In this document: piece by piece, positions 1 through 64,000 of the stretch
Numbering within the stretch: position 1 is the stretch's first letter
How the letters are laid out: every line of letters begins with the position of its first letter
Assembly (NCBI GenBank): GCA_964472315.1
Contig: CAYYJS010000002.1
Location: forward strand, 54,315-118,314
Direction of reading: 5' to 3'
Source of the DNA: an uncultured Victivallales bacterium
GTDB lineage: Bacteria > Verrucomicrobiota > Kiritimatiellia > UBA8416
DNA: 64,000 bases
Notes under the pieces: model-generated
Database searches by the model: none
What the model saw: the letters and a program-made list of their open reading frames with translations, nothing else
Told to the model about the DNA's origin: nothing
Program-made: the position numbers and the translations under genes

Positions 1-116
1 ACCGGCGCCGGTCCCTGGCGTGGCGTGATGAATTTGTCGAGCACACGCGACATGGTCTGTATCATCGGGGACGCGAAGGCCGGCGGCAAGAGGGGAAAGG
101 CGTTGATGGCGGGCGG

Positions 117-845
117 TTACGCGTCTTCCGCGGGGTCGAGGGGCGGACGTTCCTGTTCGGGGGGGAGGCTTTCGAGGCTTGGGGACGAGACCCATATCCA
201 GCGCCAGCGTCCCTTCGCTCCGCGGTAGGCGGGAACCTGGAAGAAGCGGACATGGAGACCGGCGCCGCGCAGGCGGCGTTCGAATGGCCGGTTGGGTGTG
301 GCGGACCAGATGGCCAGGGTCCCCTTCGCGTGCATGGCGTCGATGCAGAGCTGGATTCCGCGTTCGCTGTACAACCGGCCGTTGCTTCGGTCGGTCATGG
401 CGGCCGGCCCGTTGTCGATATCGAGCAGGATGGCGTCGTAGGTCTTGGCGGCGCCGAGAAGATGTTTGACGATATCGCCGGTGACGACGGTCACCCGGCG
501 GTCGCGCAAGGGGTGTTGCGTCAGTCTGCCCAGAAAATCGCGATTCCAGCGGACGACGTCCGGAACCAATTCGGCGACGATGACGGATGCCTGCGGGGGC
601 AGCATATCCAGCGCGGCGCGCAGCGTGTAGCCCATGCCGAGGCCCCCGATGAGCACCGTGGGGTTTCGGTGCTCGGCGATGCGCGCGCAGCCGAGGCGGG
701 CCAATTCGAGCTCGGATTCGTGTTCGCGCGAATTCATCAACTCGAGGCGTGACACCGTGATGACGAAATCGCCGTCGTGCTCGTGGAGCACCAGTTCGTT
801 GCCATCGGGGGTCCGTGTCTTGGCGAGGCGTATCGTTGGCTTCAT
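117..845 (-). CDS. Spermidine/spermine synthase-family (PABS-like, class I SAM-dependent aminopropyltransferase) protein
   Basis: 242-aa ORF. The Gly-rich motif VLIGGLGMGYT resembles the SAM/dcSAM-binding loop of SpeE-type aminopropyltransferases. Composition is balanced, unlike the flanking antisense ORFs. Confidence 0.55.
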   Translation of the reverse strand: MKPTIRLAKTRTPDGNELVLHEHDGDFVITVSRLELMNSREHESELELARLGCARIAEHRNPTVLIGGLGMGYTLRAALDMLPPQASVIVAELVPDVVRWNRDFLGRLTQHPLRDRRVTVVTGDIVKHLLGAAKTYDAILLDIDNGPAAMTDRSNGRLYSERGIQLCIDAMHAKGTLAIWSATPNRPFERRLRGAGLHVRFFQVPAYRGAKGRWRWIWVSSPSLESLPPEQERPPLDPAEDA

Positions 846-967
846 AGTTCCTGAAACACGCCTTTCTCCTGGGGGATCCGGCGACCATTCGACTTCTAAC
901 CGTACCGCGCGGGTGTCGGGGGCACGTCGCGCGGGGGGAGTTGAACAGGTTTACCGGGTGAACGCAA

Positions 968-1378
968 GTGCCGAACAACGTAGCCTTCTACCTGTTGTGC
1001 GGGGTCGCCGCGGTGGTCGCGCAGGTACTTGCGGGACCGACGGCCCTGATTCCGATGGTGGGCGCGTCGGGGGCGATCGGCGGCGTGATGGGCGCCTACC
1101 TGCGCCTGTACCCGATGGCGCCGGTGCACATGCTCGTTTTCTTCGGGTTCTTCTTCACACGCATCGTCGTTCCGGCGTTCTTCCTGCTCGGGTACTGGTT
1201 CGTCCTCCAGTTCGTGGCCGGGATGTTCGATGCGGGGATGGGTGGGGTGGCGTTCTGGGCGCATGTCGGCGGGTTTGCGGCCGGTTTCCTGCTCGTGCCG
1301 GTGTTCTGCCGATCGGATCGGGTGCACGCCTGCCGCCGCCGGCGCGGGCGCGTGTCGCGCATGGTGCGACGGATCTGA
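968..1378 (+). pseudogene. Rhomboid intramembrane serine protease, C-terminal fragment (TM4-TM6 only)
   Basis: The catalytic GASGAIGG (Ser) and the C-terminal AHVGGFAAGFLL (His) helices are present. An in-frame TGA sits at 959-961, and only about 110 nt lie upstream before the divergent gene. There is therefore no room for TM1-3. Confidence 0.5.
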
Positions 1379-1439
1379 CGCGCGGCGCGGGCCATGGCCG
1401 ACCGCCCGTGCGGGTCCCGGCGCGCCCCTTCGCCGGCGT

Positions 1440-2549
1440 CTAGAACGCGTACTGGCCCTGCACGAACAGTTCGTCCGCATCGCGATGGGCGTGGCCGTCC
1501 ACGTTCTCGCCGACGCGGTACGTGGCCTGGACTTTGATCGTGTGCTTGCGGACGAACCCATTGACGCCCACCGACGCGCGTGTCCAGGTGGTGTCGTAGC
1601 CGTCCGCATCCAGGGCTTCGTAGGCGGCGACCAGTTCGAGCTTGCCGGGCAGGACCATATAGCCGCCCTCGACGGCGCCGACATCGAGGGTCGTTTCGCT
1701 GTCCACGTAAAGCCCTTCGGCGATCCCCGGTTCGATCAAGCCGGCGCGAATGCGGTTGTACTCGAAGTCGATGGATACGCCGCCGCCGCGCAAGCCGGCG
1801 TTGAGCTCGATGCCCTGCGCGTAATCGAGATCCTTTTTGGCGCGTGTGGGGTCGAGGTTGTCGTCATCGTTGGCCCACGCATAGCCGGCGACACCGACGG
1901 TCATCCGGAAGCGGCGGTCGAAATCGCCCTGATCGTATGGCATCGGGCCGCATGGGTGGCAGTCGAGTCGGATCGCGGCGAGGTTGCCTTCGCTCCAATC
2001 CTCGTCACGATCGAGGCAGGCAACGGTGTCGAAATCGACGCGGCTGTTATCGGGATCGACGGCCGCCTTGACCACGGCCGCGGCCCATGACATGCCGCCG
2101 CCGGCCCGGCCCTCGAAATGCAGGCCGACCTGCCGGTCGGTCACGCCGTAGTTGTGATCGCCGACCAGCGTCAGTTCGACAAGTTGCTGTTTGTTTGCCG
2201 AGGTTATGGACTCGCGGGAATACGGCGTGGTGTAGTTGCCGACGATCAGCGTGGCGGGCTGCCAGCCCGCGTAGGCGACGTAGGCGTCCCGGATATCGAT
2301 GTTGCCGCCCCCCATGTCCCATTCGATCTTGGAGCACCACTCGGCGTCGCCGGCCTGGAGGTAGGGTCGAAGCCGGCGGAAGAGCAGTTCGTCCGTGGAC
2401 TCGCCCGTATTCGGTGACTCGGCGTGGTACTGCACCTGGATGCGGCCGCCGAGTTCCATGTAGCGGCCCGACGCATCCGTGTAGCGAACACCGGCGACGG
2501 CAACCTGCGAGAGCGCCACGACGGCGATGACGAGAGACGGCGACTTCAT
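1440..2549 (-). CDS. Outer-membrane beta-barrel porin, phosphate-selective porin O/P-like
   Basis: Signal peptide MKSPSLVIAVVALSQVAVAG. The body is rich in alternating Gly/Asp/Tyr. The C-terminal ...VQGQYAF ends in Phe, the usual OMP terminus. The track ORF runs to 3116, but the upstream part is Arg/Pro-rich read-through. Confidence 0.6.
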   Translation of the reverse strand: MKSPSLVIAVVALSQVAVAGVRYTDASGRYMELGGRIQVQYHAESPNTGESTDELLFRRLRPYLQAGDAEWCSKIEWDMGGGNIDIRDAYVAYAGWQPATLIVGNYTTPYSRESITSANKQQLVELTLVGDHNYGVTDRQVGLHFEGRAGGGMSWAAAVVKAAVDPDNSRVDFDTVACLDRDEDWSEGNLAAIRLDCHPCGPMPYDQGDFDRRFRMTVGVAGYAWANDDDNLDPTRAKKDLDYAQGIELNAGLRGGGVSIDFEYNRIRAGLIEPGIAEGLYVDSETTLDVGAVEGGYMVLPGKLELVAAYEALDADGYDTTWTRASVGVNGFVRKHTIKVQATYRVGENVDGHAHRDADELFVQGQYAF

Positions 2550-2748
2550 ATGCATTTCCCCTGCTTGATCGGACCGCTGTCGAAAACCGAAAACTATTCG
2601 CGCCACTATGCCGCTTATCGGGCAACGCGGCAAGACTGGGAAACGATGGTTCTCACTGCCGACTTGCAGGATTCTCGGCCGGCGCGTAACATGCCCGACA
2701 CTGCAACCGCCTTTCGTGCATGGTTGTGGTGCGAAAGAGCGGTTGTGT

Positions 2749-4137
2749 ATGCGTGACATAAGACTGCCGGTTTCGGTGATTCTTGCGGCCGGCGTGACCT
2801 TGGCGGCGTGGGGCCAGGTGTCCGGCGATCCCTGCGAGACGGCGCGCAGGCAGTTCCAGGCGATCGTGTCGCGGCTCGATGTCGGCGGCGATTTCCTGTT
2901 CGTGGGTAACTGCGACGGGCTGATCCAGGACGTCTTCCGCGGCATCCTGGGCGAAGGCGCGGCGAAGCCGCCTGATACGCCCGAGGGTCGCGAGGCGCTG
3001 GCGGCGGCGGCGCGGGTGGAGACGTTTCTCCGGCGCAACGGCCTGTACGCGGTGCAGGGCATCGGCGTGAGCGCGGCGCCGCTGCCGGACGGTCGGCACA
3101 CCGTCAAGGCGTTCATCGGCCGCGACTACGTGGAGTCCGGTCTGCCGTTCTGGCGGGGGCTCTTCGGTTGGCATTCGCGGCGGCTCTCGTCGCTCGACTT
3201 CATTCCCGGCGACGCGGCCATGGCGCGGGCGTCGACGAGCGATCCGGCGGCGCTGTGGAGCTTCATCCTTGCGGCGATGGGCGAGGCGGCCGCGCCCGAG
3301 CGTGCCGCCGCCTTTGCGGCGTGGCGGAAGTCGTGCGACGAGATGCTGGGCGTGCCGATGGACCGGATCGTGGAGAGTCTGCGCGACGAGGTGATGGTGG
3401 CCGTGCGGTTCCGCGCCGACCGGGTGCTGACGCTGCCGACGGCCGCGGGATCGGTGGCGATACCGGCGCCTGAGGTGCTGTTCGGCGTTTCGGTGAAGAG
3501 CGACATCCTGCGCGGCGTCGTGGAAGCGCAACTGGCGCGGCGTGGAATGGCGATGACGGATGTCGCGGTTGGCGAATCGAGCATGCGGCATGTGACGGCG
3601 CCGTTGCCGCTGTTGACGCCCGTGCAGCCCGCGATGGCTACCGAGAGCGGGTTCTTCCTGATCGGGTCGACGACGAACATCGTGTCTGACGCGCTGCTGG
3701 CCTACCGGCACAAGACGGGCCTGACGACGCGTCCCGAGTTCATCCGCGGGTTGGGCAGCCTGCCGCTTGTCAACAACGGCCTGATCCATGTCGGTCCGGC
3801 GATGTCCGATGTCGCCTCGCGGTTGCGCCGCGTGCGGGTTGCCGACTGGGCGCCGCCGGGGCATCCGCTGTTGCGCCGCGTGCTGCAGTCGCTTGCCGAA
3901 GTTGGCGAGGGACGCGCCCACACCGCGGTGATCTTGAACTGGAAAAGCGGTGTGATGGTCGTTGCCAACGGCACATGGGGCGGCAAGGACATACTGCGTC
4001 AGCTTGCGGCGCGCCCGGTGCGTATTTTAGGTGAACTGACACTGACGGACGCGCTGCAAGCGGTTATGTTGCCGTTCTCGGCTTCCGGAGTCGCGGCGCC
4101 CGCGTCCGACGACGGGGCGGGGGCGGGTGGACACTAG
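2749..4137 (+). CDS. Hypothetical secreted protein (signal peptide, about 460 aa)
   Basis: Internal ATG at 2749 gives MRDIRLPVSVILAAGVTLAAWGQ, a signal peptide. Composition is balanced. I do not recognise the family. Confidence 0.5.
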   Translation: MRDIRLPVSVILAAGVTLAAWGQVSGDPCETARRQFQAIVSRLDVGGDFLFVGNCDGLIQDVFRGILGEGAAKPPDTPEGREALAAAARVETFLRRNGLYAVQGIGVSAAPLPDGRHTVKAFIGRDYVESGLPFWRGLFGWHSRRLSSLDFIPGDAAMARASTSDPAALWSFILAAMGEAAAPERAAAFAAWRKSCDEMLGVPMDRIVESLRDEVMVAVRFRADRVLTLPTAAGSVAIPAPEVLFGVSVKSDILRGVVEAQLARRGMAMTDVAVGESSMRHVTAPLPLLTPVQPAMATESGFFLIGSTTNIVSDALLAYRHKTGLTTRPEFIRGLGSLPLVNNGLIHVGPAMSDVASRLRRVRVADWAPPGHPLLRRVLQSLAEVGEGRAHTAVILNWKSGVMVVANGTWGGKDILRQLAARPVRILGELTLTDALQAVMLPFSASGVAAPASDDGAGAGGH

Positions 4138-4159
4138 CAAGGGCGAGGGGAAGTCGACC

Positions 4160-5083
4160 ATGGAAAAGATCGTGATAGCCGGCACCGGGCCGGCGGGGCT
4201 GACGGCGGCGGTGTATGCGGCGCGCGCGAACCTCGATCCGCTGGTACTCGAGGGGCCGGAGCCTGGAGGGCAGCTTGTCGTATCCTACGAAGTGGAGAAC
4301 TATCCGGGGTTCGTCGAACCCATTTCCGGCGCCGAGTTGATGGACCGGTTCCATCGTCAGGCGGAGCGTTTCGGTACGCGCTTCCGGCAGACCAGCATTA
4401 CCGCCGCCCGGAAGGAGGGGGATCGCTTCGTGCTCGATACCGATGGCGGCGTCATCGAGACGCAGACGCTCGTCATTGCCACCGGTGCGGTTGCGCGGCG
4501 TCTCCCGATCCCGACCGAACCGCGGTTCTACGGGCGTGGCGTCTCCGGTTGCGCCACCTGCGACGGCGCCTTTTTCCGGGAGCAGGAGGTGCTGGTGGTC
4601 GGAGGGGGGAATACGGCGATGGAAGACGCGATGTTCCTGACGCGGTTCGCGTCGAAGGTCACGGTCGTGCATCGGCGCGACTATTTCCGTGCCGCGCCGG
4701 TCGAAGTCGAGAAGTGCCGCAAGCATCCGAAGATCGCCTGGATGATTCCGTGGGCGGTCGAGGAGATCAAGGGGGATGCATCCGGTACCGTGAACGGCGC
4801 GACGCTGCGTCAGGTCGATACCGGCGAGCGGCGCGACGTCGCCTGTCAGGGGATTTTCGTGGCGATCGGGCACGACCCGAAGACGGACGCCTTCCGCGGC
4901 TTGGTGGACATGGACGAAGACGGTTTCATCGTAGCGGATCCGGCCTCGACCCGGACATCCTGCCCGGGCGTCTTCGCGTGCGGCGATGTGCGGGACAAGG
5001 TCTACAAGCAAGCGGTTGTTGCCGCCGGACACGGGTGCATGGCGGCCCTCGATGTCGAGAAGTATCTTGGCCAGCGCGAGTAG
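4160..5083 (+). CDS. trxB: Thioredoxin-disulfide reductase
   Basis: N-terminal GTGPAG FAD motif. Redox-active CATCDG. GGGNTAMEDAMFL NADPH motif. Typical length. Confidence 0.9.
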   Translation: MEKIVIAGTGPAGLTAAVYAARANLDPLVLEGPEPGGQLVVSYEVENYPGFVEPISGAELMDRFHRQAERFGTRFRQTSITAARKEGDRFVLDTDGGVIETQTLVIATGAVARRLPIPTEPRFYGRGVSGCATCDGAFFREQEVLVVGGGNTAMEDAMFLTRFASKVTVVHRRDYFRAAPVEVEKCRKHPKIAWMIPWAVEEIKGDASGTVNGATLRQVDTGERRDVACQGIFVAIGHDPKTDAFRGLVDMDEDGFIVADPASTRTSCPGVFACGDVRDKVYKQAVVAAGHGCMAALDVEKYLGQRE

Positions 5084-5118
5084 CGCCGCCGGGCCGGGCG
5101 GTTTCCGCCGTTTCCGCC

Positions 5119-6582
5119 ATGCGCAATCGGATGGAACTTATCAAACCAAGCCTGACAACCGCGACGCCGCCCAATGTGGTGCTGATCCTCATCGACGACA
5201 TGGGATGGCGCGACCTGACCTGCTGCGGCAGCACCTTCTACGAGACGCCGAACATCGATCGACTGGCCCGCGAGGGTATGTTTTTCACGGACGCGTATGC
5301 GTCCTGCCCGGTGTGTTCGCCCACGCGAGCCAGCATCATGACCGGGCGGTATCCGGCGACGTTGGGGATCACCGACTGGATCGATTGGCACGGGCGCATT
5401 CATCCGGTGCGCGGCAAGCTTGTCGACGTGCCCTACACCAAAGAACTATCGGCCCGGGAGCGCACGGTCGCCACCGCGCTCCGTGAGGGCGGTTACGCCA
5501 CGTGGCACATCGGCAAATGGCACTTGGGCGGGCCGGGGCACACGCCGGAGGACCATGGATTCGACGTAAACGTCGGCGGCTGCGAGTGCGGCAGTCCGGG
5601 GCGCGGCGGCTACTTCAGCCCCTGGTCGATTACGGCGCTGAAGGACGTGGATGTCCCCGCAGGCACCTACTTGACCGACTACCTGACCGACCGTGCGATC
5701 GACCTGATTCGCAACCGCGACGGGCGGCCATTCTTCCTCAACATGTGCTACTATCAGGTGCACACGCCGATTCAGGGCAAGCCGGAGAAGGTACGGAAGT
5801 ACACGGAGAAGGCGCGGCGTCTCGGTCTGGACCGCGTGACGGCGCTCGTCGAGGGCGAGCACTTCCCCTGCGAACACAAGAAGCACCTGCGAGTGACGCG
5901 GCGCGTGGTTCAGTCCGACCCCACATACGCGGCGATGATCGAATCGCTCGACGAGAACGTCGGTCGTCTGCTGGCGATGCTCGACGAACAGGGGTTGACG
6001 GACAATACGGTCGTTCTGTTCACGTCCGACAACGGCGGGTTGGCGACCGCCGAAGGGTCGCCGACGTGCAATGCGCCCGCTAAAGAGGGCAAGGGTTGGA
6101 TGTACGAGGGCGGCACGCGCGAGCCGTTGCTCGTGCGGTGGCCGCGAGTCGTCGCCGCCGGGTCGCGATGCGGTGTGCCGGTAACGAGCACCGATTTTTA
6201 TCCGACGCTGCTCGAAGCGGCGGGACTCCCGCTGGAGCCGGCGGCCCACAAGGATGGGGTCAGCCTGCTCGGCCTGTTGCGGGGTGCGGAGGCGCTGCCG
6301 CGCGCATCGATCTTCTGGCACTATCCGCATTACGGTAACCAGGGTGGCACGCCGGGCGCCGCGATTCGTTCCGGCGACTACAAGCTCATCGCATTCTTCG
6401 AAGACGCGCGGGTCGAACTCTACGATGTCCGCGACGACATCGGCGAGCGCGTGAACCTGGCGGCGGCCCGGCCGGAATTGGCGGCGCGGCTGCTGGCGGA
6501 GCTGCGTGCGTGGCAGGCGTCGGTCGAGGCGAAGATGCCGCGGGCGAACCCGGACTACGGGGCGGCCGTCGGGCAGGCGTAG
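5119..6582 (+). CDS. Arylsulfatase-family (formylglycine-dependent) sulfatase
   Basis: LILIDDMGWRDL followed by the CSPTRASIMTGRYP sulfatase signature (C-x-P-x-R). The start is taken at the internal MRNRMEL. The track ORF extends upstream through Arg-rich read-through. Confidence 0.85.
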   Translation: MRNRMELIKPSLTTATPPNVVLILIDDMGWRDLTCCGSTFYETPNIDRLAREGMFFTDAYASCPVCSPTRASIMTGRYPATLGITDWIDWHGRIHPVRGKLVDVPYTKELSARERTVATALREGGYATWHIGKWHLGGPGHTPEDHGFDVNVGGCECGSPGRGGYFSPWSITALKDVDVPAGTYLTDYLTDRAIDLIRNRDGRPFFLNMCYYQVHTPIQGKPEKVRKYTEKARRLGLDRVTALVEGEHFPCEHKKHLRVTRRVVQSDPTYAAMIESLDENVGRLLAMLDEQGLTDNTVVLFTSDNGGLATAEGSPTCNAPAKEGKGWMYEGGTREPLLVRWPRVVAAGSRCGVPVTSTDFYPTLLEAAGLPLEPAAHKDGVSLLGLLRGAEALPRASIFWHYPHYGNQGGTPGAAIRSGDYKLIAFFEDARVELYDVRDDIGERVNLAAARPELAARLLAELRAWQASVEAKMPRANPDYGAAVGQA

Positions 6583-6680
6583 ACGGGTTGCCGCTCGGCA
6601 TCCGTCCGACTCCTTGCCATGCAGGGGGTTTTGGTCGGGGCTCGGGTTTTTCCTGATGCCAAAAACAGCCGTCACCTGAG

Positions 6681-6709
6681 TTGACAGAACGTTCGTGCAA
6701 GTGGATGAT
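6681..6709 (+). promoter_or_regulatory. Candidate sigma70-type promoter (TTGACA-17 nt-GATGAT) for the sensor-kinase operon
   Basis: Perfect -35 hexamer TTGACA at 6681-6686. A 17-nt spacer follows. GATGAT is at 6704-6709, about 65 nt upstream of the kinase start. Confidence 0.3.
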
Positions 6710-6773
6710 ACGGCGGTGAAGCCGATGATGGTTGCGGTGCACGGATCTGACGTTGACGCAGAGGAACGACGGT

Positions 6774-8807
6774 ATGTTGACCGATGATACTCCCGTGATC
6801 GCGGTTCTGCTCGTGGAGGATGACGAGGACGATTATGTCATTACCCGTCACCTGCTGTCCGAGTCCAAGACGATCCGGTTTCAGCTCGATTGGGCGGAGA
6901 GTTTCAGCAAGGCCGAAGCCGGCCTGGCCGAGCGGCCGCCGGATGTCGTGCTGCTGGATCTCACGCTGCCGGACTCGCATGGCTGGAAGACGCTCGTGCG
7001 CATGCTGCGTGCCGCGCCGCGGTTGCCGGTGATCCTGCTGACGGGAAGCCGGGACGAGGCGCTTGGCGTGAAGGCTGTTCAAGAAGGCGCGCAGGACTAC
7101 CTTTTCAAAGGCTATCTGGACTGCGAGGGATTGACGCGCGCGATCCGGTATGCCATCGAGCGTAAGCGCGCGGAACTGGCCTTTAAGGAGTATCAGGAGC
7201 ACCTCGAGGAGATGGTCCAGGAGCGCACGACGGAACTGCGCCGGGCCAACCAGGAGTTGACGGAGCAGATTCAACATCGCATCCGTATCGAGCGCGACAT
7301 TGAAGACTCGCGCAACTATCTGCAGGCGATCGTCGCGGGTTCCCACGACGGAATCGCCCTGGTGGACGAACACGGGTGCTTCGAATTCGGCAACGACGCC
7401 TTTACCGAGACCCTCGGGTGGCCGCGGGACGAACTCATCGGGCAGCACGTTACGAAAGTGTTTCCGGATAATATTCTCACGTCCGTTCCCTTGCCATGGT
7501 CCGAGGAGCAACCGGACGAAGGCAGTTCCCGCGAGACGGACGTGGTTGCCAAGGACGGGCAGCGGCGCAGCCTTCTGGTCAGTCACCGACTGATCACCGT
7601 CGATTCGCATCCCAAATACTGCGTGGCGATGAAGGACATCACGGCGCGCAAGCGGGCCGAGACCGAGCTGCGACGGGCGATCGAGCAGCTCAAGGCGCAC
7701 GACAAGGCGAAGACGCAGTTCGTCTCCAACGTGTCCCATGAGCTGAAGACGCCGTTGGCCTCCATGACCTACGCCATCGACAACATGCTCAAAGGCATCG
7801 TCGGGGAGGTGTCCGAGCGGCTGCGGGCGTATCTGCACATGTTGAGGTCGGACGCCGAACGGCTGGGGCGTGCCATCGGGGATATCCTCGACATGAGCAG
7901 ACTGGAAGCGAACGCGCTGGCGCTTGACCGCGTCGTTCTACCGTTCGGTCGTTTTGTGCGGCATATCGTGGATGCGCTGCGGCTGCAGGCCGAGGAGAAG
8001 CGACAGGAACTGCGCGTGGCGATCGACGGCTGCGGCGGGTTCGTCGACTGCGATCCGCAGAAGATGGAGCGGGTGGTCATGAACATCATCCGCAACGCGG
8101 TGAAGTTCACGCCGGAACAGGGCGTGATCGAAGTGGCGGTTGCGCGCGCGGATGGCGGCGCCCTTATGTTGTCGGTGACCGATACCGGCATCGGCATTCC
8201 GCTGGAGCATCTGGATCATGTGACGGAGCGGTACTTCCGGGTTGGCGAGTATGTGGATGGAACGGGTCTCGGGCTGGCCATCGCCAAGGAGATCGTCGTC
8301 CTGCATGGCGGTACGTTGACCCTGCGCAGCCCCCCGCCGGGACGGGACCGCGGCACGCAGGTGGATGTCGCGTTGCCGGCGGTGGACGCGCCGACGATCA
8401 TGACGGTCGACGGCTCGGCGGACGTTCGGGATATCCTCAGCCGTCAGCTTGGCGGCGTTGGCTATCGGGTTGTGCCGTGCGCGTCGGCATCGGAGGCCTT
8501 GGAGCGCATCGCGCACGAGGCGCCGAGTCTGATCATGACGGACCTCGTGATGTCCGGGATGTCCGGGGTGGAAGTGATCGCCGCGATCCGGTCGAACCAT
8601 GATTGGCGGCGCATCCCGATGGTCGCCATGACCGGCGCCGAGTTGGATCGGGCCAGGCGCGAGATTCTCGAAGGGCTCAACATCCCGGCACTGGTCAAGC
8701 CATGGAGTCTTGACGCTTTGATCGAGTGCGTGGAGAACAGCGTGGTCGGTGACCGGTATCCGATGCATCAGGCGGGTATGCCGGAGAGGCGGGGTTATGG
8801 GCGATAA
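6774..8807 (+). CDS. Hybrid sensor histidine kinase, REC-coiled coil-PAS-HisKA-HATPase-REC
   Basis: N-terminal receiver (VLLVEDDEDDY ... VVLLDLTLPD). PAS segment. H-box VSHELKTPL. G-box DTGIGIP ... GTGLGLAI. C-terminal receiver (LIMTDLVMSGMSG). Confidence 0.85.
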   Translation: MLTDDTPVIAVLLVEDDEDDYVITRHLLSESKTIRFQLDWAESFSKAEAGLAERPPDVVLLDLTLPDSHGWKTLVRMLRAAPRLPVILLTGSRDEALGVKAVQEGAQDYLFKGYLDCEGLTRAIRYAIERKRAELAFKEYQEHLEEMVQERTTELRRANQELTEQIQHRIRIERDIEDSRNYLQAIVAGSHDGIALVDEHGCFEFGNDAFTETLGWPRDELIGQHVTKVFPDNILTSVPLPWSEEQPDEGSSRETDVVAKDGQRRSLLVSHRLITVDSHPKYCVAMKDITARKRAETELRRAIEQLKAHDKAKTQFVSNVSHELKTPLASMTYAIDNMLKGIVGEVSERLRAYLHMLRSDAERLGRAIGDILDMSRLEANALALDRVVLPFGRFVRHIVDALRLQAEEKRQELRVAIDGCGGFVDCDPQKMERVVMNIIRNAVKFTPEQGVIEVAVARADGGALMLSVTDTGIGIPLEHLDHVTERYFRVGEYVDGTGLGLAIAKEIVVLHGGTLTLRSPPPGRDRGTQVDVALPAVDAPTIMTVDGSADVRDILSRQLGGVGYRVVPCASASEALERIAHEAPSLIMTDLVMSGMSGVEVIAAIRSNHDWRRIPMVAMTGAELDRARREILEGLNIPALVKPWSLDALIECVENSVVGDRYPMHQAGMPERRGYGR

Positions 8808-10389
8808 CTCATTCTCGACGACGGCGAGGATCGACATCCTTCCGGGCGGTCAGCCGCCGTATGCGGGACGGAGCCCGGCGGAGCCGTCGCGCGCCGCGTC
8901 GCCGGGCGCCTTGCGCGTGGGCGGGCAGGAGTTCCAGCAACTGCTGCAGAACATTTATGACGGCGCGCTGATTGCCAAGCTTGACGGGGCCATCGTGGAT
9001 AGCAATCGGCGGATGACGCGGATGCTGAACCGGTCGCGGCGCGAGTTGTCGACGGCCACGATTTTCGACGTTATCTACGGCGCGGCGCCGGCGTTGCTCG
9101 ACGAGATTCTGGAAACCCTTGCCAACGACCAGTTCGTCCTGCTCCAGGCGGCTTGCATCCGGAGCGATCAGACGATGTTTCCGGCCGAGATCGCGGTCAA
9201 CCGCCTGGAACTGCCCCCCCACGCGTACCTGTGTTTCTTCGTCCGCGATACGACGGTGCGGAAGGATGCGGAGGATCGACTGCGGGAACGGTCGCTGGCG
9301 ATTCGCAACGCGGCGGATGGCATCGCCGTGGCGACGCTGGATGGCGCGGTGACGTATGCGAACCCGGCGATCGCCGAACTCTGGGGTGTCGACGACGTGG
9401 AACGGATGGTGGGTCGGAACCTGCGCGACCTCGTCCGCAACGGCGATGTGGCCGACCAGATCCGCGGCGCGATCGAGCATCGACTGTCATGGTGCGGCGA
9501 GGTGTCGTGTCGTACGGATCAGGGCAACCCATTCTTCGTGCAGTTGGCGTGTGCGCCGAACCTGGACGCCGACGACCAGCTTACGGGCATGGTGCTTTCC
9601 GTGACGGACGTGACGAACCGCATTCTTGCCGAGCGGCGCCTCGAGGGGGCGATGCAGGAGCTTGCCCGCTCCAACCAGGATCTTGAGCAATTCGCCTATG
9701 CGGTTTCGCATGACCTCCAGGCGCCGTTGCGCAAGATCGTCGCGTTCAGCGACATGCTCAACCGGTCGGCGGGCGCGCTTCCCGCGGAGTCGGCCGACTA
9801 TCTCCAGCGGATGCGCGATGCCGCCGCCCGCATGGGGGCGTTGATCGTCGGGTTGCTCGAGTATTCGCGGGTCAACACACGCGGACAGGTCTGGGAATTG
9901 GTGGACTTGAGCGTCGTGGCGCGGGCGGTCGTATCGGACCTCGACGCCGCGGTTCGGGAGCACGAGGCGCGTATCGAGGTCGGGGTGTTGCCGATCGTCG
10001 AGGCCGAACCGTTCCAGATGCGGCAGCTATTCCAGAACCTCATCGGCAATGCCATCAAGTTCCACCGTGCCAGGGTGCCGCCGCATGTTCGTGTGACGGC
10101 CGATGAGGCCGCGGTCGTCGATGCGACGGGCCGCACCTGCCGCCGCGTGGCGGTGATGGACAACGGCATCGGGTTCGATCCCGCGGATGCGGAACGTATC
10201 TTCGGTGTCTTCCAACGGCTTCACCGGCGAGACGACTACGAGGGTACCGGTATCGGTCTGGCGATCTGTCGGAAGATCGTGGACCGCCATGGCGGCGAGA
10301 TCCAGGTGACGTCGACGCCGGGAGAGGGTTCCTGTTTTACGGTGCGGCTACCCATCCGGCAGGGCGAAGCGGGAGGAGGGCGGGTGTGA
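8797..10389 (+). CDS. PAS-PAS sensor histidine kinase
   Basis: Two PAS-like segments. H-box AVSHDLQAPLRKI. N/G boxes NLIGNAIKF, DNGIGFD and GTGIGLAI. Start chosen at MGDNSF, overlapping the upstream stop. Confidence 0.8.
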   Translation: MGDNSFSTTARIDILPGGQPPYAGRSPAEPSRAASPGALRVGGQEFQQLLQNIYDGALIAKLDGAIVDSNRRMTRMLNRSRRELSTATIFDVIYGAAPALLDEILETLANDQFVLLQAACIRSDQTMFPAEIAVNRLELPPHAYLCFFVRDTTVRKDAEDRLRERSLAIRNAADGIAVATLDGAVTYANPAIAELWGVDDVERMVGRNLRDLVRNGDVADQIRGAIEHRLSWCGEVSCRTDQGNPFFVQLACAPNLDADDQLTGMVLSVTDVTNRILAERRLEGAMQELARSNQDLEQFAYAVSHDLQAPLRKIVAFSDMLNRSAGALPAESADYLQRMRDAAARMGALIVGLLEYSRVNTRGQVWELVDLSVVARAVVSDLDAAVREHEARIEVGVLPIVEAEPFQMRQLFQNLIGNAIKFHRARVPPHVRVTADEAAVVDATGRTCRRVAVMDNGIGFDPADAERIFGVFQRLHRRDDYEGTGIGLAICRKIVDRHGGEIQVTSTPGEGSCFTVRLPIRQGEAGGGRV

Positions 10390-12017
10390 GTGGAGAGACG
10401 CGGACGATCGCCGTTCTGCTCGTGGAGGACGACGAGGGCGACTATGTACTGACGCGGCGCCTGCTGGAGCAAGCGCGCGGGTGTCGTTTCGGAATCGTTC
10501 GGGCCGCCTCGTTGGCGGATGCGCGCGAGAGCCTGGCGCGGACGCCCTGCGACGTGGTTCTTCTCGATATGTCGTTGCCGGATTCGTCCGGATTGGAGAC
10601 GTTGCGGGCGGTCCATGAAGCGGCGACGGCGACGGCGATCGTGGTGCTGACGGGCTACGAGGACGACCGGGTCGCCGTCGACACGATCCATCGCGGCGCC
10701 GAGGATTACCTCGTGAAGGGGACCGTGACCAGCGACGGGATCGCCCGTTCCATCCGATATGCCATCGAGCGAAAGGCGGCCGCCGAATCCCTCAAACAGT
10801 ACCGAAGTCATCTCGAAGAACTCGTGGACGAGCGCACCGCCGAGTTGAAGGCGGCTAACGCGCTTCTCGTCGGGGAGGTCGATGCCCGGAGGAAGACCGA
10901 AGCGGATCTGCGCGACGCCATTGCCCGACTGGAGGATCTTGACCGTGCCAAATCGCGGTTCGTCACGAACGTTTCGCACGAACTGAGGACGCCCCTGACA
11001 TCGATGATCTACGCGGTCGGCAACCTGCTCCGTGGCGTCAAGGGGCCGCTCCCGGATGGCGTCCGCGACTATCTGGGGATGCTCCGCGACGATGCCCAGC
11101 GGTTGCGAGGCACGGTTGGCGACATCCTGGATCTGAGGCGGATCGAAGCCGGCACCCTGATTCTGGACCGCGTCAACGTACCGTTTGCCCGATTCGTCCG
11201 CCGGACCGTGGCGGATGTTCTGGCGCAGGCTGAAGCGCAGGGGACACCCCTTGCCGTGCATGCGTCCCGTGGCACCGGCTTTGTCCAGTGCGACCCGACG
11301 AAGATGAAGCGTGCGATCCTGAATGTCGTCCGAAATGCGATCGCGTTCTCGCCGGACGGGGGTCCGATCGACGTGTCGGTGGGCATCGATCCGGCGGACC
11401 CGTCCTTTCTGTCCGTGTCGGTGGAGGACCAAGGCATCGGCATTCCGCCCGAGTTTATCGACCGTGTGACCGAGCGCTACGTCAGGGTTGGCGAGCACGT
11501 CGAAGGCACGGGGCTTGGCCTTGCGGTTGTCAAGGAAGTGGCAAACCTGCACGGCGGGCGGCTGACGATCGCGAGTCCGCCGCCGGGCAAGACGGCGGGG
11601 ACGCGTGTGACGATTTCGTTGCCCCGCGGTTCGCCTGTGCGGGCGCTGGTCGTCGACGACGAGGACGGGGTGCGCGACCTGCTGCGGCGCCAGCTCACGG
11701 TCGACGGCTACGAAGTCTTTGCCGTCGGCAATGCCGTCGGCGTGGTCGGTGCCATCATCGAGCACGGTGTTGGCATCCTTGTGTTGGATCTCAACATGTC
11801 CGGCGCCGGCGGCGTCGGGGCCATCCACGAACTGAAGGCGTCTCCCGATGTGCGGCACATCCCGATCGTCGTGCTCACCGGGGCCGAAATCGACCCGGTG
11901 ACGCGGGAGCTGTTGGAGGCGTTCAGTATTCCGGCCATGGCCAAGCCATGGGATCAGGAAACGCTGTTGAATTGTCTTGAGGAATCCATTATTGGGAAGC
12001 ATTACTTGGAGCGGTGA
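10386..12017 (+). CDS. Hybrid sensor histidine kinase, REC-coiled coil-HisKA-HATPase-REC (paralog of 6774..8807)
   Basis: N-terminal REC nearly identical in pattern to the first kinase (LLVEDDEGDYVLTRRLL ... RYAIERK). VSHELRTPL. GTGLGLAV. C-terminal REC. Confidence 0.85.
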   Translation: MSGETRTIAVLLVEDDEGDYVLTRRLLEQARGCRFGIVRAASLADARESLARTPCDVVLLDMSLPDSSGLETLRAVHEAATATAIVVLTGYEDDRVAVDTIHRGAEDYLVKGTVTSDGIARSIRYAIERKAAAESLKQYRSHLEELVDERTAELKAANALLVGEVDARRKTEADLRDAIARLEDLDRAKSRFVTNVSHELRTPLTSMIYAVGNLLRGVKGPLPDGVRDYLGMLRDDAQRLRGTVGDILDLRRIEAGTLILDRVNVPFARFVRRTVADVLAQAEAQGTPLAVHASRGTGFVQCDPTKMKRAILNVVRNAIAFSPDGGPIDVSVGIDPADPSFLSVSVEDQGIGIPPEFIDRVTERYVRVGEHVEGTGLGLAVVKEVANLHGGRLTIASPPPGKTAGTRVTISLPRGSPVRALVVDDEDGVRDLLRRQLTVDGYEVFAVGNAVGVVGAIIEHGVGILVLDLNMSGAGGVGAIHELKASPDVRHIPIVVLTGAEIDPVTRELLEAFSIPAMAKPWDQETLLNCLEESIIGKHYLER

Positions 12018-12118
12018 CCGCATGTTGCGTGTGCGGTTCGCGCACGGGGCGGTAGTCTGTGGAAGCGCGGGATGCCCGCGGTTGCGCCACATGGTGAGGA
12101 AGAGAAAAGGGGGAAGCC

Positions 12119-12895
12119 ATGACGGAAGCGAAGAGATACACGATTCTGCTGATCGACGACAACCGGCACCTGACGGTGACGCTATCGGATTTCCTGACGT
12201 ATGAAGGGTACGAAGTCGTAACCGCGCGGTCCGGCGAGGAGGGGTTGAAGCGGCTCGAACACCTGAGGCCCGATCTGATCATCCTCGACATCAGCATGCC
12301 CGGCATGGGCGGCATGGGATTCCTGAAGCGGATTACCGGGACTGACGGCGAGACCCGCTATCCCGTGCTGGTTTTCACGGCGCGTTCGTCGATGGAGGAG
12401 TTCTTCGGAACCATTAAAGTGGCCGGTTTCGTGGCCAAGCCGTGTTCCGAGGCCGAGTTGCTGCATGAGGTTCGGGCTGTCCTTGTCGCCCGCGAGCCCG
12501 CTGAGGAAAAGCCGGTGGCGACCGTGCATTGCGTGCTGGTCGGAGAGGACGACGACGATGTGCTGCTGTCGTTGCGTCGGCGACTGGTCAACGAGGGTTA
12601 CCATGTCGAGGACGCATCGTCGGGGGCGGCCGTCCTCGAGAAAGCGGCGGCATGCCGTCCGTCCGCGATTCTTGTCAAGGAGGTCCTGCCGGGCATGAAC
12701 GGCCGCATCGTGGCCCCCCTGATTCGCGCCATGCCGAGCACGCGACATGTGCCGATCGTCCTGTACGACGACACCCGGTCGTTGAGCGAGGCGTCCAGGT
12801 TCGGGCGTCACACCCACCCCGAAGGCGTGACGGAGTACCTCCTGACGAGCGATGCGACGGACCTGATTGCCGTGGTTAACCGACTTCTCCTGTAG
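12119..12895 (+). CDS. Two-receiver-domain response regulator; second receiver degenerate
   Basis: REC1 has LLIDDNRH ... LIILDISMPGMGG. The second REC-like half has VLVGEDDDD but ILVKEV where the phospho-acceptor Asp is expected. Confidence 0.7.
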   Translation: MTEAKRYTILLIDDNRHLTVTLSDFLTYEGYEVVTARSGEEGLKRLEHLRPDLIILDISMPGMGGMGFLKRITGTDGETRYPVLVFTARSSMEEFFGTIKVAGFVAKPCSEAELLHEVRAVLVAREPAEEKPVATVHCVLVGEDDDDVLLSLRRRLVNEGYHVEDASSGAAVLEKAAACRPSAILVKEVLPGMNGRIVAPLIRAMPSTRHVPIVLYDDTRSLSEASRFGRHTHPEGVTEYLLTSDATDLIAVVNRLLL

Positions 12896-12901
12896 CCCGG
12901 C

Positions 12902-14068
12902 ATGACCAGAGGAAGCGGCATTCGCGGGAAGCGGGAACAGGGCGAGGAGGGGCTTCTGGCACCTTACGCCGTGCGGAGCACGGGGTCGTTCGGTCGGCGG
13001 CATCCGGAGCCGCCGCACGAGGTGCGGATGTGCTTCGAGCGCGACCGCGACCGCGTCATCCATAGTCGCTGTTTTCGTCGGTTGGAGTACAAGGCGCAGG
13101 TGTTTGTCAACGGTGTTACCGACCACTATCGTACCCGCTTGACGCACACGATGGAGATGGCCGCTGTCAGTCGGACGCTGGCCCGCTATTTCCGCGTGCA
13201 CGAGGACCTGACCGAGGCGATCGTGCTGGCGCACGATGTCGGCCACACGCCGTTCGGGCATTGCGGCGAGGATGCGCTCGACGCGTTGATGGCCGGTCAC
13301 GGCGGGTTCGATCACAACCGTCAGAGTCTGCGGTGGGTTGACCTGTTGGAGTCGCAGTATCCGCATTTCCCGGGGCTGAACCTGTCATGGGAAGTGCGGG
13401 CCGGCCTGATGAAACACGAGGCGGCGACCCGGGGCGCCGAGCTTGACGGCCATCCAATCGGTCCGCAGCCGTGTGTCGAAGCGCAGATCGCCGATCTGGC
13501 GGACGATATCACCTACTGTGCGCACGATACCGACGATGCGCAGGAAGCCGGCGTGCTGACGGAATCGATGCTGATGTCGCAGCCGCTCTGGCGGGAGGCC
13601 GTTAGCCAGACCGCGCGGCAGTATACCACCCTGACCGACGAGCAGCACCGGCGCATTACCGTGCGCAATCTCCTGGATATCATGGTGCGGGACGTCATGG
13701 ACACGAGCGGCGAGCGGTTGGAAGCGCTGGCGCCGGCATCGCGCGTCGCCGTGATGTCCGCCCCCATGCGTGTCGTCGCGCTGAGTTCCGGCATGGCGGA
13801 GATGGTGGCCGAGTTTCGCGCGTTTCTGTGCCGCGAGTTCTACTTCAACCCGGCCGTGCGCGACCGTAACCAGGAGGGAGTTGCGATGATGCGGCTGCTG
13901 TTTCAGCACTACCTTGCTCATCCCGAGTCGATGGGGCGCAAAGCCCGCGCGCGGATACCGACCGAGGGTCTGGAGCGTACCGTATGCGACTATCTTTCCG
14001 GTTTTACCGACCGCTATGCCCTTGAAGAATTCGGACGTCTCGGTCTCGGGGCAGGCAGGAACGCCTGA
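12902..14068 (+). CDS. dGTP triphosphohydrolase-like HD-domain protein
   Basis: FERDRDRVIHSRCFRRLEYKAQVF matches the dGTPase N-terminal signature. HD motif AHDVGHTPFGH. Confidence 0.8.
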   Translation: MTRGSGIRGKREQGEEGLLAPYAVRSTGSFGRRHPEPPHEVRMCFERDRDRVIHSRCFRRLEYKAQVFVNGVTDHYRTRLTHTMEMAAVSRTLARYFRVHEDLTEAIVLAHDVGHTPFGHCGEDALDALMAGHGGFDHNRQSLRWVDLLESQYPHFPGLNLSWEVRAGLMKHEAATRGAELDGHPIGPQPCVEAQIADLADDITYCAHDTDDAQEAGVLTESMLMSQPLWREAVSQTARQYTTLTDEQHRRITVRNLLDIMVRDVMDTSGERLEALAPASRVAVMSAPMRVVALSSGMAEMVAEFRAFLCREFYFNPAVRDRNQEGVAMMRLLFQHYLAHPESMGRKARARIPTEGLERTVCDYLSGFTDRYALEEFGRLGLGAGRNA

Positions 14069-14200
14069 CCTGCCCGGGAGCGAGCATCGACCTGCGCCAA
14101 GTCGCAGTCATGTGCCGCGACATGCCAGGTCATTCCCTTTTGCATTGAGTCGGGCGGCCAATCGCGGCATAGTCTGCCGCCGTTGGAGGAAGAGACAGCC

Positions 14201-15709
14201 ATGATGGTAAGAACACGTGTCGCGCCTTCGCCGACGGGGTCCCCGCACATCGGGACCGGGTACATGGCGCTGTTCAACTATGCGTTTGCGCGGCGTCACG
14301 GCGGGCAGTTCATCCTGCGGATCGAGGATACCGACCGTGTGCGTTCGACCCGTGAATCGGAGCGCGACATCCTTGACGCCCTGCGGTGGCTCGGGCTCGA
14401 CTGGGACGAAGGCCCGGACAAAGGCGGGCCGGACGGTCCCTATCGGCAGAGTGAACGGTTCCAGACCTATCGCGAGCATGCGGCGCGGTTGGTCCAGGCC
14501 GGAGAGGCCTACCCTTGCTTCTGCACGGCCGAGCGGCTGGACGAGTTGCGGCGCCGCCAGACCGAGACCGGCAGCGAGACGGTCGGGTATGACGGGCGTT
14601 GCAGCGTACTCGATCCGGCCGATGCCGCGCGGCGCGTGGCCGCCGGCGAGCCGTATGTCATCCGCCTGCGCGTGCCGCGCGAAGGCGACTGTGTGATGCG
14701 CGACCGGCTGCGGGGCGAAATCAGGATTCCGTGGGCGATGATCGACGATCAGGTGTTGATCAAGAGCGACGGGTTTCCGACGTATCATCTGGCCAACGTC
14801 GTCGACGACCATGCGATGCGTATCACGCACGTCATCCGCGGCGAGGAATGGATCAGTTCGCTGCCCAAGCATGTGCGGCTCTATGCGGCGTTCGGGTGGA
14901 CGCCCCCTGAGTTCGCGCATTTGCCGCTTCTCAGGAACCCCGACAAGTCGAAACTCTCCAAGCGGAAGAACCCGACCAGCATACTGTACTATCGGCGGGC
15001 CGGGTTCCTGCCCGAGGCGCTGATCAATTTTCTGGGGCTGATGGCCTACAGTCCGGCCGACGGCGCGGAAGTGTTCTCGCTGGCGAACCTTTGCGACACG
15101 TTCGATCTTGACCGTGTCAGTTTGGGCGGCCCGATCTTCGACCTCGTGAAGCTGCGTGCATTCAATGCGCGCTACATTCGGGCGTGTGAGCCCCAGGCGC
15201 TCCTGGCGCGTCTGGAGGGGTGGCTGTTGAACCGTGAGTTTCTGGCGGGAGTCGTGCCGTTGGCGCAGCAGCGCATGAGCCAGCTTGCGGACTTCGTGCC
15301 GCAGGCCGCCTTCCTGTTCGCCGACGAGTTGGGCTACACGGCGGAGCTGCTGCTCGGGCAGGTGGACGCACCCGAACGGGCGCCCGAACGCCTCCGCGCG
15401 TTGCAGTGGGAAATCGAGAAGACGGCGGCGTGGGACATCGACACGGTGCGCGGCCTCTTCGAGCGCATGGCGTCGGTCGAGGACCTCAAACTGAAAACCT
15501 TGATGCCGCTCTTTTTCGTCGTGTTCTGCGGATCGACGGTGGCGCTGCCCGTTTTCGACAGCATGGTGCTGTTGGGGCGCGATCTGTGTCTGCGCCGCAT
15601 CCATCATGCGCTCGACATCCTGACGCTCGCCGGCGTGAGTCTGAGCGGCAAGGCGTTGAAACGGTTTACGAAAGACTACGAGGACCGCTATGGACGACAA
15701 GACGTCTGA
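14201..15709 (+). CDS. gltX: Glutamyl-tRNA synthetase
   Basis: [18 protein letters not shown] (HIGH region). KLSKRK (KMSKS). GGAGG-like RBS before ATG 14201. Confidence 0.9.
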
Positions 15710-17396
15710 GGAAGCATCGGACTTCATTCGCGACATCGTGCGCGAGGACCTGCGTACGGGGAAGCATAGGGAAATCGTCACCCGGTTCCCGCCCGAACCG
15801 AACGGCTATCTGCACATCGGCCACGCGAAGGCGATTTGTCTCGATTTCGGCCTGGCGCGGGAGTTCGGCGGGCGTTGTCATCTGCGCTTCGACGATACGA
15901 ACCCCGCGAAGGAGGACGTGGAATACGTCGACTCGATCATGGCTGACGTACGGTGGCTGGGTTTCGACTGGGGCGAGCACCTGTACTATGCATCGGACTA
16001 CTTCGGGCGGATGTACGACTATGCCGTGGAACTGATCCGAAAGGGCAAGGCGTATGTCTGCACGCTGACGCCGGAAGAGTTCAAGGCGTATCGCGGCGTG
16101 CCGATGCGTCCGGGCAAGGACAGTCCCTGGCGGGACCGGCCGATCGGCGAGAGCCTCGACCTGTTAGCGCGGATGCGGGCCGGCGAGTTCGAGGAAGGGG
16201 CGTATGTCGTGCGCGCGAAAATCGACATGGCTTCGCCCAATCTGCACATGCGCGATCCGGCGATCTACCGGATCAAGAAGGCCAGCCATCACCGTACCGG
16301 TGACTTCTGGTGCATCTACCCGACGTATGATTTCGCGCACGGTCTGGAGGACGCGATCGAGTGCATCACGCACTCGTGCTGTACGCTCGAATTCGAAGTG
16401 CACCGGCCGCTTTACGACTGGATACTCGACCAGCTCGACGTGCCTTCGCATCCCCGCCAGATCGAGTTCGCGCGACTGAACATGACCTACACGATCATGA
16501 GCAAACGCAAACTGCTGCAGCTTGTGGAGGAACGGCTCGTGGCGGGATGGGACGATCCGCGCATGCCGACCATCGCGGGGTTGCGTCGTCGTGGCTACAC
16601 GCCCGAGTCCATCCGCGGCTTTTGTGCGCGTGTGGGCCTGACGAAGGTTGAGAGCCTGACGGATATCGCGCTGCTCGAGTATTGTCTCCGCGACGAGCTC
16701 AACAAGACCGCGCCGCGCGTCATGGTCGTGCTCGATCCCGTCACGCTGGTCATCGACAACTATCCCGTGGATCGCGAGGAATTCCTGGAGGGCGTCAACA
16801 ACCCGGAGGATGCCGCGGCGGGCATGCGTTCCGTTCCGTTTTCGCGCGAGCTCTACATCGAGCGGGAAGACTTCATGGAGACGCCGCCGAAGAAGTTCTT
16901 CCGTCTGGCGCCGGGCGTGGAGGTCCGGTTGCGGTACGGCTATTTCGTGACCTGCACGGGTGTCGAAAAGGGCGCCGACGGCCAGATCCGCGCCATCCAC
17001 TGCACCTACGATCCGTCCACCCGCGGCGGCGATGCGCCTGACGGTCGGAAAGTGAAAGGGACGATTCATTGGGTTTCGGCGCGGCATGCCGTGTCGGTCG
17101 AGACACGCCTTTACGACCGGCTCTTCCGCGTCGAGCGACCGGATGACAACGTGCCGGAAGGCGCGGACTTCCGGGTTCATCTGAACCCCGATTCGCTGCG
17201 CGTGCTGACGGCTCAGGCCGAGCCCGCGGTCCGCGGCGTCCCCGCCGGCGCTCGTCTCCAGTTCGAGCGCAAAGGGTACTTTTTCGCGGACCCCATCGAT
17301 ACGAAACCGGGCTGCCCCGTATTCAACCAGATCGTGCCCCTGCGGGATTCCTGGGGCAAGACGCATCGGGCGGCGCCCGCGGCGCAGGACGGATGA
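15690..17396 (+). CDS. glnS: Glutaminyl-tRNA synthetase
   Basis: [18 protein letters not shown] (HIGH). TIMSKRKL (KMSKS). About 560 aa with a C-terminal anticodon-binding extension. Overlaps the gltX stop by 20 nt. Confidence 0.85.
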
Positions 17397-17437
17397 TAGC
17401 CGTCGCGCGCCGGCATGGCGCCTATGGGAGCCCCTCC

Positions 17438-18064
17438 ATGGAACTTGTGGTTGCCACGCGCAATCCTCACAAACTGCGTGAGATTCGAGATATTCTGGCC
17501 GGCGACGCGCTGACGGTTACCGGGCTTGACGGTCTTCCCGGCGTGCCCGTGGTTGTCGAGGACGGCGAGACGTTTGTCGCGAACGCGACGAAGAAGGCGC
17601 GCACGGTGGCGCTCGCGCTGGGGTGTTGGGCGCTGGCGGACGATTCGGGCCTCGTGGTCGATGCGCTGGATGGCGCCCCTGGCGTGCGTTCGGCGCGCTA
17701 TGCGGGGGAGGGTGCATCCGACGCCGCCAACAACGCCTTGTTGCTGGTCAACCTGGCGGCACGCGCGGACCGTACCGCTCGATTCCAGTGCGCGATCGCG
17801 CTGTGTGACCCCGCCGGGGAAGTCGAGACCGTCGAAGGCGTCTGTCGGGGACGCATTCTGACGGCGCCGCGTGGCGGGAGCGGGTTCGGGTACGACCCGC
17901 TATTCGTGCCGGATGGATACGACTGCACGTTTGCGGAGATCGGACCCGCGGAAAAACACCGCATTTCGCATCGCGGGCGTGCATTGGCGAAGGCGCGGGC
18001 CACCTGGTGGCGCGATGGGCGGCTTACTCCGCGGGCGGCGTGGCTGGCGTCCCCGCATAGCTGA
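17438..18064 (+). CDS. rdgB: Non-canonical purine NTP pyrophosphatase (dITP/XTP pyrophosphatase, Ham1/RdgB family)
   Basis: [16 protein letters not shown] start. FGYDPLFVP motif. About 208 aa. Confidence 0.85.
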
Positions 18065-18803
18065 CTTCCGGCAGACGAAGACCGGCGCCCTCGAAAGCGA
18101 TGCGGAACGGTTGTTGCTGGAGCGCGACCAGCGCGTTTGGGTTGGTGTCGAAGTCGAACGTCCATGACGCCGTGAACAGCGTCGAGCGCAACGCCGATGA
18201 GGAGAGGATGCGGCCCGGGACCGTGACACGGACCGCGGCTTTGAAACCGTTCAGAATGGGCGCTAGCTGTTTGACGGTAGTCGGATCGATGGCGGGCGGA
18301 AGCGCGCCCTCTGCATTGACGTGCGGCCGTCGCCAGAACACGTAACTGCCGTCCGTCTCCTTCCGCAATTCGAATCCGTGCATCCGGAAGAAGTCGGTAT
18401 TCTCGATCTTTCCGAGGTCTTCGAAGGCGAGGGTCATTTCCACCTGGCGCCAGGCGTTGCGGACACCGATCTTCAGGTGCTTGATCGTGACGCCGTCGGA
18501 ACGGTACGGCTTGAGCAGTTTGCGGATGTCCTCGTCCTGAGGATCCAGCATGGCTTTCAGGATCGGGTGAAGCGGCGGGGAGACCTCCGTTTCGCCGCGC
18601 GCTTCGGCGAGTTCCGCCGTCAGCGTGTCGACGGCCCGAAACTGCGCGACGGCCGTTTCCGTGATCGCGTACTTGAGCAGATACGTGCCCGAGCCGTTCT
18701 CCTCGATCCGCAGGTCATGTTCGATCTCCATGCATCCGCAGAGACACGCGACGGCGGTCAGGATCGTCGCGTGGATCGGGAAACGGTATGGGTGGCGCTT
18801 CAT
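18024..18803 (-). CDS. Hypothetical lipoprotein / secreted protein
   Basis: The N-terminus [11 protein letters not shown] is a signal peptide with a possible lipobox. It overlaps the ftsB stop by 4 nt (ATGA). Family unknown. Confidence 0.5.
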
Positions 18804-19114
18804 TCCTCCCTTTCCGTCGCGGCCAGACTGGCCGAATTCGTGAAGATATAGACGGTCTCCCCGGGGCGGATCATGCCTATCTCGCGGGCCGTACGCTCGA
18901 CGTAGGCGGGTTCGGTGGTGAATCGTTCCTGCCGGATGCGGAGCGTCTTGATCTCTTCGACGAGATCCGCATTCGCGAGTTCCAGCGTGCCGCGTGTTTC
19001 ACGCAGACCGGTCAAAGCCCGGCACTTCGGGGTGAATACACAGACCAACCCGATGATGACCAAGACGGCCAACACCGACCACGAGAATCGATAGATCAGC
19101 TTCCACGCACTCAT
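18800..19114 (-). CDS. ftsB: Septum formation initiator (FtsB/DivIC family)
   Basis: Single N-terminal TM helix and coiled coil. The C-terminal AREIGMIRPGETVYIF is typical of FtsB. It lies immediately downstream of eno, as in many bacteria. Confidence 0.75.
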   Translation of the reverse strand: MSAWKLIYRFSWSVLAVLVIIGLVCVFTPKCRALTGLRETRGTLELANADLVEEIKTLRIRQERFTTEPAYVERTAREIGMIRPGETVYIFTNSASLAATEREE

Positions 19115-19184
19115 TCCGCCGGGTTCCGCATGCGCCTACCTTCTCGCTTCGAGCGGCAGTACACAAGCCAAAACCGTACGGCGG

Positions 19185-20468
<1,284 letters not shown>

Positions 20469-20754
20469 TTATTTGTCAGGTACGTTCCGCAACAGATCCG
20501 CGACGCGCAAACCGGGCGTCTGGAAGACAGGGAGACGCTACTGGACCCCCCCCGCGATTGCAAGTCGCAAGTGCGGGGTGCCGGCGGATTGGGGCACCGT
20601 AACGGCGAGTGGTTGTGTTGTGTCCGCGGTGTAGCAGCGGCTTGACTCGACAAGCCGTATTCGGCGGGCGTATAAGGTTGGGCATGCATGAGCGCGCCGT
20701 CAGTTCGCGAATCGTATTCCAGAGACGGCTCGTATTCGACCAGAGGGTAGGGCG

Positions 20755-22242
20755 ATGACGAAACTTGGCGAATGGATGGAACGGATGCGTGTCGGTGTGC
20801 GGCGGGTCATCGAGTTTGTCGCCGAAGACGTGTGGGACATCGAGGTTACATCGCTTTCGGCGGTGCGCGCGTGGGGCGTCAGGACCGTGCGCGTGGCATG
20901 TCTGGTCGTGCACGGGTTTCGCAAGGACCAATGCCCCCTGCACGCTTCCGCGCTGACGTTCAGCACGCTGATGGCGATCGTGCCCATCCTGGCGATTACG
21001 TTGTCGCTGGCCCGCGGGTTTGGCGGAGACGCCGCCGCCAAGGACTGGATCCGTGGCCGCGTCAATGCCTGGACGCAGACGTTTCGCGCGATCCGCTACG
21101 AGCCGCCGGTCCGGGTTGCACCGGTGGCGACGAATGGCGTGGAGCGGTTCGCGGCGTTCGGTGAAGCTCCGACGATGACCGGCGGCGACATTGCGGAGCA
21201 GATCAACAAGCTCCTCGAAACCGGTTTTCAGAAGGTCGAGAACATCAGTTTCGCGAAGTTGGGCGGTGTCGGGTTGATCCTGTTGATGTGGATGGTGGTT
21301 CAGGTGCTCGGTCGTGTCGAGTCCTCCTTCAACCGCGTTTGGGGAGTCGCCGCCGGCCGTCCGGTGTGGCGGCGCTTCACGGACTATCTGAGTGTTCTGC
21401 TGATCCTGCCGATGCTCATCGTGGCGGCCGCGTCGTTGCCGGCGTTGGAGCTGGCGACGCGGTTCTTGGACGATCGCACGGCGGCCGCGATACGCGGTTT
21501 CGTCGGCAGCGGCGCCTATCGGGGCCTCGCCGTTCTCGTCATGACATCGTTGGCGTTCGCGTTCCTGCTCATGTTCATGCCCAACACGCGGGTACGTCTC
21601 CGGCCGGCGCTGACGGGTGGCCTGACCACCGCGATCCTGTTTCTGGTCTGGCTGTGGGTTTGCGCCGCGATCCAGTCCGGTGTCGGCAGGTACGGGAAGA
21701 TCTACGGCAGCTTCGCCATCGTTCCGATTCTCCTCGCGTGGGTTTACATGAGCTGGCAAATTGTATTGCTCGGCGCCGAAGTGGCCTTCGCCTCCCAGAA
21801 CTGCGCGACGTTCCGGATGGAGCAGGGGGCCCGGCATGCGAGCATGCATGCCCGGTTGGGGATGGCGCTGACGGTTCTGGCCGATGCGGCCGGCGCCATG
21901 CTCGGGCAGGGCGCCGGCGTCTCCGTGGCGGGTATTCTCGCGAAACACCACGTGTCGGTCCGGTTCCTCAACGACGTCATCGACGAACTCGTGCGGGCCG
22001 GCTATCTGGGCAAGCTGGCCGATGCCGAGGAGTCGTACGTCCTGATGCATCCGCCGGCCGGGTTGTTGGTGCGCGATATCGTGGGCGGCATCATGGCCGC
22101 GGGGGTGCCGGCGGCCGACCTGGGGCTGAAAGTCTACGGCGAGAACATTGTGCAGGCTGTGGCCGGAACCGTGACGGGGATCGACATGGCGTTGCGCGAC
22201 ATGACGCTGGCGCAACTGATCGCAGCGCCCGCCGGGCGATAG
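20755..22242 (+). CDS. YihY/BrkB-family inner-membrane protein with about 180-aa C-terminal extension
   Basis: Multi-TM core with the LTFSTLMAIVP and FLLMFMPN patterns of the YihY/virulence factor BrkB family. The extra C-terminal soluble domain is not in canonical YihY. Confidence 0.65.
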   Translation: MTKLGEWMERMRVGVRRVIEFVAEDVWDIEVTSLSAVRAWGVRTVRVACLVVHGFRKDQCPLHASALTFSTLMAIVPILAITLSLARGFGGDAAAKDWIRGRVNAWTQTFRAIRYEPPVRVAPVATNGVERFAAFGEAPTMTGGDIAEQINKLLETGFQKVENISFAKLGGVGLILLMWMVVQVLGRVESSFNRVWGVAAGRPVWRRFTDYLSVLLILPMLIVAAASLPALELATRFLDDRTAAAIRGFVGSGAYRGLAVLVMTSLAFAFLLMFMPNTRVRLRPALTGGLTTAILFLVWLWVCAAIQSGVGRYGKIYGSFAIVPILLAWVYMSWQIVLLGAEVAFASQNCATFRMEQGARHASMHARLGMALTVLADAAGAMLGQGAGVSVAGILAKHHVSVRFLNDVIDELVRAGYLGKLADAEESYVLMHPPAGLLVRDIVGGIMAAGVPAADLGLKVYGENIVQAVAGTVTGIDMALRDMTLAQLIAAPAGR

Positions 22243-22256
22243 GGGGGTGCCGGGCC

Positions 22257-24209
22257 TTGCGTGACATCGATTTCGAACACGAATTGAACGCCGAGCAGTA
22301 TGCGGCCGCCACGGCGCCCGACGGAGCGCTGTTGATCCTGGCCGCCGCGGGAACGGGGAAAACTCGCACGCTGGTCTACCGGGTGGCGTATCTTGTGCGG
22401 CATGGCGTTCCGTCCGAGCGGATTCTGCTTCTCACGTTCACCAACCGTGCGGCCCGCGAGATGCTGGAACGTGTCGGACAGTTGCTCGGACAAACGTCCG
22501 GCGTGTCCTGGAGCGGCACATTCCATCACATTGCCAACCGCATGCTGCGCCGGTACGCCCATCTTTTGGGGTATCGGTCCGACTACACGATTCTCGACCG
22601 TGACGATGCCCGTTCGCTGGTGGGCGCCTGCGTCAAGGAGTTGAAGTTGCACGCGAAGGAGTTTCCCAAGAAGGAAGTGCTCCTGGCGCTGGCCGGCAAA
22701 GCGGCGAACATGCAGCGGACGTTCGACGACGTGGCCGCGGAACATTTCGGGGATGCGGATGTGGACCTGGACGGTGTCGTGCGGGTGCTTGCGCGATACA
22801 GCGAACGCAAGCGCGGGCTGGACGCGATGGATTTCGACGATTTGCTCGTCAGGTGCCTCGATCTGTTCAATGGACACCCGACGGTGGCCGAGCATTGGCG
22901 TCATCATTTCCGTCATGTTCTGGTGGACGAGTATCAGGATACCAACACGATACAGGCGCAGTTGGTCGACTGCCTTTCGGGGCAGCACGGCAACCTGTTC
23001 GTGGTCGGTGACGATTTTCAGAGCATCTACGGGTGGCGGGGCGCGGACTATCGGAACATCGTCTATTTCCGGGACCGACATCCGGATGCGATCATGTACA
23101 AACTTGAGACGAACTATCGGAGCGTGCCCGAGGTTCTGGCCGTCGCCAACATGACGGTGGCCCTTTCGGGGCACCCGGAAGAATTCAAGCGCACGCTGCG
23201 TGCCACGCGCAAGCCCTGTCGCCGGCCGCGTATCGCACGGCTGCGCGATGGGCAGCACCAGGCACGCTACGTCGTGGGCCTGATGGCGGAGTTGCGCCGG
23301 GAAGGATACCGGCCGAGCGACATGGCAATCCTGTACCGGGCGCATTTTCATGCCATGGAACTTCAGATGGAACTGGCGCGCGCGCATGTGCCCCACGTTA
23401 TCACGTCCGGGATACGGTTTTTCGAGCAGACGCATGTCAAGGATGTCCTGGCGTTTCTGCGCACACTGCAGTGCCCCGAGGACGAACTGGCCTTCTGTAG
23501 ATTGCTGACGCTGTTGCCGGGCGTGGGCGAGCGGACGGCCGTTAAGCTCTGGGCGAAACTTGGCGGGCGGTTCGACAGCCGGAAGCCGGAGGCGCGTCGA
23601 ACGCTGACGGAGGCGCTTCGCCCGCAGGCGCGGGAGCGGTGGCAACTGCTGGCGCCGGTGATCGAAGCCTACCATGGCGAACAGCTTGCGTCAGCCCCGG
23701 GCGAGGTCATCGATCGCTTCCTGGACCGGTTTTATGCCCAGTACGCCGTCGATACGTTCGAAAACGCCGATACCCGTGTCGACGATATCCATGAGTTGGT
23801 GCTGAATGCGGCGAGAGTCGGGGGCATGGATGAGTTCCTCAGCGACGTGGCGCTCCTGACGAACCTGGACGCCGAGGCCGATCGTCTGTCCGAGGAGCGG
23901 CGGGACGTGGTGCGCCTGAGTTCGGTGCATCAGGCGAAGGGCCTGGAGTGGCCCGTGGTGATCCTGCTCTGGATGACGGAAGGGATGTTTCCTTCCGGGC
24001 GGACGATGGGCGAGTCGGAAGATGGCGAGGCGGAGGAACGTCGCCTGTTCTACGTGGCGGCGACGCGTGCGAAGGACGAACTGATCATGTGCGTCCCCGA
24101 GGTGCGGCACATGCGCGATGGGGGAATCTACTACTGCACGCCGTCGCGGTTCGTCAACGAACTGCCGCCGACGCTGGTCGACAGCCGCAAGATCCCGTTT
24201 CTCGGGTAG
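22257..24209 (+). CDS. UvrD/PcrA/Rep-family ATP-dependent DNA helicase
   Basis: Walker A LILAAAGTGKTRTL. VDEYQDTN motif. C-terminal VHQAKGLEWPVV and YVAATRAKDEL. Start taken at TTG 22257 just after the yihY-family stop. The start codon is uncertain. Confidence 0.85.
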   Translation: MRDIDFEHELNAEQYAAATAPDGALLILAAAGTGKTRTLVYRVAYLVRHGVPSERILLLTFTNRAAREMLERVGQLLGQTSGVSWSGTFHHIANRMLRRYAHLLGYRSDYTILDRDDARSLVGACVKELKLHAKEFPKKEVLLALAGKAANMQRTFDDVAAEHFGDADVDLDGVVRVLARYSERKRGLDAMDFDDLLVRCLDLFNGHPTVAEHWRHHFRHVLVDEYQDTNTIQAQLVDCLSGQHGNLFVVGDDFQSIYGWRGADYRNIVYFRDRHPDAIMYKLETNYRSVPEVLAVANMTVALSGHPEEFKRTLRATRKPCRRPRIARLRDGQHQARYVVGLMAELRREGYRPSDMAILYRAHFHAMELQMELARAHVPHVITSGIRFFEQTHVKDVLAFLRTLQCPEDELAFCRLLTLLPGVGERTAVKLWAKLGGRFDSRKPEARRTLTEALRPQARERWQLLAPVIEAYHGEQLASAPGEVIDRFLDRFYAQYAVDTFENADTRVDDIHELVLNAARVGGMDEFLSDVALLTNLDAEADRLSEERRDVVRLSSVHQAKGLEWPVVILLWMTEGMFPSGRTMGESEDGEAEERRLFYVAATRAKDELIMCVPEVRHMRDGGIYYCTPSRFVNELPPTLVDSRKIPFLG

Positions 24210-24283
24210 GAATCCCGGGGCGCAAAGAAGAACCGGGCCGGCCCAAAGGCCGACCCGGTTGGGGGTTCAAGGGTGTCGCCCGG

Positions 24284-25888
24284 TTACGGGAGGGACGGCA
24301 CGTTGGTGGCGCCGATCCGGTAGAACGCGCGGTCGGCTACCGGCGGGGCGGCTTCCATCCACGTGTTCGTTCCCTGACGCGCGTCGCTCAGTCCGGCCTG
24401 CGTCCATCCGGCGGCGCTGGCCATGTTCGTGCTGCGGAGCACGATATACGGAGACAGTTCCGGATCGATGCAGGCGCTGTGCCAGACGACGTAGTTGGTT
24501 CCATTTACCGTACCGGCCTCGGCGACCTTAAGGTAGGAATCCGGATCGTTCGGATCGGTGGAACTCCAGTACTCGTCGCCGTTGCAGTAGGCATCGCCAT
24601 CCGTATTGGTGGCGGCGGCCTCGGTGAAATCGGCCGTTGCGCCCACGTTGTCGTGCAGCCACCAGTGCGGGACGCCGCTGGCGGTCTTGTCGGCGATGAA
24701 GTACACCTTGATGGTATGGTGGTCCGTCACGTTCGAGAACGTGTACCCCGTGATCTGGCCCTGCGTGATGTCGTCCACCAGTACATCGCCCACGCTCCAA
24801 TAGAGGGCGGGTGTCATGGTGAAATTGGTCGTGCCGTTGAACGGCACCTCAACGGCGCCGACCGGGGCGATGGTTCCTTCACCCGCCTCGACGGTAGCGG
24901 TGATCGTCTTCATACCGCTTTCCGTAAAGATGGCATGGATCGAGTGGTTGGTCGTAACATTTTCGAAAGCCCAGGAAGCGGGCGTGCCCTGGTTGACGCC
25001 GTCGACGATGACCTGACTGATCGCGTAGTCGAGGAAGTTGCTGATGATCACGCTGTGACTGCCGCCGTTGGTGACGGAGACGTCGCCATCCGGGACGATC
25101 GTGCCGCCGTCGGAATGCGACACGCTGATGGTCCAGTTCTGTGTGGCGAACGGATCGCTGTCGGTGACCACGAAGTCATCCAAGTAGGCGGTGCCGGACA
25201 CCGAAACGGCCGAGACTTTGCCGTTGCTGAACAGCATCGGGAACCATGGGCCGCCCGGTTCGCTGCCATCCGTCGGCTGGGTTCGTCCCTGCTCGTTGGT
25301 CACGGCTACGCCGTCGATATTGAACCTGAAATAGGTGTTATAGTATGTATTGTCGGATTCGGCATAATTCATTTCGATCGTGACGCGCACCCAGTCCGAT
25401 GTGGCGATCGTCACCTCGGGGATCTCCGTCCACACTTTCGCGGCGGTGCTATAGTTCGCGTGATGAATAACCGGATGTCCATTCGTCGTAAAATAGTAGG
25501 CCATCTGAGCATCGTCAGGTATGGCGGGATTGTTGGTCTCCTCCCAGAAATGGGGGTTGATGACGTGATCGATCCAGACGTGACCGCCGCTGTCGCTGAC
25601 AACCGCATTCGTAGCGTCGCTTTGGACCTTGAGAACCTTCGTATGGGCGCCTGGCATCGGGTAGGCGCCGCCGGTATAGTTCGTATACGTCCGCTCTTCG
25701 ACCACAAGCGCTTCGGGGTCCGGCGCCGTCCATGTGCCGTCGCCGACCAGAAGCGTGCCGTTGGTATAGCTCTCGAACGAATCCGCGTAGTAATTCGTCG
25801 CGGCGGATGCCGGGGTGGCAAAAAGCGCCAGTACGGCAACCAGAAATCCCATGCCACCACACTGTTCGCGACACGTGATCTGCTTCAT
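24284..25888 (-). CDS. Large secreted protein with tandem B-repeat-like domains and an N-terminal lectin-like region
   Basis: RBS GGAGAGGG before ATG 25888. Signal peptide. Rich in Thr/Asn/Gly/Asp. Two roughly 70-aa internal repeats with the shared pattern ...Y.IS.V.VDG..QG....Y.F.NVT.NH.I.A.F. The long + strand ORF 23948..26125 is antisense artefact. Confidence 0.6.
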   Translation of the reverse strand: MKQITCREQCGGMGFLVAVLALFATPASAATNYYADSFESYTNGTLLVGDGTWTAPDPEALVVEERTYTNYTGGAYPMPGAHTKVLKVQSDATNAVVSDSGGHVWIDHVINPHFWEETNNPAIPDDAQMAYYFTTNGHPVIHHANYSTAAKVWTEIPEVTIATSDWVRVTIEMNYAESDNTYYNTYFRFNIDGVAVTNEQGRTQPTDGSEPGGPWFPMLFSNGKVSAVSVSGTAYLDDFVVTDSDPFATQNWTISVSHSDGGTIVPDGDVSVTNGGSHSVIISNFLDYAISQVIVDGVNQGTPASWAFENVTTNHSIHAIFTESGMKTITATVEAGEGTIAPVGAVEVPFNGTTNFTMTPALYWSVGDVLVDDITQGQITGYTFSNVTDHHTIKVYFIADKTASGVPHWWLHDNVGATADFTEAAATNTDGDAYCNGDEYWSSTDPNDPDSYLKVAEAGTVNGTNYVVWHSACIDPELSPYIVLRSTNMASAAGWTQAGLSDARQGTNTWMEAAPPVADRAFYRIGATNVPSLP

Positions 25889-26060
25889 GACCGTTTCCCT
25901 CTCCTTTTCGGGCTCCTGAACCCAAGGGTCTCAGGCAAGCATCACCTGCTGGCGTATGCGGGGACCCTACGGCCGGTAAGAACCCCAATGTATCTTCGTG
26001 AGTCCAATGTAGCGCATTTGCGTGGGCAAAGTCAACTGGTTTGGCGCGGCAGATTTTGCT

Positions 26061-26089
26061 TTGATTCCGGCGGCATCGTTGCCTATAGT
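26061..26089 (+). promoter_or_regulatory. Candidate sigma70-type promoter (TTGATT-17 nt-TATAGT) for the pilus-like operon
   Basis: TTGATT at 26061-26066. 17-nt spacer. TATAGT at 26084-26089. The 9-mer ATAGTACCC is repeated at 26085 and 26111. Confidence 0.3.
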
Positions 26090-26151
26090 ACCCGTGTTTC
26101 GCGGAGTCCCATAGTACCCTTGTGACCGTTATTCAGGAAAGGTGGTTTCCC

Positions 26152-26793
26152 ATGACCCTGACCGCGAGTGTGATGTTGACCGTGGTCGTGACCACGGCCG
26201 CTTGCGTTGTTCCATCGGTCGCGCAGACGCGGACGGGGGAGTACGGCGCCGGACGGGCGGGGGCTGAGGCCGAGACCGTGCGCATCCGCAAGTTAAACGG
26301 TCTTTCGCCGCGGTCCGTGGTAACCACGCCGGTCTATGGGTCGAGCGTCGGTCGCAGTGCGAAGCCGCCACGCGAATGGCTTGAGGTTCAAGTGATTTAC
26401 GACACGGCGCCGGCGTGGATCGACGAGTTGGTCATCGAGTACTTCGTCATGAGCATGGACCGTACGGAAGGCCGCAACACCTACTCCCTGTTCAAGACGA
26501 TCGTTCGCTATCGCGATGTGGAACGTGACCGTAACCACATCGGCGTGGCCTATCTGCTGCCTTCCGCGTTGAAGCGCTACGGCCGCGTCGTGGCGGTTGC
26601 CGTCGAGGTCAGCCACGATGGCAAAGTCGTGGCCTCCGAGACGGATACGGGCATCACGTTGCCTCCGGGGTGGTGGCGAAGCCCCGCGGTTGTCGAAAAC
26701 AAGGATATGACCGTTCGAGAGGGGTATTTGGTGGAGAAGTCCAAGTCGCCGTTCGCCTTGGTCAATGTGGATGACTATGAGGTGGCCAAGTAG
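26152..26793 (+). CDS. Hypothetical secreted protein, first gene of the pilus-like operon
   Basis: GGAAAGGTGG RBS 6 nt before ATG 26152. Signal peptide MTLTASVMLTVVVTTAACVVPSVAQ. Its stop TAG overlaps the GTG start of the next gene. Confidence 0.5.
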   Translation: MTLTASVMLTVVVTTAACVVPSVAQTRTGEYGAGRAGAEAETVRIRKLNGLSPRSVVTTPVYGSSVGRSAKPPREWLEVQVIYDTAPAWIDELVIEYFVMSMDRTEGRNTYSLFKTIVRYRDVERDRNHIGVAYLLPSALKRYGRVVAVAVEVSHDGKVVASETDTGITLPPGWWRSPAVVENKDMTVREGYLVEKSKSPFALVNVDDYEVAK

Positions 26794-28463
26794 TGTCGCT
26801 CTTCGAAAGTGACCGTGTCATCGCGCTGGATATCGGAGCCAGCAAGATCGTACTCGCCGAATTCGGGGTTTCCCGCGGCGGCGAAATCGAACTGCTTCGC
26901 TATGGCATCGAGAAGCAGTCGGGCGACATGGGTACGGAGGCTGACCAGTTGGCGTACATCGCCGCCAACGTACGGTCGTTGATGCGCGAACAGGGCATCA
27001 AGCCGGCGCCGCTGGTGATGTGCGTTTCGGGGCAGGCCGTGTTTCCGCGGTACGTCAAGCTGCCGCCGGTAAGTCGTGACAAGCTTCAGCAGATCGTCCA
27101 GTACGAGGCCGAGCAGAACGTACCGTTTCCCATAAAGGAAGTGGTTTGGGATTACCAGTTGCTGGGCGGCGAGGATGGCGAGCAGAATGTCATGCTCGTC
27201 GCGGTGAAGATCGAGAACGTCAAACGGTTGACCGATGCCGTGCAGACGGCCGACCTCGAGCCGGAGATCGTCGACGTCGCCCCGATGGCGCTTTACAACA
27301 CCGTTCGTTACAACTATCCGAATCTAGCCGGATGCACGATGATCCTCGATATCGGCGCCCGGTCGTCGAACCTGATTTTTATCGAGGAATCGCGAATCTT
27401 CAGCCGCAGTATCCCCGTTGCCGGAAACGCCATCACCCAGGAAATCATGAAGGCCTTCGACGTGCCGCATGACGAGGCCGAGGCGTTGAAGCGCGAGCAC
27501 GGTTTTGTCGCCTTCGGCGGCGTCTTCGCCGGTCCGGACGATGAGATCGCGGAGCGTGTCTCGAAGATCATGCGCAACGTCCTGACGCGCCTGCATGCCG
27601 AAGTGAACCGTTCGATCAATTTCTACCGCAGCCAGCAGGGCGGTTCGCCTCCGAATCTTGTCTTGTTGTGCGGCGGCTCGTCCGTGATTCCGCACGTCGA
27701 CACGTTCTTTCGCGAGAAGCTGCAGGTGGACATCGAGTATCTGAACCCGTTTGCCAGCGTCGTTGTCGGCGATGAAATCGATGCCGCCGCGATCAACCGC
27801 GACCTGCACCTGCTCGGGGAGGTTGTCGGCCTCGGACTGCGTCGGGCGCTGACGTGCCCCGTCGAGATCAATCTGATGCCGCCCGACCTCGTGGCCCGCA
27901 AGGAGTTCCGCAAGCGGCAGCCTTATTTCGTCGTTTCCGCGGTCGCCTCGGTGCTCGCCATGCTGTGTTGGTGGGTGTACTTCCACCGGATGGGGAATGT
28001 GATCGACGAGCGTGCCGGTATTGTCCGCGAGAAGATCGCCGCGTTCCGCGGGATCGAGGCGCGGTTGTCCGAGGCCGTTCGGGATCGCGGGTTTGCGCAG
28101 GCGAGGCTTGCGAAACTGGCTGCGCCGATCGCCATGCGCGGACGTTGGATCGAGTTGATCGATGCCGTGCACGCGTGCATGTGGGATGGCATGTGGGTGA
28201 CGGGGTGGAAGCCGGTTGTCGAGAATGGCCGGGTTGTGCGTATCCACCTGACCATGCATGCGTTCGTGGACCGTATGCAGAACACGCCCGAGGGCACGGC
28301 CGCCGAACGTTTCCGAAACGCGCTGCGGGACCGCCCGGAGTTTGGCGCCGACACCGACATCGCCAGCGAGATGGGGATCGGCGTCGGCGGGTTCCTGCGG
28401 AAGTTCGAGATGAAGGTTGTCGTGGCCGAGGCGCCGAGCGTCAGGGCGGTTGAGGACCGATGA
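26793..28463 (+). CDS. pilM: Type IV pilus assembly protein PilM (actin-like ATPase fold) fused to a PilN-like transmembrane/periplasmic domain
   Basis: N-terminal VIALDIGASKIVLAEF. The rest of the first 350 aa has the PilM/FtsA-like pattern. A single TM helix follows (QPYFVVSAVASVLAMLCWWVYF), then a 150-aa periplasmic tail. Confidence 0.75.
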   Translation: MSLFESDRVIALDIGASKIVLAEFGVSRGGEIELLRYGIEKQSGDMGTEADQLAYIAANVRSLMREQGIKPAPLVMCVSGQAVFPRYVKLPPVSRDKLQQIVQYEAEQNVPFPIKEVVWDYQLLGGEDGEQNVMLVAVKIENVKRLTDAVQTADLEPEIVDVAPMALYNTVRYNYPNLAGCTMILDIGARSSNLIFIEESRIFSRSIPVAGNAITQEIMKAFDVPHDEAEALKREHGFVAFGGVFAGPDDEIAERVSKIMRNVLTRLHAEVNRSINFYRSQQGGSPPNLVLLCGGSSVIPHVDTFFREKLQVDIEYLNPFASVVVGDEIDAAAINRDLHLLGEVVGLGLRRALTCPVEINLMPPDLVARKEFRKRQPYFVVSAVASVLAMLCWWVYFHRMGNVIDERAGIVREKIAAFRGIEARLSEAVRDRGFAQARLAKLAAPIAMRGRWIELIDAVHACMWDGMWVTGWKPVVENGRVVRIHLTMHAFVDRMQNTPEGTAAERFRNALRDRPEFGADTDIASEMGIGVGGFLRKFEMKVVVAEAPSVRAVEDR

Positions 28464-29548
28464 AAAGCAAACAGGTCATTCTGGTATCCATCTGCGGCGT
28501 GGGCGTCATCCTCTTCGCGCTGGCAGGCTTCCTGCTTGTGCGCGGGTTCGTGAACTTCAGCGGGGCGATCGAGAAGTTCAACAAGGAGAAACAGGCGCTG
28601 GGGCATTACTACCAGAAGAACCCGTTCCCGTCCGAGGCCAACATCCGCCTCGAAGAAGACAACGCGCAAATGTTGAACGCGTGGCATGAACAGCTCTTCA
28701 AGCGTCTGATCGCCAAGAATGTCGTCAGCACCGAGGACAGCGGATCGCGCTTTCGACAGAACTATGACGAGACGAAGAAACGTCTGCTGGGCGCGGCGAA
28801 GGACGTGCAAATCGCGGGTGGCAACACCTTTGCCTTCGGCTTCGACCGCTACTCCGGTACCGGTGAACTTCCGCAATCGTCGGAGGTGCCGGTATTGATG
28901 GAACAGCTTGCGATCGTCGAGCGGTTGTGCGGCATCCTGTTCGAGAATGGCATCAAAGCGATGGGGGCGGTGCGCCGCGACGTCGTGGAGTCGGCGTCCA
29001 CCACCGGCGGATCCGTGACGGTGCCAGGTGGTCAGCCCGGCGTGGGTTCCGCGCCGCCGGGACGTCCCGTGCGCTCGGGCGCACCGGTTGGTCCGGCCCC
29101 GCTCGTGCCGCCGAAGGCCCGGCGAAAAGCCGTGCCCGGCGACGAACCGACGGAACCCATGCGCCCCGTCGGGAAGATGTATTCACGGCTGCATTTCGGC
29201 TTCGACTTTCGCGCCAAGGAAAGCGCTTTGCTTGGTATTCTCAACGCGATGGCATCGAACGACATGTTCATTGTCATGACGTCGATTTCGTTCGAGGCGG
29301 GCGTTCCCGAGATGATGCCCGTGGCCGTGCCCGTCGTATCAGGAGGCGATGCCGCGGCGATCCCCGCTTTGCCGCCCGCCCCCGTTCCGGCGGTGGGCGC
29401 TCCGGCGGAGACAGGCAACGTGCCTCAGGCATGGGAACGACGCAAGGACGAACGCATTGTGAGTGGGCCTGTGCACGAGATCCCCATGGATGTGACTTTG
29501 GAACTCGACGTCTATAAATTCCAGCCGGAGTCGCACCATGGCGATTAG
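28460..29548 (+). CDS. PilO-like bitopic periplasmic protein (Amuc_1100-position protein)
   Basis: GAGGA RBS. N-terminal TM helix. Coiled-coil periplasmic segment. Pro/Gly-rich linker (PGGQPGVGSAPPGRPVRSGAPVGPAPLVPP). Globular C-terminus. Confidence 0.5.
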   Translation: MKSKQVILVSICGVGVILFALAGFLLVRGFVNFSGAIEKFNKEKQALGHYYQKNPFPSEANIRLEEDNAQMLNAWHEQLFKRLIAKNVVSTEDSGSRFRQNYDETKKRLLGAAKDVQIAGGNTFAFGFDRYSGTGELPQSSEVPVLMEQLAIVERLCGILFENGIKAMGAVRRDVVESASTTGGSVTVPGGQPGVGSAPPGRPVRSGAPVGPAPLVPPKARRKAVPGDEPTEPMRPVGKMYSRLHFGFDFRAKESALLGILNAMASNDMFIVMTSISFEAGVPEMMPVAVPVVSGGDAAAIPALPPAPVPAVGAPAETGNVPQAWERRKDERIVSGPVHEIPMDVTLELDVYKFQPESHHGD

Positions 29549-30608
29549 CCTGAACATCCGCGGCGGGTTTGCGCACCTGTGGCGGCAGTACGATAAGCTC
29601 ATGGCGTTCCTGGCGTTGGCGCTGCTGCTCGCCTCCCTGGTCTATCTGGCCGTGCGGGTGGGGCTGATTCAGAGCATGAAACGCGACTTCGACATGGAGA
29701 TGAAGAGCCTGCGCGCGATGCACGAAAAGGCGGCGACGGTTGCCGCCGACGTCTTCGATGCCGCCGTGGCAGGGCTCGACAAACCGGTCTCCCTGGGGCA
29801 CCAGGCGTGGACTAACGTCGCGTTTTCGGTTCCCGAGGTGCGTGTTACGTGCACCGATCAACGGTGTCAGCGGCCCGTGCCCTATGCGGCCGCGACCTGT
29901 CCTCTGTGCCTGAGCCCGCAGCGCGAGGACAAGACGGAAGTCGAGCCACCCAAGGACAGCGATGGCGATGGCATGCTCGACGATTGGGAATTGCAGTACG
30001 GACTGGACCGGTACGACGCCGGGGACGCCGCGAACGACACCGATGGCGATGGGCACAAGAATCTCGGTGAATTCCTGGCCAAGACCGACCCGACCGATCC
30101 GGCCAGCCGTCCCCCTGTCATCGATCAGTTGCGCGTGGAGAAGGTTTCGAGCGTGAGCTTCGGCATCCTGTTCAAGAGCCGAGTTACGACCGGAAAAGGC
30201 GAGCGCTTCGGTCTGAACTACAGACAGGCCGGGCAGATTAAGACGGACTTCGTCGGCGTCGGGGATACCGTGGCGGGGTTCCTCGTCAGCAAGTTCGACC
30301 ACAAGACCAGAGATGTCGATCAGCCGTACAAGCACAAGCAGGACGTCTCGGAACTGACGCTTGTCCGCGGGGACCATACCATTGTGCTTGTTCGCGGGCA
30401 GGACTACAACGAGACCGAACAGACCGCGCACTTCGTGTCGCTATTCGACGATGCGAAGTATCTGGCCAAGCAGGGCGAGTTTCTGACGGTCGACGGGTCC
30501 AGGTACGAGGTTATAGAGATTGACACTCGCGGTGAGCGTGTTGTATTACGGCCGGAAAACGATTCCGGCCAGACAGTGGTTGTACGGCGTCTCACGGTGC
30601 CCCGGTGA
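29538..30608 (+). CDS. Membrane-anchored periplasmic protein with Cys4 zinc-ribbon and two DxDxDG calcium-binding motifs
   Basis: TM helix LMAFLALALLLASLVYLAV. CTDQRC ... CPLC. DSDGDGMLDDWE and DTDGDGHKNLGEF are thrombospondin-type-3/dockerin-like motifs. C-terminal beta-rich domain. Confidence 0.5.
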   Translation: MAISLNIRGGFAHLWRQYDKLMAFLALALLLASLVYLAVRVGLIQSMKRDFDMEMKSLRAMHEKAATVAADVFDAAVAGLDKPVSLGHQAWTNVAFSVPEVRVTCTDQRCQRPVPYAAATCPLCLSPQREDKTEVEPPKDSDGDGMLDDWELQYGLDRYDAGDAANDTDGDGHKNLGEFLAKTDPTDPASRPPVIDQLRVEKVSSVSFGILFKSRVTTGKGERFGLNYRQAGQIKTDFVGVGDTVAGFLVSKFDHKTRDVDQPYKHKQDVSELTLVRGDHTIVLVRGQDYNETEQTAHFVSLFDDAKYLAKQGEFLTVDGSRYEVIEIDTRGERVVLRPENDSGQTVVVRRLTVPR

Positions 30609-30679
30609 AGGGGTGGCCGTGATGGCTCGTGTTTGTCCTCGCTAGCGGGGTGTGAGAGAATCCCAAGGAGATGTTCTTC

Positions 30680-33600
30680 ATGCAAGACGATCGGCGGTTC
30701 ATCACGACATGTTCCATTCTGTTGGCCGCATTTACGGTGGCGGCGTATGCGCAAACCGGTAAGGACGAGAGCGGTACGATGGCCTTCGAGGATCTTGCGA
30801 TCGAGAGCGCGGTGGAAGGGGCGCTACCGACGGTTTCGGCGGATGACGACCTCCTCAAGACGTTGATGTCCGGCACCGAGGCGGATGTTCCCGTTGGCGC
30901 GATCGATGTAGGGAAAACGCTTCCGACAGTGCCCGATGGCAAGTCCGCGGTGCTGACGCTGGACGATGTTCCGGCGAGCGACTTGGCCGTGATCGAGGGC
31001 GCCGAAGCTCCGGCCGTGGATGTCGCTCCGGTCGAGGAGAAGGGCGTTGACACGCGCGGATCGGCTGCGGTGGCCGCCGCAGCCGAACCGCCCGTGAATC
31101 TGGTTGACGTTGCGACCGAGCTTGGTCTTACGGGGGAGACGGAAGTCGTGCCCCCCATGCCACGCGCCGCGGTTGCGGCGCCGCCGACGGACGACCTTGC
31201 GGATCTGCTGGCCGGCGAGGAGGAAACCGTAACCGTACCGTCCGTCCCGGCGCCTCCCGTCATTCCGGTTTCGTTGGCGGAAGAGGTTCCCGTCGTGGAA
31301 TCCGTCACACCCTTGGAAACGGTTCCGGAAGAGACGGCGACGGTTTCCGCGGTTGTCGACAAAGTCCCTGCCCCGCCTGTCGTGACCGATGACATAGGAA
31401 TCGAAGACCTCATCAAGGAACTTGCAGGCGAGACCGAGGCCGAGATGGCTATCGAGCGGGTTCCGATCGAAACACCCCAGCCTCCCGCGTCTGTCGACGT
31501 CGTCCCGCCGCCCGCTGAAGACGTCCCTCCCGCACCGGTGGTCGCGCCCGTCGAAATCGTCGATCAGCCGCCGGAGTTTGTGGACGACATGGCCATCGAT
31601 GCCGACGTGCTCAAATCCCTGACACGCGAGGCACGCGCCGACACGACGACGGCTGCTGTTGCGGAGGCGCCCGCCATGGAGCTTGTCATCGAAGGCCTGA
31701 TCGATGAAGCCGAACTCGCCGTCGAGCCGCCGACGGCGCCGCCGCCGGCCCGAGTCGAAAAGCCGGTTCTGCCGATCGAGGAAACCGTCGCCGAACCGGT
31801 CGGCTCACCGTCCGTGGCGAAACCGCTTCCGCCCGTCGGAAAAACGGTAGATACTCCGACACCTGCGGTTGCCGAGGACATGGGTGCCGCTGTCGAGAAT
31901 GTGACCGCGACGGGTGAGCCTGCGATTGCTGAGCGGGCCGTTCGTAATCGGTCCGATGTCGCTCTGGACACGTTCGCGGTTCAGGAGTCCCTGAAGCGTA
32001 TCGCGGAAGAGGCGCATGGGCTGGAGAGCCTCCAACTGGGCGAGCAGGCGCTTGCCGATCGCCAGTTTCAGAAGGCCGTGACGCGGTTCGACGAAGCGTT
32101 GCGCTTCATCCCTGAGCGTGCCGACACGGTGGAATCGCGGGGCCGCGCGCGTCGTGGTCTGGCCGCGGCGTACTATGTGCAGGCGCTATCCTTCGAGCGC
32201 GAGAACGAGCTCGATAAGGCACTGGCTGCGGCCATCAACGCCGTCAACTACGGGTATATCAAGGCCGAATCCACGGTTCGCCGGCTCAAACTCAAGATCG
32301 AGAAGGGCCCGATCGCCCCGCCGCCGACGAAGGATCGCCGATGGGAAGAGGAGTCGTATCTCGACATCCAACGACAGATTCAGGAGTGGTTGAAGCGGGG
32401 GCGCGAAGCCTATTTGGCGCATGAATACGAGAAGTCGCGTGGGGCGTTCGAATCCGTCCTGGCGCGTGACCCGCACAACAAGGAAGCTATTCGCATGCTG
32501 CGGCGCGCCTCCGACAAGATGTACGACCGGGCGTCGATGGAGCTGGAATCGACGCGATCGCGCATGATGGAGTCGGTGCGTGACACTTGGAATCCGCGCG
32601 ACTATGGCATATTGGAGACGCCGATGGAGGCCAAGGTCGGACGTGCGGCCACGAAGCCGGTCGACGAGATCGAACGGGAGAAGATCCTGGCCAAGATGCA
32701 GCAGATCAGGATTCCGGAGGTCGATTTTCGGCAGGCGAACATCCGTGATGTGATCGATTTCCTGCACAGCCAGAGCGTCGAGAACGACACTACGACGGGC
32801 GAGGGGCGCAAGGGCGTCAACTTCATTCTCAAACTGGACGAAGGCGCCGCGAAGGCTGGTGGCCGGGTCACGCCTGCCGCATCCACCGATCCGTTCGCCG
32901 CCACGGCCGATGTATTCGGGGGGCCGGCGGCGGCCGCTCCGGGCGCCGGCGCCGACAACCTGGTGACGTTCGGCGCGCTCGACATTACGCTGAAGGAAGC
33001 GCTGGACATTGTCGTCGACATCGCACACCTCAAGTATCGGATCAAAGAGAGCGTCGTGATGATCGTTCCCTTCGATGAAGCATCGGGCGAGATCATCCAT
33101 CGCATGTACGACGTCTTGCCGTCTTTTGTCACGAAGTCCGGCGAATTGAGCGAAGCCTTGCGGTCCTCCCGTAGCGACCGCGGCGGCGGCGATTTTATCC
33201 CCATGGGCGAGCCCGGTGGCGGGGGCGGTGCGCCCAGCGCCGAGCAGGACTGGAAGGTGGTGTTTACGGAGATGGGTGTCGAATGGCCGCAACGGTCATC
33301 CATCAAGTACGTGCCGACGATCGGCAAGCTGATTGTCGCCAATACGGCCGAAAACCTGACGGTCTTCGAAAAGGTGCTATCGGTACTCAATGTCATTCCG
33401 TATCAGGTGGAAATCGAGGCCCGCTTCGTGGAGGTCGCCCAGACGGATATCGACTCGCTCGGACTCGAGTGGTTACTTACCGACAACTGGGAACTTGCCG
33501 AGAAGAAGACGGATGCCGGGTTGCCGCTGGCGGCGCGCGAGCGCTTGGTGCTGAACGCGAATGTCAACTCGGGCGGGTTCACCAAGGGGAATCGGTTCCT

Positions 33601-34396
33601 GACGAAAAGCGCGCCGGGCGGCATGACGCTTGCGGATGACATTCTCAGCATGAGCGCCGTGCTGACGAATCCGGAGATGTCGGTGATCCTCCACGCGTTG
33701 CAGCAGCGCGGGCACACGGACCTGCTTTCAGCGCCGAAGATCACCACGCAGTCGGGGCAGGAGGCGTCGCTCAAGGTGGTGACCGAGTACATCTACCCGA
33801 CCGAATTCGAGACGTCCGGCATTGGCGGCGGCACTACGGTTGGCGCCGGCGGCGCGGCGGTGGGGGGCGGCACGGTGGGCGCCGTCGTGACACCGACCGC
33901 GTTCGAGACGCGCGAGGTCGGCGTCATTCTCTCGGTGTTGCCGGAAGTGACCCCCGAAGGTCAGATGATCAACTTGACCATGTCGCCGGAAGTCGTCTCC
34001 GAGCCGACCTGGAAGAACTACGGATCGACGTATCAGTCGGACATCAACGGGGATGGCGTGCTCGAAACGCAGACGCTGAATATGGAACAGCCGTTTTTTC
34101 ATACGCGTCAGCTCAACACGAGCATGTTGATCTACAATGGTGCGACCGTCGTGATGGGCGGCATGATTACCGAGGTGCGGCACGATGTTGACGACAAAGT
34201 GCCGTTTCTCGGCGATATCCCGATTTTCGGACGGCTCTTCCGGAGCAAGAGCGAGACGAGCGAGAAGCGCAACCTGCTTATCTTTGTCACGGCCCGCCTG
34301 GTCGATCCGGCCGGGCGCCCCTTGGATCAGACGCGGCAGGGCTTGCTTACCGACGTGCTTGCGGAAGGCCTGATGGAGAAGGATGGCACGAAGTAG
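30680..34396 (+). CDS. pilQ: Secretin (PilQ/GspD family), giant form with low-complexity N-terminus and TPR-like segment
   Basis: Signal peptide. Roughly 450 aa that are Ala/Pro/Val/Glu-rich. TPR-like helices. C-terminal secretin domain (LLSAPKITTQSGQEASLKV ... VPFLGDIPIFGRLFRSKSETSEKRNLLIFVTARLV). Start could be 30671 or 30680. Confidence 0.85.
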   Translation: MQDDRRFITTCSILLAAFTVAAYAQTGKDESGTMAFEDLAIESAVEGALPTVSADDDLLKTLMSGTEADVPVGAIDVGKTLPTVPDGKSAVLTLDDVPASDLAVIEGAEAPAVDVAPVEEKGVDTRGSAAVAAAAEPPVNLVDVATELGLTGETEVVPPMPRAAVAAPPTDDLADLLAGEEETVTVPSVPAPPVIPVSLAEEVPVVESVTPLETVPEETATVSAVVDKVPAPPVVTDDIGIEDLIKELAGETEAEMAIERVPIETPQPPASVDVVPPPAEDVPPAPVVAPVEIVDQPPEFVDDMAIDADVLKSLTREARADTTTAAVAEAPAMELVIEGLIDEAELAVEPPTAPPPARVEKPVLPIEETVAEPVGSPSVAKPLPPVGKTVDTPTPAVAEDMGAAVENVTATGEPAIAERAVRNRSDVALDTFAVQESLKRIAEEAHGLESLQLGEQALADRQFQKAVTRFDEALRFIPERADTVESRGRARRGLAAAYYVQALSFERENELDKALAAAINAVNYGYIKAESTVRRLKLKIEKGPIAPPPTKDRRWEEESYLDIQRQIQEWLKRGREAYLAHEYEKSRGAFESVLARDPHNKEAIRMLRRASDKMYDRASMELESTRSRMMESVRDTWNPRDYGILETPMEAKVGRAATKPVDEIEREKILAKMQQIRIPEVDFRQANIRDVIDFLHSQSVENDTTTGEGRKGVNFILKLDEGAAKAGGRVTPAASTDPFAATADVFGGPAAAAPGAGADNLVTFGALDITLKEALDIVVDIAHLKYRIKESVVMIVPFDEASGEIIHRMYDVLPSFVTKSGELSEALRSSRSDRGGGDFIPMGEPGGGGGAPSAEQDWKVVFTEMGVEWPQRSSIKYVPTIGKLIVANTAENLTVFEKVLSVLNVIPYQVEIEARFVEVAQTDIDSLGLEWLLTDNWELAEKKTDAGLPLAARERLVLNANVNSGGFTKGNRFLTKSAPGGMTLADDILSMSAVLTNPEMSVILHALQQRGHTDLLSAPKITTQSGQEASLKVVTEYIYPTEFETSGIGGGTTVGAGGAAVGGGTVGAVVTPTAFETREVGVILSVLPEVTPEGQMINLTMSPEVVSEPTWKNYGSTYQSDINGDGVLETQTLNMEQPFFHTRQLNTSMLIYNGATVVMGGMITEVRHDVDDKVPFLGDIPIFGRLFRSKSETSEKRNLLIFVTARLVDPAGRPLDQTRQGLLTDVLAEGLMEKDGTK
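30900..32000 (+). repeat. Low-complexity, reiterated Pro/Val/Ala/Glu-rich coding segment inside the secretin gene
   Basis: Recurring VPAPPV, AEEVPVVESVTPLETVPEE and VDVVPPPAEDVPPAPVVAPVEIVD units. It produces the long spurious antisense ORF 30592..31416. Confidence 0.5.
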
Positions 34397-34438
34397 GCGT
34401 TCCGCCCACGGCCTGCCCCGCGGCCTCCGTATTCGTTC

Positions 34439-35317
34439 ATGTCAACCTCGCGACTAGTCCTCATCGATGCCATGGGCATCGTCTATCGGAGTTTCTTTGC
34501 GATCCGGAACCTGTCCAGGTCGGATGGCGTTCCGACGAATGCGCTATTCGGGTTCATCCGCGCGCTGAACCAGGTGCGCGCACGCATGACCCCGACGCAC
34601 TGGGTGGTTGTGTTCGATGGTGGGCTGCCGTCGGAGCGAACCGTCCGTCTGCCGGAGTACAAGGCCCAACGTCCGCACATGCCGGACGACATGCGCGTTC
34701 AACTGCCGTACATCAACCGGTACCTGGAGGCCGCGGGTGTGCCTTCGCTGTTGCGTGACGCATGCGAAGCGGACGACCTGATCGCCTCGCTGGTGGCGCG
34801 CCATGCCGCCGATGTCGATGGCGTGGTTATTCTTTCGAGCGATAAGGACATGTATCAGCTTGTCAGCGACAAGGTGCGCGTGACGCGGTCCGGTACGGGC
34901 GAGGATGCCATGGGGCCGGCGGAAGTGGAAGCGAAGACCGGTGTACGGCCCGAGCAGGTTGTCGAGTGGCTGGCGCTGGTCGGTGATGCCGCCGACAACA
35001 TTGGCGGGGTGCCTGGGGTTGGGGGCAAGACGGCGAGCCGGTTGTTGAAGGCGTACGGGACGATCGACGGGTTATGGGCGCACTTGGGCGAACTGGGAGA
35101 GGGGCGCGTCGCGACCAGCCTGGCCGCTTCGCGGGCCATCGTCGAGCGCAACCTGTCGGTCGTGCGGTTGACCTCCGATCTGGCTGACCTGCCGACGTTG
35201 ACCGAGTTGGCCGTGCAACCGGAGCCGACGTCGCGCGTGGTGGCCTTTTATGAGGAGATGGAGTTCCACGCGTTGGCGCGGGCGGCACGGTCGCCCGAAC
35301 TGTCGCTGGGCGGTTGA
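34439..35317 (+). CDS. Stand-alone 5'-3' exonuclease / flap endonuclease (Pol I N-terminal domain homolog)
   Basis: LVLIDAMGIVYRSFFA start. Acidic catalytic clusters. H3TH-like GVPGVGGKTASRLL. No polymerase domain follows. Confidence 0.8.
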   Translation: MSTSRLVLIDAMGIVYRSFFAIRNLSRSDGVPTNALFGFIRALNQVRARMTPTHWVVVFDGGLPSERTVRLPEYKAQRPHMPDDMRVQLPYINRYLEAAGVPSLLRDACEADDLIASLVARHAADVDGVVILSSDKDMYQLVSDKVRVTRSGTGEDAMGPAEVEAKTGVRPEQVVEWLALVGDAADNIGGVPGVGGKTASRLLKAYGTIDGLWAHLGELGEGRVATSLAASRAIVERNLSVVRLTSDLADLPTLTELAVQPEPTSRVVAFYEEMEFHALARAARSPELSLGG

Positions 35318-35324
35318 TTTTTTT
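35293..35324 (+). terminator. Possible intrinsic terminator (short stem + 7-T run) after the exonuclease gene
   Basis: CGCCC ... GGGCG stem overlapping the last codons. The stop TGA at 35315-35317 is followed directly by TTTTTTT, which is rare in this GC-rich sequence. Confidence 0.25.
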
Positions 35325-35479
35325 GCGTTGACGCGTCCGTGGGCCATGATATCCTTCACACACTTTCCCTGAGTGAGAACACCTGTTTATTCCCAACTAT
35401 GCCGTGATCGGCTCCCCGTGTTGACGCTACCCGCGCAGCGCGGTTTTCTGGTAACGCACACACAGATGCGGTTCCGGCC

Positions 35480-36097
35480 ATGGTGCAGATAGCAGTTACA
35501 GGCGGGATTGCCTGCGGGAAGACGCTCGTGGGCGAGTTTCTCAAGGCGCGAGGCGTGGTGGTGTGCGACGCGGACCCCATTGCGCATGATCTGCTGCGGC
35601 GTGGCGAGCCGGTGTTCGAGGGTGTCGTGGAAGCGTTCGGTCCCGGCGTTCTCACGGTCGATGGGGATGCGATCGACCGCGGCTTGCTGGGTGGTATTGT
35701 GTTTGGGGACGCGGTGGCGCGGGCGCGACTGAACGCGTTGGTGCACCCGGTTGTCGCGATGCGGTTGGACGCGTGGCGACGCGATGCGAAAGCGGCGGGT
35801 GCGTACGTGATCGCGGCGTTGGTGCCGTTGCTTTTCGAGGCCGGCATGGACGCCGGGTGGGACGCCGTCGTCTGCGTTGTCGCCTCGCCGGCCACGCAGC
35901 GGGAACGGTTGCTGGCGCGGGGCCTGAGTGAAGCGGCGGCGGTGTGCCGGATGCAGGCGCAGTTGCCGCAGGCGGTCAAGGCCGCGCGGAGCGACTACGT
36001 GATCGTCAACGACGGGACACGGGACGTGGCGGAGGAGCAAACGAGTCGGGTGCTGAAGCGCATCCTGGAGAGACCCTATGGCAGAGAACGCGAATAA
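35480..36097 (+). CDS. coaE: Dephospho-CoA kinase
   Basis: [13 protein letters not shown]-loop at the N-terminus. About 200 aa. Confidence 0.85.
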
Positions 36098-37532
36098 TGG
36101 TGGACAGCAACAGCAGCAACGCAAGCCGCCGCGTGGGCGCGGCATACGGAACCGCGGCCGTGGCGGCAATGGCGATGGAATGAACCCGCAGCGCGGCATG
36201 GCGCAGAGCGATCAGCCCTCCGCCCAGCAGCAGCGCCCCCGCGAGGAACCCCGCGAGCCGTTGCCCGCGGGCGTGCCTGACGTGCTGAGGCTATACGAGT
36301 TGCAGTCCATGTCGGTCCCCGACCTCAACACGATGGCGGACAGTCTTGGCCTGGTGGAACTGGGCGCCATGCGGAAGCATGAGCTGATTTTCGAGATCCT
36401 CAAGGCGCATGCGCGCTATGAGGGCAAGATCATGAGCCGGGGCGTGCTTGAGATTCTGCCGGACGGCTTCGGTTTTCTACGTTCCCCGTACAACAACTAC
36501 CTGCCTTGTCCCGAGGACATCTACGTGTCGCCGTCCCAGATCCGGCGGTTTGCGTTGCGGACAGGCGACCATGTCGAAGGCGAGATTCGGGAGCCGAAGG
36601 AGAAAGAGCGGTTTTTCGCGATGTTGCGCGTGGACCGCGTCAATGAGGCGGAGCCGGAGAAGTCGCGGCAGAAGATTCCGTTCGAGAATCTGACGCCTTT
36701 GTTTCCGGACCGCCGCGTATCGCTCGAAAGCGATCCGAAGGGTATTTCGATGCGCGTGATGGACATCTTCACGCCGATCGGGTTCGGTCAGCGCGGGCTC
36801 ATCGTGGCCGCTCCGCGCACCGGCAAGACCGTCCTGCTTCAGCAGATCGCGAACAGCATCTCGGCGAACCACCCGGACGTGCACCTGATCATCCTGCTGA
36901 TCGACGAACGGCCGGAGGAGGTCACCGATATGACCCGCAATACGAAGGCGCACGTGCTCAGTTCGACTTTTGACGAAGCCCCGGACCGGCACATCCAAGT
37001 GGCCGAGCTGGTGATCGAGATGTCGAAACGCATGGTCGAGTGCGGCAAGGATGTCGTGATTCTGCTCGACAGCATCACGCGTCTGGCGCGCGCCTACAAC
37101 ACCGTTCAGCCGCACAGCGGCAAGATCCTCTCCGGCGGCGTCGACTCCAACGCCCTGCACAAGCCGAAGCGGTTTTTCGGCGCCGCGCGGAACATCGAAC
37201 ACGGGGGCAGTCTGACGATCATTGCGACGGCGCTGGTCGAGACCGGCAGTCGAATGGACGATGTCATCTTCGAGGAGTTCAAGGGCACGGGGAACATGGA
37301 GTTGTGCCTGGACCGTACGTTGAGCGACAAACGCATCTTCCCGTCCATCAACATCGAGAAGTCCGGCACCCGCAAGGAAGAGTTGCTGCTGCACCCGGAT
37401 GAACTGAACAAGGTATGGATTCTGCGGCGCGCGATCAACGGCGTTCCGGCGGTTGAGTCCATGGAAATGATCGTGAACCGGCTCAAGAAGACGAGCAGCA
37501 ATGCCGAATTCCTGATGTCGATGAAGGAATAG
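36078..37532 (+). CDS. rho: Transcription termination factor Rho
   Basis: Gln/Arg-rich N-terminal insertion. RNA-binding domain. [15 protein letters not shown] Walker A. Full length. Confidence 0.95.
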
Positions 37533-37545
37533 GCGCCGGGAATCG

Positions 37546-37573
37546 CCGTTCCCGCCGCCGTGGCGGGCAACGG
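37546..37573 (+). terminator. GC-rich hairpin immediately downstream of rho (possible terminator/attenuator)
   Basis: CCGTTCCCGCC-GCCGT-GGCGGGCAACGG is an 11-bp interrupted stem. No U-tract follows. Confidence 0.3.
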
Positions 37574-37574
37574 G

Positions 37575-37613
37575 TCGGCAATTGCGGATGTCGGCAATTG
37601 CGGGTTGCAATTG
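37575..37613 (+). promoter_or_regulatory. Three tandem copies of the palindrome GCAATTGC (operator-like) upstream of tig-clpP-clpX
   Basis: TCGGCAATTGCGG at 37575 and again at 37591. TTGCAATTGACC at 37605. This is 120-160 nt upstream of the tig start. Confidence 0.35.
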
Positions 37614-37732
37614 ACCACCCCGACTCTATTATGTCGGGCCTGTTCGAACGTCGGACCGGTCCGGGGTGGCCGGACACAACCGAATCCGCCAGTGGTCCGG
37701 CGGTGGTATCAGGCGAGGAAAGTGTGAGCGGT

Positions 37733-39028
37733 ATGAAGATTTCCGTCGAGAAGAAGGATGGGTGTCGCCGTGTTGTGGATGTGGAGGTCGGCGCCGACCA
37801 TGTGCGTGAGGACTATGACCGCGTTGTGGCGCTTTTTGCCGGTCAGGTCCGTGTGCCTGGCTTTCGTGCCGGACGCGCTCCCGCGAACCTGGTGGAGCGG
37901 CGTTTTCAGAAGCAGATCACGGACGAAGCGCGCGAGCGCCTGGTGCCGCAGTACTACCGGGATGCGCTGGCCAAGGAAGGCATCGCGCCGGTGGCGCTCG
38001 TTGACGTGGCCAATGTCTCTTTTTCCAAGAACGATGGACTCAAGTTCCGTGTCGAAGTCGACGTCGCACCCGATTTCAAGTTGCCGAAGTACAAGAAGCT
38101 GACGGTGAAACGTCAACCGGTCGACGTCGGCGATGCCGAGGTCGACCGCGCGCTCGAAGATCTGCGGGCGCGGTTCGCGCGGTATGAGGATGTCGAGGGC
38201 CAGACCGTGGCGGCCGACGATCTGGTGCGGGTCGACTACGCGGGAACCGTCGACGGGGCGCCTGTCGCCGAACTGACCCAGGAGTGCCGTGACTTGGGCG
38301 CGGGGAGCGATTTCTGGGTGCCGATCGGCGATCCCGAGTTTCTGCCGGGGTTCAATGCGGGGCTTACGGGAGCCGCGATCGGTGATACGGTGACGTTTGA
38401 CGTGACGTTTCCCGATGGCTATCACGTCAAGGATATCGTCGGCAAGACCGCGCGCTATGTGGTGACCGTCAAGGCATTGCGCCGCCGTGCGATGCCGGCG
38501 ATCGATCAGGAGTTTCTGAAGCGTCTCGGCGTGGAAACGGAGAGCGAGTTGCGGACACGGCTGAAGGACGATCTCATCCGGGCCGGCGAGAATGCCGAAC
38601 AGGCTCGCTTGCGCGATGAGGTCGCGAAGGAACTTCTCGACAAGGCCGATTTCGATGTCCCGCGGTCGCTGGTCGATCGCGAGCGCAACGAAATTGTGCG
38701 CGCGATCGTGCAACAGGTTGTCCGCTCGGGCGGCACGCGGGATCAGCTCCAGCAGCAACGCGAACAGTTGCTCTCCACGGCCGCGCAGCGCGCTCTCGAC
38801 CGGGTCCGACTTTCCTTCCTTGTCACCCGTATCGGGGATGAGGAGAAGATCACCGTCTCCGACGAGGATGTCGAGGCTCGCATCCGGCTCATGGCGCAGC
38901 GATACGGGATGGAACCCGAGCGCTTCCGCGCCGAGCTCGAGAAACGCGATGGCGTGGATGGCATGAGGAATGAGCTGCGCGCCGAACGGATCATGGATTT
39001 CATTCTGGAGAGCGCGAAGAGCAAGTAA
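37733..39028 (+). CDS. tig: Trigger factor
   Basis: [19 protein letters not shown] start. PPIase domain. Synteny with clpP-clpX. Confidence 0.9.
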
Positions 39029-39053
39029 CAGGCTTGGATTGGAAGGAGCACGC

Positions 39054-39665
39054 ATGCATGTAATGGATCAAGCTTTGGTGCCGATGGTCGTCGAACAGAC
39101 GGGACGCGGCGAACGGGCGTACGACATTTTCTCGCGTTTGTTGAAGGACCGCATCATTTTCATCGGGTCGGGCGTCAACGACGAGATCAGCAATCTGATC
39201 ATCGCGCAACTGCTCTTCCTGCAGGCCGAGGATGCGGAGAAGGACATCAGTGTCTATATCAACTCGCCGGGCGGTTCGGTAACGGCGGGAATGGCCATCT
39301 ACGATACGATGCAGTTTCTCAAATGCGATGTCGCCACGTACTGTGTGGGGCAGGCCGCCAGCATGGGTGCGGTGCTTCTCGCCGCGGGTGCGCCGGGCAA
39401 ACGATTCGCCTTGGCGAACGCCCGCATCATGATTCACCAACCGTGGGGCGGCGTGCAGGGGCAGGCCGCGGATATCAGTATCCAGGCGCAGGAGATTCTC
39501 CGGTTGCGGGCGTGTCTGAACGAGATCCTGGCCCATCACACCGGCCGGCCCATCGCGGAAATCGAGCGTGACACGGACCGCGACAAGTTCATGTCGGCCT
39601 CCGAGGCTCAGGCCTACGGGCTGGTGGACAAGGTTCTCCAGAGCCGGAAGATCGCGAAAGCCTGA
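39054..39665 (+). CDS. clpP: ATP-dependent Clp protease proteolytic subunit
   Basis: AAGGAG RBS 5 nt upstream. Catalytic GQAASMGA (Ser). HQP (His). Full-length ClpP. Confidence 0.95.
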
Positions 39666-39677
39666 GGAGAGTGAACG

Positions 39678-40979
39678 ATGGCGCGCACGTTCAAAACGTG
39701 TTCCTTCTGTGGCAAGCGGCAGGACCATGTGCAGAAGCTGATTGCCGGCCCCAGGGTCAATATCTGCGACGAATGCGTTCGTCTCTGCAATGGACTCCTC
39801 GGACAGCCCGAGCCGACGACGGTGAAGAGCCCCGGCGAGGATGCCGTGCGCAGGCTGCGCGCACCCAAGCCGCACGAAATCTACGAGTTCCTCGACCAGT
39901 ACGTGATCGGTCAGTCCTATACTAAAAAAGTGTTGTCGGTCGCCGTTCACAACCACTACAAGCGGCTGCGTCAGGAATCGCACTTCGCTGCCGGCGATCC
40001 CTTCGCCGGGGTCGAGATCGAGAAGAGCAACATCCTTCTGCTCGGTCCGACGGGCAGCGGCAAGACCTTGCTGGCCAAGACGTTGGCACGATTTTTGGAC
40101 GTGCCTTTCACGATCTGCGACGCCACGACGTTGACCGAGGCCGGCTACGTCGGCGAGGACGTGGAGAACATCCTTCTGAGTTTGATCCAAGCTGCCGATG
40201 GCGATGTCAGCCGTGCCCAGACCGGTATCATCTATGTGGATGAGATCGACAAGATCGGGCGCAAGACCGAGAACGTCTCGATTACGCGCGATGTCTCCGG
40301 CGAGGGTGTGCAGCAGGCGTTGCTGAAGATTCTGGAAGGTACGATGGCCAGAGTCCCTCCGGGCGGCGGACGCAAACATCCCCAACAGGAGTACATCAAG
40401 ATCGACACCACGCATATCCTGTTTATCTGCGGGGGCGCGTTCGTCGGTCTTGACGAGATCGTCAAACGGCGCGCGGGAACCCGCGCGCTCGGGTTCGGCG
40501 CGGATGCCGAATCGCTGGCCAGAGGTATATGGCGCGACGGCGAGGGCCTGGCGGTCGAGCCCGAGGATCTGGTGCGCTACGGGATGATCCCCGAGTTGGT
40601 CGGGCGTCTGCCGGTGACCGCGGCGTTGTCGGAGTTGACGGAGGACGATCTGGTCCGGATTCTGACGGAACCCCGTAATGCCATGGTCAGTCAGTATCAG
40701 AAGCTGCTGGCCATGGAGGGAATCGAGCTTTCCTTTACGGATGCCGCCTTGCGAGAGTTGGCCCGTGTCGCGCTTAAACGGCGGACGGGCGCGCGCGGGC
40801 TCCGGTCGATCGTCGAGAAGCTGATGCTGGAAGTGATGTTCGAGGCGCCACGCCATGGGCGCGGCGGTACGATTCGCGTGACGAAGGCGATGGTGGACAA
40901 GCGCAGCGCCGCGGCCGAAGCCGCAGCCGAGGCCGTGCGTGACGCACAGAGCGGCGTCGGCAGCGTCGAAGCGGCGTGA
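39678..40979 (+). CDS. clpX: ATP-dependent Clp protease ATP-binding subunit ClpX
   Basis: CSFCGK ... C..C zinc-binding N-domain. GPTGSGKT Walker A. Full length. Confidence 0.95.
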
Positions 40980-41122
40980 CCGCCTTGTGTCGGCCGCATG
41001 GCCACGTGCGTGTCGGATGACGGACGGAGGGATGCTGATGGGTCCCACGCCGGTGGAGAACCGGACTCCGAGTCGGTGGTCCCGTGGTTCCCCGGCGGTT
41101 GGCTCTTGCTCGGAACCGCATG

Positions 41123-42973
41123 CACTCTGGAAACCTGCCGAGTACCGATTGTCGCTCACGCCGCTGCCGGTTGCCATCGGGATGGGGCCGGTATAGTACG
41201 GCCATCCTCGCCCTGCTGATCGTGACCGCGGGTGTCTACCTGAGCGTACGTCAGCACGACTTCGTCGGCTTCGATGACGATGTGTACGTCCTCGATAACC
41301 CGTACCTGCGGGATGGGCTGTCGCTGAAGGGATTGCGCTGGGCGGCCACCGCCGTTCACGCGTCCACATGGCAGCCGGTGGTGTGGTTGTCGTTCATGCT
41401 GGACGCCGAGGTCTACGGTATCGATCCGGCCGGTTTCCACATGACCAACGTCGGCCTGCACCTGCTGAATGTCCTGCTGGTTGCCGTGGTGCTTGCCCGG
41501 GTCACCGGACAGCCCTGGTGTGCCGCGAGCGTGGCGGCGTTGTTTGCGCTGCATCCGGTGCATGTCGAATCCGTCGCCTGGGTCGCGGAACGGAAAGACG
41601 TGCTCAGCACCGTGTGCTGGTGGCTTTCCGTCGCCGCGTATGCCTCCTGGGTGCGCGAACCGCACCGGCGCGGCAGGTACGCGGTACTGCTCGGCGTCTA
41701 CATGGTCGGCCTCATGGCGAAACCCATGCTGGTCAGCCTGCCCGTCCTGCTGATCCTGATGGACTGGTGGCCGATGCGCCGTTGGGAAGGGTGGCGGCGA
41801 CAGTGTCGCGAGAAGTGGCCGCTTCTGGTGCCGGCCATCCTGTCGTCGGCCATCGCCGTCCATGTCCAGCATGCCGGGGGCTCTCTGCTGCCGATGGATG
41901 CCGTTCCGTGGTGGGGTCGCGTGGGTAACGCGCTGGTCTGCCCATGGCGCTATGTGGGCAACCTCGTATGGCCGCGTCATTTGGCGGTGCTCTATCCGCA
42001 TCCCGGCACGTGGTCGCTGGTACCGGTTGCCTTGTCCCTGACCGCCCTGGCGGCGACCCTTTACGCGGCGTGGCGTGCGCGCGCGCGCCGGCCGTGGCTG
42101 TGGTTTGGTTGCGTGTGGTTCCTTGTGGCCCTGCTGCCGGTGTCCGGACTGGTGCAGATCGGTTGGCATGCGATGGCCGACCGCTTCATGTACGTGCCCG
42201 CCATCGGCCTCTACGTGGCGCTCGTCTGGACGGTTGCGGCGTGCGGTGCGGACCCCGCCCGCCGCCGGGTCGCGGTCGGCCTCGGCCTTGTGACGCTTGT
42301 CGCGCTCGCGGCATGCTCGCGCCGGCAGATATCGTTCTGGGAGTCCAGCACCGTCTTATTCCAGCGTGCCGTCGACGTGACGGCCGACAACTGGATGATG
42401 GAAAACAGTCTGGGGGCGGCCTTGGAGCGGGCGGGCCGGTTCGCCGAAGCCGAGCCGCACATCCGGCGATCCATCGCCATCAAACCCGATCGATACCGCG
42501 CCTACTACAACCTGGGTTGCCTCGCGGTGCGCCGCGGCAACCACGATCTGGCCGAGCAGGCCTTCCGCGACGCGATTGAGCGGCATCCGGGGCACATCAA
42601 GTCGCGCCACAATCTATCGGTCGTCCTTGCGGCGCGGGCGCGACTGCCCGAAGCGGTGGACGCGGCACGCGCGTTGTTGGCGCGTGAACCGGGGCACGTG
42701 CCGGCCATGAACAACCTGGCATGCTGGCTTCGCGAACTCGGACGCACGGAGGAATCCCTGGCGGAGTTCGCGCGGATGGTCGAACGGGAGCCGGGGTATG
42801 TGATCGGGCGCTTCAACTACGGCGTGGCGCTCCTCGACGCCGGACGGCTGACGGAGGCCGCCCGCCAGTTTCAGGATGTCCTCGCCGCGCTACCCGACCA
42901 TGCGGGGGCGGCGACGGGGCTGGCGCGCGCGCGCGACGCGGCGCGTGCTCCCGTCAGCCCGACGCGGCATTGA
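41123..42973 (+). CDS. GT-C-fold polytopic membrane protein with C-terminal TPR repeats (TMTC/DUF1736-like putative glycosyltransferase)
   Basis: About 11 TM helices. FDDDVYVLDNPYL loop motif. Four or five TPR units at the C-terminus. Start uncertain (GTG 41084 or ATG 41123). Confidence 0.6.
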   Translation, partial: HSGNLPSTDCRSRRCRLPSGWGRYSTAILALLIVTAGVYLSVRQHDFVGFDDDVYVLDNPYLRDGLSLKGLRWAATAVHASTWQPVVWLSFMLDAEVYGIDPAGFHMTNVGLHLLNVLLVAVVLARVTGQPWCAASVAALFALHPVHVESVAWVAERKDVLSTVCWWLSVAAYASWVREPHRRGRYAVLLGVYMVGLMAKPMLVSLPVLLILMDWWPMRRWEGWRRQCREKWPLLVPAILSSAIAVHVQHAGGSLLPMDAVPWWGRVGNALVCPWRYVGNLVWPRHLAVLYPHPGTWSLVPVALSLTALAATLYAAWRARARRPWLWFGCVWFLVALLPVSGLVQIGWHAMADRFMYVPAIGLYVALVWTVAACGADPARRRVAVGLGLVTLVALAACSRRQISFWESSTVLFQRAVDVTADNWMMENSLGAALERAGRFAEAEPHIRRSIAIKPDRYRAYYNLGCLAVRRGNHDLAEQAFRDAIERHPGHIKSRHNLSVVLAARARLPEAVDAARALLAREPGHVPAMNNLACWLRELGRTEESLAEFARMVEREPGYVIGRFNYGVALLDAGRLTEAARQFQDVLAALPDHAGAATGLARARDAARAPVSPTRH

Positions 42974-44288
42974 CCGCGTCGCGCAGCCAGTTCAGTTGTG
43001 TCTCGCGGTCGGCGTCCGCCCCGTCCAGTTGACGGTCATACGCCTCGCGCAGCCATGCCCCGATCGCCGGTCCCGACGGCACGCCCAGCGCCAGCAGATC
43101 CCGCCCCGTGATCCACGCCGGCGGAAGCACCGGCTCTTCCACCATTTCCGCGTGGCTCTGGCGCAGGAACTCGTAATGATCCAGAATGCCGTGCGAGGCC
43201 AGGCAATCGAGCCGGTGCAGTTCGAGTTCGATCGGGAACGTCGCGGCGCCGATCATGCGCCGCAAAGTCGAGCGTCGCATGCGCCGTACGTCGGTGAACC
43301 GCATATGGTTGGCGACGCATGGGACCACCGCATCGATCAGACGACGCGGCAGCTTGAGTCGCAGGAGTATGGTGTCGGCCATGGCCGCCCCGACCGAGGC
43401 ATGGTTGTTGAACCGCAGTCGTTCGCCGTCGAGCGTTGCCGTGCGGGGCTTCCCGACATCGTGAAGGAGCACGGCATAGGCCAGTTCCGCCGACCGGTCG
43501 ACCATGAGGTTGAGCATGAGGCAGGTGTGGGTGAGGACATCGCCTTCGGGATGGAATTCGGGAGGTTGGGCTTGTCCGCGCATGGCGCCCGCCTCGGGCA
43601 GGATGACGTTCAGCAACCCCAAGGCGTGGAGCTGCTCAATCGCGTCGCCGGGGCGTCGGGGCTCCAGCAGGATGCGGGTGAGTTCGACCTGCACGCGTTC
43701 GACGCTGATCCGGGCCAGCGATGCGGCATGGCGCGCGATGGCCTCGGCGGTCGCCGGGTGCAACGTGAAGTCGAGGGTGGCCGCGAAGCGCACGGCGCGC
43801 AGCAGACGGAGATGGTCCTCGTCGAAACGCCTGTCGGGGTCTCCGACACAGCGGATGCAACGGGCGGCCAGATCGTGCCGTCCTCCGACGAAGTCATGGA
43901 TGCGATCCGTCGCGGGGTCATAGAACAGGGCGTTGACCGTGAAATCGCGCCGCGCGGCATCGTCCTCGGGGGTGGTGAACGTGACCCGGTCCGGACGGCG
44001 TCCATCGGTGTAGCCCTCGTCGTGCCGGAAGGTGGCCACCTCGTAGTGCGTGTCGCCGAGCGGCACGGTGACCACGCCGAAGGCCTTGCCGACGGTCAAC
44101 GCTTCGGGAAACAGCGCGATGACGGTGTCGGGGAGGGCGTTTGTGGCGATGTCGTAGTCGGCGGGCGTTCGCCCGAGAAGGGCATCGCGGACGCATCCGC
44201 CGGCCCAATAGGCGATATAGCCGGCCCGCTGGAGGCGGGATGCGATTTCACGCGCGCCGTTGGCGGGACCGTTGTCGGACAGTTCCAT
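42954..44288 (-). CDS. cca: CCA-adding tRNA nucleotidyltransferase (head domain + HD domain)
   Basis: GGCVRDALLG ... DYDIAT nucleotidyltransferase motif. HD motif LLHDVGK. Confidence 0.85.
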   Translation of the reverse strand: MELSDNGPANGAREIASRLQRAGYIAYWAGGCVRDALLGRTPADYDIATNALPDTVIALFPEALTVGKAFGVVTVPLGDTHYEVATFRHDEGYTDGRRPDRVTFTTPEDDAARRDFTVNALFYDPATDRIHDFVGGRHDLAARCIRCVGDPDRRFDEDHLRLLRAVRFAATLDFTLHPATAEAIARHAASLARISVERVQVELTRILLEPRRPGDAIEQLHALGLLNVILPEAGAMRGQAQPPEFHPEGDVLTHTCLMLNLMVDRSAELAYAVLLHDVGKPRTATLDGERLRFNNHASVGAAMADTILLRLKLPRRLIDAVVPCVANHMRFTDVRRMRRSTLRRMIGAATFPIELELHRLDCLASHGILDHYEFLRQSHAEMVEEPVLPPAWITGRDLLALGVPSGPAIGAWLREAYDRQLDGADADRETQLNWLRDAVNAASG

Positions 44289-44306
44289 GCGTTGTGCCCG
44301 TGTCGC

Positions 44307-45137
44307 CTACACCGCGGTCTCGGCGCACAGGGCCGTGAGGAAATCGTGGACGACCGCCGCCATTACCGGCATGCGATCGCGTGTGACCGCGAGCACATCG
44401 TCATGCGTCAGTCCTCCGGTATGCACGCCGGCGGCATGGTTGGTGATGCAGGAGACCGCGGCCACGCGCAGGCCGAGGGCGGCGCCGAGCATGGCCTCGG
44501 GCACCGTGGACATGCCGATGGCGTCGGCCCCCATCGTTCGGAAGGCCTTGACCTCGGCGGGCGTTTCGTAGAACGGGCCTGAGACGGCGAGATAGACGCC
44601 TTCGTGCAGCGTGACGGGGTACGGCGCGGCCGCCGTGCGCATGCGCGAACGCAAGTCGGTATCGTAGACGGCCGACTGGTCGGGAAAGCGGGCGCCCCAA
44701 AAAGGGATGTGGGGGCCGGCAAGCGGGTTGGCGCCGATGGCGTTGATATGGTCCCGCACGAGCATCAGATCGCCCGGCGACATGGCGGCATCGATGGCGC
44801 CGGCGGCGTTCGTCAAGAGGAGCGTCGAAGCCCCGTGCGTACGTGCGAGATAGACCGGGAACGCGATGGGTGTCCACCCCTGGCCTTCGTACCAATGACG
44901 CCGGCCCTGAAAGACCAGGAGTTCCCGTCCGGCCAACCGACACCGATGGAGCGTCCCATCGTGGCCCTTGACGCCGGGCGTTCCGAGGCAGGGGATATCG
45001 CGGAATGGCAGTGATGCGACCACATCCAGCGACTCCACGAGCGCGCCCCAACCGGACCCCAGGACTGCAACGCCATGCGCCGGCGTGGCGCCGATGGCCT
45101 GTCTGACGATCCGGTCGGAATCGACCAGCGACTCCAT
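44307..45137 (-). CDS. Purine nucleoside phosphorylase / MTA phosphorylase family
   Basis: VLGSGWG phosphate-binding motif. GMSTVPEA. About 275 aa from the internal start MESLVDSD. Confidence 0.8.
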   Translation of the reverse strand: MESLVDSDRIVRQAIGATPAHGVAVLGSGWGALVESLDVVASLPFRDIPCLGTPGVKGHDGTLHRCRLAGRELLVFQGRRHWYEGQGWTPIAFPVYLARTHGASTLLLTNAAGAIDAAMSPGDLMLVRDHINAIGANPLAGPHIPFWGARFPDQSAVYDTDLRSRMRTAAAPYPVTLHEGVYLAVSGPFYETPAEVKAFRTMGADAIGMSTVPEAMLGAALGLRVAAVSCITNHAAGVHTGGLTHDDVLAVTRDRMPVMAAVVHDFLTALCAETAV

Positions 45138-45361
45138 ATCGATCGTGTTCGGGTTGTTCGGGTTCACGGTCGGAATATAGGCGAAACCGGTACGGTTTGA
45201 AAGCGGGAACCGTGCGCGCTGGTGTTCCACGTGCGATTGGGGTGCGATTGGTTCCGGTGCCGTGGTTGTGTGTCCGGCCGGTGTGTGCTAGAGTTCATGA
45301 CGAGTTCCAACCCGATGGTGCCGGCGGATATCTCGAGGCACAACGAAAGGACGCTGTGGCC

Positions 45362-45706
45362 ATGTTTCGCGGTGCGACGGTAACGGATTTTCAGAGAAAG
45401 GTTTATGAAGCGGTTGTTCGGGTGCCGCCTGGGTGTGTGACGACGTACCGAGACCTTGCGGAGGCGATTGGATGCCGCTCGCCGCGCGCGGTCGGCCAGG
45501 CGTTGCGGCGCAACCCGTTTGCCCCGGGCGTGCCTTGTCACCGGGTGGTGGCCGCCGACCTGACGATCGGGGGCTTTCAGGGAGAGAGGTCCGGGGCCGC
45601 CGTCTTAAGCAAGATCCGGCTTCTTGCACGTGAGGGCGTCTCCTTTTCCGGCGGTCATCTTGCGGATTCCCGACGTCGGTTTGTGTTCGACCGGAAAAGC
45701 GCTTGA
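45362..45706 (+). CDS. MGMT-family (O6-alkylguanine-DNA alkyltransferase C-terminal domain) protein, short form
   Basis: VPCHRVV active-site motif. About 115 aa, i.e. the catalytic domain only (YbaZ-like). Confidence 0.7.
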   Translation: MFRGATVTDFQRKVYEAVVRVPPGCVTTYRDLAEAIGCRSPRAVGQALRRNPFAPGVPCHRVVAADLTIGGFQGERSGAAVLSKIRLLAREGVSFSGGHLADSRRRFVFDRKSA

Positions 45707-45775
45707 CCGTGGCAGGGGCGTGGCACTACCCTTGCGGTGCGAGTTTCGGTGAGCAAGGGGAAGGGAGTTGGCAGT

Positions 45776-46453
45776 ATGAACTATGGTCTGATCGTAGCGG
45801 CAGGGAAGAGCGAACGCATGGGGCCCAAAGTGGACAAGGCATTCCTCAGCCTTGGTACGAAGCCCGTGCTCGCCTACGCGCTCGATGCGTTCGAGCGGTG
45901 CGAGGATATCGACGGGATCGTGCTCGTCGTGCGGAAGGATCGCGTCGACGCGGCCCGCAACCTCGTGCAGATGTATGGATTCGCGAAGGTCCGTCGGGTC
46001 GTGGCCGGCGGGGCGCAACGTCAGGATTCCGTCGCCATCGGGTTGGCGGAAATGGGACCCGAGGTCCGTATCGTGGCGGTTCACGACGGCGCCCGGCCCT
46101 GTGTCTCCACGGACATCATCGCCGAGACGATCAAGTCCGCAAAGCGGAATGGCTCGGGTGTGGCCGCCATGAAGGTGACTGACACGGTGAAGTATGTCGA
46201 GCGCGGCATGACCGTGACGAAGACCGTCGACCGCAGCAAATTCTGGACCGTACAGACGCCGCAGACGTTCAAGCGCGAACTGCTGGAGCAGGCCTTCGAC
46301 AAACTGACCAAATCGCACGCGATGGTGACGGACGAAGCCACCGCGGTGGAATTGCTCGGCGAACCGGTGCGACTCGTGCCGTCTTCGGCCGCGAATATCA
46401 AGATCACATCGCCGGACGACCTGCCGTTGGCCGCGGCGTTGCTGAAACTGTAG
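45776..46453 (+). CDS. ispD: 2-C-methyl-D-erythritol 4-phosphate cytidylyltransferase
   Basis: LIVAAGKSERMG nucleotide-binding motif. About 225 aa. Confidence 0.85.
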   Translation: MNYGLIVAAGKSERMGPKVDKAFLSLGTKPVLAYALDAFERCEDIDGIVLVVRKDRVDAARNLVQMYGFAKVRRVVAGGAQRQDSVAIGLAEMGPEVRIVAVHDGARPCVSTDIIAETIKSAKRNGSGVAAMKVTDTVKYVERGMTVTKTVDRSKFWTVQTPQTFKRELLEQAFDKLTKSHAMVTDEATAVELLGEPVRLVPSSAANIKITSPDDLPLAAALLKL

Positions 46454-46469
46454 GAGCGGATGGCAGCGG

Positions 46470-47204
46470 GTGATGAGCAGCACGAAGTACGCGATACTCG
46501 GCGATATCCACGCCAACTGGGAAGCCCTGACGGCCGTTCTGGCCGATGCCGAGGCCAATGGGGTTACCGCGTACGTATGCGTGGGCGATATCGTCGGTTA
46601 CAATGCGAATCCCGCGGAGTGTCTGAAGCGTGTGCGTGAACTCTGCACGGCCGTCGTCCGGGGCAACCACGACCACTATTGTTCGCACGACGAGTGCCTG
46701 GAGGACTTCCAGCCGCTGGCGGCCAATGTTGTCGACTGGACGCGCCAGCAACTGTCGCGCGACGACGTGCAATACCTGCGCAACCTGCGGCTGACCGACA
46801 TGGTCAACGGGTTCACGCTCGTTCACAGCACGTTGGACATGCCCGAAAAGTGGGGCTATGTGCTCGATACGCTGGAAGCCGAAGCCAATTTCAACTACCA
46901 GACGTCAGCCGTCTGTTTTCACGGACACACGCATGTGCCGGTGGTGTACGAGCGGCACGGCCGTGTGGTGCGGCGTGACGTATCCTCGCTGCGGATCACG
47001 CTGGGCCGCAAGTATTTCATCAACACCGGGAGCGTGGGGCAGCCGCGCGATGGCGACGCGCGGGCGTCATACGTGATCTATGCGCCGAACGATCGGCATG
47101 TCGAGTTCCGCCGGGTGCCTTACGACATCGCGACCGCGCAGTCCAAGATCCGCGCCGCGGGGCTGCCGGAGCGCGCGGCCAAACGGCTCGAGCTGGGGAT
47201 CTAG
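46470..47204 (+). CDS. Calcineurin-like metallophosphoesterase
   Basis: GDIHAN ... GDIVGY ... GNHD metal-binding motifs. Confidence 0.75.
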   Translation: MMSSTKYAILGDIHANWEALTAVLADAEANGVTAYVCVGDIVGYNANPAECLKRVRELCTAVVRGNHDHYCSHDECLEDFQPLAANVVDWTRQQLSRDDVQYLRNLRLTDMVNGFTLVHSTLDMPEKWGYVLDTLEAEANFNYQTSAVCFHGHTHVPVVYERHGRVVRRDVSSLRITLGRKYFINTGSVGQPRDGDARASYVIYAPNDRHVEFRRVPYDIATAQSKIRAAGLPERAAKRLELGI

Positions 47205-47213
47205 GGCGGCGGC

Positions 47214-49121
47214 CTACGCCAGCAGGCGTTGTTTCAGTTCCAGGTAGCGCTCGGTGTAGCGCGGCCCCATCTGGGATTCCCGATGGTCGAACCCGAATGC
47301 GCGGCGTTTGATCGCCAGGACCGGTGGCGCCTGGATCCGTTTTGCCACACCCATGCCCTCGTAGAGGGTCCACCACCGCTCGAGGTCCGCGATAAAGGCG
47401 GCCGTGTCGGCAAACAGCGCGTCGAGGCGTCCGGGGTAGCCGATACGTTCGGCGAGACTGCCGTCGGCATGCCAGGCGAGGATCTCCTCCGGTGTAACGC
47501 GGTTCCACCACTCGACCCAACTGGCGAACAGGCAGTCGTGATAGGCATAGACCAACGGGTCGCCCTTGCCTTCGTCGACGTTCTGCGCGGCGCTGAGTTC
47601 CGCCGACGGCGTGACCGTCAAGGACCCTTCCGGGATGAGCGGACGACCGGCGACGACCGTGTTGACATGGCGTGCGAGTTCATAGACCTGGGTCTTCCAG
47701 AGGTCGCCGATGGCGGCGAGATAGCCGCCAAGGTCGCCGTAGAGCGTCGTATAGCCGACCGTCATTTCGGATTTGTTTGCATTGCAGGTGAAGACGCCGC
47801 CAAACGCGCCGGCCAGTGCGGCGAGGACGCGGGCCGACCGGTCCCGTGCCTGCACATTCTCCCGCGCGAAATCCGAGAGCGACAGGGTCAGTTCTCGTGT
47901 GTCGCCCGCGTCCGCGATGCGCAGACCATCGACCTGCCGCACGGTCAGCGCGACGCTGTCCTCGATGGGAATATCGGCATAGAAGCATCCGAGATTCGCG
48001 GCCAGACGGCGTGCAAGGCCGCGGGTGGTCGGGCTGTTGTAGCGGCTCGGCATGTTCACGAGCAGCAAGCGCTCCGGCGTCAGTACCTGGGCGTGGATGG
48101 CCGCCACCAGCGCCGAATCGATGCCGCCCGACGCCCCGATGACCACGCGGTCGCATCCGCAGGCGGCCAGGAAGCGTCGCGTGCCGTAGGTCAGCGCCGT
48201 CCACATGTCGGCGGTCGTGTCCTCGTCCAGTCCGGGTTCGGTGCCGAACGCGACGCCCGGTGCGAGCGGGATATCGAACGTCAGCGTCGTATCGGCGAAC
48301 GGCTGACCGCAAGGCACGTGAAGACCGGCGCCGTCGTAAATGCTGGACTTGCCGTCGAAGGTGTAGACGGTCTTGCCGTTGTTCTGGATGCCGACATGGT
48401 TCACGTAGACCAGCGGACGGCCCAGCCGGCGGGCGTGCGCGGCGAAAACGCGGTTCCGCTTGTGGTTCTTGTTCAGGGTGAATGGCGATGCGCTGGCGTT
48501 GATGAAGAGATCGATGGTGGGGTCGCGAGCGAGCATGGCCAGCGGCGATACGGCGTAGTCCATGTCCCACGCGTCCTCGCACAGCACGCAACCCAACGTG
48601 AACCGCGCCGTGCGGACCGGACGGAGCAGTTCGGCCAGCGGGCGCCCTTCCTCGTACGCCAGTTTGCGGAGATCGAAGAAATGGCGGCTGTCATCGAATT
48701 GGCGGTAATTCGGGAGCAGCGTCTTGATTGCAAACGGATAGGGGGCGTCCGCCGGACCGACGAATTGCCCTCGCTCGGCGACAAACAGAGCGTTGTACTT
48801 GCGCGCCCGTCCGTCCTCGTTGCGGCGCCGCCAGTCGACGGCGACGTTCCCGAAAACCACCACGAGCCCCGTGGCGCGCTCCCGGATGAGGTTGCCGCAC
48901 CGTTCGCATTCGCGCAGGAATGCCGCGTATTCCCATTCGTCCCCCAGGAGGTAACCGGGTATCGCCATCTCCGGAAAGACCAGTAGTTCCACCCCGTCCC
49001 GGTGGGCTTCGTCGATCAGGTCGCACATGCGTCGCGTGTTGGCGACGGGGCGGCCGGGGATGACCTCGATCTGGGCGAGTCGGGTTCGCACCGTGCCGGG
49101 CAATGCTGGCCGTTCGGACAT
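47214..49121 (-). CDS. nadE: Glutamine-dependent NAD+ synthetase (CN-hydrolase + NAD synthetase domains)
   Basis: N-terminal nitrilase-like domain (LLVFPEMAIPGY). C-terminal PP-loop SGGIDSALVAA. Confidence 0.9.
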   Translation of the reverse strand: MSERPALPGTVRTRLAQIEVIPGRPVANTRRMCDLIDEAHRDGVELLVFPEMAIPGYLLGDEWEYAAFLRECERCGNLIRERATGLVVVFGNVAVDWRRRNEDGRARKYNALFVAERGQFVGPADAPYPFAIKTLLPNYRQFDDSRHFFDLRKLAYEEGRPLAELLRPVRTARFTLGCVLCEDAWDMDYAVSPLAMLARDPTIDLFINASASPFTLNKNHKRNRVFAAHARRLGRPLVYVNHVGIQNNGKTVYTFDGKSSIYDGAGLHVPCGQPFADTTLTFDIPLAPGVAFGTEPGLDEDTTADMWTALTYGTRRFLAACGCDRVVIGASGGIDSALVAAIHAQVLTPERLLLVNMPSRYNSPTTRGLARRLAANLGCFYADIPIEDSVALTVRQVDGLRIADAGDTRELTLSLSDFARENVQARDRSARVLAALAGAFGGVFTCNANKSEMTVGYTTLYGDLGGYLAAIGDLWKTQVYELARHVNTVVAGRPLIPEGSLTVTPSAELSAAQNVDEGKGDPLVYAYHDCLFASWVEWWNRVTPEEILAWHADGSLAERIGYPGRLDALFADTAAFIADLERWWTLYEGMGVAKRIQAPPVLAIKRRAFGFDHRESQMGPRYTERYLELKQRLLA

Positions 49122-49142
49122 CTTGGGAGTCCTCCACGCAAA

Positions 49143-49323
49143 CTAGTGTTCGGCGCCGTCGGCGAGTTCGGCCGTCGGGGGATTCCCGCTGTCGATGCGA
49201 GCCCGCTGCTCGCCCCAGAAGTTCCGCTCGATGCGCCGCAGCCGGGTCAGGAAGTGCCACAGCGTCGCGCCAAGCGCGGCCGCGGCCACCGTGCTCAACA
49301 TCAGCATGAGGAGGTTTCGCATA
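49143..49323 (-). CDS. Possible small single-TM protein (59 aa), not in the supplied ORF track
   Basis: Reverse-complement reading gives MRNLLMLMLSTVAAAALGATLWHFLTRLRRIERNFWGEQRARIDSGNPPTAELADGAEH. It sits directly upstream of nadE on the same strand. No clear RBS. Confidence 0.25.
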
Positions 49324-49436
49324 CCCGCATACTAGGTGCCGCGTGCCGGGGATGCAAGCCGGACGGTACGGCGGTTGCCGTCGACTGAACCCGTTTCCAT
49401 TTGCATCGTCCCTCCGGCGCGGGTAATCTATAGCTC

Positions 49437-50216
49437 ATGAGAGTGACGCATAACAGGGCGTTGATCAGGGTGGTCATGGTAGTCCTCGGCACGGGTGCCG
49501 CGATGGCGGCGGGAGCGGACTTCTCGCGTTACCAGAGCATTCTTGACCGGCGCCCTTTCGGGGCCGGCGAAAAAGCCGAGGCGGGTGAACCGGCGCGCGT
49601 CACGATGCCGGCGCAGGCGCCGTCGTTTGTGAAGGGCCTGCGTATGTGCGCGATCACCGAGAGCGATATCGGAACGCGTGTCGGCTTCGTCGAGATCGGG
49701 GGCAAGACGCCGAAGTCATACTACCTCTACGTCGGGGATGTTGAAGACGGCATTCAACTCGTCGATGCGGATTACGAGCGAGAGGGCGCGTTGCTGCGCA
49801 AGGGCGACGAGCAGTACTGGATCTACATGCGCGAGAATCAACCGACCGCGGTTTCGGAAGCGATGCCGCCCGGGCCTTCCGGTTCTCCCGCCCGGTCGCG
49901 AGTTGTCGGCATCCCCGCTCCCGGCGAGCGTACGCTGCGTGAACCGGCGATGGACGGCGCGCCTTTGACCGCGGGCGGCGCGCGCGAGTCGTATGCCGAG
50001 AGACGCCGCCGCCGACTCGATGAAATGCGGCAGCGCGTGCGGTCGTCGCGCGAGATTGAACCCGAGGATCTCGAGCAGCGGTTGCAGGATTACCAGATGC
50101 ACCTGATCCGTTCGGGGAAGACGCCGTTGCCGATTCCCTTGACGCCGGAAGCCGACCAGAAGCTGGTCGACGAAGGCGTACTGCCGCCGGTCGAAGCGTC
50201 CGCACCCAAGGAGTAG
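49437..50216 (+). CDS. Secreted hypothetical protein, paralog A of a tandem pair
   Basis: Signal peptide. Conserved DFSRYQSILDRRPFG, RMCAIT ... RVGFVEIGG, KSYYLYVGD ... LVDADYERE and a C-terminal LPIPLTPEADQKLVDEGVL. Confidence 0.55.
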   Translation: MRVTHNRALIRVVMVVLGTGAAMAAGADFSRYQSILDRRPFGAGEKAEAGEPARVTMPAQAPSFVKGLRMCAITESDIGTRVGFVEIGGKTPKSYYLYVGDVEDGIQLVDADYEREGALLRKGDEQYWIYMRENQPTAVSEAMPPGPSGSPARSRVVGIPAPGERTLREPAMDGAPLTAGGARESYAERRRRRLDEMRQRVRSSREIEPEDLEQRLQDYQMHLIRSGKTPLPIPLTPEADQKLVDEGVLPPVEASAPKE

Positions 50217-50222
50217 CCATCC

Positions 50223-51029
50223 GTGCACCTGCGACGACACATGCGCAAGAGGATCCGCGACACGCTGCCGGCGCTTCTGGCACTGGGCGCCGCGGCGGGC
50301 ATGGTTGTCCCGGCGGAGACCGTGCGCGGGGCGCTTGCGGCGAGCGATTTTTCGCGATATCAGGTCATTCTTGACCGACGGCCTTTCGGCGCTGCCGTCG
50401 AACCCGATGCCGTCGGCGCCGCGCCGGTTGCGGTACCGACGGCATCGTTTGCGCCGCGGATCCGCATGTGTGCCATCACGGCGCGGAGCGGGCAGATCCG
50501 TGTCGGGTTCGTCGATCAGGGCGTCAAGCCCGAGAAGTCCTATTACCTCTTCGTGGGCGAATCCGAGGACGGGTTCGAAGTTGTCGACGCCGACTACGCG
50601 AAAGAGGTCTTTCTCCTGCGCAAAGACGGCCATGAGGGCTGGATATCCATGCGGGAAGGCGATGGGGAATCAATGCCTGCGCCGCGCGTTGCGTTTTCGC
50701 CACCTGGCGGCAGACCTTCCTACTCTGGTAGTAGACGAGTGCTCATTCCAGCATCGGGGGTGACGCCTGAGCAATATCGACGTGAAGTCGAGGCTGGTAC
50801 TCGTCCGAAACCACGTTCCGCCGTGACGGCATTCAACCGATACATAGACCAAGACGGCGCCGTGCTCAGCACGGATGCCGCGGAACAGAGCGAGGCATCT
50901 TTACGTGCGTACAATCTTGAGCTGATCCGCGCCCGTGGCAGCAAAGGGCCCGCCCTTCCTATCCCGCTGACCCCCGACGAGGACGCGCAACTCGTCAAGG
51001 AGGGAGTCCTTTCCGAGGTGGGCGAGTGA
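50223..51029 (+). CDS. Secreted hypothetical protein, paralog B of a tandem pair
   Basis: Same motif set as paralog A (DFSRYQVILDRRPFG, KSYYLFVGESEDGFEVVDADYAKE, LPIPLTPDEDAQLVKEGVL). Confidence 0.55.
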   Translation: MHLRRHMRKRIRDTLPALLALGAAAGMVVPAETVRGALAASDFSRYQVILDRRPFGAAVEPDAVGAAPVAVPTASFAPRIRMCAITARSGQIRVGFVDQGVKPEKSYYLFVGESEDGFEVVDADYAKEVFLLRKDGHEGWISMREGDGESMPAPRVAFSPPGGRPSYSGSRRVLIPASGVTPEQYRREVEAGTRPKPRSAVTAFNRYIDQDGAVLSTDAAEQSEASLRAYNLELIRARGSKGPALPIPLTPDEDAQLVKEGVLSEVGE

Positions 51030-51309
51030 AAGTGGTCGATACCGACAGAATCGAGGCCCAAAGCTGGTGCGCCCCGAAAGGAAGGGCAATCGGCCAATGA
51101 CATGACGTGAAAAATACTTGCCATGGCACACGCAGACGTGCTACCGTACTGACACTAAGGGAAACCATTAGGTTCTAGAATGTGACTCGATTGCATCGCA
51201 GAATCAGAATAGGGTTGACGGGCTGCGATAGGTGATCTAGCATATTCTTCAGACACTAAGAGGCATGCTTTAGTAACTGAATGTGTGTTGCCGAAAGGGA
51301 GGACCAGCG

Positions 51310-52365
51310 ATGAAAAAGATAGTGTTGGTTGCGTGCGCAGTGGCTATGCTGAGTTCGTTCGCTCCGGCGGACACGGTAACCAGCGTCAATGTGGTGGGTG
51401 TGTTCAATGTCACAGTGGAGGCCGGAGTGTCTAATGCGCTCACCTTCATTGGTGTGCCAATGACGAAACTTCCAGTGGCTCGCGGTCAAGTATTGAGCAG
51501 CACGGCGAGTACTCTCACAGGCAACGGCGTCACTTGGGATTCGAATGCGTTCGCTCCCGGTGGCGGGGCAGCCGGTGAGAACGGTGTCAGCACCTATTAC
51601 GTGGAAATCACGAGCGGCGCGATGGAAGGGCGGCATTTCTATATTACCGCGAATGACACAACCACGCTGACCCTCGCGACAACCGAATTGGGTGGCGGCG
51701 TGGCGGACGGCCAGAATTTCAAGATCATCCCTGCAAATCGCGTACGTGATGTATTCGGGGAGCCAGGTTCAGCAGATATTAAGTTGCGTGGCGGTTCGAC
51801 ATCTGCGGATGCCGATAGTCTCCGGGTATGGGATAACAGCCAGGGCAAATGGTCTAGTCCAATATTCTACCAGAACGCTGGCCGCAATCCTGCTAATGCA
51901 TGGCTGCAGGGCGGTGTGGCGGCAAATGACCTTGTGATTGATCGTGATGTTGGTGTATTAGTCCAGACACTGGGCGCTGCAGGACGTGACGACGTAAAGA
52001 TTGCCGTCCTTGGCGAAGTATCGGGAAATGATCAGAGTATCGTCTTGGAATCGGGTGCAGCGCTTCTAGGTGGAATGGTTGCTGTGGATACCCCGATTGG
52101 GCAGGCTGGGCTTGAGCCCCCGGTTCTTGAGGGTGGATCAACTTCAGCTGATGCCGATTCAATTCTGTACTGGGATGTAGCGCAGGGCAAATGGTCGACT
52201 CCCGTATTTTTTCAGAATGAAGGGCGTAACCCCGCCAATGCATGGCTGCAGTCGGGTGTTATCGTCAACCAAACGTTCATACTCAAAGCTGGACAAGCGT
52301 ACTTTTTCCGTTTGGCTCCTGGCACGGATGGCAATTTGTGGAATCGTCCCTCGCCGTTGAAGTAG
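51310..52365 (+). CDS. Secreted protein with an internal approximately 45-aa duplication
   Basis: GGGAGG RBS 7 nt upstream. Signal peptide MKKIVLVACAVAMLSSFA. Repeat units GGSTSADADSLRVWDNSQGKWSSPIFYQNAGRNPANAWLQGGV and GGSTSADADSILYWDVAQGKWSTPVFFQNEGRNPANAWLQSGV. Confidence 0.6.
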   Translation: MKKIVLVACAVAMLSSFAPADTVTSVNVVGVFNVTVEAGVSNALTFIGVPMTKLPVARGQVLSSTASTLTGNGVTWDSNAFAPGGGAAGENGVSTYYVEITSGAMEGRHFYITANDTTTLTLATTELGGGVADGQNFKIIPANRVRDVFGEPGSADIKLRGGSTSADADSLRVWDNSQGKWSSPIFYQNAGRNPANAWLQGGVAANDLVIDRDVGVLVQTLGAAGRDDVKIAVLGEVSGNDQSIVLESGAALLGGMVAVDTPIGQAGLEPPVLEGGSTSADADSILYWDVAQGKWSTPVFFQNEGRNPANAWLQSGVIVNQTFILKAGQAYFFRLAPGTDGNLWNRPSPLK

Positions 52366-52434
52366 ACCAATTCTGTTGTTGACAGGGTTGTCTAGGCGAA
52401 GAGGTGAAGTGATTTCAGAGCGAGAGGAAAATAA

Positions 52435-53103
52435 ATGAAAATGTACAAGTTAGGGGCAATCTCAAGTGTGGTGTTTTTTTTCGGAGTTGTTGTGCAGTCG
52501 CAAGCGGTGCTGAGTGTAAATATCGCTGGAGGCGGTGATTCGGTGCTTTATAACAGTTCGGGAATTGCGCTGAGTGATTCCGGTCTCGTCTTTGAACTCA
52601 TTGTTGATACAGACAACAATACCGATATAGCAGGTCTGGTAACTTCTAGGATGCTGAATATGACAGGCGATTCGGTATTGCTTGGCGGCGTTCATGCGTC
52701 CGCTGTGAATGACCTGGTTGTCGGATTTTACAACTGGACGTACGATTCCGGAGTCCATTTCATTCAGGAGGGGCTTGGCTATGAGCATGAATTCTCCGTG
52801 CCAGATGCGCATGCGTCAGACGCCTTCTATATCCGTTGGTTCAATGCGGATAAGAGCGAAGCAGGTTTCATCTATTCGGATTCGGACTCTTGGGCCACGC
52901 CTCCAGATTCAGGGTCATCAATTCTCACGCCGGACATTAGTTACTGGGTCTATTCGACGACGACACGAGTGGCTGGCAATGATGGCACCATGAACGGTTC
53001 ACTCGGTTGGCAGACCGTTGCGCCGGTGCCGGAGCCCACATCGCTCGCGTTGTTGGCGATCGGTATGGCGACGTTAGCCGTTAGCCGTCGGCGTCGCACT
53101 TAA
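52435..53103 (+). CDS. PEP-CTERM sorting-domain protein (exosortase substrate)
   Basis: Signal peptide. The C-terminus is VPEP-TSLALLAIGMATLAV-SRRRRT, i.e. PEP motif, TM helix, then a basic cluster. Confidence 0.8.
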   Translation: MKMYKLGAISSVVFFFGVVVQSQAVLSVNIAGGGDSVLYNSSGIALSDSGLVFELIVDTDNNTDIAGLVTSRMLNMTGDSVLLGGVHASAVNDLVVGFYNWTYDSGVHFIQEGLGYEHEFSVPDAHASDAFYIRWFNADKSEAGFIYSDSDSWATPPDSGSSILTPDISYWVYSTTTRVAGNDGTMNGSLGWQTVAPVPEPTSLALLAIGMATLAVSRRRRT

Positions 53104-53200
53104 GTCGACGGGTATTTGATACGCAGCGGGGAGCTGGCCATGGGTCAGCTCCCCGTTTTCTTTCTTGTACTCGAGCGATGCTTCCCGCTTACTGAATCCG

Positions 53201-56200
53201 ATGAAAACGCCCCCTTCAGTCACGCGAGTTGCAAGCATTGTGCTGGGCACGGTTCTGGGGCTCGCTGCGCTGGGTATCTACGGGAGTACGGTGCCCCAAG
53301 GTGCCTATCCCGGCGGATCGGCCGAGTTGATCGTTCAGCAGACCGGTCTTGTGCCTGTGATATCGCCGCGTTTTCCGCTCTGGCGTGCCGCCGCATGGTT
53401 GCTCAAGTTCATTCCCGCGGGCGATCTGCCACTGCGGCTCAACCTGTTCAGCGCGCTCTGCGGAGTGCTGGTGGTGTGGTTGCTTCATGCGACGATGGTG
53501 CGCGCCATTCACGTCGTGCTGGAGGATTCGTCCGCGCGCGCGGGACGCGCGTTCGTGGCGAAGCAGGCGGCGGGGGTGGCGGCGGCCGTGGCTCTGATGG
53601 TATCGGTTCCGTTCTGGTGCGTTTCGAATCGCGCGCACACGGGCGCGTTCGACCTGTTATTGCTCGTCGCGTGCGCGTGGTTGCTGTTGCGTTACCACGA
53701 GCGGGGGCGGTTGCGGGATGCGCTGGCGCTTGTGCTGCTGTTTGGTGCGGGCCTCGCCGAGTTGGCGACAATGATCGTGTTCGCGCCGCTGCTGGCGGTG
53801 GCGCTGGTCTACTGCCTGTGGTCGCATGAATCGCTGCGCCCCGGCCCCATTGCCGGGTTGACGGTCGCCTTCCTTGCCGCCGCATCATCCGTCTATCTCC
53901 TGGCGGCATGGGCCTTCCACGGGTCGCCGGGCTATGCGCTCAGGGACTACAGCGGGTTCCTGGAGATCGTCTGGCACATGTGGCGTGAACAGTACGGTCT
54001 CATCACGTCAAGCCTGCCGAGGGAAGGATGGCTCATCATCCTCTTCGTTTCGGTCGTGCCGTGGCTCGCGTGTCTGGTCGTGGCGCGGCGCGGCATCAAC
54101 GACGAACGCGATTACGGCAGCGCCATCCTGCATGTCGTGCTGACGGCCCTTGCGCTGGGCGTGCTCCTGAACTCGCGGTTCAGCCCGTGGGCCATTCTGG
54201 GTGGCGATCGGTTGCTCGTAACTCCGTACCTCCTGACGAGTATGCTGTACGGGTATCTGACGGCATACTGGTTTCTGTTGCCGACGCGGTGGATTGCCGA
54301 GAGCGACCGGCGCGGAGCGGAGTTTCTTCGCCGGTGCCTGGGTCCGGCGCTGGCCATTCCCCTTTTGGGGGTGCTGGTATGGACCGGTATCCGCAATGCG
54401 CCTGAGGCGAACGCCCGGCGCGGCGGCCTTGTCGACGCCTATGCATCGCGCGTCGTCGATGCCCTGCGCGGACGGACATGGCTTGTGACCGATGGCGTCA
54501 TTGACAACCATATCCTGCTGGCGGCGTACGAGCGAGACGTCCCATTACGCCTGATCAGCGCGAGCCCCTATGTGAATAGTGTCTACCTGAAATATGTGGG
54601 GACACTGTTCGACGACCCTCAACTGAAGAATCTTGCGGCGCTCGGAACGCTGCCGCTGCTTGCCGAGTGGATGTCGCGCGACCCGGATATCGCCGGCAAG
54701 CTCGCGGTCCTCGATCTGCCGGACCTCTGGGTGAGCGCGGGGTATTCCGCCATTCCGTCCGGATTGGTGTATTTCGGCGGTGCGCCCGGCGCTACCGTTC
54801 CGGGCGACATCGTGGCGCAACAGGCCGATGTCTGGGCGTACATGTCGGCGATGAGCGATCGGCGGGACACGCTGCCTGCCGATGTCCGCAGGCTCGTGGA
54901 CGAGTTCTATCGACACACCGGCGTGCTGGCCAACAATCTCGGCGTCGCGCTTGAATCCGAGTCCCGGCATGCGGAAGCCGAGGCCTGCTATCGGCAGGCG
55001 CGCCGGCTTTCACCCGACAACGTCAGCGCCCTGCTTAACCTTGCCGTGATGGTGCGGGAGAAGCGGATCGCGGACGATGGCGGCGCGATCCAACAGGCGA
55101 TGGACCGGCTCGCCGAGGAGAGCAAGGGTCGATACCGCATCTGGTCGCTCTCGCGGTACTATGGGTATGTACGCGTGCCGGAAGCCTTCGCGGACTTGGG
55201 GTGGACGTGGGCGCAGTCCGGGCGTCCCGAGCTCGCGCAAGCGCGCATGGCGCAGGCGCTCAGTCTCGCCGGCGCCGATAACCGCGCCGGACTGCAGCGC
55301 ATGATGGCCGGGGTCCTGCTGCTGCAGGGCGATGCGGACGAAAGCGCGGAGATACTCGAGAAGTTGGTGGCCGAGAACCCGAAGGACGTTCGCAGTCTGT
55401 TGGGGTTGGCGCGTGTCGAACTGCGGCGCGGCGGGCTGGATGTTTCCGAAAATTTGTTGCGGCGCGCGGAAGAGGCGGGCGCCGATGCCAATGCGCTGGT
55501 TTACGACCGTGCGCGACTGGCGATGGCCCGCGGCAAGACCGATGAAGCGCGCGAGGCCCTGACCGCATTGATACGGCAACGTTCCGAGGATCCTGAACTG
55601 TGGGCGCTCTTGGCGGAAGTGGCGCTGTTGGCTCACGATTTCGGGCGCGCCGGGGACCATCTTGGGCGTCTGGAACAGCTTGAAGGACCGCGCGGGTTCC
55701 GCGGGGCGGTGCTGCGCGGACGCATGGCGCTTATGCAGTCGGACCTGGAGCGCGCGCGACACGAATTCGAGGCGGCGGCGCAGATTCGTCCGAATGACGT
55801 ACCCCTGATGGACATGCTGCTGCGCATCTGCGTCGCCTTGCGGCAACAGGGCGCGGTCTGGCACTACGCGCGGGAGATCCTGAAGCGTGACCGCAACCAT
55901 GCGTTCGCGCTCAACATGCTGGGGTTGCTGCGTGTGGGGGAGGGACGGCTCGATCTGGCCGAGGCCGCTCTGCGGCGCAGTCTGGAAATCAGACGGACGC
56001 CTGCCATTCTCAACGATCTCGCTTGGACGTTGTGCCTGCTGAAACAGTACGAGGAGGCCGAGCGACTGATTCGCGAATGCCTTGCGCAGAACGCCGCGAA
56101 CTATGCGTATCAGGACACGCTGGGTACGATTCTGATGCGTGTCGGGCGACACGCCGAGGCGGCCGAAGCGTTCGAGAAGGCGCTGGCGCTCTATCAGCGG

Positions 56201-56356
56201 GACCTGCAGGTCCACGTGAAAATGGCGGAGTGTCAGGCGGTGTTGGGCAATCGCGACCGTGCGAGATCGTTGTTGGATGCGCTCGCGCCCTTTGCCGGGG
56301 CGCTGTCGGAGGAAGACCGCGAGTCGATCGTGAAGGTCCGACGGTTGCTGGAGTAG
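53201..56356 (+). CDS. Large polytopic membrane protein (about 11 TM) with a C-terminal approximately 600-aa TPR array
   Basis: N-terminal hydrophobic helices through approximately residue 430. More than 12 TPR-like units follow (AEAEACYRQARRLSPDN ... ALALYQRDLQVHVKMAECQ). Start taken at MKTPPSV. Confidence 0.6.
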   Translation: MKTPPSVTRVASIVLGTVLGLAALGIYGSTVPQGAYPGGSAELIVQQTGLVPVISPRFPLWRAAAWLLKFIPAGDLPLRLNLFSALCGVLVVWLLHATMVRAIHVVLEDSSARAGRAFVAKQAAGVAAAVALMVSVPFWCVSNRAHTGAFDLLLLVACAWLLLRYHERGRLRDALALVLLFGAGLAELATMIVFAPLLAVALVYCLWSHESLRPGPIAGLTVAFLAAASSVYLLAAWAFHGSPGYALRDYSGFLEIVWHMWREQYGLITSSLPREGWLIILFVSVVPWLACLVVARRGINDERDYGSAILHVVLTALALGVLLNSRFSPWAILGGDRLLVTPYLLTSMLYGYLTAYWFLLPTRWIAESDRRGAEFLRRCLGPALAIPLLGVLVWTGIRNAPEANARRGGLVDAYASRVVDALRGRTWLVTDGVIDNHILLAAYERDVPLRLISASPYVNSVYLKYVGTLFDDPQLKNLAALGTLPLLAEWMSRDPDIAGKLAVLDLPDLWVSAGYSAIPSGLVYFGGAPGATVPGDIVAQQADVWAYMSAMSDRRDTLPADVRRLVDEFYRHTGVLANNLGVALESESRHAEAEACYRQARRLSPDNVSALLNLAVMVREKRIADDGGAIQQAMDRLAEESKGRYRIWSLSRYYGYVRVPEAFADLGWTWAQSGRPELAQARMAQALSLAGADNRAGLQRMMAGVLLLQGDADESAEILEKLVAENPKDVRSLLGLARVELRRGGLDVSENLLRRAEEAGADANALVYDRARLAMARGKTDEAREALTALIRQRSEDPELWALLAEVALLAHDFGRAGDHLGRLEQLEGPRGFRGAVLRGRMALMQSDLERARHEFEAAAQIRPNDVPLMDMLLRICVALRQQGAVWHYAREILKRDRNHAFALNMLGLLRVGEGRLDLAEAALRRSLEIRRTPAILNDLAWTLCLLKQYEEAERLIRECLAQNAANYAYQDTLGTILMRVGRHAEAAEAFEKALALYQRDLQVHVKMAECQAVLGNRDRARSLLDALAPFAGALSEEDRESIVKVRRLLE

Positions 56357-56457
56357 GGGATGCGAACAACGGCGTCGTCCGCCGCCGTGCGGCGGGTGTG
56401 CCGATGGGGGGACGTTTCCTGGCCGCGTATCGGCGCCGGAACGTCCTGGCCGGTCGG

Positions 56458-57183
56458 CTAGCGGAGTCCTTCGATCGAACGCATTTCGTCCGGCGTGAGA
56501 TCGCGCCAGCGTCCGGACGGGAGGTCGCCGAGGCGGATGCCGGCATGCGAGGTCCGCACCAACCGTGTGACGCGCAGTCCCACCTCCCTGCACATATGGC
56601 GGATTTGGCGGTTGCGCCCCTCGCGGAGCGTAAACTCGAGGATGGCGCCGTCGCGGGACGCCGTGCCGGGAACCACGGTCACCTTGGCCGGTTGGGTGCG
56701 GTAGCCGTCGATCGTCATGGGCGCGTTGAGCGCGCGCAGGTGGGGCGAGGACGGCACGCCGCACACCATGACGCGGTAGATTTTCTCGTGGGCGTAGCGC
56801 GGATGCATGAGGCGGTTGGCTAGTTCGCCATCGTTGGTCATGAGCAGCAACCCTTCGCTCCCCTTGTCGAGGCGTCCGACCGGGACGAGTCGTTCGCGGA
56901 TGTCGCCGAGCAACGCATATACGGTCTGCCCCTGGCCTTCGTTCGAGCTGCAGATGTAGCCCGCGGGCTTGTGCACGGCGACGGTGCGAAAGGCTTGTCG
57001 AGGCGGCAGTTCGACGCCGTCCACGCTGACGCGGTCGGCGCCTGGATCCACGGTCGAGCCCAGTTGCGTAACGCGCATGCCGTTGACCGCGATGCGCCCT
57101 TGCACAATCATCGACTCCGCCTGCCGTCGCGAGGCAATGCCCCGTTCGGCCAACAGTTTTTGCAGTCGTATCTCTCGTTTCAA
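56458..57183 (-). CDS. rRNA pseudouridine synthase (RsuA/RluB family, S4 + catalytic domain)
   Basis: LQKLLAERGIASRRQAE (S4). Catalytic GRLDKGSEGLLLMTNDG. About 240 aa. Confidence 0.85.
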   Translation of the reverse strand: MKREIRLQKLLAERGIASRRQAESMIVQGRIAVNGMRVTQLGSTVDPGADRVSVDGVELPPRQAFRTVAVHKPAGYICSSNEGQGQTVYALLGDIRERLVPVGRLDKGSEGLLLMTNDGELANRLMHPRYAHEKIYRVMVCGVPSSPHLRALNAPMTIDGYRTQPAKVTVVPGTASRDGAILEFTLREGRNRQIRHMCREVGLRVTRLVRTSHAGIRLGDLPSGRWRDLTPDEMRSIEGLR

Positions 57184-57272
57184 GGCCTTTTCCTCTTGCG
57201 TTAATCCTGTGGTTAGCCGATCATCGAGCGTCCATCAAGCACGGAAGTCAGCCACCGCGATCAGGATATCAT

Positions 57273-59063
57273 GTGACATCGAGAGTGAAGAACGAACAAG
57301 GCCACACATTCCACATCCCGGTCATGGGTACCGGGTTCACGATCGATACCCCGTTGCGAGTGGCCCGCTATGGCATTTCGTCCGTCGTATCGCTGGTCGA
57401 CGATGTCCTGATCGAGTATGTTCGGCGCCACCATTGTACGGCTTCCGGCGAGCCCTACGAGCCGATCGGCGCTCGTGAACCGGACTCGCGCGCCCGCCGT
57501 ATCACCGCCTATCTGGACCTGCTCCACCGCATGATCTCTCGTCAGGTGGACGCTTTGCGGGCATCCCCGTTCGAGCCGGGCAGCGAGATTACCCGCTACT
57601 ACGAACTGCTGCCCGAGGGACCGCGCAAAGCGCAGTACCGAGACATGCAGGCATGCACCGATCCCGTGCGGCGGGCCGCGCTTCAGAAGGAGTTGCGCAC
57701 GAGGACCACGGTGGGTACGGTCGATGTGAACATCATGACGAAACTGGATCGGCAGCCTTACCGTGATGGGAAGAAGCTCGCGCACGAATTCAGCGACGCC
57801 ATGTCGGCGTTGCGCGGCTATGCCAACAGCGTGCTGTGTTCATCCATCATTTTCTCCGCGGGATTGAATCCTCATTTGTACGGGTATGTGACGGCGTTCA
57901 AGGATTTCTTTCCGGATGCGACCGGTGGGTTCCGGAAGCAGATCGTGCTCAAGGTCAGCGATTTTCGCTCAGCCATGGTGCAGGGCCGGTACTTCGCCAA
58001 GCATGGGTTGTGGGTTTCCGAGTTCCGCGTGGAATCCGGCCTCAACTGCGGTGGACATGCGTTTGCGACCAAAGGCGATCTGGCGGGGCCGATCCTTCAG
58101 GAGTTTGTCGATCGGCGCGAGGAACTCGCGGCGCAGTTGCTGAAGGTTTACGGCAAGGCTGTGGCGGCGGCCGGCTATGCCGCTCCCAGCGTGGCGCCGC
58201 CCGTTCGTGTCACCTATCAGGGCGGTGTGGCGACGGCGGCCGAGCATGAGATGCTGATGGAGACTTTTCATCTTGACGGCATCGGGTGGGGAACGCCGTT
58301 TCTGCTTGTGCCGGAGGCCACATGCGTCGACGACGATACGCTTCGGAAGCTGGCGGAGGCCGACGAGGAGGCGGTTTGCCTCGGCGAAGCGTCGCCGCTT
58401 GGCATTCCGTTCTGGACCCTGCGCGATTCGGCCAGCGAGGAGGCTCGCCGTCGGCGCATCGCCCAGGGCGCGCCCGGCAGCGGTTGTCCAAAGGGATTCC
58501 TCGAGCTGGATACGGAGTTTGGCGAGATGCCGCTCTGCCGTGCCTCGCGCGCCTACCAGTCCCTGAAGTTGGCGAGTCTTTCCTCCGCCGACCTGACCGA
58601 GCCGCAACGCGAGGCGGTGCGGCGGGATGTCATGGCGCGATCGTGCATCTGCCACGATCTCGGTGGCGGCGCGGGCATCAAGTACGGTTTCGACAGGGAT
58701 GCCACGCCGGCTGTCTGCCCGAGCAAGAGCATCGTTTCGTTTTCGAGCATCGTCTCGTTCGACGACATGGTCGGGCATATCTACGCCCGGCTTTCGCTGC
58801 TGACGGACGCCCACCGGCCGCATGTCTTCCTGCGCGAATTGTCTCTGAACATCGCGTATTTGCGCCAGCAGATCGACCGGCATACGCTTGGCCTGGCGGT
58901 GCAGAAGGCGGGGCATTTCCGCGAATTCCACGACAACCTGTCAGCGGGCATTGCGTACTACCGCGAGCGTGTCGCGCGTCTTGCGCTCGACGCTCAGGAT
59001 CGGTTTTCGAGCGAGCTCGCCAACCTCGAGTCCGAGCTTTCCGCCCTGCCCCTGCCGGCGTAG
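57273..59063 (+). CDS. Hypothetical 596-aa protein; weak resemblance to FMN-dependent TIM-barrel (nitronate monooxygenase/FabK-like) N-terminal domain
   Basis: HIPVMGTGFTIDTPLRVARYGISSVVS and LNCGGHAF echo the PxxxxPMxGxS/T ... AGG and GGH motifs of NPD-family enzymes. A Cys-rich C-terminal half is unrecognised. Confidence 0.35.
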   Translation: MTSRVKNEQGHTFHIPVMGTGFTIDTPLRVARYGISSVVSLVDDVLIEYVRRHHCTASGEPYEPIGAREPDSRARRITAYLDLLHRMISRQVDALRASPFEPGSEITRYYELLPEGPRKAQYRDMQACTDPVRRAALQKELRTRTTVGTVDVNIMTKLDRQPYRDGKKLAHEFSDAMSALRGYANSVLCSSIIFSAGLNPHLYGYVTAFKDFFPDATGGFRKQIVLKVSDFRSAMVQGRYFAKHGLWVSEFRVESGLNCGGHAFATKGDLAGPILQEFVDRREELAAQLLKVYGKAVAAAGYAAPSVAPPVRVTYQGGVATAAEHEMLMETFHLDGIGWGTPFLLVPEATCVDDDTLRKLAEADEEAVCLGEASPLGIPFWTLRDSASEEARRRRIAQGAPGSGCPKGFLELDTEFGEMPLCRASRAYQSLKLASLSSADLTEPQREAVRRDVMARSCICHDLGGGAGIKYGFDRDATPAVCPSKSIVSFSSIVSFDDMVGHIYARLSLLTDAHRPHVFLRELSLNIAYLRQQIDRHTLGLAVQKAGHFREFHDNLSAGIAYYRERVARLALDAQDRFSSELANLESELSALPLPA

Positions 59064-59085
59064 CGCCCGCCGCCATCGCCGTCGC

Positions 59086-59691
59086 TCATTTATCGGCCGG
59101 GTCTTCTTCCTTTACCGGTTGCGCTTGCTTCGCCGGTTGGGCCGCGTCGGAAGGATGTACACCGACGGCTGTCAGCTTCAGTTCGGCCATCGCGGCGGCC
59201 TTGCGCGCGGCAATCGCGGCATCCTGTGCCGCGAACATCGCCTCGCGTTCGGCGGCGGTTGCGATCATGGTGAGCGGCTTGTCGTCGGATCCGAACATGC
59301 GTCCGACGCCGCGGACGTTGTCGGTGTAGGCACCGACGAAGCGACGTCCGTCTTCCCACGTATAGATGCCATGGCCATGCCGGGAACTGGCCTGCCATTG
59401 GCCCTCATACGTGGCGCCACCTTCCTGGATCCAGACAGCGTAACCATCCACCTGACCATCCTTCCACGCGCCCTGAACGCGTTCGGTGACCACGCCGTTC
59501 ACCGACCATACGGCGGTGCCGGGACCATCGGCCTTACCTTGCTTGACGTGTCCGCTCCACGCCACGGACTCACCGTCGCCCGGCGCCGGGTTCCACACCT
59601 GCGCGCCCGTGTTGGAACACGTCATCCACCCGCCATCCGCGTGCGCGACGACGGCAATCGTAACCAGCAGCGTGACCATCATACCCTTCAT
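59086..59691 (-). CDS. Secreted MORN-repeat protein
   Basis: Signal peptide MKGMMVTLLVTIAVVAHA. Four MORN-like units (YEGQWQASSRHGHGIYTWEDG and others). Ala/Gln/Lys-rich C-terminal tail. The ATG overlaps the upstream stop (ATGA). Confidence 0.65.
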   Translation of the reverse strand: MKGMMVTLLVTIAVVAHADGGWMTCSNTGAQVWNPAPGDGESVAWSGHVKQGKADGPGTAVWSVNGVVTERVQGAWKDGQVDGYAVWIQEGGATYEGQWQASSRHGHGIYTWEDGRRFVGAYTDNVRGVGRMFGSDDKPLTMIATAAEREAMFAAQDAAIAARKAAAMAELKLTAVGVHPSDAAQPAKQAQPVKEEDPADK

Positions 59692-62258
59692 GTCTTGAAC
59701 TCCTCCCATGCTCCTGTCTTTTCGACGAGATCCACGTTCTCCAAAAACAGTGCCACGACATCCGGATCGAATTGCGTTCCGGCGCCGCCACGGATGGCTT
59801 CCGTCGCGTCGGTCACATTCATGTGTTTGCGGTAAGGACGGTCCGACCGCATGGCGTCCCAGGCATCGACCACCGCGAACAGGCGCGCACCGAGGCAGAT
59901 ATCGACGCCGACCTGTCCCCGCGGATAGCCTTTGCCGTCGAAATGCTCGTGATGCGAAAGCACGAGTTCGGCCGCATCCTTGAGGTCGGGACTCCGACTG
60001 ATGATCCGGTACCCCACTTCGGGGTGCGTCCGCATGACCGACCACTCGGTTGCCGTAAGGGCGCCTGCTTTCAACAGGATGGCATCCGGAATGGCGATCT
60101 TGCCGATGTCGTGCAGAAGCGCGCCCTGGCGGAGGGTTTCCAGAATCGGCCCCTTCAGGCCCCATTTTACACCGAGCATATGCGTGACGTTCTGTACGCG
60201 CAGGCTATGCTGTCCCGTCGCGTGTTCGCGCGCGTCGAGCATGGCCGCCATGGCTTCAAGCGTAAACTCGAAAGACTCGCGCGTCCGCTCGAGCGACATG
60301 GTCAGGTCACGGCTCTTCTGCCGGACCATGTCTTCGAGGTGCATCTGGTATTGCCGGTTTTCCCCGCGCAGACGGCGATACTCGACGGCACGCGCCAGCG
60401 TGACGGTCAACTGCTCGCGTTGCACCGGTTTCTGAATGAAGTCATAGGCGCCGTGGCGCAGGCTCTCCACGGCATTGTCGAGCGTGGCGTCGCCCGTGAT
60501 GACGATCTTGACGAGGTCGGGCTTGCGCCGTTCCATCTCGTCGAGCACGTCGATGCCGCTGGCGTCGTTCAAGTTCAGGTCGACCAGAACGACGTCGGTG
60601 TTGCCTTCGTCGCTTGCCAGACGTGTCAAGACCGCGGCGGCGGTGTCGTAGATCTCGACATCGTACCCGGCCGTGGAGATCAGCAGTTCCAAGATCTTGA
60701 GCACCGAACGGTCGTCGTCGACGACCATGATGCGGCCGCGCCGGGGCGGCGTCGACACGACCGGCACGGCGGATGACGGTGTCGGGGCGTCTGCATCGAT
60801 GCCGACCGAAGGTGTATTCTCGGTCCACACGGCGTAGCGGTCGCGGCCGTTGCGCTTGGCCTCGTAGAGCGCCTGGTCGGCGCGGGCCAACACGATGTCG
60901 TGGTCGAGCATGTCGGCGCCGTCGTTCTGGCTGCCCGCGGCGCCGATCGAAACGGTGGCGTGCAAGTTGTGCGTTCCCTTGCAGAAGATATGGTTGCGGA
61001 TGGTGTTGATGAGTCGCTCGGACATGGACCTGAGCGCATCGCCGCCGGCGTCCGGCAGGATCATGACCAGTTCGTCGCCGCCGTAGCGGGCAATGACATC
61101 GGACGTGCGGCAGTGATGCAAGGCGAGGTCAGAGAGTTCGCGCAGCACCTCGTCGCCGACCGGGTGTCCGTAGGTGTCGTTGATGGTCTTGAAGTGATCA
61201 ATATCGATGATCACGATGCCCGTCTTGAAGCCGTAGCGACGCCCGATCTGCCATACCGAATCGAGTTCGTGCTGGAGATGACGCCGGTTGAACAGTCCGG
61301 TCAACTCGTCCCGCACGGCCAGTTCGCGGATCCGGTGGAAGGCGATCAGGACCGTCGAGAGGTGGTTGGCGGCATGGTACAAAATGGATGTATCCGCACC
61401 CTTGCGGATGTGGTTGTCGGGCGGCGAGAGCGTGAGGAGACCGCGGATCCGGCCGCCGATGACGATCGGCACGCTCATGAATTCCTTGGGAGGCGCGGCC
61501 CCGCCATCGACCGGCTTCGGGCCGTAGACCTCGACCTTCAGGCCGGACGCGACCATGCTGCCGGACAGCAGTTCATAGCGCTCCCGCATGTCCGTTTCCA
61601 TGACCTTCAGGAACTCCGGCGAGACCGGTTCGCTGAGCGAAATCGCCATCAGCGCCTGATCTTCCTCGATGGTGAAGATGCCGGTGGCCATGGTGGGCAG
61701 AATACCGCCGAAACCCGAGGCCAGGCGTTTCAACGCTTCGGGCAGACTCGGCGATTCGACGGCGGCCCGACTGATCTCCCGAAGCAGCCCGAACTGTTGT
61801 TGTACCTGTGCGAGCGCCGCGTGGTCGGGATGCTGCAGCCGCTCGCGCGTACGTTCGGCTTCCGCCTTGACCCCGGCGATGAGTTGCGTGTACGAGATGG
61901 GTTTCTCGAGGATGGTCGTCACACCCATCCCGGCGGCCTGCTCGCGGACGCGCGGTTGGATGTAGCCGCTGAACACGACGACCCCGAGCCACGGGCGGAT
62001 GCGCAAGGCTTCGGTCAGGAATGTGATGCCATCCATCGGTTCCATCATGAGGTCGGAGACGATGACATCGAACGGCTGAGATAGAAGCAACTGGAGCCCT
62101 TCGCAGCCGTCGGCAGCCGTGACGACATCGCAGCCGGACATGGTCAACGAGCGACTCACCACATCGCGCAGCGCCGGTTCGTCGTCGAGAACCAGAACGC
62201 GCGTGCGCGCACCGTCCACGGGTTCGCTACCCGGCCGTGGGGTTGTCTCGTCAGTCAT
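59688..62258 (-). CDS. Multidomain c-di-GMP signalling protein, REC-GAF-GGDEF-REC-HD-GYP
   Basis: REC1 (VLVLDDEPALRD ... IVSDLMMEPMDG). GAF-like segment. Diguanylate cyclase core RYGGDELV. REC2 (IMVVDDDRSV ... VLVDLNLNDASG). HD-GYP (HDIGK ... HHEHFDGKGYP). Start at the internal ATG 62258. Confidence 0.8.
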   Translation of the reverse strand: MTDETTPRPGSEPVDGARTRVLVLDDEPALRDVVSRSLTMSGCDVVTAADGCEGLQLLLSQPFDVIVSDLMMEPMDGITFLTEALRIRPWLGVVVFSGYIQPRVREQAAGMGVTTILEKPISYTQLIAGVKAEAERTRERLQHPDHAALAQVQQQFGLLREISRAAVESPSLPEALKRLASGFGGILPTMATGIFTIEEDQALMAISLSEPVSPEFLKVMETDMRERYELLSGSMVASGLKVEVYGPKPVDGGAAPPKEFMSVPIVIGGRIRGLLTLSPPDNHIRKGADTSILYHAANHLSTVLIAFHRIRELAVRDELTGLFNRRHLQHELDSVWQIGRRYGFKTGIVIIDIDHFKTINDTYGHPVGDEVLRELSDLALHHCRTSDVIARYGGDELVMILPDAGGDALRSMSERLINTIRNHIFCKGTHNLHATVSIGAAGSQNDGADMLDHDIVLARADQALYEAKRNGRDRYAVWTENTPSVGIDADAPTPSSAVPVVSTPPRRGRIMVVDDDRSVLKILELLISTAGYDVEIYDTAAAVLTRLASDEGNTDVVLVDLNLNDASGIDVLDEMERRKPDLVKIVITGDATLDNAVESLRHGAYDFIQKPVQREQLTVTLARAVEYRRLRGENRQYQMHLEDMVRQKSRDLTMSLERTRESFEFTLEAMAAMLDAREHATGQHSLRVQNVTHMLGVKWGLKGPILETLRQGALLHDIGKIAIPDAILLKAGALTATEWSVMRTHPEVGYRIISRSPDLKDAAELVLSHHEHFDGKGYPRGQVGVDICLGARLFAVVDAWDAMRSDRPYRKHMNVTDATEAIRGGAGTQFDPDVVALFLENVDLVEKTGAWEEFKT

Positions 62259-62373
62259 GGGGTCAAGGTAGACATTTCGGGAGGGGAAAGCAAGTGCGGG
62301 AGGGGCTTGATTACCGGCCCTTAACATGCTAGAAGTGGTTCCACGGTGTGCAACAGCGGAGGTTTCACGGATA

Positions 62374-63797
62374 TGGCTGCGCCTTTCATCGACGATGATT
62401 TTCTCCTGGAAACGGAAGCGGCCCGGCGGCTCTACCACGACTACGCCGCCGCCATGCCGATCTGCGACTACCACTGTCATCTTCCCCCGCGTCAGGTGGC
62501 GACCGATGTACGATGGTCAAATCTGACCCAGGTGTGGCTCTATGGGGACCATTACAAGTGGCGTGCCATGCGGTCCAACGGCGTGTCGGAACGCTTCTGT
62601 ACCGGCGATGCGACCGACCGCGAGAAGTTCGACGCTTTCGCCGCCACGATGCCCTACCTGCTGCGCAATCCCATGTACCATTGGTCGCACCTGGAACTGA
62701 CCCGTTACTTCGGCGTGGACGCCTTGCTGTCGCCGTCGACGGCCGATGCGGTATGGGCACGAACATCCGAACGGTTGACCGATCCCGACATGTCGGCACG
62801 CGGGCTGATGCGGCGGAGCAACGTGCGGCTGGTATGCACGACGGACGATCCGATCGATACGTTGGAGTACCATGCCGCGTTGGCGAACGATGCCTCCTTT
62901 GACGTGCAGGTGCTGCCCACTTGGCGGCCCGACAAAGGCATGGCCGTAGAGACGCCTGCCGTGTTCAACGACTGGGCGGACCGCTTGGCGGCGGCGGCCG
63001 GCATGGACACCGGCACCTTGCCGAAGTTCCTCGAAGCTCTGCGCAAACGCCACGACTTCTTCGCCGCCCGCGGATGCCGGCTCTCCGACCACGGAGTGGA
63101 GACGGTGTTTTTCGACGACTACACCGACAAGGAGATCGCCGACATTTTCGACGCTGTGCGGGGCGGCGGATCGGTCGGTCCCGACGCCGTCCGCAAGTTC
63201 AAGTCCGCGATGATGTACGAATTCGGTCGCATGGATGCCGAGAAGGGATGGACACAGCAGATCCACTACGGTGCGATGCGCAACAACAACTCCCGCCTCT
63301 TCTCCCGGCTTGGACCCGATACGGGGTTCGACAGCATCGGCGACTGGCCGATCGCGCGGGGCCTCTCGCGCCTGCTGGACCGGCTCGATCTCGAGAATGC
63401 CTTGCCGCGCACCATTCTCTACACGCTCAACCCGCGCGATAACGAAGTGCTCGGCACCATGATTGGGAATTTCCAGGACGGCAGCGTGCCCGGCAAGATG
63501 CAGTTCGGCAGCGGTTGGTGGTTCAACGACCAGATGGACGGCATGACCCGGCACATCGAGGCGTTGTCCCAACTGGGCTTGCTCAGCCGCTTCGTCGGCA
63601 TGCTCACGGATAGCCGTTCCTTCCTGTCGTATACCCGCCACGAATACTTTCGGCGGATCCTGTGCGGCATCCTGGGGCGCGACATCGCGCGCGGGCTGAT
63701 TCCGTTGGATTTCGATCTTGTGGGTGGCATGGTGAAGGATATCTGCTATAACAATGCCGCGCGGTATTTCGGTTTCCGGCTGGAGACCGCGAACTAG
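62374..63797 (+). CDS. uxaC: Glucuronate isomerase
   Basis: MAAPFIDDDFLLETEAARRLYHDYAAAMPICDYHCHL is the canonical UxaC N-terminus. About 475 aa. Confidence 0.85.
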
Positions 63798-63809
63798 GGG
63801 AAGTGACAG

Positions 63810-64000
63810 ATGCAGAAGTGGGCCGATCGGTTGTTGGTGTGCGTGTGCGTGGCGATGGCGTGTCTGGCCGGGTGCAAGGAGGGCGAGCAACTCGCCGGAG
63901 AGACATTGGCGGTGGAACCGCCGACCCCGATGCAGGAGCTTAACGCCGCCTTGCGCGCGCTCGACGAGGCCGGTGACACCAACGGCGTTGTCGCGCGACT
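63810..64000 (+). CDS. Putative lipoprotein, 5' partial (runs off window end)
   Basis: MQKWADRLLVCVCVAMACLAGC has a lipobox LAGC. Truncated by the window boundary. Confidence 0.35.
   Translation, partial: MQKWADRLLVCVCVAMACLAGCKEGEQLAGETLAVEPPTPMQELNAALRALDEAGDTNGVVAR

Follow-up and report, generated by a model that had tools for sequence, protein, structure and literature searches.

The block of four same-strand signaling genes at 6774-12895 (K1, K2, K3, and RR) is best explained, with somewhat better than even confidence, as an operon in which a kinase-to-kinase cascade converges on RR, a stand-alone receiver/pseudo-receiver adaptor. The individual parts are of known types, and what is new is that RR belongs to a large, unstudied and uncharacterized family, almost wholly confined to PVC bacteria. 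The hybrid kinases encoded upstream of the RR genes carry a family-specific DHp domain. Coordinates refer to the window, i.e., the whole 64-kb stretch of DNA that was analyzed, and the features discussed are the following:

6681-6709, plus strand: promoter-like TTGACA-17-GATGAT, a consensus match only (10/12 positions), 65 bp before the K1 start codon
6774-8807, plus strand: K1, Rec-controlled hybrid kinase, 677 aa from an ATG start (the ORF itself begins with TTG at 6732)
8412-8414, plus strand: K1 Gly547, in place of the second acidic metal ligand (CheY Asp13) of the C-terminal receiver
8797-10389, plus strand: K2, soluble PAS kinase, 530 aa
10386-12017, plus strand: K3, Rec-controlled hybrid kinase, GTG start, 543 aa
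12119-12895, plus strand: RR, receiver plus pseudo-receiver, 258 aa
12143-12472, plus strand: RR REC1 (residues about 8-125), canonical, with Asp13, Asp14, Asp57, Thr87, and Lys107
12530-12889, plus strand: RR REC2 (residues about 138-257), pseudo-receiver by alignment
12677-12679, plus strand: RR Lys187 (codon AAG), at the phospho-acceptor position of REC2

The gene block and its three kinases

The gene overlaps listed in the original prediction proved to be real: K1 and K2 overlap by 11 nt (8797/8807), and K2 and K3 by the sequence GTGA (10386/10389). Position 6681, from which the block had been counted, is the first base of the promoter-like sequence. In addition, a terminator-like hairpin lies at 6610-6627, 3' of the upstream sulfatase gene.

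Based on Pfam, K1 has the domain order REC-PAS-HisKA-HATPase_c-REC, with a coiled linker after the N-terminal receiver (REC_N), and K3 the order REC-HisKA-HATPase_c-REC, with a long signaling helix after REC_N. The two proteins share 47% identity in the N-terminal REC and linker and 48% in the HisKA-HATPase-REC part, the extra PAS of K1 being an insertion relative to K3 that interrupts the K1 linker. Thus, the earlier description of two paralogous kinases with a receiver at each end stands, and the motifs ascribed to their N-terminal receivers, LLVEDDE[DG]DYV[IL]TR and IRYAIERK, were found there. The REC_N active site is intact in K1 (Glu15/Asp16, Asp62, Thr90, and Lys112) as well as in K3 (Glu14/Asp15, Asp61, Thr89, and Lys111), and the phospho-accepting histidines are His322 and His198, respectively. 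Both C-terminal receivers (REC_C) carry a KPW motif and lack the aromatic switch residue (K3 has Ala at K-3). The one in K3 is fully canonical (Asp424/Asp425, Asp468, Thr498, and Lys520), and the one in K1 has Asp546/Gly547, Asp590, Thr620, and Lys642; the missing metal-binding Asp at Gly547 had escaped the earlier reading. Among 36 homologs of the K3 type, Asp61 and Lys111 of REC_N are invariant, while conservation reaches 90% or more at Glu14, Asp15, and Thr89; their REC_C is mostly canonical, with Asp468 and Lys520 at least 90% conserved.

The receiver-first layout had been called unusual, which does not hold, since REC-first kinases are a recognized and frequent class (Rec-HKs, a class of Rec-controlled kinases with LvrB as the prototype; PMC13269768) and recur in this lineage: dozens of REC-HK-REC clusters (39-52% identity) were found in the same lineages as the block. 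Both K1 and K3 possess the receiver that characterizes Rec-controlled kinases, and the helical linker to the DHp-CA region is present in the K3 model. The latter (AlphaFold2, pLDDT 88.6) contains a single unbroken helix at 116-215, running from REC alpha5 through His198, and its best PDB match is LvrB (8vc9, Foldseek). As in Leptospira LvrB (Rec-DHp-CA), K1 and K3 begin with a canonical receiver, and a long helix leading to DHp-CA is modeled for K3; as in the Lvr pathway, neighboring genes encode an upstream kinase and a downstream regulator. However, K1 and K3 have an additional C-terminal receiver and K1 an additional PAS, they show little sequence similarity to LvrB (18-19% by structural alignment), and RR combines a receiver with a pseudo-receiver, whereas the Lvr regulator combines a receiver with an anti-sigma-like domain.

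K2 comprises two PAS domains followed by HisKA and HATPase_c (Pfam) and has no receiver of its own; its DHp is of a different specificity type from those of K1 and K3 and is only 19% identical to the consensus of the RR-linked kinases. The phospho-accepting histidine, His305, lies within the H-box SHDLQAPLR, which had rightly been called phytochrome-type, and the kinase core is phytochrome-like too, its best matches among solved structures after 8f71 being bacteriophytochrome kinases (E ~1e-28). An assignment of K2 as a bacteriophytochrome kinase was nevertheless rejected, as the resemblance is limited to the DHp-CA core, and a Pfam search of K2 for the photosensory PAS-GAF-PHY module returned only PAS-family matches, with no GAF or PHY. 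In the closest loci, L002 and L003, the order of PAS kinase and then REC-kinase occurs twice ahead of the RR gene, and in L004 the same kinase types are placed downstream of its RR gene. This arrangement speaks for K2 as the upstream kinase. Against it, K2-like kinases adjoin REC-first kinases in the three closest loci only; none was found within the flanks of the REC-first homologs L035, L058, L062, L064, and L071.

The second receiver domain of RR

RR consists of two Response_reg stretches with no output domain (Pfam) and ends at residue 258. REC1 retains the aromatic switch residue (Phe104). Judged from its sequence, REC2 is a pseudo-receiver, in which the receiver fold is recognized and the acceptor Asp is missing. 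Its sequence, AILVKEVLPGMNG, gives gap-free alignments to PleD IILLDVMMPGMDG, to 3t6k ALICDVLLPGIDG, and to E. coli CheY, the reference sequence of which was checked against PDB 1djm. The register is set by Pro191 (D+4) and Gly195 (D+8), Lys187 therefore corresponds to CheY Asp57, and REC2 cannot take up a phosphoryl group on Asp. Likewise, Asp217 stands in for CheY Thr87 and Thr243 for Lys109, so that REC2 does not qualify as a functional receiver, with the acceptor Asp, the beta4 Thr/Ser, and the beta5 Lys all missing. The acidic pair is kept (Glu143 and Asp144, equivalent to CheY Asp12 and Asp13), and Tyr240 is retained at K-3. The original prediction, which had read the second receiver as a probable pseudo-receiver from its acceptor position, is therefore upheld, the equivalents of Thr87 and Lys109 being lost as well and no Asp being present in a shifted register. 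A shift of the register to Glu188 was rejected because the Pro would then be at D+3 and the Gly at D+7, breaking both landmarks, and Glu188 as the acceptor was likewise discarded, as it occurs in merely 29/81 sequences (80 loci plus the window RR). A sequencing error at Lys187 was dismissed too: AAG is two base changes away from the Asp codons GAC/GAT, which rules out a single-base error, and the Lys is conserved in homologs.

On its own, REC2 matches receiver structures at E ~1e-7. The AlphaFold2 model has an intact (beta-alpha)5 fold in which beta3 ends at Lys187, and REC2 is mostly modeled with pLDDT >90, the alpha4 region being of low confidence. The model of RR as a whole has a pTM of 0.52, and the relative orientation of REC1 and REC2 is uncertain.

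The top two-domain structural match of RR is Caulobacter PleD, where a canonical receiver is also directly followed by a non-phosphorylatable receiver-fold domain. Unlike PleD (REC, pseudo-receiver adaptor, and GGDEF), RR has no GGDEF or other output domain; moreover, the sequence of REC2 aligns better to the first receiver of PleD than to the adaptor domain and has a Lys inside the otherwise preserved acidic pocket. Xanthomonas DrdR is a further stand-alone tandem-receiver protein with one functional receiver, one pseudo-receiver, and no output domain, which acts through contacts with the proteins PilB and PilT and needs both domains (PMC13507683). However, the pseudo-receiver comes first in DrdR and second in RR, and DrdR is an orphan, whereas RR directly follows its presumed kinases. 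REC2 resembles the aspartate-less receivers in that the Pfam receiver model matches, the acceptor Asp is missing, and the first acidic residue is kept. Yet basic acceptor residues such as the Lys of REC2 are found in only about 4% of aspartate-less receivers, the beta5 Lys, which is Thr or Ser in the RR family, is kept in about 70% of them (PMC4395418, PMC12632262), and DD2, kept in REC2, is retained in only 29% (PMC4395418). It is as if the Lys had been shifted from the beta5 to the beta3 position.

The RR family in PVC bacteria

Three samples of the family were compared: 120 close homologs, 80 genome loci, and 101 newly found cluster representatives (50% identity). REC1 is canonical in 80/80 genome loci (with Thr87 replaced by Ser in one), and its Asp57 is present in 101/101 representatives. 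At the REC2 acceptor position, Lys is found in 119 of the 120 close homologs, the distribution being K48/R22/N6/P3/S1 in the genome loci and K68/R13/N11/S3/Q2/H2/D1 in the representatives. Lys or Arg accounts for about 82-88% of the family (70/80 loci and 83/101 representatives), and Asp was seen once among about 300 sequences. Since Asn, Pro, or Ser also occur at this position in the sister clade, a positive charge is favored but not required. That the Lys is a hallmark conserved throughout much of a large family, and not a one-off degeneration, had been missed by the earlier reading. Elsewhere in the protein, Glu143, Tyr216, Gly195, and Pro181 are near-invariant, and the REC2 surface is strongly conserved at Glu143, Lys187, Asn194, Gly195, Tyr216, and Asp217. 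The overall identity is only 35-57%, and the length is uniform (~258 aa) across phyla.

It could be argued that REC2 is a copy of REC1 undergoing decay, has no separate function, and carries a neutral Lys; pseudo-receivers are indeed common, amounting to ~6% of bacterial receiver domains (PMC12632262), and the low-confidence alpha4 region would fit such decay. However, the fold is intact and confidently modeled over most of REC2, the basic acceptor residue has been kept despite the low overall identity, and the near-invariant residues and uniform length extend across phyla. This conservation largely refutes decay, which we regard as very improbable.

A hybrid kinase is encoded on the same strand 3-260 bp upstream of the RR gene in about 55/80 loci, and the DHp domains of K1 and K3 share 55-58% identity (K1, 55%) with the DHp domains of 51 RR-adjacent kinases. 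Among the R-type members of the sister clade, the adjacent kinase is usually absent, and REC2 thus appears to function independently of a neighboring kinase. No characterized relative of these proteins was found in Kiritimatiellia, Lentisphaerota, or Verrucomicrobiota, for which the family provides a first handle on signaling. The mechanism of bacterial pseudo-receivers is an acknowledged open question (PMC12632262). The RR family represents a clean and abundant test case, in which a canonical and a dead receiver form a stand-alone protein, with a conserved basic residue in a preserved acidic pocket and a dedicated partner kinase encoded next to it.

Phosphoryl transfer, proposed cascade, and neighboring genes

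The block had been described as a phosphorelay, which is not supported: no Hpt domain (PF01627) was found in the four proteins or in 40 further ORFs of the window (44 ORFs scanned in all), and the C-terminal REC of the partner kinases is often degenerate. Counting K1 and K3 together with 42 partner kinases, this domain has the Asp in 36/44, the acidic DD1 in 25/44, and the Lys in 26/44 cases. Since the C-terminal REC is often degenerate and REC1 never is, the pattern speaks for a kinase cascade with direct transfer from His to Asp and against a His-Asp-His-Asp relay; in the lineages where a degenerate C-terminal REC stands beside a canonical REC1, RR must be fed without it.

A true multi-step phosphorelay would lead from the His of K1/K3 to their own C-terminal REC, from there to an unlinked Hpt or a RedE-like DHp, and finally to REC1. 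This route is fairly unlikely, although REC_C of K3 has all catalytic residues, conserved in the K3-type homologs, and, having no aromatic switch, resembles the non-allosteric intermediary receivers of CckA (bioRxiv 10.1101/2022.06.03.494635), and an Hpt gene could sit beyond the 64-kb window. Back-transfer from a receiver to a DHp also exists, as RedD, which like RR is a dual-receiver protein, passes the phosphoryl group to the kinase-like RedE (PMC2755868). Both the Myxococcus RedCDEF "four-component" system and Rhodospirillum CheA3/CheS3/CheY3 resemble the block in having several kinases and receiver-only proteins encoded together (PMC2755868, PMC4436063); however, neither has a close sequence relationship to it, and CheS3, unlike K1 and K3, belongs to the HWE-type kinases and begins with two receivers (PMC4436063). 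Besides the lack of an Hpt domain among the 44 window ORFs scanned, the absent second metal ligand in REC_C of K1 speaks against such a relay, as does the frequent loss of Asp, DD, or Lys from the C-terminal RECs of related loci next to a canonical REC1.

Alternatively, RR could mainly serve as a phosphate sink or give allosteric feedback to the kinases, as DivK and further single-domain regulators do, with no separate target, REC2 only docking on K1/K3, e.g., on the C-terminal REC. We consider this unlikely. It would be consistent with the lack of an output domain, with the tight and almost exclusive pairing of RR with one kinase type bearing a conserved KPW receiver-like domain, and with the absence of a conserved downstream target gene in the clade of the window RR, but not easily with the strongly conserved REC2 surface or with the R-type members of the sister clade, which usually have no adjacent kinase.

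The most likely wiring is a cascade from K2 to the N-terminal receivers of K1/K3, then to REC1 of RR, and to an output via the pseudo-receiver. K2 would phosphorylate REC_N of both hybrid kinases, K3 and K1; the LvrA-LvrB-LvrC mechanism is published (PMC13269768), and a second kinase-to-receiver precedent is the phosphorylation of the CheS3 receiver by CheA3 (PMC4436063). By analogy with LvrB, REC_N phosphorylation would act through the long alpha5-DHp helix to switch on autophosphorylation of K1/K3, and K1 may additionally integrate a signal via its own PAS domain. The conserved gene pairing and the DHp type point to K1/K3 as the donors of REC1, whose Asp57 would receive the phosphoryl group directly from their His, the C-terminal receivers being most likely intramolecular sinks or shuttles and not an obligatory relay step. 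Within REC2, the Lys187 amine most likely pairs with Glu143, Asp144, and Asp217 and, in place of Mg2+, would lock the pocket in a single state; for aspartate-less receivers, a basic residue has been proposed to replace the metal (PMC4395418). In the REC/pseudo-receiver pair of PleD, REC1 phosphorylation repacks the two domains and drives dimerization (PMC12632262). By the same token, phosphorylation of REC1 in RR would repack it against REC2, which would then drive dimerization or bind some target. We suggest annotating the block as a Rec-controlled kinase cascade plus receiver/pseudo-receiver adaptor and dropping the term phosphorelay.

The sole other two-component gene in the window (59688-62480, minus strand) encodes a REC-GGDEF-REC-HD-GYP protein, which was rejected as the cognate output regulator, as nothing ties it to the block. 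In 40/80 related loci, nrdR lies directly downstream of the RR gene. A broader proposal, which we hold to be quite improbable, is that the ~258-aa REC/pseudo-REC proteins are a dedicated, PVC-specific output class of two-component signaling, in which a Lys/Arg in the preserved acidic pocket replaces both the metal and the phosphoryl group, and in which the sister clade, given the position of nrdR, couples kinase input to NrdR and dNTP supply; if true, the pseudo-receiver would serve either as an interaction module that always stays "charged" or as a pocket for a phosphate-bearing ligand. The RRs with nrdR form a separate clade, and the window RR sits in the clade without it. Since, in addition, no HD homolog was found in any related locus, a dNTP link of the block via the downstream dGTPase-like HD gene (12902-14068) was rejected, and the adjacency of this gene is treated as coincidental. 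The gene caller places the start of the HD gene at 13028, not 12902.

The gene block and its six receiver folds

Three histidine kinase genes (K1, K2 and K3) and the gene of a two-receiver protein (RR) are adjacent, with overlapping kinase reading frames:

6774-8807, + strand: K1, 677 aa, ATG start (the ORF opens at 6732)
8797-10389, + strand: K2, 530 aa, 11-nt overlap with K1
10386-12017, + strand: K3, 543 aa, GTG start within the GTGA overlap with K2
12119-12895, + strand: RR, 258 aa, preceded by a 101-bp spacer

The spacer 5' of RR holds a purine-rich ribosome-binding stretch. A promoter-like TTGACA-17-GATGAT starts at position 6681, where the original prediction had the block begin, and the upstream sulfatase gene is closed by a terminator-like hairpin (6610-6627). 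The block has housekeeping neighbours (trxB, the sulfatase, a dGTPase-like HD protein, gltX, glnS, eno, rho, tig, clpPX and others). The start of the dGTPase-like HD/HD_assoc gene is ambiguous: the longest ORF (12902-14068) opens 7 bp past the RR stop codon and the public gene call (13028-14068) 133 bp past it.

The Pfam architectures are Response_reg - PAS - HisKA - HATPase_c - Response_reg (K1), PAS - PAS - HisKA - HATPase_c (K2), Response_reg - HisKA - HATPase_c - Response_reg (K3) and two Response_reg domains (RR), and none of the four proteins reached the cut-off of an NCBIfam model. K1 and K3 are paralogs: the segments with the N-terminal receiver and the linker share 47% identity, and those from the kinase core to the C-terminal receiver 48%. 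The PAS domain of K1 is, in comparison with K3, an insertion between these two segments.

All six receiver folds were aligned to E. coli CheY, the sequence of which was verified against PDB 1djm.

Residues of the six receiver folds at the CheY positions Asp12/Asp13; Asp57; Thr87; Lys109
K1 N-terminal receiver: Glu15/Asp16; Asp62; Thr90; Lys112
K3 N-terminal receiver: Glu14/Asp15; Asp61; Thr89; Lys111
K3 C-terminal receiver: Asp424/Asp425; Asp468; Thr498; Lys520
RR first receiver (REC1): Asp13/Asp14; Asp57; Thr87; Lys107
K1 C-terminal receiver: Asp546/Gly547; Asp590; Thr620; Lys642
RR second receiver (REC2): Glu143/Asp144; Lys187; Asp217; Thr243

Four of the six folds are fully canonical (both receivers of K3, the N-terminal one of K1 and REC1). 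The C-terminal receiver of K1 keeps the Asp, Thr and Lys and has Gly547 in place of the second metal ligand, and REC2 keeps the acidic pair and has lost the other three residues. At the aromatic switch position (K-3), the C-terminal receivers of K1 and K3 have Ala, and the N-terminal receivers, REC1 and REC2 have Tyr or Phe.

The original prediction that REC2 lacks the acceptor Asp and is a pseudo-receiver holds and can be strengthened. The assignment of Lys187 to the Asp57 position is secure, since REC2 aligns without gaps to both PleD (IILLDVMMPGMDG) and 3t6k, the canonical D+4 and D+8 landmarks are occupied by Pro191 and Gly195, residue 187 is the end of beta3 in the AlphaFold2 model of RR (pLDDT 89.6), and an Asp in a shifted register, named beforehand as the observation that would overturn the call, was looked for and is absent. 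The sole acidic neighbour, Glu188, was rejected as a shifted-register acceptor, being poorly conserved and breaking both landmarks.

The RR family and its basic acceptor-position residue

A search of 5.8 billion proteins gave more than 1,100 matches to RR, and the best 120 were inspected. Almost all of these 120 have 250-280 aa and two receivers, they originate from metagenome-assembled genomes of Kiritimatiellia, Lentisphaerota and Verrucomicrobiota, and the acceptor position of REC2 is Lys in 119 and Arg in one. The scan of species-representative genomes yielded 80 RR loci, nearly throughout from Verrucomicrobia-like (PVC) bacteria and often with two to three paralogs per genome; REC1 is canonical in every one, and the REC2 position is occupied by Lys (48), Arg (22), Asn (6), Pro (3) or Ser (1), never by Asp. 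When 1.84 billion cluster representatives were searched exhaustively with a profile, 101 further independent representatives (about 235-310 aa) were obtained, and these have 68 Lys, 13 Arg, 11 Asn, 3 Ser, 2 Gln, 2 His and 1 Asp at this position. Glu143, Gly195, Tyr216 and Pro181 are near-invariant in REC2 as well. Lys187 is a trait of the RR family and no accident. What is new here is that RR belongs to a large uncharacterised PVC family defined by a basic acceptor-position residue in the second receiver fold. Only about 4% of aspartate-less receivers have a basic residue at this position, where it may replace the missing metal ion (PMC4395418). The beta5 Lys, which is kept in most aspartate-less receivers (PMC4395418), is lost in REC2 of RR, so that the positive charge of the pocket is in effect shifted from beta5 to beta3.

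Two further positions stand out in REC1 of the family, namely a near-invariant Cys two residues past the catalytic Lys ('KPC', 117/120; Lys107-Pro108-Cys109 in RR, 12437-12445) and an invariant Arg at T+2 (Arg89, 12383-12385). Both positions tune receiver conformation and dephosphorylation rates, and the Cys could be redox-sensitive.

Partner kinases and the proposed signal route

In the K3 model (pLDDT 88.6), a single unbroken helix (116-215) leads from receiver alpha5 through His198, and among PDB structures LvrB of Leptospira matches the model best. The Rec-controlled histidine kinases, a class frequent in bacteria, are typified by LvrB, which its upstream kinase LvrA activates by way of receiver phosphorylation and the formation of a coiled coil (PMC13269768). 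Transfer from a kinase to a kinase receiver has a further precedent in the pair CheA3 (donor) and CheS3 (PMC4436063). As K3-like REC-HK-REC proteins also form dozens of clusters in the same lineages (39-52% identity), the REC-first layout of K1 and K3, described originally as unusual, is that of a known class.

In about 55 of the 80 loci, the RR gene is preceded by a same-strand gene of a PAS-HisKA-HATPase-REC kinase, which ends 3-260 bp before it. In L002 and L003, the loci closest to that of the window, a PAS-kinase followed by a REC-kinase is seen twice 5' of the RR gene; L004 has the same kinase types, but 3' of it. The RR-adjacent kinases have in common a pattern in the DHp domain, which carries the phospho-His (HD..K.QFVSNVSHELRTPLTSM.YA..N.L.G..GP....YL.M...D..RL..TV.DIL). 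K1 and K3 match it with 55-58% identity and are therefore of the kinase type that accompanies the RR family, whereas K2 (19%) therefore differs in specificity.

In the partner kinases, the C-terminal receiver retains its KPW motif and is often degenerate: among 42 of them together with K1 and K3, the Asp is present in 36/44, an acidic first residue in 25/44 and the Lys in 26/44. In addition, no Hpt domain was found in K1, K2, K3, RR or the 40 other ORFs of the 64-kb window. Together, these observations favour direct His-to-Asp transfer to REC1 and speak against the label "phosphorelay" given in the original prediction. A relay via an Hpt protein encoded away from the block is still conceivable, given that the C-terminal receivers of K3-type kinases are mostly canonical, although the window-wide lack of Hpt domains and the degenerate partner receivers weigh against it. 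All parts of the block are of known kinds, and "Rec-controlled kinase cascade" should be the fitting label.

With direct transfer as the preferred reading, the most likely scheme from our analysis runs from K2 to K1/K3, REC1 and REC2. The PAS domains of K2 would sense a cytoplasmic cue, and K2 would phosphorylate the N-terminal receivers of K1 and K3, turning on their autokinase activity through the long helix. Both kinases would then phosphorylate Asp57 of REC1, with their C-terminal receivers serving as sink or shuttle. Phosphorylated REC1 would, like its counterpart in PleD (PMC12632262), repack against REC2, which itself is non-phosphorylatable; REC2 may then dimerise or bind a putative target. 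A precedent for RR is Xanthomonas DrdR, a stand-alone tandem receiver protein acting through direct protein contact (PMC13507683).

The nrdR-linked clade and other features of the window

In the neighbour-joining tree of RR proteins, those followed directly 3' by nrdR (40/80 loci, same strand, gap of 5-180 bp) all fall into one clade, with Lys, Asn, Arg or Pro at the acceptor position. The RR of the window falls, beside L002, L003 and L004, into another clade, one almost entirely of the Lys type and nearly always kinase-linked. The gene order points to a conserved operon in the sister clade that would join the RR family to NrdR, by which ribonucleotide reductase genes are repressed. There is no nrdR in the window, and none of the related loci has a counterpart of its downstream dGTPase-like gene; therefore, no link to nucleotide metabolism is read into the window copy.

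The 40 nrdR-followed loci comprise L006 (nrdR at 6490-6963, then 6984-7601) and others within L008-L012, L026 and L030-L081. In 15 of these loci, nrdR is followed by a conserved ORF (about 205 aa, without Pfam match), which is found again in L004, apart from the RR gene. The paralogous loci L024 (10821-14249) and L029 (2192-5584) have an ORF of about 1130-1140 aa 3' of the RR gene, the N-terminus of which is, by eye, a candidate Ser/Thr protein kinase-like domain (HCDIKPDNILID motif).

The only other two-component gene of the window (59688-62480, - strand) encodes 930 aa with the Pfam order REC, GGDEF, REC, HD (two Response_reg, GGDEF, HD_5/HD). Its HD domain is presumably an HD-GYP, and a c-di-GMP output is possible; no link between this ORF and the K1-RR block was found. 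Genes reminiscent of type IV pilus or secretion systems are clustered at 26793-34396 (+ strand), from a PilM-like ATPase (26793-28463) through three ORFs without Pfam match to a 1241-aa secretin (30671-34396). Finally, the GC content falls to 0.57-0.59 at 50000-54000, against about 0.64 elsewhere, in a region with ORFs without Pfam match and the gene of a PEP-CTERM protein (52435-53103), which is followed by that of a 1063-aa glycosyltransferase-like TPR protein (53165-56356).

Follow-up and report, generated by a model that had tools for sequence, protein, structure and literature searches.

The five-gene operon at positions 26152-34396 of the 64,000-nucleotide stretch of DNA analyzed here (the window) very probably encodes two parts of a filament machine of the type IVa pilus/type II secretion class, namely the alignment scaffold that spans the envelope and the pore in the outer membrane; the machine would be of the PVC-specific kind represented by the Akkermansia Amuc_1098-1102 (MUL2) cluster. 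The operon is a PilM-N-O-P-Q equivalent accompanied by an Amuc_1102-like exported protein. From its family matches it is a distant relative of the Akkermansia locus, of a known and widespread kind, for which Pfam and NCBIfam models exist and which comprises >2,000 sequence clusters. The best NCBIfam matches of the five ORFs, taken in gene order, are Amuc_1102, Amuc_1101, Amuc_1100, Amuc_1099 and Amuc_1098, and because these matches are collinear the synteny with Amuc_1098-1102 that the original prediction had offered was correct; precomputed Pfam Amuc_1102 and Amuc_1100 assignments and a bridging Verrucomicrobiales locus, L016, agree with it. Since four of the five NCBIfam scores lie below the curated equivalog cut-offs, the window proteins are distant homologues rather than equivalogs. 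The Akkermansia cluster matters because it holds the immunomodulatory protein Amuc_1100 and because mucin acquisition needs MUL2, according to Akkermansia genetics cited in bioRxiv 10.64898/2025.12.30.696933 and PMC13174399. Its proteins are abundant in the Akkermansia envelope (PMC5332112).

The five genes form a real operon, whose products would build the membrane-spanning scaffold and the outer-membrane pore of a machine resembling a type IV pilus. Its ORFs were found where the original prediction had placed them, all on the + strand, overlapping or abutting (26122/26152-26793, 26793-28463, 28460-29548, 29538-30608 and 30671/30680-34396), and with the junctions it described. As read in the sequence, genes 1 and 2 overlap by 1 nt (TAGTG at 26791-26795), genes 2 and 3 by 4 nt (ATGA at 28460-28463), and genes 3 and 4 by 11 nt (ATG at 29538, stop at 29546-29548). 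The gap ahead of the secretin gene is 62 or 71 nt according to the start chosen, and that gene has, as had been claimed, a ribosome binding site of its own (AAGGAG at 30665-30670, 9 nt 5' of the ATG at 30680). Two public contigs of identical sequence have these genes annotated with starts at 26152 (213 aa) and 30680 (1238 aa), and GC3 is 0.77-0.81 across the five ORFs, similar to other window genes. The proposed sigma-70-like promoter, TTGATT-17-TATAGT, is present (26061..26089, + strand) in the 263-nt divergent intergenic region; however, it matches the consensus at 9/12 positions and the region has 4 such sites as compared to 2.6 +/- 1.6 in shuffles, so that with a count not above expectation the site is a candidate, not evidence of a promoter.

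The second gene (26793..28463, + strand) specifies a 556-residue protein of the Amuc_1101 family that, judged from its profile matches, is a true PilM-PilN fusion as had been proposed. It scores 5e-41 with Pfam PilM_2, 169.7 with the TIGR01175 pilM model (cut-off 133) and 507 bits with Amuc_1101_fam (cut-off 650), and its PDB matches include the PilM proteins of M. xanthus (3e-40), Thermus and P. aeruginosa. The actin-like PilM domain (nt 26814-27845) would be cytoplasmic and joined in cis to a PilN part made up of the motif INLMPP (nt 27867-27884), which keeps the PilN "INLxP" signature, a single predicted TM helix (residues 377-398, nt 27921-27986) and a periplasmic coiled coil and domain (nt 27987-28460). 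Although the Pfam PilN model finds no match on the fusion, a profile of its C-terminal part (A3) matches residues 3-125 of M. xanthus PilN (3jc8_Na) at E 3.9e-5, and the VEINLMPP sequence (residues 357-364) falls in the INLLP-type motif region matched in this search.

The product of the third gene (28460..29548, + strand) is a bitopic 362-residue protein with a predicted N-terminal TM anchor, a helical stalk and a ferredoxin-like core, interrupted by two inserts that are disordered and rich in Pro and Ala. Amuc_1100_fam matches it at E 1.7e-13 (50.7 bits, cut-off 180), PF28028 (Amuc_1100) matches 18/18 of its homologues and is also precomputed on an identical protein, and the top PDB sequence matches of its profile, at E about 0.005, are the Amuc_1100 entries 6KNY, 6LAD and 6LAF. 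An AF2 model built from a shallow alignment of 18 sequences (core pLDDT >90) is predicted to have the Amuc_1100 fold: Foldseek ranks 1-10 are the same crystal structures (E 1e-8 to 8e-7, target-normalised TM 0.67-0.75). The assignment of this product to the Amuc_1100 position is thus borne out by both family match and modeled structure. Its suggested PilO-likeness is seen only in the fold: the M. xanthus and P. aeruginosa PilO structures come next in the Foldseek ranking of this 18-sequence model (3JC8_Oa at E 6e-3; 2RJZ and 5UVR with probability 0.98-1.0 but E 0.03-0.17), whereas a sequence-level PilO match was not found. The protein would pair in the periplasm with the PilN part of the fusion; profile-profile comparison gives no similarity between it and the PilN tail.

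The fourth gene (29538..30608, + strand) encodes a bitopic protein of 356 residues that alone among the five exceeds its NCBIfam cut-off (Amuc_1099_fam, 67.2 as compared to 50). A TM anchor (nt 29589-29678) is followed by a Cys4 zinc ribbon (C105, C110, C121, C124; nt 29853-29915), two Ca-binding TSP3-type loops (nt 29949-30107) and a C-terminal all-beta region (nt 30129-30587). The zinc ribbon and Ca loops had been predicted; the all-beta region adds a putative domain of the secretin-binding PilP/GspC-HR type. The AF2 model, from a shallow alignment of 15 sequences, matches the GspC HR fold and likewise resembles the PilP beta domain, with no significant Foldseek match to PilP for this 15-sequence model. 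We infer that the inner-membrane anchored protein bridges, by way of this beta domain, to the N-domains that the secretin has in the periplasm.

The secretin itself (30680..34396, + strand; 1238 aa with signal peptide) belongs to the Amuc_1098 family, whose model covers residues 432-1219 with 446 bits (cut-off 750). Its identity, recognized earlier from its C-terminus, is confirmed by Pfam Secretin (1.3e-37) and by PDB matches that include PilQ 4AV2 (6e-20) and GspD 6HCG (2e-17). The PilM-PilN fusion and the secretin assignment, and at the level of the fold the PilO-likeness, withstand the checks by which the original prediction could have been refuted. The multimer would form the outer-membrane channel, with the pore domain at nt 33695-34306. 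The N-terminus singled out as unusual is indeed an acidic, disordered A/V/P/E/T/D-rich extension (residues 31-440, nt 30770-31999) with a net charge of -59; however, it is not peculiar to this locus but a length-variable trait throughout the Victivallales-like clade, as seen in the related loci compared. The TPR-like helices noted before (nt 32000-32659) lie 3' of this extension, ahead of the N-domains, and are detected by weak matches (E 0.003-0.02). An AMIN domain was not found in the protein by Pfam.

The remaining component, encoded by the first gene (26152..26793, + strand; ATG at 26152, alternative GTG at 26122), is a 213-residue exported protein with a predicted cleavable Sec-type signal peptide. 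It falls slightly below the cut-off of Amuc_1102_rel (51.4 bits, E 1e-13; cut-off 55), matches the Amuc_1102 crystal structure 7DSZ over 141 residues (phmmer E 1.5e-4), and is identical to a protein with a precomputed PF28178 (Amuc_1102) assignment. It may be an accessory or filament-associated component.

The five-gene order is kept in 11 of 13 Victivallales/Lentisphaerae-type loci, while in the other two the sequence record breaks off within the PilM-PilN gene or shortly past it. L016, retrieved with the window PilM protein, has the same order and scores above the curated cut-offs for the Amuc families, Amuc_1101 being marginally under. CoaE and Rho genes lie downstream in both L016 and the window, and Akkermansia shows the same neighborhood: MUL2 is conserved in Akkermansiaceae and flanked by a secretin, dephospho-CoA kinase and rho (PMC13174399). 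The window thus shares with Amuc_1098-1102 the same families in the same order, the PilM-TM-periplasmic fusion, the Amuc_1100 fold, homology to the Amuc_1102 crystal structure and a TPR-like secretin N-region within Amuc_1098 model coverage. The relationship is nevertheless very distant (the Amuc_1100-like identity is about 12% at the structure level) and other features differ; the host is Victivallales/Kiritimatiellia-like, with 63% GC, rather than Verrucomicrobiales, the secretin is lengthened by the acidic extension (about 410 aa), the Amuc_1100-like protein carries long disordered Pro/Ala inserts, a 5'-3' exonuclease gene is inserted ahead of CoaE, and a conserved gene for a 534-residue secreted protein diverges upstream. 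That the same five-gene machine and CoaE-Rho neighborhood exist in so distant a lineage supports an ancient, general PVC apparatus for interaction with glycans or particles and not a gut-specific invention. Specialists will not be surprised by the locus itself, since family models and comparative-genomic papers already exist; the comparison does yield a testable architecture for the family, in which the Amuc_1101 tail would be PilN, Amuc_1100 would be PilO-like, and Amuc_1099 would be a PilP/GspC-HR-like bridge with zinc ribbon and Ca loops.

With the type IVa pilus systems (PilMNOPQ of M. xanthus and P. aeruginosa, PilMNOWQ of Thermus) the operon shares its functional logic and the M-N-O-P-Q gene order: a PilM domain, PilN motif and TM helix, and secretin are detected, and the models show a PilO-like fold and a beta domain resembling PilP. 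Unlike in those systems, PilM is fused to PilN, the PilP analogue has a TM anchor instead of being a lipoprotein and gains the zinc ribbon and TSP3 Ca loops, acidic disordered and TPR-like regions stand in place of secretin AMIN domains, and an Amuc_1102-like gene is added at the front. Pilin and ATPase genes lie outside the operon, as in M. xanthus, P. aeruginosa and Thermus; the earlier observation that prepilin, PilB/PilT and prepilin peptidase genes are missing from the operon holds for all 64 kb, in which Pfam and motif scans detected neither a pilin nor PilB/PilT, PilC or a prepilin peptidase. The prepilin-type fibre subunits, PilB/PilT-type ATPases, PilC platform and prepilin peptidase would have their genes in other parts of the genome. 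If Akkermansia MUL2 is a guide, the machine would likely serve to attach to complex glycans or particles or to acquire them.

An unlikely alternative is that the scaffold is type II secretion-like, i.e. that a short periplasmic pseudopilus pushes or pulls enzymes, glycans or other substrates through the secretin with no surface pilus formed. The PilM-PilN fusion mimics GspL, whose model gives a weak match (E 1e-4), the secretin fits the GspD model slightly better than the PilQ model (162 and 138.9 bits), and the prepilin-type gene that directly adjoins the operon upstream in four related genomes (L010, L012, L013, L014) has a GspG-like N-terminus. Moreover, the action of MUL2 has been called 'similar to a secretion system', with mul genes tied to periplasmic glycan uptake (PMC13174399). 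Against this, the fusion is PilM-type in sequence, 169.7 as compared to 21 bits for GspL (cut-off 65); the GspD and TIGR02515 PilQ models have cut-offs of 351 and 284, and GspC, like GspL and GspD, remains below its own, and of the type II features the GspC HR fold alone matches. Neither a PDZ domain nor the coiled-coil tail of GspC is present, gspE-K genes are absent from the operon and from the 64 kb, and pili-like structures are reported for the Akkermansia homologues (PMC5332112, PMC10688800). A bolder and rather improbable proposal is that MUL2-type machines make up a third branch of their own within the type IV filament superfamily, marked by the cis fusion of PilM to PilN, the Ca/Zn-binding PilP analogue and the Amuc_1102 component, and distributed across Lentisphaeria/Kiritimatiellia and Verrucomicrobiales. 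Such machines would work mainly in the capture of complex glycans and their import into the periplasm rather than as classical pili, and in this clade the polyanionic disordered brush at the periplasmic N-terminus of the secretin (net charge about -59 per subunit here) would help to handle substrate or Ca2+.

The stand-alone envelope-spanning conduit or adhesin-display device, without filament or ATPase, that had been suggested from the gene content is not favored. The window has no pilin or ATPase gene, nor do most related loci within +/-10 kb, and a scan of +/-10 kb detected a GspE/PilB-type Walker A in no related locus; the conserved divergent secreted protein could, furthermore, be displayed cargo. 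However, pilMNOPQ-type operons, e.g. of P. aeruginosa and Neisseria, are normally without pilin or ATPase genes, and this, together with the upstream prepilin gene of the four relatives, makes such a device very improbable. In characterized type IVa pili PilM connects the alignment complex with cytoplasmic motor and platform proteins, and we know of no precedent for a conduit of this sort. The secreted protein in question (24284..25888, - strand; 534 aa) has a predicted signal peptide and a TSP3-like Ca motif, gives no Pfam match and only a weak Amuc_1099 model match at residues 408-452, and may be associated with the machine as cargo or at the cell surface; by tblastn synteny its gene is kept beside the operon in most related loci (L004-L008, L010, L011, L013, L014).

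A DNA-uptake (competence) pilus linked in function to the downstream exonuclease is equally hard to credit: in Thermus, PilMNOQ-type scaffolds function in transformation (PMC6325625), HofQ-type secretin models match in part, and the exonuclease gene follows the secretin gene in all Victivallales-type loci extending that far, but the HofQ matches are limited to the C-terminal 70 residues, the Akkermansia genetics favor mucin acquisition (bioRxiv 10.64898/2025.12.30.696933), and the two genes look like neighbors in a conserved order of housekeeping genes because in Verrucomicrobiales, as in L016, the secretin gene leads directly to CoaE-Rho with no exonuclease. In the window this gene (34439..35317, + strand; Pfam 5_3_exonuc on an identical contig) begins 42 nt past the stop codon of the secretin gene; terminator-like sites are absent from this gap, the first being at 35298-35315. 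The exonuclease gene may be co-transcribed with the secretin gene and probably lies outside the machine functionally.

The five plus-strand genes at 26152-34396 are the equivalent of a PilM-N-O-P-Q operon with an Amuc_1102-like gene in front, and the family to which they belong is already known and curated, and is widespread. The best NCBIfam matches of the five products are collinear (Amuc_1102, 1101, 1100, 1099 and 1098), and identical public proteins carry precomputed PF28178 (Amuc_1102) and PF28028 (Amuc_1100) annotations; thus the synteny with the Akkermansia Amuc_1098-1102 locus given in the original prediction is correct. Pfam also places PilM_2 (5e-41) and Secretin (1.3e-37) among the products. 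The NCBIfam scores against curated cut-offs are 51.4 vs 55 bits for gene 1 (Amuc_1102_rel), 507 vs 650 for gene 2 (Amuc_1101_fam, PilM-like), 50.7 vs 180 for gene 3 (Amuc_1100_fam), 67.2 vs 50 for gene 4 (Amuc_1099_fam) and 446 vs 750 for gene 5 (Amuc_1098_fam, secretin). Since four of the five lie under the equivalog cut-offs, the products are distant homologues.

The layout read from the sequence agrees with that predicted. Gene 1 (26122/26152-26793) meets gene 2 (26793-28463) at TAGTG (26791-26795), gene 2 meets gene 3 (28460-29548) at ATGA (28460-28463), and gene 3 shares 11 nt with gene 4 (29538-30608), from the ATG at 29538 to the TAG at 29546-29548. The secretin gene 5 (30671/30680-34396) follows a short gap, with AAGGAG 9 nt 5' of the ATG at 30680. 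Starts equivalent to 26152 and 30680 are used in the gene calls of two public contigs with identical proteins, and GC3 is 0.77-0.81 in all five frames, matching other genes of the 63% GC window. The proposed promoter, TTGATT-17-TATAGT, is present at 26061-26089 as a 9/12 consensus match, but such matches are no commoner around the operon than in shuffled sequence, and the site is indistinguishable from chance. No terminator-like site is seen between the secretin and the 5'-3' exonuclease gene that starts at 34439; the first one 3' of the secretin is at 35298-35315.

The gene 1 product has a predicted Sec-type signal peptide and matches the sequence of the Amuc_1102 crystal structure 7DSZ (E 1.5e-4). 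The gene 2 product is a genuine PilM-PilN fusion, as had been claimed. Its PilM domain exceeds the curated TIGR01175 cut-off and matches solved PilM structures of M. xanthus (3e-40), Thermus and P. aeruginosa, and an alignment profile of its C-terminal 205 residues matches M. xanthus PilN from PilN residue 3 (E 3.9e-5). Within the latter match lies the N-terminal motif of PilN, which in the gene 2 product reads VEINLMPP (residues 357-364) and precedes a single TM helix at 377-398; the alignment with 5EOU, an engineered PilM-PilN(1-12) chimera, extends to residue 363. A PilN/PilO paralogy was not detectable by sequence: hhalign of the gene 2 C-terminal profile with the Amuc_1100-like alignment gave a probability of 0.4%, i.e. 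no signal.

The gene 3 product has an N-terminal TM anchor. Its single sequence finds no meaningful match among PDB sequences by phmmer, and a family profile is required to reach the Amuc_1100 entries, which are then the best PDB matches. The AF2 model has a mean pLDDT of 69.6; its core is ordered, with values above 90, and two inserts are disordered. Its first Foldseek matches are ten crystal chains of Amuc_1100 (E 1e-8 to 8e-7), ahead of the PilO structures of M. xanthus and P. aeruginosa. The Amuc_1100 position assigned to this gene is supported. The gene 4 product is TM-anchored and bears a conserved zinc ribbon of the Cys4 type (C105, C110, C121, C124), together with two Ca loops of TSP3 type whose DxDxDG pattern is invariant. 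Its AF2 model (pLDDT 80.7) has an all-beta C-terminus and gives no significant match in Foldseek alone, and no Amuc_1099-PilP link was found in the literature searched. The secretin core of the gene 5 product matches PilQ and GspD structures alike. The acidic low-complexity N-terminus described previously is seen at residues 31-440, which are A/V/P/E/T/D-rich with a net charge of -59, and the TPR-like similarity is present, though weak, at residues ~450-620.

Homologues of the PilM-PilN protein number in the thousands, and the best full-length ones (57-82% identity) carry the names of Kiritimatiellia, Lentisphaerae, Verrucomicrobiota or PVC MAGs. With a profile of the Amuc_1100-like clade, 2,247 clusters (50% identity) are retrieved at E ≤1e-3 and 505 at E ≤1e-30, which makes the system a common one in public data. 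Species-representative genomes, when scanned, yielded 15 loci, mostly of uncultured Victivallales. Of the 13 that are of Victivallales/Lentisphaerae type (L003-L015), 11 show the five genes in identical order by tblastn, and the records of the remaining two (L007, L011) stop inside or just past the PilM-PilN gene. The acidic secretin extension is found in all of these loci that include the secretin gene, with a length of 115-518 aa and a net charge of -14 to -145, and is absent from the Verrucomicrobiales secretin examined; it is lineage-specific. The Verrucomicrobiales locus, L016, reaches or comes close to the curated cut-off of each of the five Amuc families (104/55, 636/650, 197/180, 172/50 and 811/750 in gene 1-5 order), and genes for dephospho-CoA kinase and Rho come next after its operon. 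The exonuclease lies 3' of the operon in all 11 complete loci, and the order secretin, exonuclease, dephospho-CoA kinase (CoaE, 35480-36097), Rho (36078-37532) is conserved (window 34439-37532, +), the CoaE-Rho part being common even to Verrucomicrobiales MUL2 loci. Usually found 5' of the operon, and kept in most Victivallales-type loci, is a divergent gene (24284-25888, minus strand) for a secreted protein of 534 aa that has a TSP3-like Ca motif; its L010 homologue has 739 aa and repeated domains, and the protein may be a cargo or adhesin of the machine.

The Akkermansia cluster has been said to encode abundant envelope, pili-like proteins (PMC5332112), and reviews treat it as a cluster for type IV pili in which Amuc_1098 is PilQ (PMC10688800). 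A 2026 survey found that Akkermansiaceae and further Verrucomicrobiales conserve the locus, MUL2, reported the dephospho-CoA kinase/Rho flank (also present in the window) for Akkermansiaceae, described Amuc_1102 as resembling a type IV pilin of archaea, and termed Amuc_1099 and Amuc_1100 uncharacterised; it makes no mention of Lentisphaerae or Kiritimatiellia (PMC13174399). The original observation holds, with support for its main interpretation; what the window contributes to this known family is a distant lineage, a number of domain assignments and the lineage-specific acidic secretin extension.

On the best-supported reading, the operon supplies a filament machine of the type IVa-pilus/T2SS class with its alignment scaffold and its outer-membrane pore, and genes elsewhere in the genome would encode the subunits of the filament, the motor ATPases, the platform and the peptidase. 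By analogy with T4aP and T2SS, the PilN part would contact the PilO-like protein, the HR-like domain the secretin N-domains, and PilM the motor. A T2SS-like pseudopilus serving glycan uptake or secretion, instead of a surface pilus, is kept alive by the GspC-HR top match, the leaning of the secretin to GspD and the GspL-like architecture of the gene 2 fusion, although the sequence of the latter is PilM-type. In four related species (L010, L012, L013, L014) a prepilin-type gene, likewise on the plus strand, lies directly 5' of the Amuc_1102-like gene (L010 8303-9145; near 392, 3219 and 8391 in the others, respectively). The L010 gene encodes 280 aa, passes TIGR02532 and has a GspG-like N-terminus, GFTLLELL, and an H-X9-DG-like C-terminus as judged by eye. 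The corresponding position in the window is without such a gene, and the originally noted lack of pilin and ATPase genes in the operon holds for the entire 64 kb: no pilin, PilB/PilT, PilC or prepilin peptidase is found, and a six-frame scan shows no prepilin motif and a sole GPTGSGKT Walker A, that of ClpX. Classical pilMNOPQ operons likewise are without pilin and ATPase genes, so that this absence is no argument for the stand-alone conduit without filament or ATPase first proposed, against which the prepilin gene adjoining the operon in relatives also speaks.

Elsewhere in the window, a scan at Rfam gathering thresholds (1-64000) found no RNA family, tRNA included. Tandem paralogues at 49437-50216 and 50223-51029 (+; 259 and 268 aa, 43% identical) each combine a signal or TM segment with the conserved motif DFSRYQxILDRRPFG and a short stretch, rich in beta structure, that resembles the PilP/GspC type by eye; as extra PilP/GspC-like proteins they are unsupported, with no Pfam, NCBIfam or PDB sequence match. 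The 50-53 kb stretch has a GC of 0.57-0.59, below the rest of the window. The gene of an internally duplicated secreted protein of 360 aa (51283-52365, +) adjoins that of a secreted 222-aa protein (52435-53103, +) with a C-terminal PEP-CTERM sorting motif, VPEPTSLALLAIGMATLAVSRRRRT. Arrays of TPRs form the C-termini of two large membrane proteins (41039-42970 and 53165-56356, both +), of which the second also has TMEM260/PMT-like protein O-mannosyltransferase domains; both are possible enzymes of protein glycosylation. A sulfatase gene (within 4138-6579) has on its 3' side a run of genes (6729-12892, +) for three histidine kinases of PAS or hybrid type, two of them with receiver domains, and for a response regulator.

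Follow-up and report, generated by a model that had tools for sequence, protein, structure and literature searches.

A 64-kb stretch of DNA (called here the window, meaning the whole of the DNA analysed) contains a block of two adjacent genes whose composition differs from that of everything around them. The question raised by this locus is where the difference comes from, and what the two genes encode. An earlier note on this DNA suggested that the block was either acquired horizontally or selected for a distinct expression regime. We consider, with fair rather than strong confidence, that it is a vertically inherited, self-contained two-gene operon, which encodes a pair of surface proteins that travel together. 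The features are listed in Table 1.

Table 1. Features of the two-gene operon and of the genes on either side of it (positions in the window).
Feature	Position	Strand	Description
X1	49437..50216	+	Membrane-anchored protein, first of a paralogous pair 5' of the operon in Victivallales-like relatives
X2	50223..51029	+	X1 paralogue; intermediate GC3 (0.68)
Intergenic leader	51030-51309		280 nt, 50% GC
17-bp palindrome CTAAGGGAAACCATTAG	51155..51171	.	Candidate regulator-binding site, ~50 nt 5' of the -35 hexamer
Sigma-70-type promoter TTGACG-17-TAGCAT	51215..51243	+	Hexamers positionally conserved in relatives
Gene 1 ribosome-binding site GGGAGG	51297..51302	+	Read from sequence
Gene 1	51310..52365	+	351 aa; predicted Sec-exported all-beta protein, divergent TIGR02597 member
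Internal repeat, copy 1	51757..51939	+	Residues 150-210
Internal repeat, copy 2	52099..52281	+	Residues 264-324
Gene 2 ribosome-binding site GAGAGGA	52422..52428	+	Inside the 69-nt spacer; read from sequence
Gene 2	52435..53103	+	222 aa; predicted secreted beta-sandwich protein with PEP-CTERM sorting signal
PEP-CTERM signal of gene 2	53023-53100		Residues 197-222
Intrinsic terminator	53125..53157	+	End of the two-gene operon; 15-bp stem with 10 G-C pairs, then TTCTTTCTT
Glycosyltransferase-TPR gene	53201..56356	+	GT-C-type (TMEM260-like / PMT_2) membrane domain and C-terminal TPR repeats

Sliding-window GC and codon analysis confirmed that the dip in GC described in the earlier note is real, and is the most extreme in the window. 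The GC content of 51030-53105 is 52.6%, against a window mean of 63.6% (sd 2.5%, 2076-nt windows), and is the minimum among all windows of 2076 nt. In 300-nt windows the values are 0.47-0.58 inside the block and 0.60-0.69 in its flanks. The GC is evenly low across both genes and both intergenic spacers, including the AT-rich leader that had been remarked on before, and the break in GC and GC3 is sharp, with its edges at gene boundaries. GC3 is 0.545 in gene 1 and 0.547 in gene 2, compared with 0.794 ± 0.028 in the 37 other genes of the window (z ~ -8.8). Synonymous codon choice is the source of about 9 GC points of the deficit, such that recoding with window-typical codons brings gene 1 to 63.8% GC and gene 2 to 60.5%. 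Codon usage in the pair is unlike that of every other gene in the window, being shifted towards T/A-ending codons (CGT 0.58, GGT 0.35), while the enolase gene favours C-ending codons (CGC 0.85, GGC 0.80). The third-position G/C and A/T skews of both genes are ordinary, and the same as those of other genes.

The pair lies in a conserved cassette. The order nadE, X1, X2, gene 1, gene 2, glycosyltransferase-TPR gene and pseudouridine synthase (rluB-like) is shared with Victivallales-like relatives having 37-67% gene-1 identity, and the pair was found at the syntenic site in L014, L016, L018, L020, L008, L003 and L012. The earlier note had proposed a search for related flanks that lack the insert; the opposite was found, namely that the pair is present at the same site. 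Sequence identities to the window are 67% for gene 1, 54% for gene 2 and 68% for the glycosyltransferase in L014; 55% for X1, 51% for X2, 46% for gene 1, 42% for gene 2, 43% for the glycosyltransferase and 53% for rlu in L016; and 76% for nadE, 55% for X1 and 39% for gene 1 in L020. When gene 1 is compared with the glycosyltransferase, the values go together (67 vs 68%, 46 vs 43%, 40 vs 40%), and by this measure the pair has diverged in step with its flanks.

The association of the two genes extends much further than the cassette. A PEP-CTERM gene lies 3' of a gene-1 relative in about 20 independent loci, among them the distant L022, L024, L025 and L011, and it is the next gene for every stand-alone gene-1 relative that has a readable downstream end. 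Judged from gene order, the gene 1 and gene 2 families are thus obligately adjacent, down to approximately 26% identity. In L024 and L025 the pair is adjoined by GspF and GspG.

The low GC is equally widespread. In 14/14 independent loci, again including relatives at ~26% identity, the GC of the pair is lower than that of the flanks, with a mean difference of -7.2 points (Wilcoxon p = 1.2e-4). Across these loci the pair ranges from 0.48 to 0.57 and the flanks from 0.50 to 0.65, with a slope of pair on flank of 0.38, and the deficit therefore grows with host GC. Because the same deviation is seen in 14/14 lineages, the deviant composition is no sign of recent transfer. It is concluded that the low GC is a long-maintained property of the pair and not an acquisition scar, and that it is not specific to the source genome.

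The candidate causes of this property are selection on the mRNA or on the expression regime, escape from a force that raises GC3, and recurrent exchange of alleles. The earlier note's alternative of a distinct expression regime, in other words a property tied to the genes themselves, is the better direction. We would give slightly less than an even chance to low GC3 being selected or mechanistically maintained in place, either because selection favours an mRNA that is A/T-richer and weakly structured, or a certain rate of translation, in a secreted pair made in abundance, or because fast-evolving genes escape the GC-biased gene conversion and weak selection that raise GC3 elsewhere. This would fit a deficit that is family-wide, is larger with higher host GC, and affects synonymous sites, with both genes and both spacers touched evenly; the conserved consensus-like promoter, A/T tracts, strong ribosome-binding site and terminator are likewise consistent with a dedicated expression unit. 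However, enolase, which is typically highly expressed, is biased oppositely. Because enolase prefers C-ending codons, the codons of the pair do not follow the usual high-expression pattern of the genome, which weakens a simple high-expression reading, and the ordinary third-position skews mean that there is no signature of transcription-associated mutation. Optimal-codon usage and transcription-associated mutation bias are, on these two grounds respectively, ruled out as causes of the low GC. Maintenance in place accounts for composition and not for function, and is compatible with a vertically inherited operon.

We regard it as unlikely that the composition is due to recurrent allele replacement at a fixed locus, whereby a variable surface cassette is swapped via its conserved flanks and its composition never equilibrates. 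The narrow GC band of the pair and its shallow slope on the flanks could be explained in this way, as could the observations that, measured against nadE, rlu and X1, the greatest divergence in the cassette is that of gene 1 and gene 2, and that some relatives have, in the same slot, a short gene-1 variant sharing only the N-terminal 36-51 residues (54-59% identity). A recent swap, however, predicts that gene-1 identity should differ from that of the glycosyltransferase, which it matches closely, and the glycosyltransferase diverges equally fast, yet has a normal GC3 (0.78).

That the two genes came recently from a lower-GC donor and were inserted with nadE/X2 on one side and the TPR gene on the other, as the sharp break at the gene boundaries and the unusual codon usage had suggested, is very improbable and largely refuted, given that relatives whose gene 1 is as little as 37-40% identical have the cassette at this site, that the pair diverges with its flanks, that no tRNA gene was found in the window, no flanking direct repeat longer than 19 nt around the pair and no integrase or transposase match among the neighbouring ORFs scanned, and that, with the deficit in 14/14 lineages, independent recent acquisitions would be needed everywhere.

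The signals expected of an operon could be located around the pair. The promoter-like element pointed out in the earlier note is present; by itself it is at chance level (one match in the stretch that holds it, where 1.7 are expected), and it is the positions of its hexamers that are conserved. TTGAC occurs 81-97 nt 5' of the ATG in eight lineages (the window, L016, L018, L020, L008, L031, L026 and L003), and a TAnnAT -10 element follows 16-19 nt 3' of it in 7/8, the exception being L018 with TAACCT. The leader DNA around these hexamers is otherwise unalignable between relatives, whose promoters have A/T tracts 5' of the -35 element. The palindrome, CTAAGGG-N3-CCCTTAG, is found at up to two mismatches 147-171 nt 5' of the gene-1 ATG in the window, L016, L018 and L008, and at this stringency it occurs only once in the window; it is a candidate regulator-binding site or operator. 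The ribosome-binding site previously proposed for gene 1 is also present, and AGGAGG-like sites of the relatives align with it. The spacer between the genes has a GC content of 43.5%. No sigma-54 GG-N10-GC box was seen on reading the leader, and because an Rfam scan of 50900-53300 gave no match at E <= 1, the leader is taken to be without a known riboswitch or leader RNA.

Gene 1 matches TIGR02597 with 51.6 bits against a cut-off of 50, its residues 27-338 aligning with positions 16-348 of the 363 in the model. The margin above the cut-off is 1.6 bits. When relatives of gene 1 from a profile search were sampled, 46/60 matched TIGR02597 (best E = 4e-84), and gene 1 is accordingly classed on profile scores as a borderline member, within a subfamily that would form a divergent branch. 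With a profile built from the close homologues of gene 1, the family has approximately 2,000 clusters (50% identity) at E <= 1e-3; a scan of the genome contigs found only 4 relatives. The AlphaFold2 model has a mean pLDDT of 87 and gave no full-length match to structures in the PDB. In the model, gene 1 appears to be built of small beta-barrel domains. Giant LTD/CotH/Ig proteins also carry the gene-1 module, which makes up their last ~320 aa, and directly 5' of one of them a gene-2-like protein is encoded. This hints at a docking or attachment domain.

A tandem duplication of about 45 aa in gene 1 had been claimed. The duplication is there, but it is not tandem: the two copies are 61 aa long with starts 114 aa apart, so that 53 aa intervene, and they are 62% identical (E = 4e-26). 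The repeat is kept in 26/26 close homologues and also in distant ones, and on this distribution the duplication is ancient. The two copies within one protein are on average 61% identical, compared with 36% for the same repeat across different proteins (orthologues), and on these alignments the two copies in any one protein co-vary. Codon use gives no sign that they were recently homogenised by gene conversion, the same codon being found at identical residues 356 times against ~361 expected by chance (22 loci). The alternatives are old conversion followed by purifying selection, or parallel selection.

The C-terminus of gene 2 reads VPEPTSLALLAIGMATLAVSRRRRT, and has the layout VPEP-TSLALLAIGMATLAV-SRRRRT, consisting of Pro-Glu-Pro, a TM helix and a terminal basic cluster. 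It scores 26.9 bits with TIGR02595 (cut-off 16) and 27.6 bits with PF07589 (cut-off 20.7), in agreement with the sorting tail described in the earlier note. The structural model (pLDDT 78) has a C-terminal helix at 201-221 and a hydrophobic helix at 5-19, where an N-terminal signal peptide, MKMYKLGAISSVVFFFGVVVQSQA, was judged by inspection. P199, E200, P201, L206 and G210 are invariant in 23 gene 2 homologues, and the TM segment and Arg/Lys cluster are kept in all 23, also in the distant pairs. By these matches gene 2 is classed as a genuine PEP-CTERM protein. It also aligns over residues 42-222 with the model of the flocculation protein PepA (NF033554, floc_PepA), at 36.7 bits, which does not reach the cut-off of 80, and its distant relatives score 24-29 bits.

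As had been noted before, there is no exosortase among the genes of the 64-kb window, and a six-frame scan of the window found no PEP-CTERM tail other than that of gene 2. PEP-CTERM genes have a median of 8 per genome, V. spinosum having 65 together with 2 EpsH genes (Haft 2006, PMC1569441). They are mostly stand-alone single-gene operons behind long intergenic regions (PMC1569441), dispersed and dependent on a distant EpsH (PMC1569441, PMC4960237). Because PEP-CTERM genes are normally scattered in the genome, the absence of an exosortase from the window is expected and is not an anomaly. That the genome has no exosortase and the tail is a decayed relic, which its absence from the window might suggest, is highly improbable, since a relic would not keep Pro-Glu-Pro, L206 and G210 invariant and the TM segment and basic cluster intact in 23 members, distant pairs included, and the genes normally lie far from the exosortase (PMC1569441).

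X1 and X2 are 43% identical to each other. Orthologues of X1 with 41-57% identity are located 5' of gene 1 in L016, L018, L020 and L012, and X2 orthologues occur in L016, L018, L020, L003 and L038. Neither gave a match in Pfam, NCBIfam or PDB sequences (PDB profile search at E <= 10; lenient Pfam scan with nine members). The likeness of their central segment to a PilP/GspC-type domain is an impression, with no match in the PDB profile or lenient Pfam scans.

The start of the glycosyltransferase-TPR gene is taken from the L001 gene call. It matches PF11028 with 42.4 bits (cut-off 24.2), PF13231 with 25.5 bits and many TPR families. The earlier note had correctly seen a large protein with TM segments and TPR repeats, in part reminiscent of PEP-CTERM-associated TPR proteins. 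It does not qualify as PrsT, since with TIGR02917, whose cut-off is 312, three stretches together score 128.4 bits, and the N-terminus is a TMEM260-like / PMT_2 multi-pass domain. PrsT identity is thus ruled out, and the TIGR02917 score is best read as generic TPR similarity. The gene is syntenic in L014, L016, L008 and L028. Because it is missing beside the pair in L018, L003 and L021, it is not an obligate partner.

Taken together, and as far as can be read from sequence, the vertically inherited block is most likely an operon dedicated to a cell-surface structure of two parts. It carries a sigma-70-type promoter of its own together with a candidate operator palindrome, has an untranslated 5' leader of ~60 nt, and is closed by a strong intrinsic terminator. 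It encodes a TIGR02597 protein and a small, distantly PepA-like PEP-CTERM protein, both predicted to be exported and beta-rich. Both proteins would leave the cytoplasm through Sec. An exosortase with its gene at another place in the genome would then recognise the VPEP of gene 2, which would finally be anchored on or within the outer envelope or the exopolysaccharide. Gene 1 may dock on gene 2, plausibly via its two matching repeat loops, to give a two-component surface structure; it is the adjacency of the genes that suggests the interaction. The adjacent GT-C/TPR enzyme may glycosylate the product of gene 1 or gene 2.

A more far-reaching reading, which we offer only tentatively and consider rather doubtful as a whole, is that TIGR02597 proteins and their PEP-CTERM partners form an unrecognised two-component surface assembly in PVC-group bacteria. 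This might be a fibre or a layer, or serve to dock the giant LTD/CotH adhesins. Its anchor would be the PEP-CTERM subunit after processing by the exosortase. The TIGR02597 module would bind this anchor by means of two repeat loops that have to change in step, possibly in cooperation with type II secretion or pilus-like genes in some lineages (GspF/GspG in L024 and L025). On this view the family-wide synonymous GC depression would be a hallmark of such surface genes, brought about by selection or linked to recombination.

Environmental and gut bacteria have PEP-CTERM proteins in large numbers, but to our knowledge a partner or role has been established for almost none of them. Gene 1 and gene 2 provide a concrete pair for tests of interaction and surface localisation, and the analysis has brought out three regularities: adjacency of TIGR02597 and PEP-CTERM genes at every readable locus, co-variation of the repeats within each protein, and a GC deficit of the pair in all the lineages examined. 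It also gives a caution, that a sharp GC break need not signal horizontal transfer. Our literature search turned up no mention of the TIGR02597 family, and as far as checked, an obligate PEP-CTERM partner, co-varying repeats and a GC deficit have not been described for it. Compared with TIGR02597 itself, an NCBIfam 'paralog' model, gene 1 aligns end to end, but belongs to a divergent branch.

In pilin or O-antigen loci, low-GC major surface-subunit genes occur at fixed chromosomal sites. The pair resembles these in that its surface genes are lower in GC than the high-GC genome around them and lie at a syntenic site with conserved genes on both sides, and in the conserved N-terminus and variable remainder of some alleles. 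It differs in that the proteins are not pilins, having a Sec signal peptide and a predicted all-beta structure, and in that the deficit persists across very deep divergence. For the glycosyltransferase-TPR neighbour the comparison class is the TMTC / TMEM260-type GT-C protein O-mannosyltransferases with TPR domains. It shares with them a multi-pass PF11028/PF13231 domain at the N-terminus and, after this, a long array of TPRs, but it is bacterial, its tie to gene 1 and gene 2 is positional only, and it is missing at the loci of some relatives.

With the PEP-CTERM/exosortase (EpsH, Xrt) system (PMC1569441), gene 2 has in common a signal peptide, a novel mature domain and a tail of VPEP, TM segment and Arg cluster, as well as a long upstream intergenic region and no exosortase close by. 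Unlike in that system, gene 2 is always second in a two-gene operon behind a TIGR02597 gene, and has a sigma-70-like promoter and palindrome where proteobacteria have a sigma-54 PEP-CTERM box. The pepA-prsT floc locus of Aquincola tertiaricarbonis and Zoogloea (PMC9850573) differs in several respects: the TPR neighbour here is a GT-C membrane glycosyltransferase fusion and not the PrsT lipoprotein, no RpoN-type promoter was seen in the leader, there is no prsK/prsR nearby, and the phylum is another one (Lentisphaerota-like). The two loci are alike in having a small PEP-CTERM gene directly 5' of a large TPR gene, and gene 2 and its distant relatives have a weak, sub-threshold similarity to PepA that extends beyond the sorting tail.

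Gene 1 (351 aa) begins with a Sec-type signal peptide, MKKIVLVACAVAMLSSFAPA, followed by DTVTS. A Pfam scan found no domain in it, and it aligns end to end with NCBIfam TIGR02597 at 51.6 bits, just over the cut-off of 50. When its 26 closest homologues are combined into a profile, this matches 2027 representative clusters at E ≤ 1e-3 (778 at E ≤ 1e-10), and TIGR02597 is matched by 46 of 60 sampled gene 1 relatives, with a best E of 4e-84. Given its own marginal score and the matches of its relatives, gene 1 is a divergent branch of the large, uncharacterised TIGR02597 family. Gene 2 (222 aa) has a signal peptide and a β-sandwich core in the predicted model (pLDDT 78), and a search of the PDB found no relative. 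The VPEP, helix and RRRR tail reported in an earlier note is a genuine PEP-CTERM tail, with scores of 26.9 bits against TIGR02595 (cut-off 16) and 27.6 bits against PF07589 (cut-off 20.7). The pair are members of catalogued families.

The two families are obligate neighbours. On about 20 independent contigs, comprising the loci with readable DNA downstream of a stand-alone gene 1 relative, the following gene always encodes a 190–250-aa protein. These neighbours share the core motifs of gene 2, FYFRWFN among them, and have a tail of (V/I)PEP, helix and Arg/Lys. One is also found beside distant gene 1 members in the relatives' loci L022, L024 and L025; gspF follows the pair in L024 and L025, and so does a gspG pseudopilin gene in L024. 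The gene 1 module is also found as the C-terminal ~320 residues of giant proteins that carry lamin-tail, CotH and Ig-like domains, and at one such locus the gene directly upstream encodes a protein with a gene 2-like domain but no sorting tail. Mainly because the linkage recurs, we infer a physical partnership, in which the gene 1 module would serve for docking or assembly and gene 2 would be the exosortase-handled anchor.

The duplication that had been described in gene 1 is real (residues 150–210 and 264–324, which are 62% identical across 61 aa with E = 4e-26) but is not tandem, as 53 aa separate the copies and their starts are 114 aa apart. Both repeats are found in all family members. Identity averages 61% between the copies in one protein and 36% for the same repeat across proteins, and the best repeat 2 match of each repeat 1 is almost always that of its own protein. 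Lineage-specific motifs, for example YLIDPRNP in L014, occur in both copies via different codons, and codon sharing at identical repeat residues is at the level of chance (356 observed, about 361 expected, 22 loci). The co-variation reflects either parallel selection on both copies or gene conversion events that were rare and old, with purifying selection acting afterwards. Both repeat loops seem to have to match, as expected if they touch two copies of one partner.

Short gene 1 variants (232–255 aa) occupy the gene 1 slot ahead of a gene 2-like PEP-CTERM gene in four loci. The signal peptide, the DTVTSVNVVG strand and both repeat domains are retained in these variants, but the N-terminal domain is missing. 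An X1-like gene is found ~0.8 kb upstream in L012 and L041, separated by one unassigned ORF. GC3 is 0.44–0.45 in the variants and 0.59–0.88 in the flanking genes that can be compared (L012, L013, L041).

Sequence signals suggest that the pair is a dedicated operon. The AT-rich leader, promoter-like element and ribosome binding site of the earlier note are all present (see table). Only a few short blocks of the intergenic DNA 5′ of gene 1 align between relatives. A single promoter-like match is no more than chance would give, and the promoter is credible because its position is conserved: a TTGAC hexamer lies 81–97 nt before the gene 1 ATG in eight lineages, followed after 16–19 nt by TAnnAT in seven of them (TAACCT in L018), and in several relatives A/T tracts lie directly upstream. 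The 17-bp palindrome CTAAGGG-N3-CCCTTAG, which four lineages carry 147–171 nt before the ATG, is a conserved candidate regulator-binding site; it is the only copy in the window at that stringency and precedes the −35 hexamer by ~50 nt. The leader matched no known RNA family.

The low G+C of this region was confirmed. At 52.6%, against a window mean of 63.6%, 51030–53105 has a lower GC than any other stretch of 2076 nt (sd 2.5%); a profile in 300-nt steps drops from 0.60–0.69 to 0.47–0.58 and is back up by ~53.3 kb. Synonymous sites account for most of the deficit. Gene 1 has a GC3 of 0.545 and gene 2 of 0.547, compared with 0.794 ± 0.028 in 37 other genes of the window (z ~ −8.8), and recoding with the window's usual codons would bring gene 1 from 54.5% to 63.8% GC and gene 2 from 51.4% to 60.5%. 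The codons are shifted to T- and A-ending ones (CGT 0.58, GGT 0.35, GCT/GCA, GTA, CCA). Those of enolase are C-ending (CGC 0.85, GGC 0.80), so the bias is not the genome's usual one for highly expressed genes.

The compositional anomaly is a property of the gene pair, not of this genome. The pair is below its flanks in all 14 independent loci with ≥2 kb of flank (mean −7.2 points, Wilcoxon p = 1.2e-4), and its GC is confined to 0.48–0.57 where the flanks range from 0.50 to 0.65 (slope 0.38). The deficit extends to family members that share no more than about 27% identity with gene 1; GC3 in L024 is 0.55 and 0.54 for the pair and 0.72–0.87 for neighbouring genes.

An identical gene 1 protein was found on public contigs with the window's neighbours, and the closest named relatives are uncultured Victivallales. 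The gene order is nadE–X1–X2–gene 1–gene 2 in L020 (gene 1 identity 39%), X1–X2–gene 1–gene 2–glycosyltransferase/TPR–rluB-like in L016, gene 1–gene 2–glycosyltransferase/TPR in L014, and the same with three genes inserted after gene 2 and a terminal rluB-like gene in L008 (40%). The divergence of the pair tracks that of the flanking genes, at 67% and 54% for the pair and 68% for the glycosyltransferase in L014, and at 46% and 42% for the pair, 55% for X1, 51% for X2, 43% for the glycosyltransferase and 53% for rlu in L016.

We cannot decide whether the low GC comes from selection acting on the mRNA or on how it is translated, from escape from a force that raises GC3 elsewhere, such as biased gene conversion, or from alleles being exchanged repeatedly at a fixed locus, although the first two suit the congruent divergence better than the third. 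Ordinary third-position strand skews argue against a transcription-linked mutation signature. Horizontal acquisition, as previously proposed, is not supported by these comparisons. The check put forward in the earlier note, of whether orthologous flanks are without the insert, speaks against it, since the relatives' flanks hold the pair, and the pair bears no mobility marks (nor are there tRNA genes in the 64-kb window).

X1 and X2 are membrane-anchored and 43% identical to each other, share the invariant motifs DFxRYxxILDRRPFG and LPIxLTPEEDAQLVxEGVL, and have no match in Pfam, NCBIfam or the PDB. They are kept directly upstream of the pair in Victivallales-like relatives, and X2 has an intermediate GC3 (0.68). 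Elsewhere the window is made up of ordinary chromosomal genes (nadE, ispD, clpP/clpX, tig, rho, eno, gltX, glnS, sensor kinases, a pilus-like cluster). This cluster, ~17 kb upstream of the operon, includes two ORFs with no family match; distant relatives of the pair adjoin gspF/gspG. One start of the two overlapping ORFs near the window's beginning is probably miscalled.

Coordinates of features in the window and in loci of relatives
Feature	Position	Remarks
ORF	1440-3116	minus; long, high GC3; no NCBIfam match
ORF	2608-4137	plus, ~500 nt overlap with preceding; long, high GC3; no NCBIfam match
Three consecutive sensor histidine kinases	6732-8807, 8749-10389, 10386-12017
Response regulator	12119-12895	after the kinases
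Pilus-like or type II secretion-like cluster	24284-34396
534-aa ORF of cluster		minus; weak Amuc_1099-family match
Amuc_1102-family pilus-like protein	26122-26793	51.4 bits, just below cut-off 55
PilM	26793-28463	in cluster
Secretin, 1241 aa	30671-34396	weak, sub-threshold TPR match
X1, X2	49437-50216, 50223-51029
Intergenic region upstream of gene 1		280 nt, 50% GC
Palindrome	51155-51171	L016 1505-1521; L018 5540-5556; L008 67-83
TTGACG-17-TAGCAT	51215-51243	promoter-like sequence match
Looser palindrome copy	51256-51273	CTAAGAGGCATGCTTTAG; directly past −10 hexamer
GGGAGG	51297-51302	read in sequence
Gene 1	51310-52365	plus
Gene 2	52435-53103	plus
Terminator	53125-53157	15-bp stem, after gene 2
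Glycosyltransferase/TPR	53201-56356	plus; TMEM260-like/PMT_2 multi-pass domain joined to long TPR array
596-aa ORF	57273-59063	downstream of pseudouridine synthase gene; normal codon usage; no Pfam match
Short gene 1 variants		L012 9965-10663; L041 5965-6663; L013 2459-3226; L040 24-782
Giant proteins with gene 1 module		P0067, P0071, P0072, P0075, P0095, P0185, P0189; 990-2195 aa
Giant protein domains		lamin-tail and CotH: P0067, P0071, P0072; Fn3-associated: P0067, P0072; Ig-like: P0095
P0067 gene	L023 6001-12576	GC3 normal, 0.81

A literature search for TIGR02597 found no paper mentioning the family, and three family-wide regularities are seemingly undescribed: a PEP-CTERM partner that is obligate, repeats that co-vary and a GC deficit that is kept up across deep divergence. 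Taken together, they provide a concrete hypothesis that can be tested.

No exosortase and no second PEP-CTERM tail are encoded among the window's genes, as the earlier note had stated for the exosortase. This is to be expected, given how PEP-CTERM genes are dispersed elsewhere. Their median is eight per genome, V. spinosum has 65 against two EpsH genes, and they are mostly single-gene operons after large intergenic regions (PMC1569441); in A. muciniphila, 23 PEP-CTERM proteins go with a single EpsH-like gene (PMC4960237). The PEP-CTERM/exosortase system accounts for the tail of gene 2, the long upstream region and the lack of a nearby exosortase. The departure from the textbook picture is that the PEP-CTERM gene here belongs to a fixed operon of two genes, the other being of the TIGR02597 family.

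Among studied cases, the nearest is Aquincola pepA-prsT, where the PEP-CTERM gene lies upstream of the TPR gene and helps to keep exopolysaccharide in flocs (PMC9850573). The layout is alike, but the locus here fails both family tests: gene 2 matches the flocculation protein PepA weakly (36.7 bits, cut-off 80), and the glycosyltransferase/TPR gene, which had been likened in part to PEP-CTERM-associated TPR proteins, is not PrsT (TIGR02917, 128 bits, cut-off 312). The promoter of the operon is also of the sigma-70 type, unlike that of Aquincola pepA-prsT.

Follow-up and report, generated by a model that had tools for sequence, protein, structure and literature searches.

The protein encoded by gene A, in a 64,000-nucleotide window from an uncultured Victivallales bacterium (GCA_964472315.1, CAYYJS010000002.1:54315-118314), is best explained, with a probability of roughly 0.6, as a cytoplasmic c-di-GMP turnover enzyme consisting of two fused response regulators, with gene B as a lineage-specific partner. 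According to this proposal, two complete response regulators were fused head to tail through a disordered linker of ~25 residues. The first module (REC1-GAF-GGDEF) would be a WspR/DgcR/PleD-type diguanylate cyclase under feedback inhibition, and the second (REC2, a 64-residue helix and HD-GYP) an RpfG-type phosphodiesterase, probably binuclear and c-di-GMP-specific. Phosphorylation of D69 and D560, through one or more unlinked kinases or acetyl phosphate, most likely controls the two outputs separately, a small molecule may act as a further input through the GAF domain, and one polypeptide would thereby raise or lower the c-di-GMP pool; we infer that both activities are real and switched by phosphorylation. 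Gene B, predicted in one subclade to share a transcript with gene A and to be coupled to it in translation, would encode a small, probably periplasmic MORN protein, a lineage-specific co-expressed envelope protein that may serve as an output or accessory outside the enzyme mechanism.

An ORF check showed that the coordinates of both genes are exact (Table 1). The gene A protein is identical to the public protein P0001, and its maximum Kyte-Doolittle value over a 19-residue window is 1.37, indicating a soluble protein with no transmembrane segment.

Table 1. Features of the gene A/gene B locus, in positions of the 64,000-nucleotide window
Feature	Position	Strand	Basis
Gene A, 856-aa soluble REC-GAF-GGDEF-linker-REC-helix-HD-GYP protein	59688..62258	-	ORF and Pfam
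REC1, residues ~20-135	61854..62201	-	Pfam Response_reg and conservation
GAF-like domain, residues ~147-315	61314..61820	-	Sub-cutoff GAF_2, homologues, AlphaFold topology
GGDEF diguanylate cyclase domain (predicted activity), residues 314-474	60837..61319	-	Pfam, TIGR00254, alignments
Disordered inter-module linker, residues 483-504	60747..60812	-	AlphaFold pLDDT, alignment
REC2, residues 510-620, NtrC/DctD-like	60399..60731	-	Pfam, conservation, PDB matches
Single ~64-residue helix from REC2 to HD-GYP, residues 614-677	60228..60419	-	AlphaFold secondary structure
HD-GYP phosphodiesterase domain (predicted activity), residues 669-834	59757..60254	-	Pfam HD_5, alignments
Shine-Dalgarno-like GGGAGGAG within the end of gene A	59700..59707	-	Sequence
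ATGA stop/start overlap of genes A and B	59688..59691	-	Sequence
Gene B, 201-aa predicted exported MORN-repeat protein	59086..59691	-	Pfam MORN, PDB profile, orthologue alignments
Signal-peptide-like N-terminus of gene B, residues 1-18, MKGMMVTLLVTIAVVAHA/D	59638..59691	-	Hydropathy and n-h-c pattern
Four MORN repeats of gene B, residues ~45-137	59281..59559	-	Pfam and profile
Ala-rich segment of gene B, residues ~143-173, AEREAMFAAQDAAIAARKAA	59173..59265	-	Alignment; predicted helical from sequence
596-aa FabX/FabK/nitronate-monooxygenase-like TIM-barrel protein	57273..59063	+	Convergent neighbour, without Pfam family

The initial annotation had placed both catalytic domains in a single polypeptide with a receiver before each, and Pfam indeed found GGDEF, HD-GYP and two Response_reg domains there. 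The family comprises at least 117 clusters at 90% identity and 55 representatives at 50%, all of 820-900 aa, suggesting that the architecture is under purifying selection. Residue conservation was counted over 117 full-length homologues (40-78% identity) from Kiritimatiellia/Verrucomicrobia MAGs. A loss of essential catalytic residues, which would have spoken against a bifunctional enzyme, was not observed: the A-site, Mg/GTP and I-site residues are invariant among these homologues, apart from D395 (D in 113, E in 4) and R472 (116/117), and HD-GYP retains its metal ligands at seven of eight positions. The fusion-like anatomy is visible in both structure and homology. The AlphaFold model gave confident domains (pLDDT 82.6) with an undefined mutual arrangement (pTM 0.38), and the linker had pLDDT <50 and an undefined consensus in the family alignment (A1). 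Stand-alone REC-GAF-GGDEF proteins of ~485 aa match the N-terminal half, with 39-49% identity across both halves, and stand-alone REC-HD-GYP proteins of ~370 aa match the C-terminal half at 41-49% identity.

The GGDEF domain was recognized by Pfam (E 3e-41; PF00990, 141.2 bits against a cutoff of 23.8) and TIGR00254 (156.1 bits against 37.4), and aligned with the active cyclases 3ign, WspR and PleD, sharing its motifs with 3ign and WspR. Its cyclase residues are D352-x-D354, K357, N360, D369, R391-Y-G-G-D-E-L397, K468 and R472, among which D352, D354, K357, N360, D369, R391, G393, G394, E396 and K468 are invariant. D352, N360, D369, K468 and R472 are presumably the equivalents of PleD D327, N335, D344, K442 and R446 in Mg2+/GTP binding. 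The signature RYGGDELV (residues 391-398) had been described as a GGDEL variant of GGDEF; the variant is present, yet it is not degenerate and should be harmless, because the fifth position varies freely among homologues (F39/I37/L22/M13/V6). An RxxD I-site (R384-T-S-D387) lies five residues upstream of the A-site, and the proposed check of its conservation showed R and D to be invariant in all 117 sequences. Considering these intact motifs, diguanylate cyclase activity is predicted for module 1. The Hypr-GGDEF subtype of cGAMP synthases was also considered as a class for this domain, and Asp369 is invariant in place of Ser/Thr.

The HD-GYP domain, as conceived in PROSITE PS51832, was likewise identified well above threshold (Pfam HD_5/HD, E 4e-38; HD_5, PF13487, 131.4 bits against 27.2; HD 72.3 against 22), with the signature HHEHFDGKGYP at residues 769-779. 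Its characteristic residues are H684, H716-D717, H745, H769-H770-E771, D774-G-K-G-Y-P779, D798, D801 and R807-P-Y-R810. Alignment with PmGH (4mcw), V-cGAP3 and PA4781 matched H684, H716, D717, H745, H769, H770 and D798 to PmGH metal ligands. The metal ligands, whose conservation the initial annotation had proposed to check, are thus kept at 7/8 positions, together with both substrate motifs, K730-A-G732 at the KPG/KxG position and R807-P-Y809-R810 as RxY[K/R]. Motif and metal-ligand residues vary little or not at all across the family (H770 is H in 90 and Q in 27). The position of the third-metal Glu, PmGH E185, is occupied by Ala680 (family A48/S20/Q14/T8/N7/E6), and the Glu/Asp that marks the PmGH-type trinuclear subclass is thus absent from the gene A protein. 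Previous work associated RxY[K/R] with c-di-GMP specificity and a missing E185 equivalent with the binuclear class (10.1101/2021.11.05.467447). Judging from these residues, the domain is probably of the binuclear type and is predicted to be a c-di-GMP-specific phosphodiesterase, with the alanine leaving its product (pGpG or GMP) uncertain.

Both receivers match Response_reg (PF00072; E 2.5e-43, 147 bits against a cutoff of 30.2). REC1 carries D25, D26, the phospho-acceptor D69, S97 and K119; D26, D69 and K119 are invariant in the 117 homologues, with D/E at position 25 and S/T at position 97. The corresponding residues of REC2 are D514, D515, the phospho-acceptor D560, T588 and K610, where D515, D560 and K610 are invariant, position 514 is D/E and position 588 T/S. 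The best PDB receiver matches of REC2 were NtrC1 and DctD, and a comparison of REC1 with REC2 revealed no significant similarity. The idea of two phosphorylation inputs switching synthesis against hydrolysis is plausible, and phosphodiesterase activity in the RpfG family requires receiver phosphorylation (10.1101/2021.11.05.467447). No histidine kinase gene occurs within ~50 kb of gene A, and the nearest kinase is a hybrid kinase at 6732-8807, 51 kb off; because no cognate kinase is linked, we can only infer phospho-control. The GAF assignment stood in part. In this copy GAF_2 scored below the Pfam cutoff (E 2e-3, 18.6 bits against 28.6), but among 34 aligned family members GAF_2 was matched in 20 (best E 1e-8), GAF in 17 and GAF_3 in 11, and the modeled topology of residues 147-315 (a-a-b-b-a-b-b-b-a, pLDDT ~70-92) is of the GAF type, with an exit helix (287-315) running into GGDEF. 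No ligand of this GAF-like domain could be identified.

An alternative explanation, considered distinctly unlikely, is that a single catalytic activity counts in vivo, the other domain being an allosteric sensor or scaffold. For instance, the A-site or I-site of GGDEF could bind GTP or c-di-GMP and so tune HD-GYP, a role that degenerate GGDEF domains have in some GGDEF-EAL enzymes, or HD-GYP could serve to bind c-di-GMP or to interact with proteins. In many tandem GGDEF/phosphodiesterase proteins a single domain is active although the motifs are intact (PMC6205966), and the missing third-metal ligand of HD-GYP points in this direction. Except for that Glu, however, the tested A-site and metal-site residues are kept in 117 sequences down to 40% identity, which is not what a degenerate sensor domain would show, and an intact receiver for each catalytic domain makes sense if each output is regulated. 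Turnover of another dinucleotide, with cGAMP made by a Hypr-GGDEF and cleaved by a V-cGAP-like HD-GYP, is extremely improbable. Although the HD-GYP domain matches V-cGAP3 (5z7c) nearly as well as PmGH (110 against 118 bits), the equivalent of PleD D344 is the invariant Asp369, whereas Hypr-GGDEFs carry Ser at this position, and R807-P-Y-R810 is the c-di-GMP-type RxY[K/R] rather than the RxxQ/N of cGAMP-preferring enzymes.

Gene B follows gene A directly. At the junction (...AAG ACA TGA AGG...), the gene B ATG (59691-59689) overlaps the gene A TGA (59690-59688), as the initial annotation had read it, and GGGAGGAG lies 8 nt upstream of the gene B ATG; GGAG-type motifs were found at the equivalent place in 6/6 related junctions read (L081, L084, L085, L001, L089 and L090). 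The overlap is conserved in related loci, measuring 4, 8 or 26 nt in 8/8 loci with at least 52% enzyme identity (this locus and seven others). The MORN gene is absent from 6/6 more distant loci, whose enzymes are at most 51% identical. The suggested pairing with a MORN partner therefore holds within the subclade but not across the family; the MORN gene is a clade-specific operon partner and not integral to the enzyme mechanism.

The MORN assignment is supported by Pfam (PF02493, 30.4 bits against a cutoff of 22.5), and a profile of five gene B orthologues matched PDB crystal structures of MORN1 with E 4e-35 over six stretches. The N-terminus shows an n-h-c pattern (MK, GMMVTLLVTIAVV, AHA/D) in seven orthologues, six of which have an AxA-type cleavage site, and hydropathy reaches its maximum of 2.23 over residues 4-18; judged heuristically by eye and hydropathy, gene B probably has a signal peptide and is secreted. 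Alignment A3 displayed invariant columns at T145, R149, A155, D157, A158, A159, I160, A162, R163 and K164, and the Ala-rich segment is followed by a low-complexity tail ending in EEDPADK. Since the gene A protein has no membrane segment, a periplasmic gene B product could not touch it, and such a product would have no direct route to an enzyme that is soluble in the cytoplasm.

The association of gene A with the MORN gene may instead be inherited operon structure without function, the true neighbour, if there is one, being the convergent 596-aa flavoprotein; this is regarded as somewhat unlikely. The loss of the MORN gene from all six loci with enzymes at most 51% identical fits such a view, the 596-aa gene staying adjacent in two of them (L086 and L091) as well as in five MORN loci, and a 4-nt ATGA overlap is, to our knowledge, the commonest gene junction in bacteria. 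Against it, the overlap is kept in all eight subclade loci in three geometries, while the genes upstream of gene A change from locus to locus (uxaC, UbiA, Rnf, Ldh_2, saccharopine dehydrogenase). MORN identity also tracks enzyme identity over six loci (65/54/47/46/46/44% for gene B against 79/73/58/59/53/56% for gene A). The 596-aa family, moreover, is very widespread in other phyla without the enzyme, and convergent genes share no transcript. The outer flanks differ in each of the seven loci where the 596-aa gene adjoins gene A, and this gene is at most a candidate member of a system with genes A and B. A lineage-specific partnership of the enzyme with gene B remains the preferred explanation.

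The gene A family is a conserved, uncharacterised family of Kiritimatiellia-type bacteria built wholly from well-known parts. Catalogues have listed fusions of GGDEF and HD-GYP from 1999 onwards (Galperin 1999/2001; Galperin & Chou 2021 preprint). Catalogued composites such as Methanocella RCIX2274 (REC-PAS-PocR-GGDEF-HD-GYP) and MASE9-HD-GYP-GAF-GGDEF proteins combine GGDEF, HD-GYP and sensor modules as gene A does, and [PAS/GAF]n-GGDEF-REC-HD-GYP relatives in the public protein library share its C-terminal core at 42-48% identity. By sequence comparison, the architecture is thus not unusual as a kind, as the family is large and conserved and other sensor modules are also found attached to the GGDEF-REC-HD-GYP core. 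The literature consulted on such composites yielded no description of the five-domain order REC-GAF-GGDEF-REC-HD-GYP, and that on these families contains enzymology for HD-GYP proteins without GGDEF and none that we found for a GGDEF and HD-GYP composite. Gene B residues ~45-137 strongly match the repeat profile of eukaryotic MORN proteins (MORN1, junctophilins, MORN4, radial-spoke proteins; E 2e-24 against junctophilin-2). The solved relatives are all eukaryotic and cytoplasmic, whereas gene B encodes a bacterial protein with only four repeats, a signal-peptide-like N-terminus, the Ala-rich segment and the low-complexity tail; no characterised bacterial periplasmic MORN protein was found in the literature.

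The N-terminal half of the gene A protein resembles WspR, DgcR and PleD, in which a receiver likewise drives a GGDEF domain whose A-site and RxxD I-site are intact; PleD, Leptospira DgcR (6zxm) and WspR were its best PDB matches (134-137 bits). It differs in having a GAF domain between receiver and GGDEF, as in REC-GAF-GGDEF proteins (the source protein of PDB 6d9m), and in lacking the second pseudo-receiver of PleD. Family models of PleD (NF007135, 211.5 against a cutoff of 474) and DgcR (NF047654, 172.4 against 500) were not reached. Residues ~507-856 share the order of receiver, helical linker and HD-GYP, and every HD-GYP signature motif, with the RpfG family (Xanthomonas RpfG, T. maritima TM0186 and P. 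aeruginosa PA4781), and PA4781 also lacks an E185-type third-metal ligand. Unlike in that family, this module follows a complete cyclase module in the same polypeptide. The NosR-family REC-HD-GYP model (NF053512) scored 261.8 bits, below its cutoff of 400.

Synthesis and hydrolysis domains also share one polypeptide in GGDEF-EAL enzymes, and bifunctional examples under phospho-control include Legionella Lpl0329 with its kinase Lpl0330, Rhodobacter BphG1 and Vibrio ScrC. Phosphorylation or a partner protein has been proposed, or demonstrated, to determine the balance of activities in GGDEF-EAL enzymes (PMC9756655). In the gene A protein, by contrast, the hydrolytic domain is HD-GYP instead of EAL, each catalytic domain has its own receiver rather than one shared input, and no kinase is linked. 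In the Xanthomonas RpfG::GGDEF::PilZ system, a REC-HD-GYP protein works physically with GGDEF proteins through the GYP and DxD motifs, the partners being separate and the motility effect independent of cyclase activity (PMC3749722). The gene A protein keeps the GYP and DxD motifs and could represent a covalent version of this pair.

The reading frames and the junction sequence agreed exactly with the coordinates of the initial annotation and with its ATGA overlap between gene A, encoding the composite c-di-GMP enzyme, and gene B, encoding a MORN-repeat protein. At the junction (...AAG ACA TGA AGG...), the last two bases of the gene B ATG and the following A form the TGA of gene A, and a Shine-Dalgarno-like motif, GGGAGGAG, lies inside gene A, 8 nt upstream of that ATG. 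In the window sequence, 88 nt separate the start of gene A from uxaC. A search of 58800-62600 for promoters and terminators found no more than shuffled sequence would give, and no Rfam family or tRNA was found anywhere in the window.

Coordinates of the genes and segments discussed (window positions unless another contig is named)
Feature	Contig	Position	Strand	Remark
Gene A (enzyme)	window	62258 to 59688	minus	ORF, 856 aa
Gene B (MORN-repeat protein)	window	59691 to 59086	minus	ORF, 201 aa
Gene B tail end	window	59086-59110		
uxaC (glucuronate isomerase)	window	62346-63797		divergent from gene A; PF02614 E 1.5e-201
596-aa protein	window	57273-59063	plus	convergent with gene B
Hybrid kinase	window	6732-8807	plus	REC-PAS-HisKA-HATPase_c-REC
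Type IV pilus/T2SS-like cluster	window	26793-34396	plus	
PilM-like protein	window	26793-28463		within the cluster
Secretin	window	30671-34396		within the cluster; 1241 aa
TIGR02597-family secreted repeat protein	window	51283-52365		
PEP-CTERM protein	window	52435-53103	plus	222 aa
TMEM260/PMT-like TPR glycosyltransferase	window	53165-56356		
Single-domain receiver	P0066 contig	6099-6476		locus coordinates
Hybrid kinase	P0066 contig	7460-8623		REC-HisKA-HATPase; locus coordinates
PilZ-domain protein	L089	8632-8961	minus	109 aa

The domain order REC-GAF-GGDEF-REC-HD-GYP proposed for the gene A product was borne out by Pfam for both receivers (E 2.5e-43), the GGDEF domain (residues 314-474, E 3e-41, also matched by TIGR00254) and the HD-GYP domain (HD_5/HD, residues 669-834, E 4e-38). 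The GAF domain stayed below threshold in the window copy (GAF_2, residues 135-322, E 2e-3), though GAF_2 was matched by 20 of the 34 aligned homologues (best 1e-8), GAF by 17 and GAF_3 by 11, and residues 147-315 were modelled as a-a-b-b-a-b-b-b-a, which is the GAF topology. The AlphaFold model, built on the 34-sequence alignment (mean pLDDT 82.6), also showed disorder at residues 483-504 and one unbroken helix from the second receiver (REC2) to HD-GYP (residues 614-677); its pTM of only 0.38 means that the domains are well folded and their mutual arrangement is undefined. REC2 has no detectable similarity to the first receiver (REC1), so gene A is not an internal duplication, and no transmembrane segment was found (maximal 19-residue hydropathy 1.37). 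Scores far under the cutoffs of the curated equivalogs PleD, DgcR and NosR-type REC-HD-GYP indicated a protein that has their domain types and belongs to no named family.

Alignment of 117 full-length homologues (820-920 aa) from the protein search showed that the residues expected of working domains are kept. Invariant positions are D26, the phospho-acceptor D69 and K119 in REC1, and D515, D560 and K610 in REC2, while D25 and D514 are Asp or Glu and positions 97 and 588 are Ser or Thr. In the GGDEF domain, D352-x-D354, K357, N360, D369, R391, G393, G394, E396 and K468 are invariant, D395 is nearly so (113 Asp, 4 Glu), and R472 is retained in 116 of the 117. The initial annotation had asked about conservation of the I-site, and R384xxD387 has canonical spacing and is likewise invariant. 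A degenerate, sensor-only GGDEF, which it had named as a possible refutation, was not what was found: the catalytic residues are kept, GGDEL is an ordinary variant in a family whose fifth signature residue is F, I, L, M or V (39, 37, 22, 13 and 6 sequences), and direct alignment gave the same motifs as in the active cyclases 3ign and WspR. The presence of Asp369, which we take to be the counterpart of the guanine-reading Asp of PleD, excludes the Hypr subtype; cGAMP chemistry was rejected on this residue together with the RxYR motif.

Seven of the eight metal ligands of the reference structure PmGH (4mcw) have counterparts in the HD-GYP domain (H684, H716-D717, H745, H769-H770 and D798), and HHExxDGxGYP, K730-x-G732 and R807-x-Y-R810 are all present. 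The exception is the third-metal Glu, E185 of PmGH, where the window copy has Ala680. Glu678 was considered as the third-metal ligand of a trinuclear site and was rejected, as it aligns with PmGH Asp183. Across the family, the E185 position is mostly not Glu (A48/S20/Q14/T8/N7/E6). HD-GYP proteins without this Glu form the binuclear class, which often, not always, stops at pGpG, and RxY[K/R] marks specificity for c-di-GMP rather than cGAMP (Galperin & Chou, 10.1101/2021.11.05.467447). The gene A product is predicted to contain a working cyclase open to feedback inhibition and a working phosphodiesterase that is binuclear and specific for c-di-GMP, with a phosphorylatable receiver ahead of each. 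As a separate observation, residue 770, the second His of HHE and a metal ligand in PmGH, is His in the window copy and Gln in 27 of the 117 family members, so the phosphodiesterase site may be altered or inactive in a sub-lineage.

The family is well populated. A word-indexed search found at least 117 full-length clusters with 40-78% identity to the gene A product and the same Pfam set in all; the named members trace to MAGs of Kiritimatiellae or 'Verrucomicrobia' and, like a public protein identical to the gene A product, carry only the annotation 'diguanylate cyclase'. When 1.84 billion representatives at 50% identity were searched exhaustively with phmmer, the best 150 matches included 55 proteins that align in a single stretch over essentially the whole query (27-53% identity, 810-890 aa). 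The same 150 included proteins with [PAS]n-, GAF-PAS- or bare N-termini on the GGDEF-REC-HD-GYP core (42-48% identity over about 308-852), as well as stand-alone REC-GAF-GGDEF (about 485 aa) and REC-HD-GYP (about 370 aa) proteins. With such halves and other sensor fusions among its relatives, the gene A product appears to join a WspR/DgcR-like and an RpfG-like regulator covalently, and the GGDEF-REC-HD-GYP core appears to be a recurrent module with exchangeable sensors. A profile search of genome contigs with the family alignment was dominated by generic GGDEF and HD-GYP motifs and gave at least two true full-length loci (L001 and L002) among the matches listed; other loci with apparently broad query coverage were rejected as separate adjacent genes.

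Gene B contains one Pfam-significant MORN repeat (30.4 bits) and, by pattern, four (residues about 45-137). A profile of five orthologues matched MORN1 crystal structures at E 4e-35, together with junctophilins and MORN4, and no NCBIfam family was found. All seven orthologues share a basic start, a 12-15-residue hydrophobic core, a conserved WNP motif and the repeats, six of them carry an AxA|D/E-type cleavage site, and the complete ones have in common an Ala-rich AQDAAIAARKAA segment and a low-complexity tail; there is good circumstantial evidence that the protein is exported. The tails, otherwise variable, end in [ED]-x-P-[AS]-[DA]-K in four of the seven aligned sequences (EEDPADK, EAPADK, KDPADK or EDPSAK), which may be a sorting or recognition tag. 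A word-based search with gene B gave five matches and missed orthologues later revealed by synteny, and a metagenome scan with the MORN alignment produced one weak locus among the matches listed.

In the window, L084 (enzyme 78-79% and MORN protein 65% identical to the window copies) and L081 (73% and 54%), the enzyme gene is immediately followed by a MORN gene that overlaps it by 4 nt. The arrangement recurs with an overlap of 26 nt in L085 (58-59% and 46%), L001 (58% and 47%) and the P0009 contig (enzyme 56%), and of 8 nt in L089 (55-56% and 44%) and L090 (52-53% and 46%). MORN identity drops with enzyme identity over the six loci compared, and the genes upstream of the enzyme vary in nearly every locus (uxaC, UbiA, Rnf, Na/Pi transporter, Ldh_2, saccharopine dehydrogenase, GntR). 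Overlaps that are kept, upstream genes that vary and identities that fall together argue for a vertically inherited, tightly packed operon of one subclade. The enzyme does not always have a MORN partner, since no MORN gene lies downstream of it in L091 (51%), L086 (50%), L002 (48%), the P0066 contig (47%), L087 (45%) and L092 (43%). The gene A product is predicted to be soluble and cytoplasmic and that of gene B probably periplasmic, so the two could be linked functionally only by an indirect route, which might run through membrane kinases or amount to plain co-expression of an envelope protein with a c-di-GMP controller.

The convergent 596-aa neighbour had no Pfam, NCBIfam or PDB sequence match (the PDB search gave noise) and at least 8,000 homologues at E<=1e-5; among the matches listed, the closest are about 55-60% identical, come from Planctomycetota, Hydrogenedentota and others, and are all 'hypothetical'. 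Its AlphaFold model (pLDDT 87, pTM 0.88) resembles the FMN TIM barrels of H. pylori FabX, FabK and nitronate monooxygenases (Foldseek E 4e-10), with about 250 extra helical residues. C405, C422, C458 and C460 are invariant, suggesting a possible Fe-S site. Seven loci have this gene next to the enzyme gene, two of them without a MORN gene. In L089, a PilZ-domain protein (c-di-GMP receiver family) is encoded just past the FabX-like gene, whose product there has 597 aa, and thus two genes away from the enzyme and its MORN partner.

The window neighbours of gene A are housekeeping genes (tig-clpP-clpX, ispD, NAD synthase, rho, tRNA synthetases), and no histidine kinase was found within about 50 kb of it; the only kinase among the window ORFs scanned is a hybrid kinase 51 kb off. 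On the P0066 contig, whose enzyme is a distant family member, the gene just downstream of the enzyme gene encodes a single-domain receiver and not a MORN protein, and a hybrid kinase gene is close by. This arrangement fits phosphorelay control and may point to a set of phosphorelay partners in that lineage, but it proves nothing for the window enzyme. Elsewhere in the window, a secreted protein ends in the PEP-CTERM sorting signal VPEPTSLALLAIGMATLAVSRRRRT (TIGR02595, 26.9 bits against a cutoff of 16) in a region of GC 0.57-0.59 against about 0.64. Its gene adjoins those for the TIGR02597-family protein and the glycosyltransferase, and these genes are of cell-surface or exopolysaccharide type, a typical c-di-GMP output class. 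The type IV pilus/T2SS-like cluster includes two proteins without a Pfam match.

That the gene A product is a real, conserved signalling enzyme is well supported; it is probably bifunctional, judging from its motifs, and the proposed mechanism is plausible. A wider reading would group the enzyme and the MORN protein of the periplasm with the FabX/FabK-like flavoprotein as a conserved Kiritimatiellia module. In it, a self-contained push-pull c-di-GMP controller with two independent phospho-inputs on one polypeptide would be coupled to the state of the envelope or of lipids, and the MORN protein would form the periplasmic part of a sensing circuit that is otherwise unlinked. We regard this reading as unlikely, with a probability of roughly one in ten.

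What decides whether a composite c-di-GMP enzyme synthesises or hydrolyses the messenger is a long-standing question, and nearly all work on it has concerned GGDEF-EAL proteins in which both domains share one input. In the gene A family each catalytic domain has its own intact receiver, with a flexible linker between, so D69 or D560 substitution or BeF3- could show whether one polypeptide integrates two phospho-signals. A full-text search pairing 'Kiritimatiellota' with 'c-di-GMP' found no papers, and the accessible literature yielded no characterised bacterial periplasmic MORN protein or partner; gene A would offer a first biochemical way into c-di-GMP signalling in Kiritimatiellota, and gene B could give a first clue to the function of exported MORN proteins in bacteria. 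Because every component is a well-known domain and public databases already label the protein a diguanylate cyclase, the gain is incremental, not conceptual.

GGDEF-HD-GYP tandems are mentioned in reviews (PMC6205966, PMC4646962), and in the accessible literature neither the REC-GAF-GGDEF-REC-HD-GYP order nor a two-receiver bifunctional enzyme was found described or studied biochemically. Previous studies showed that phosphodiesterase activity in the RpfG family depends on receiver phosphorylation (10.1101/2021.11.05.467447) and that Xanthomonas RpfG binds GGDEF proteins through GYP and DxD motifs (PMC3749722), both of which are invariant in the gene A family.
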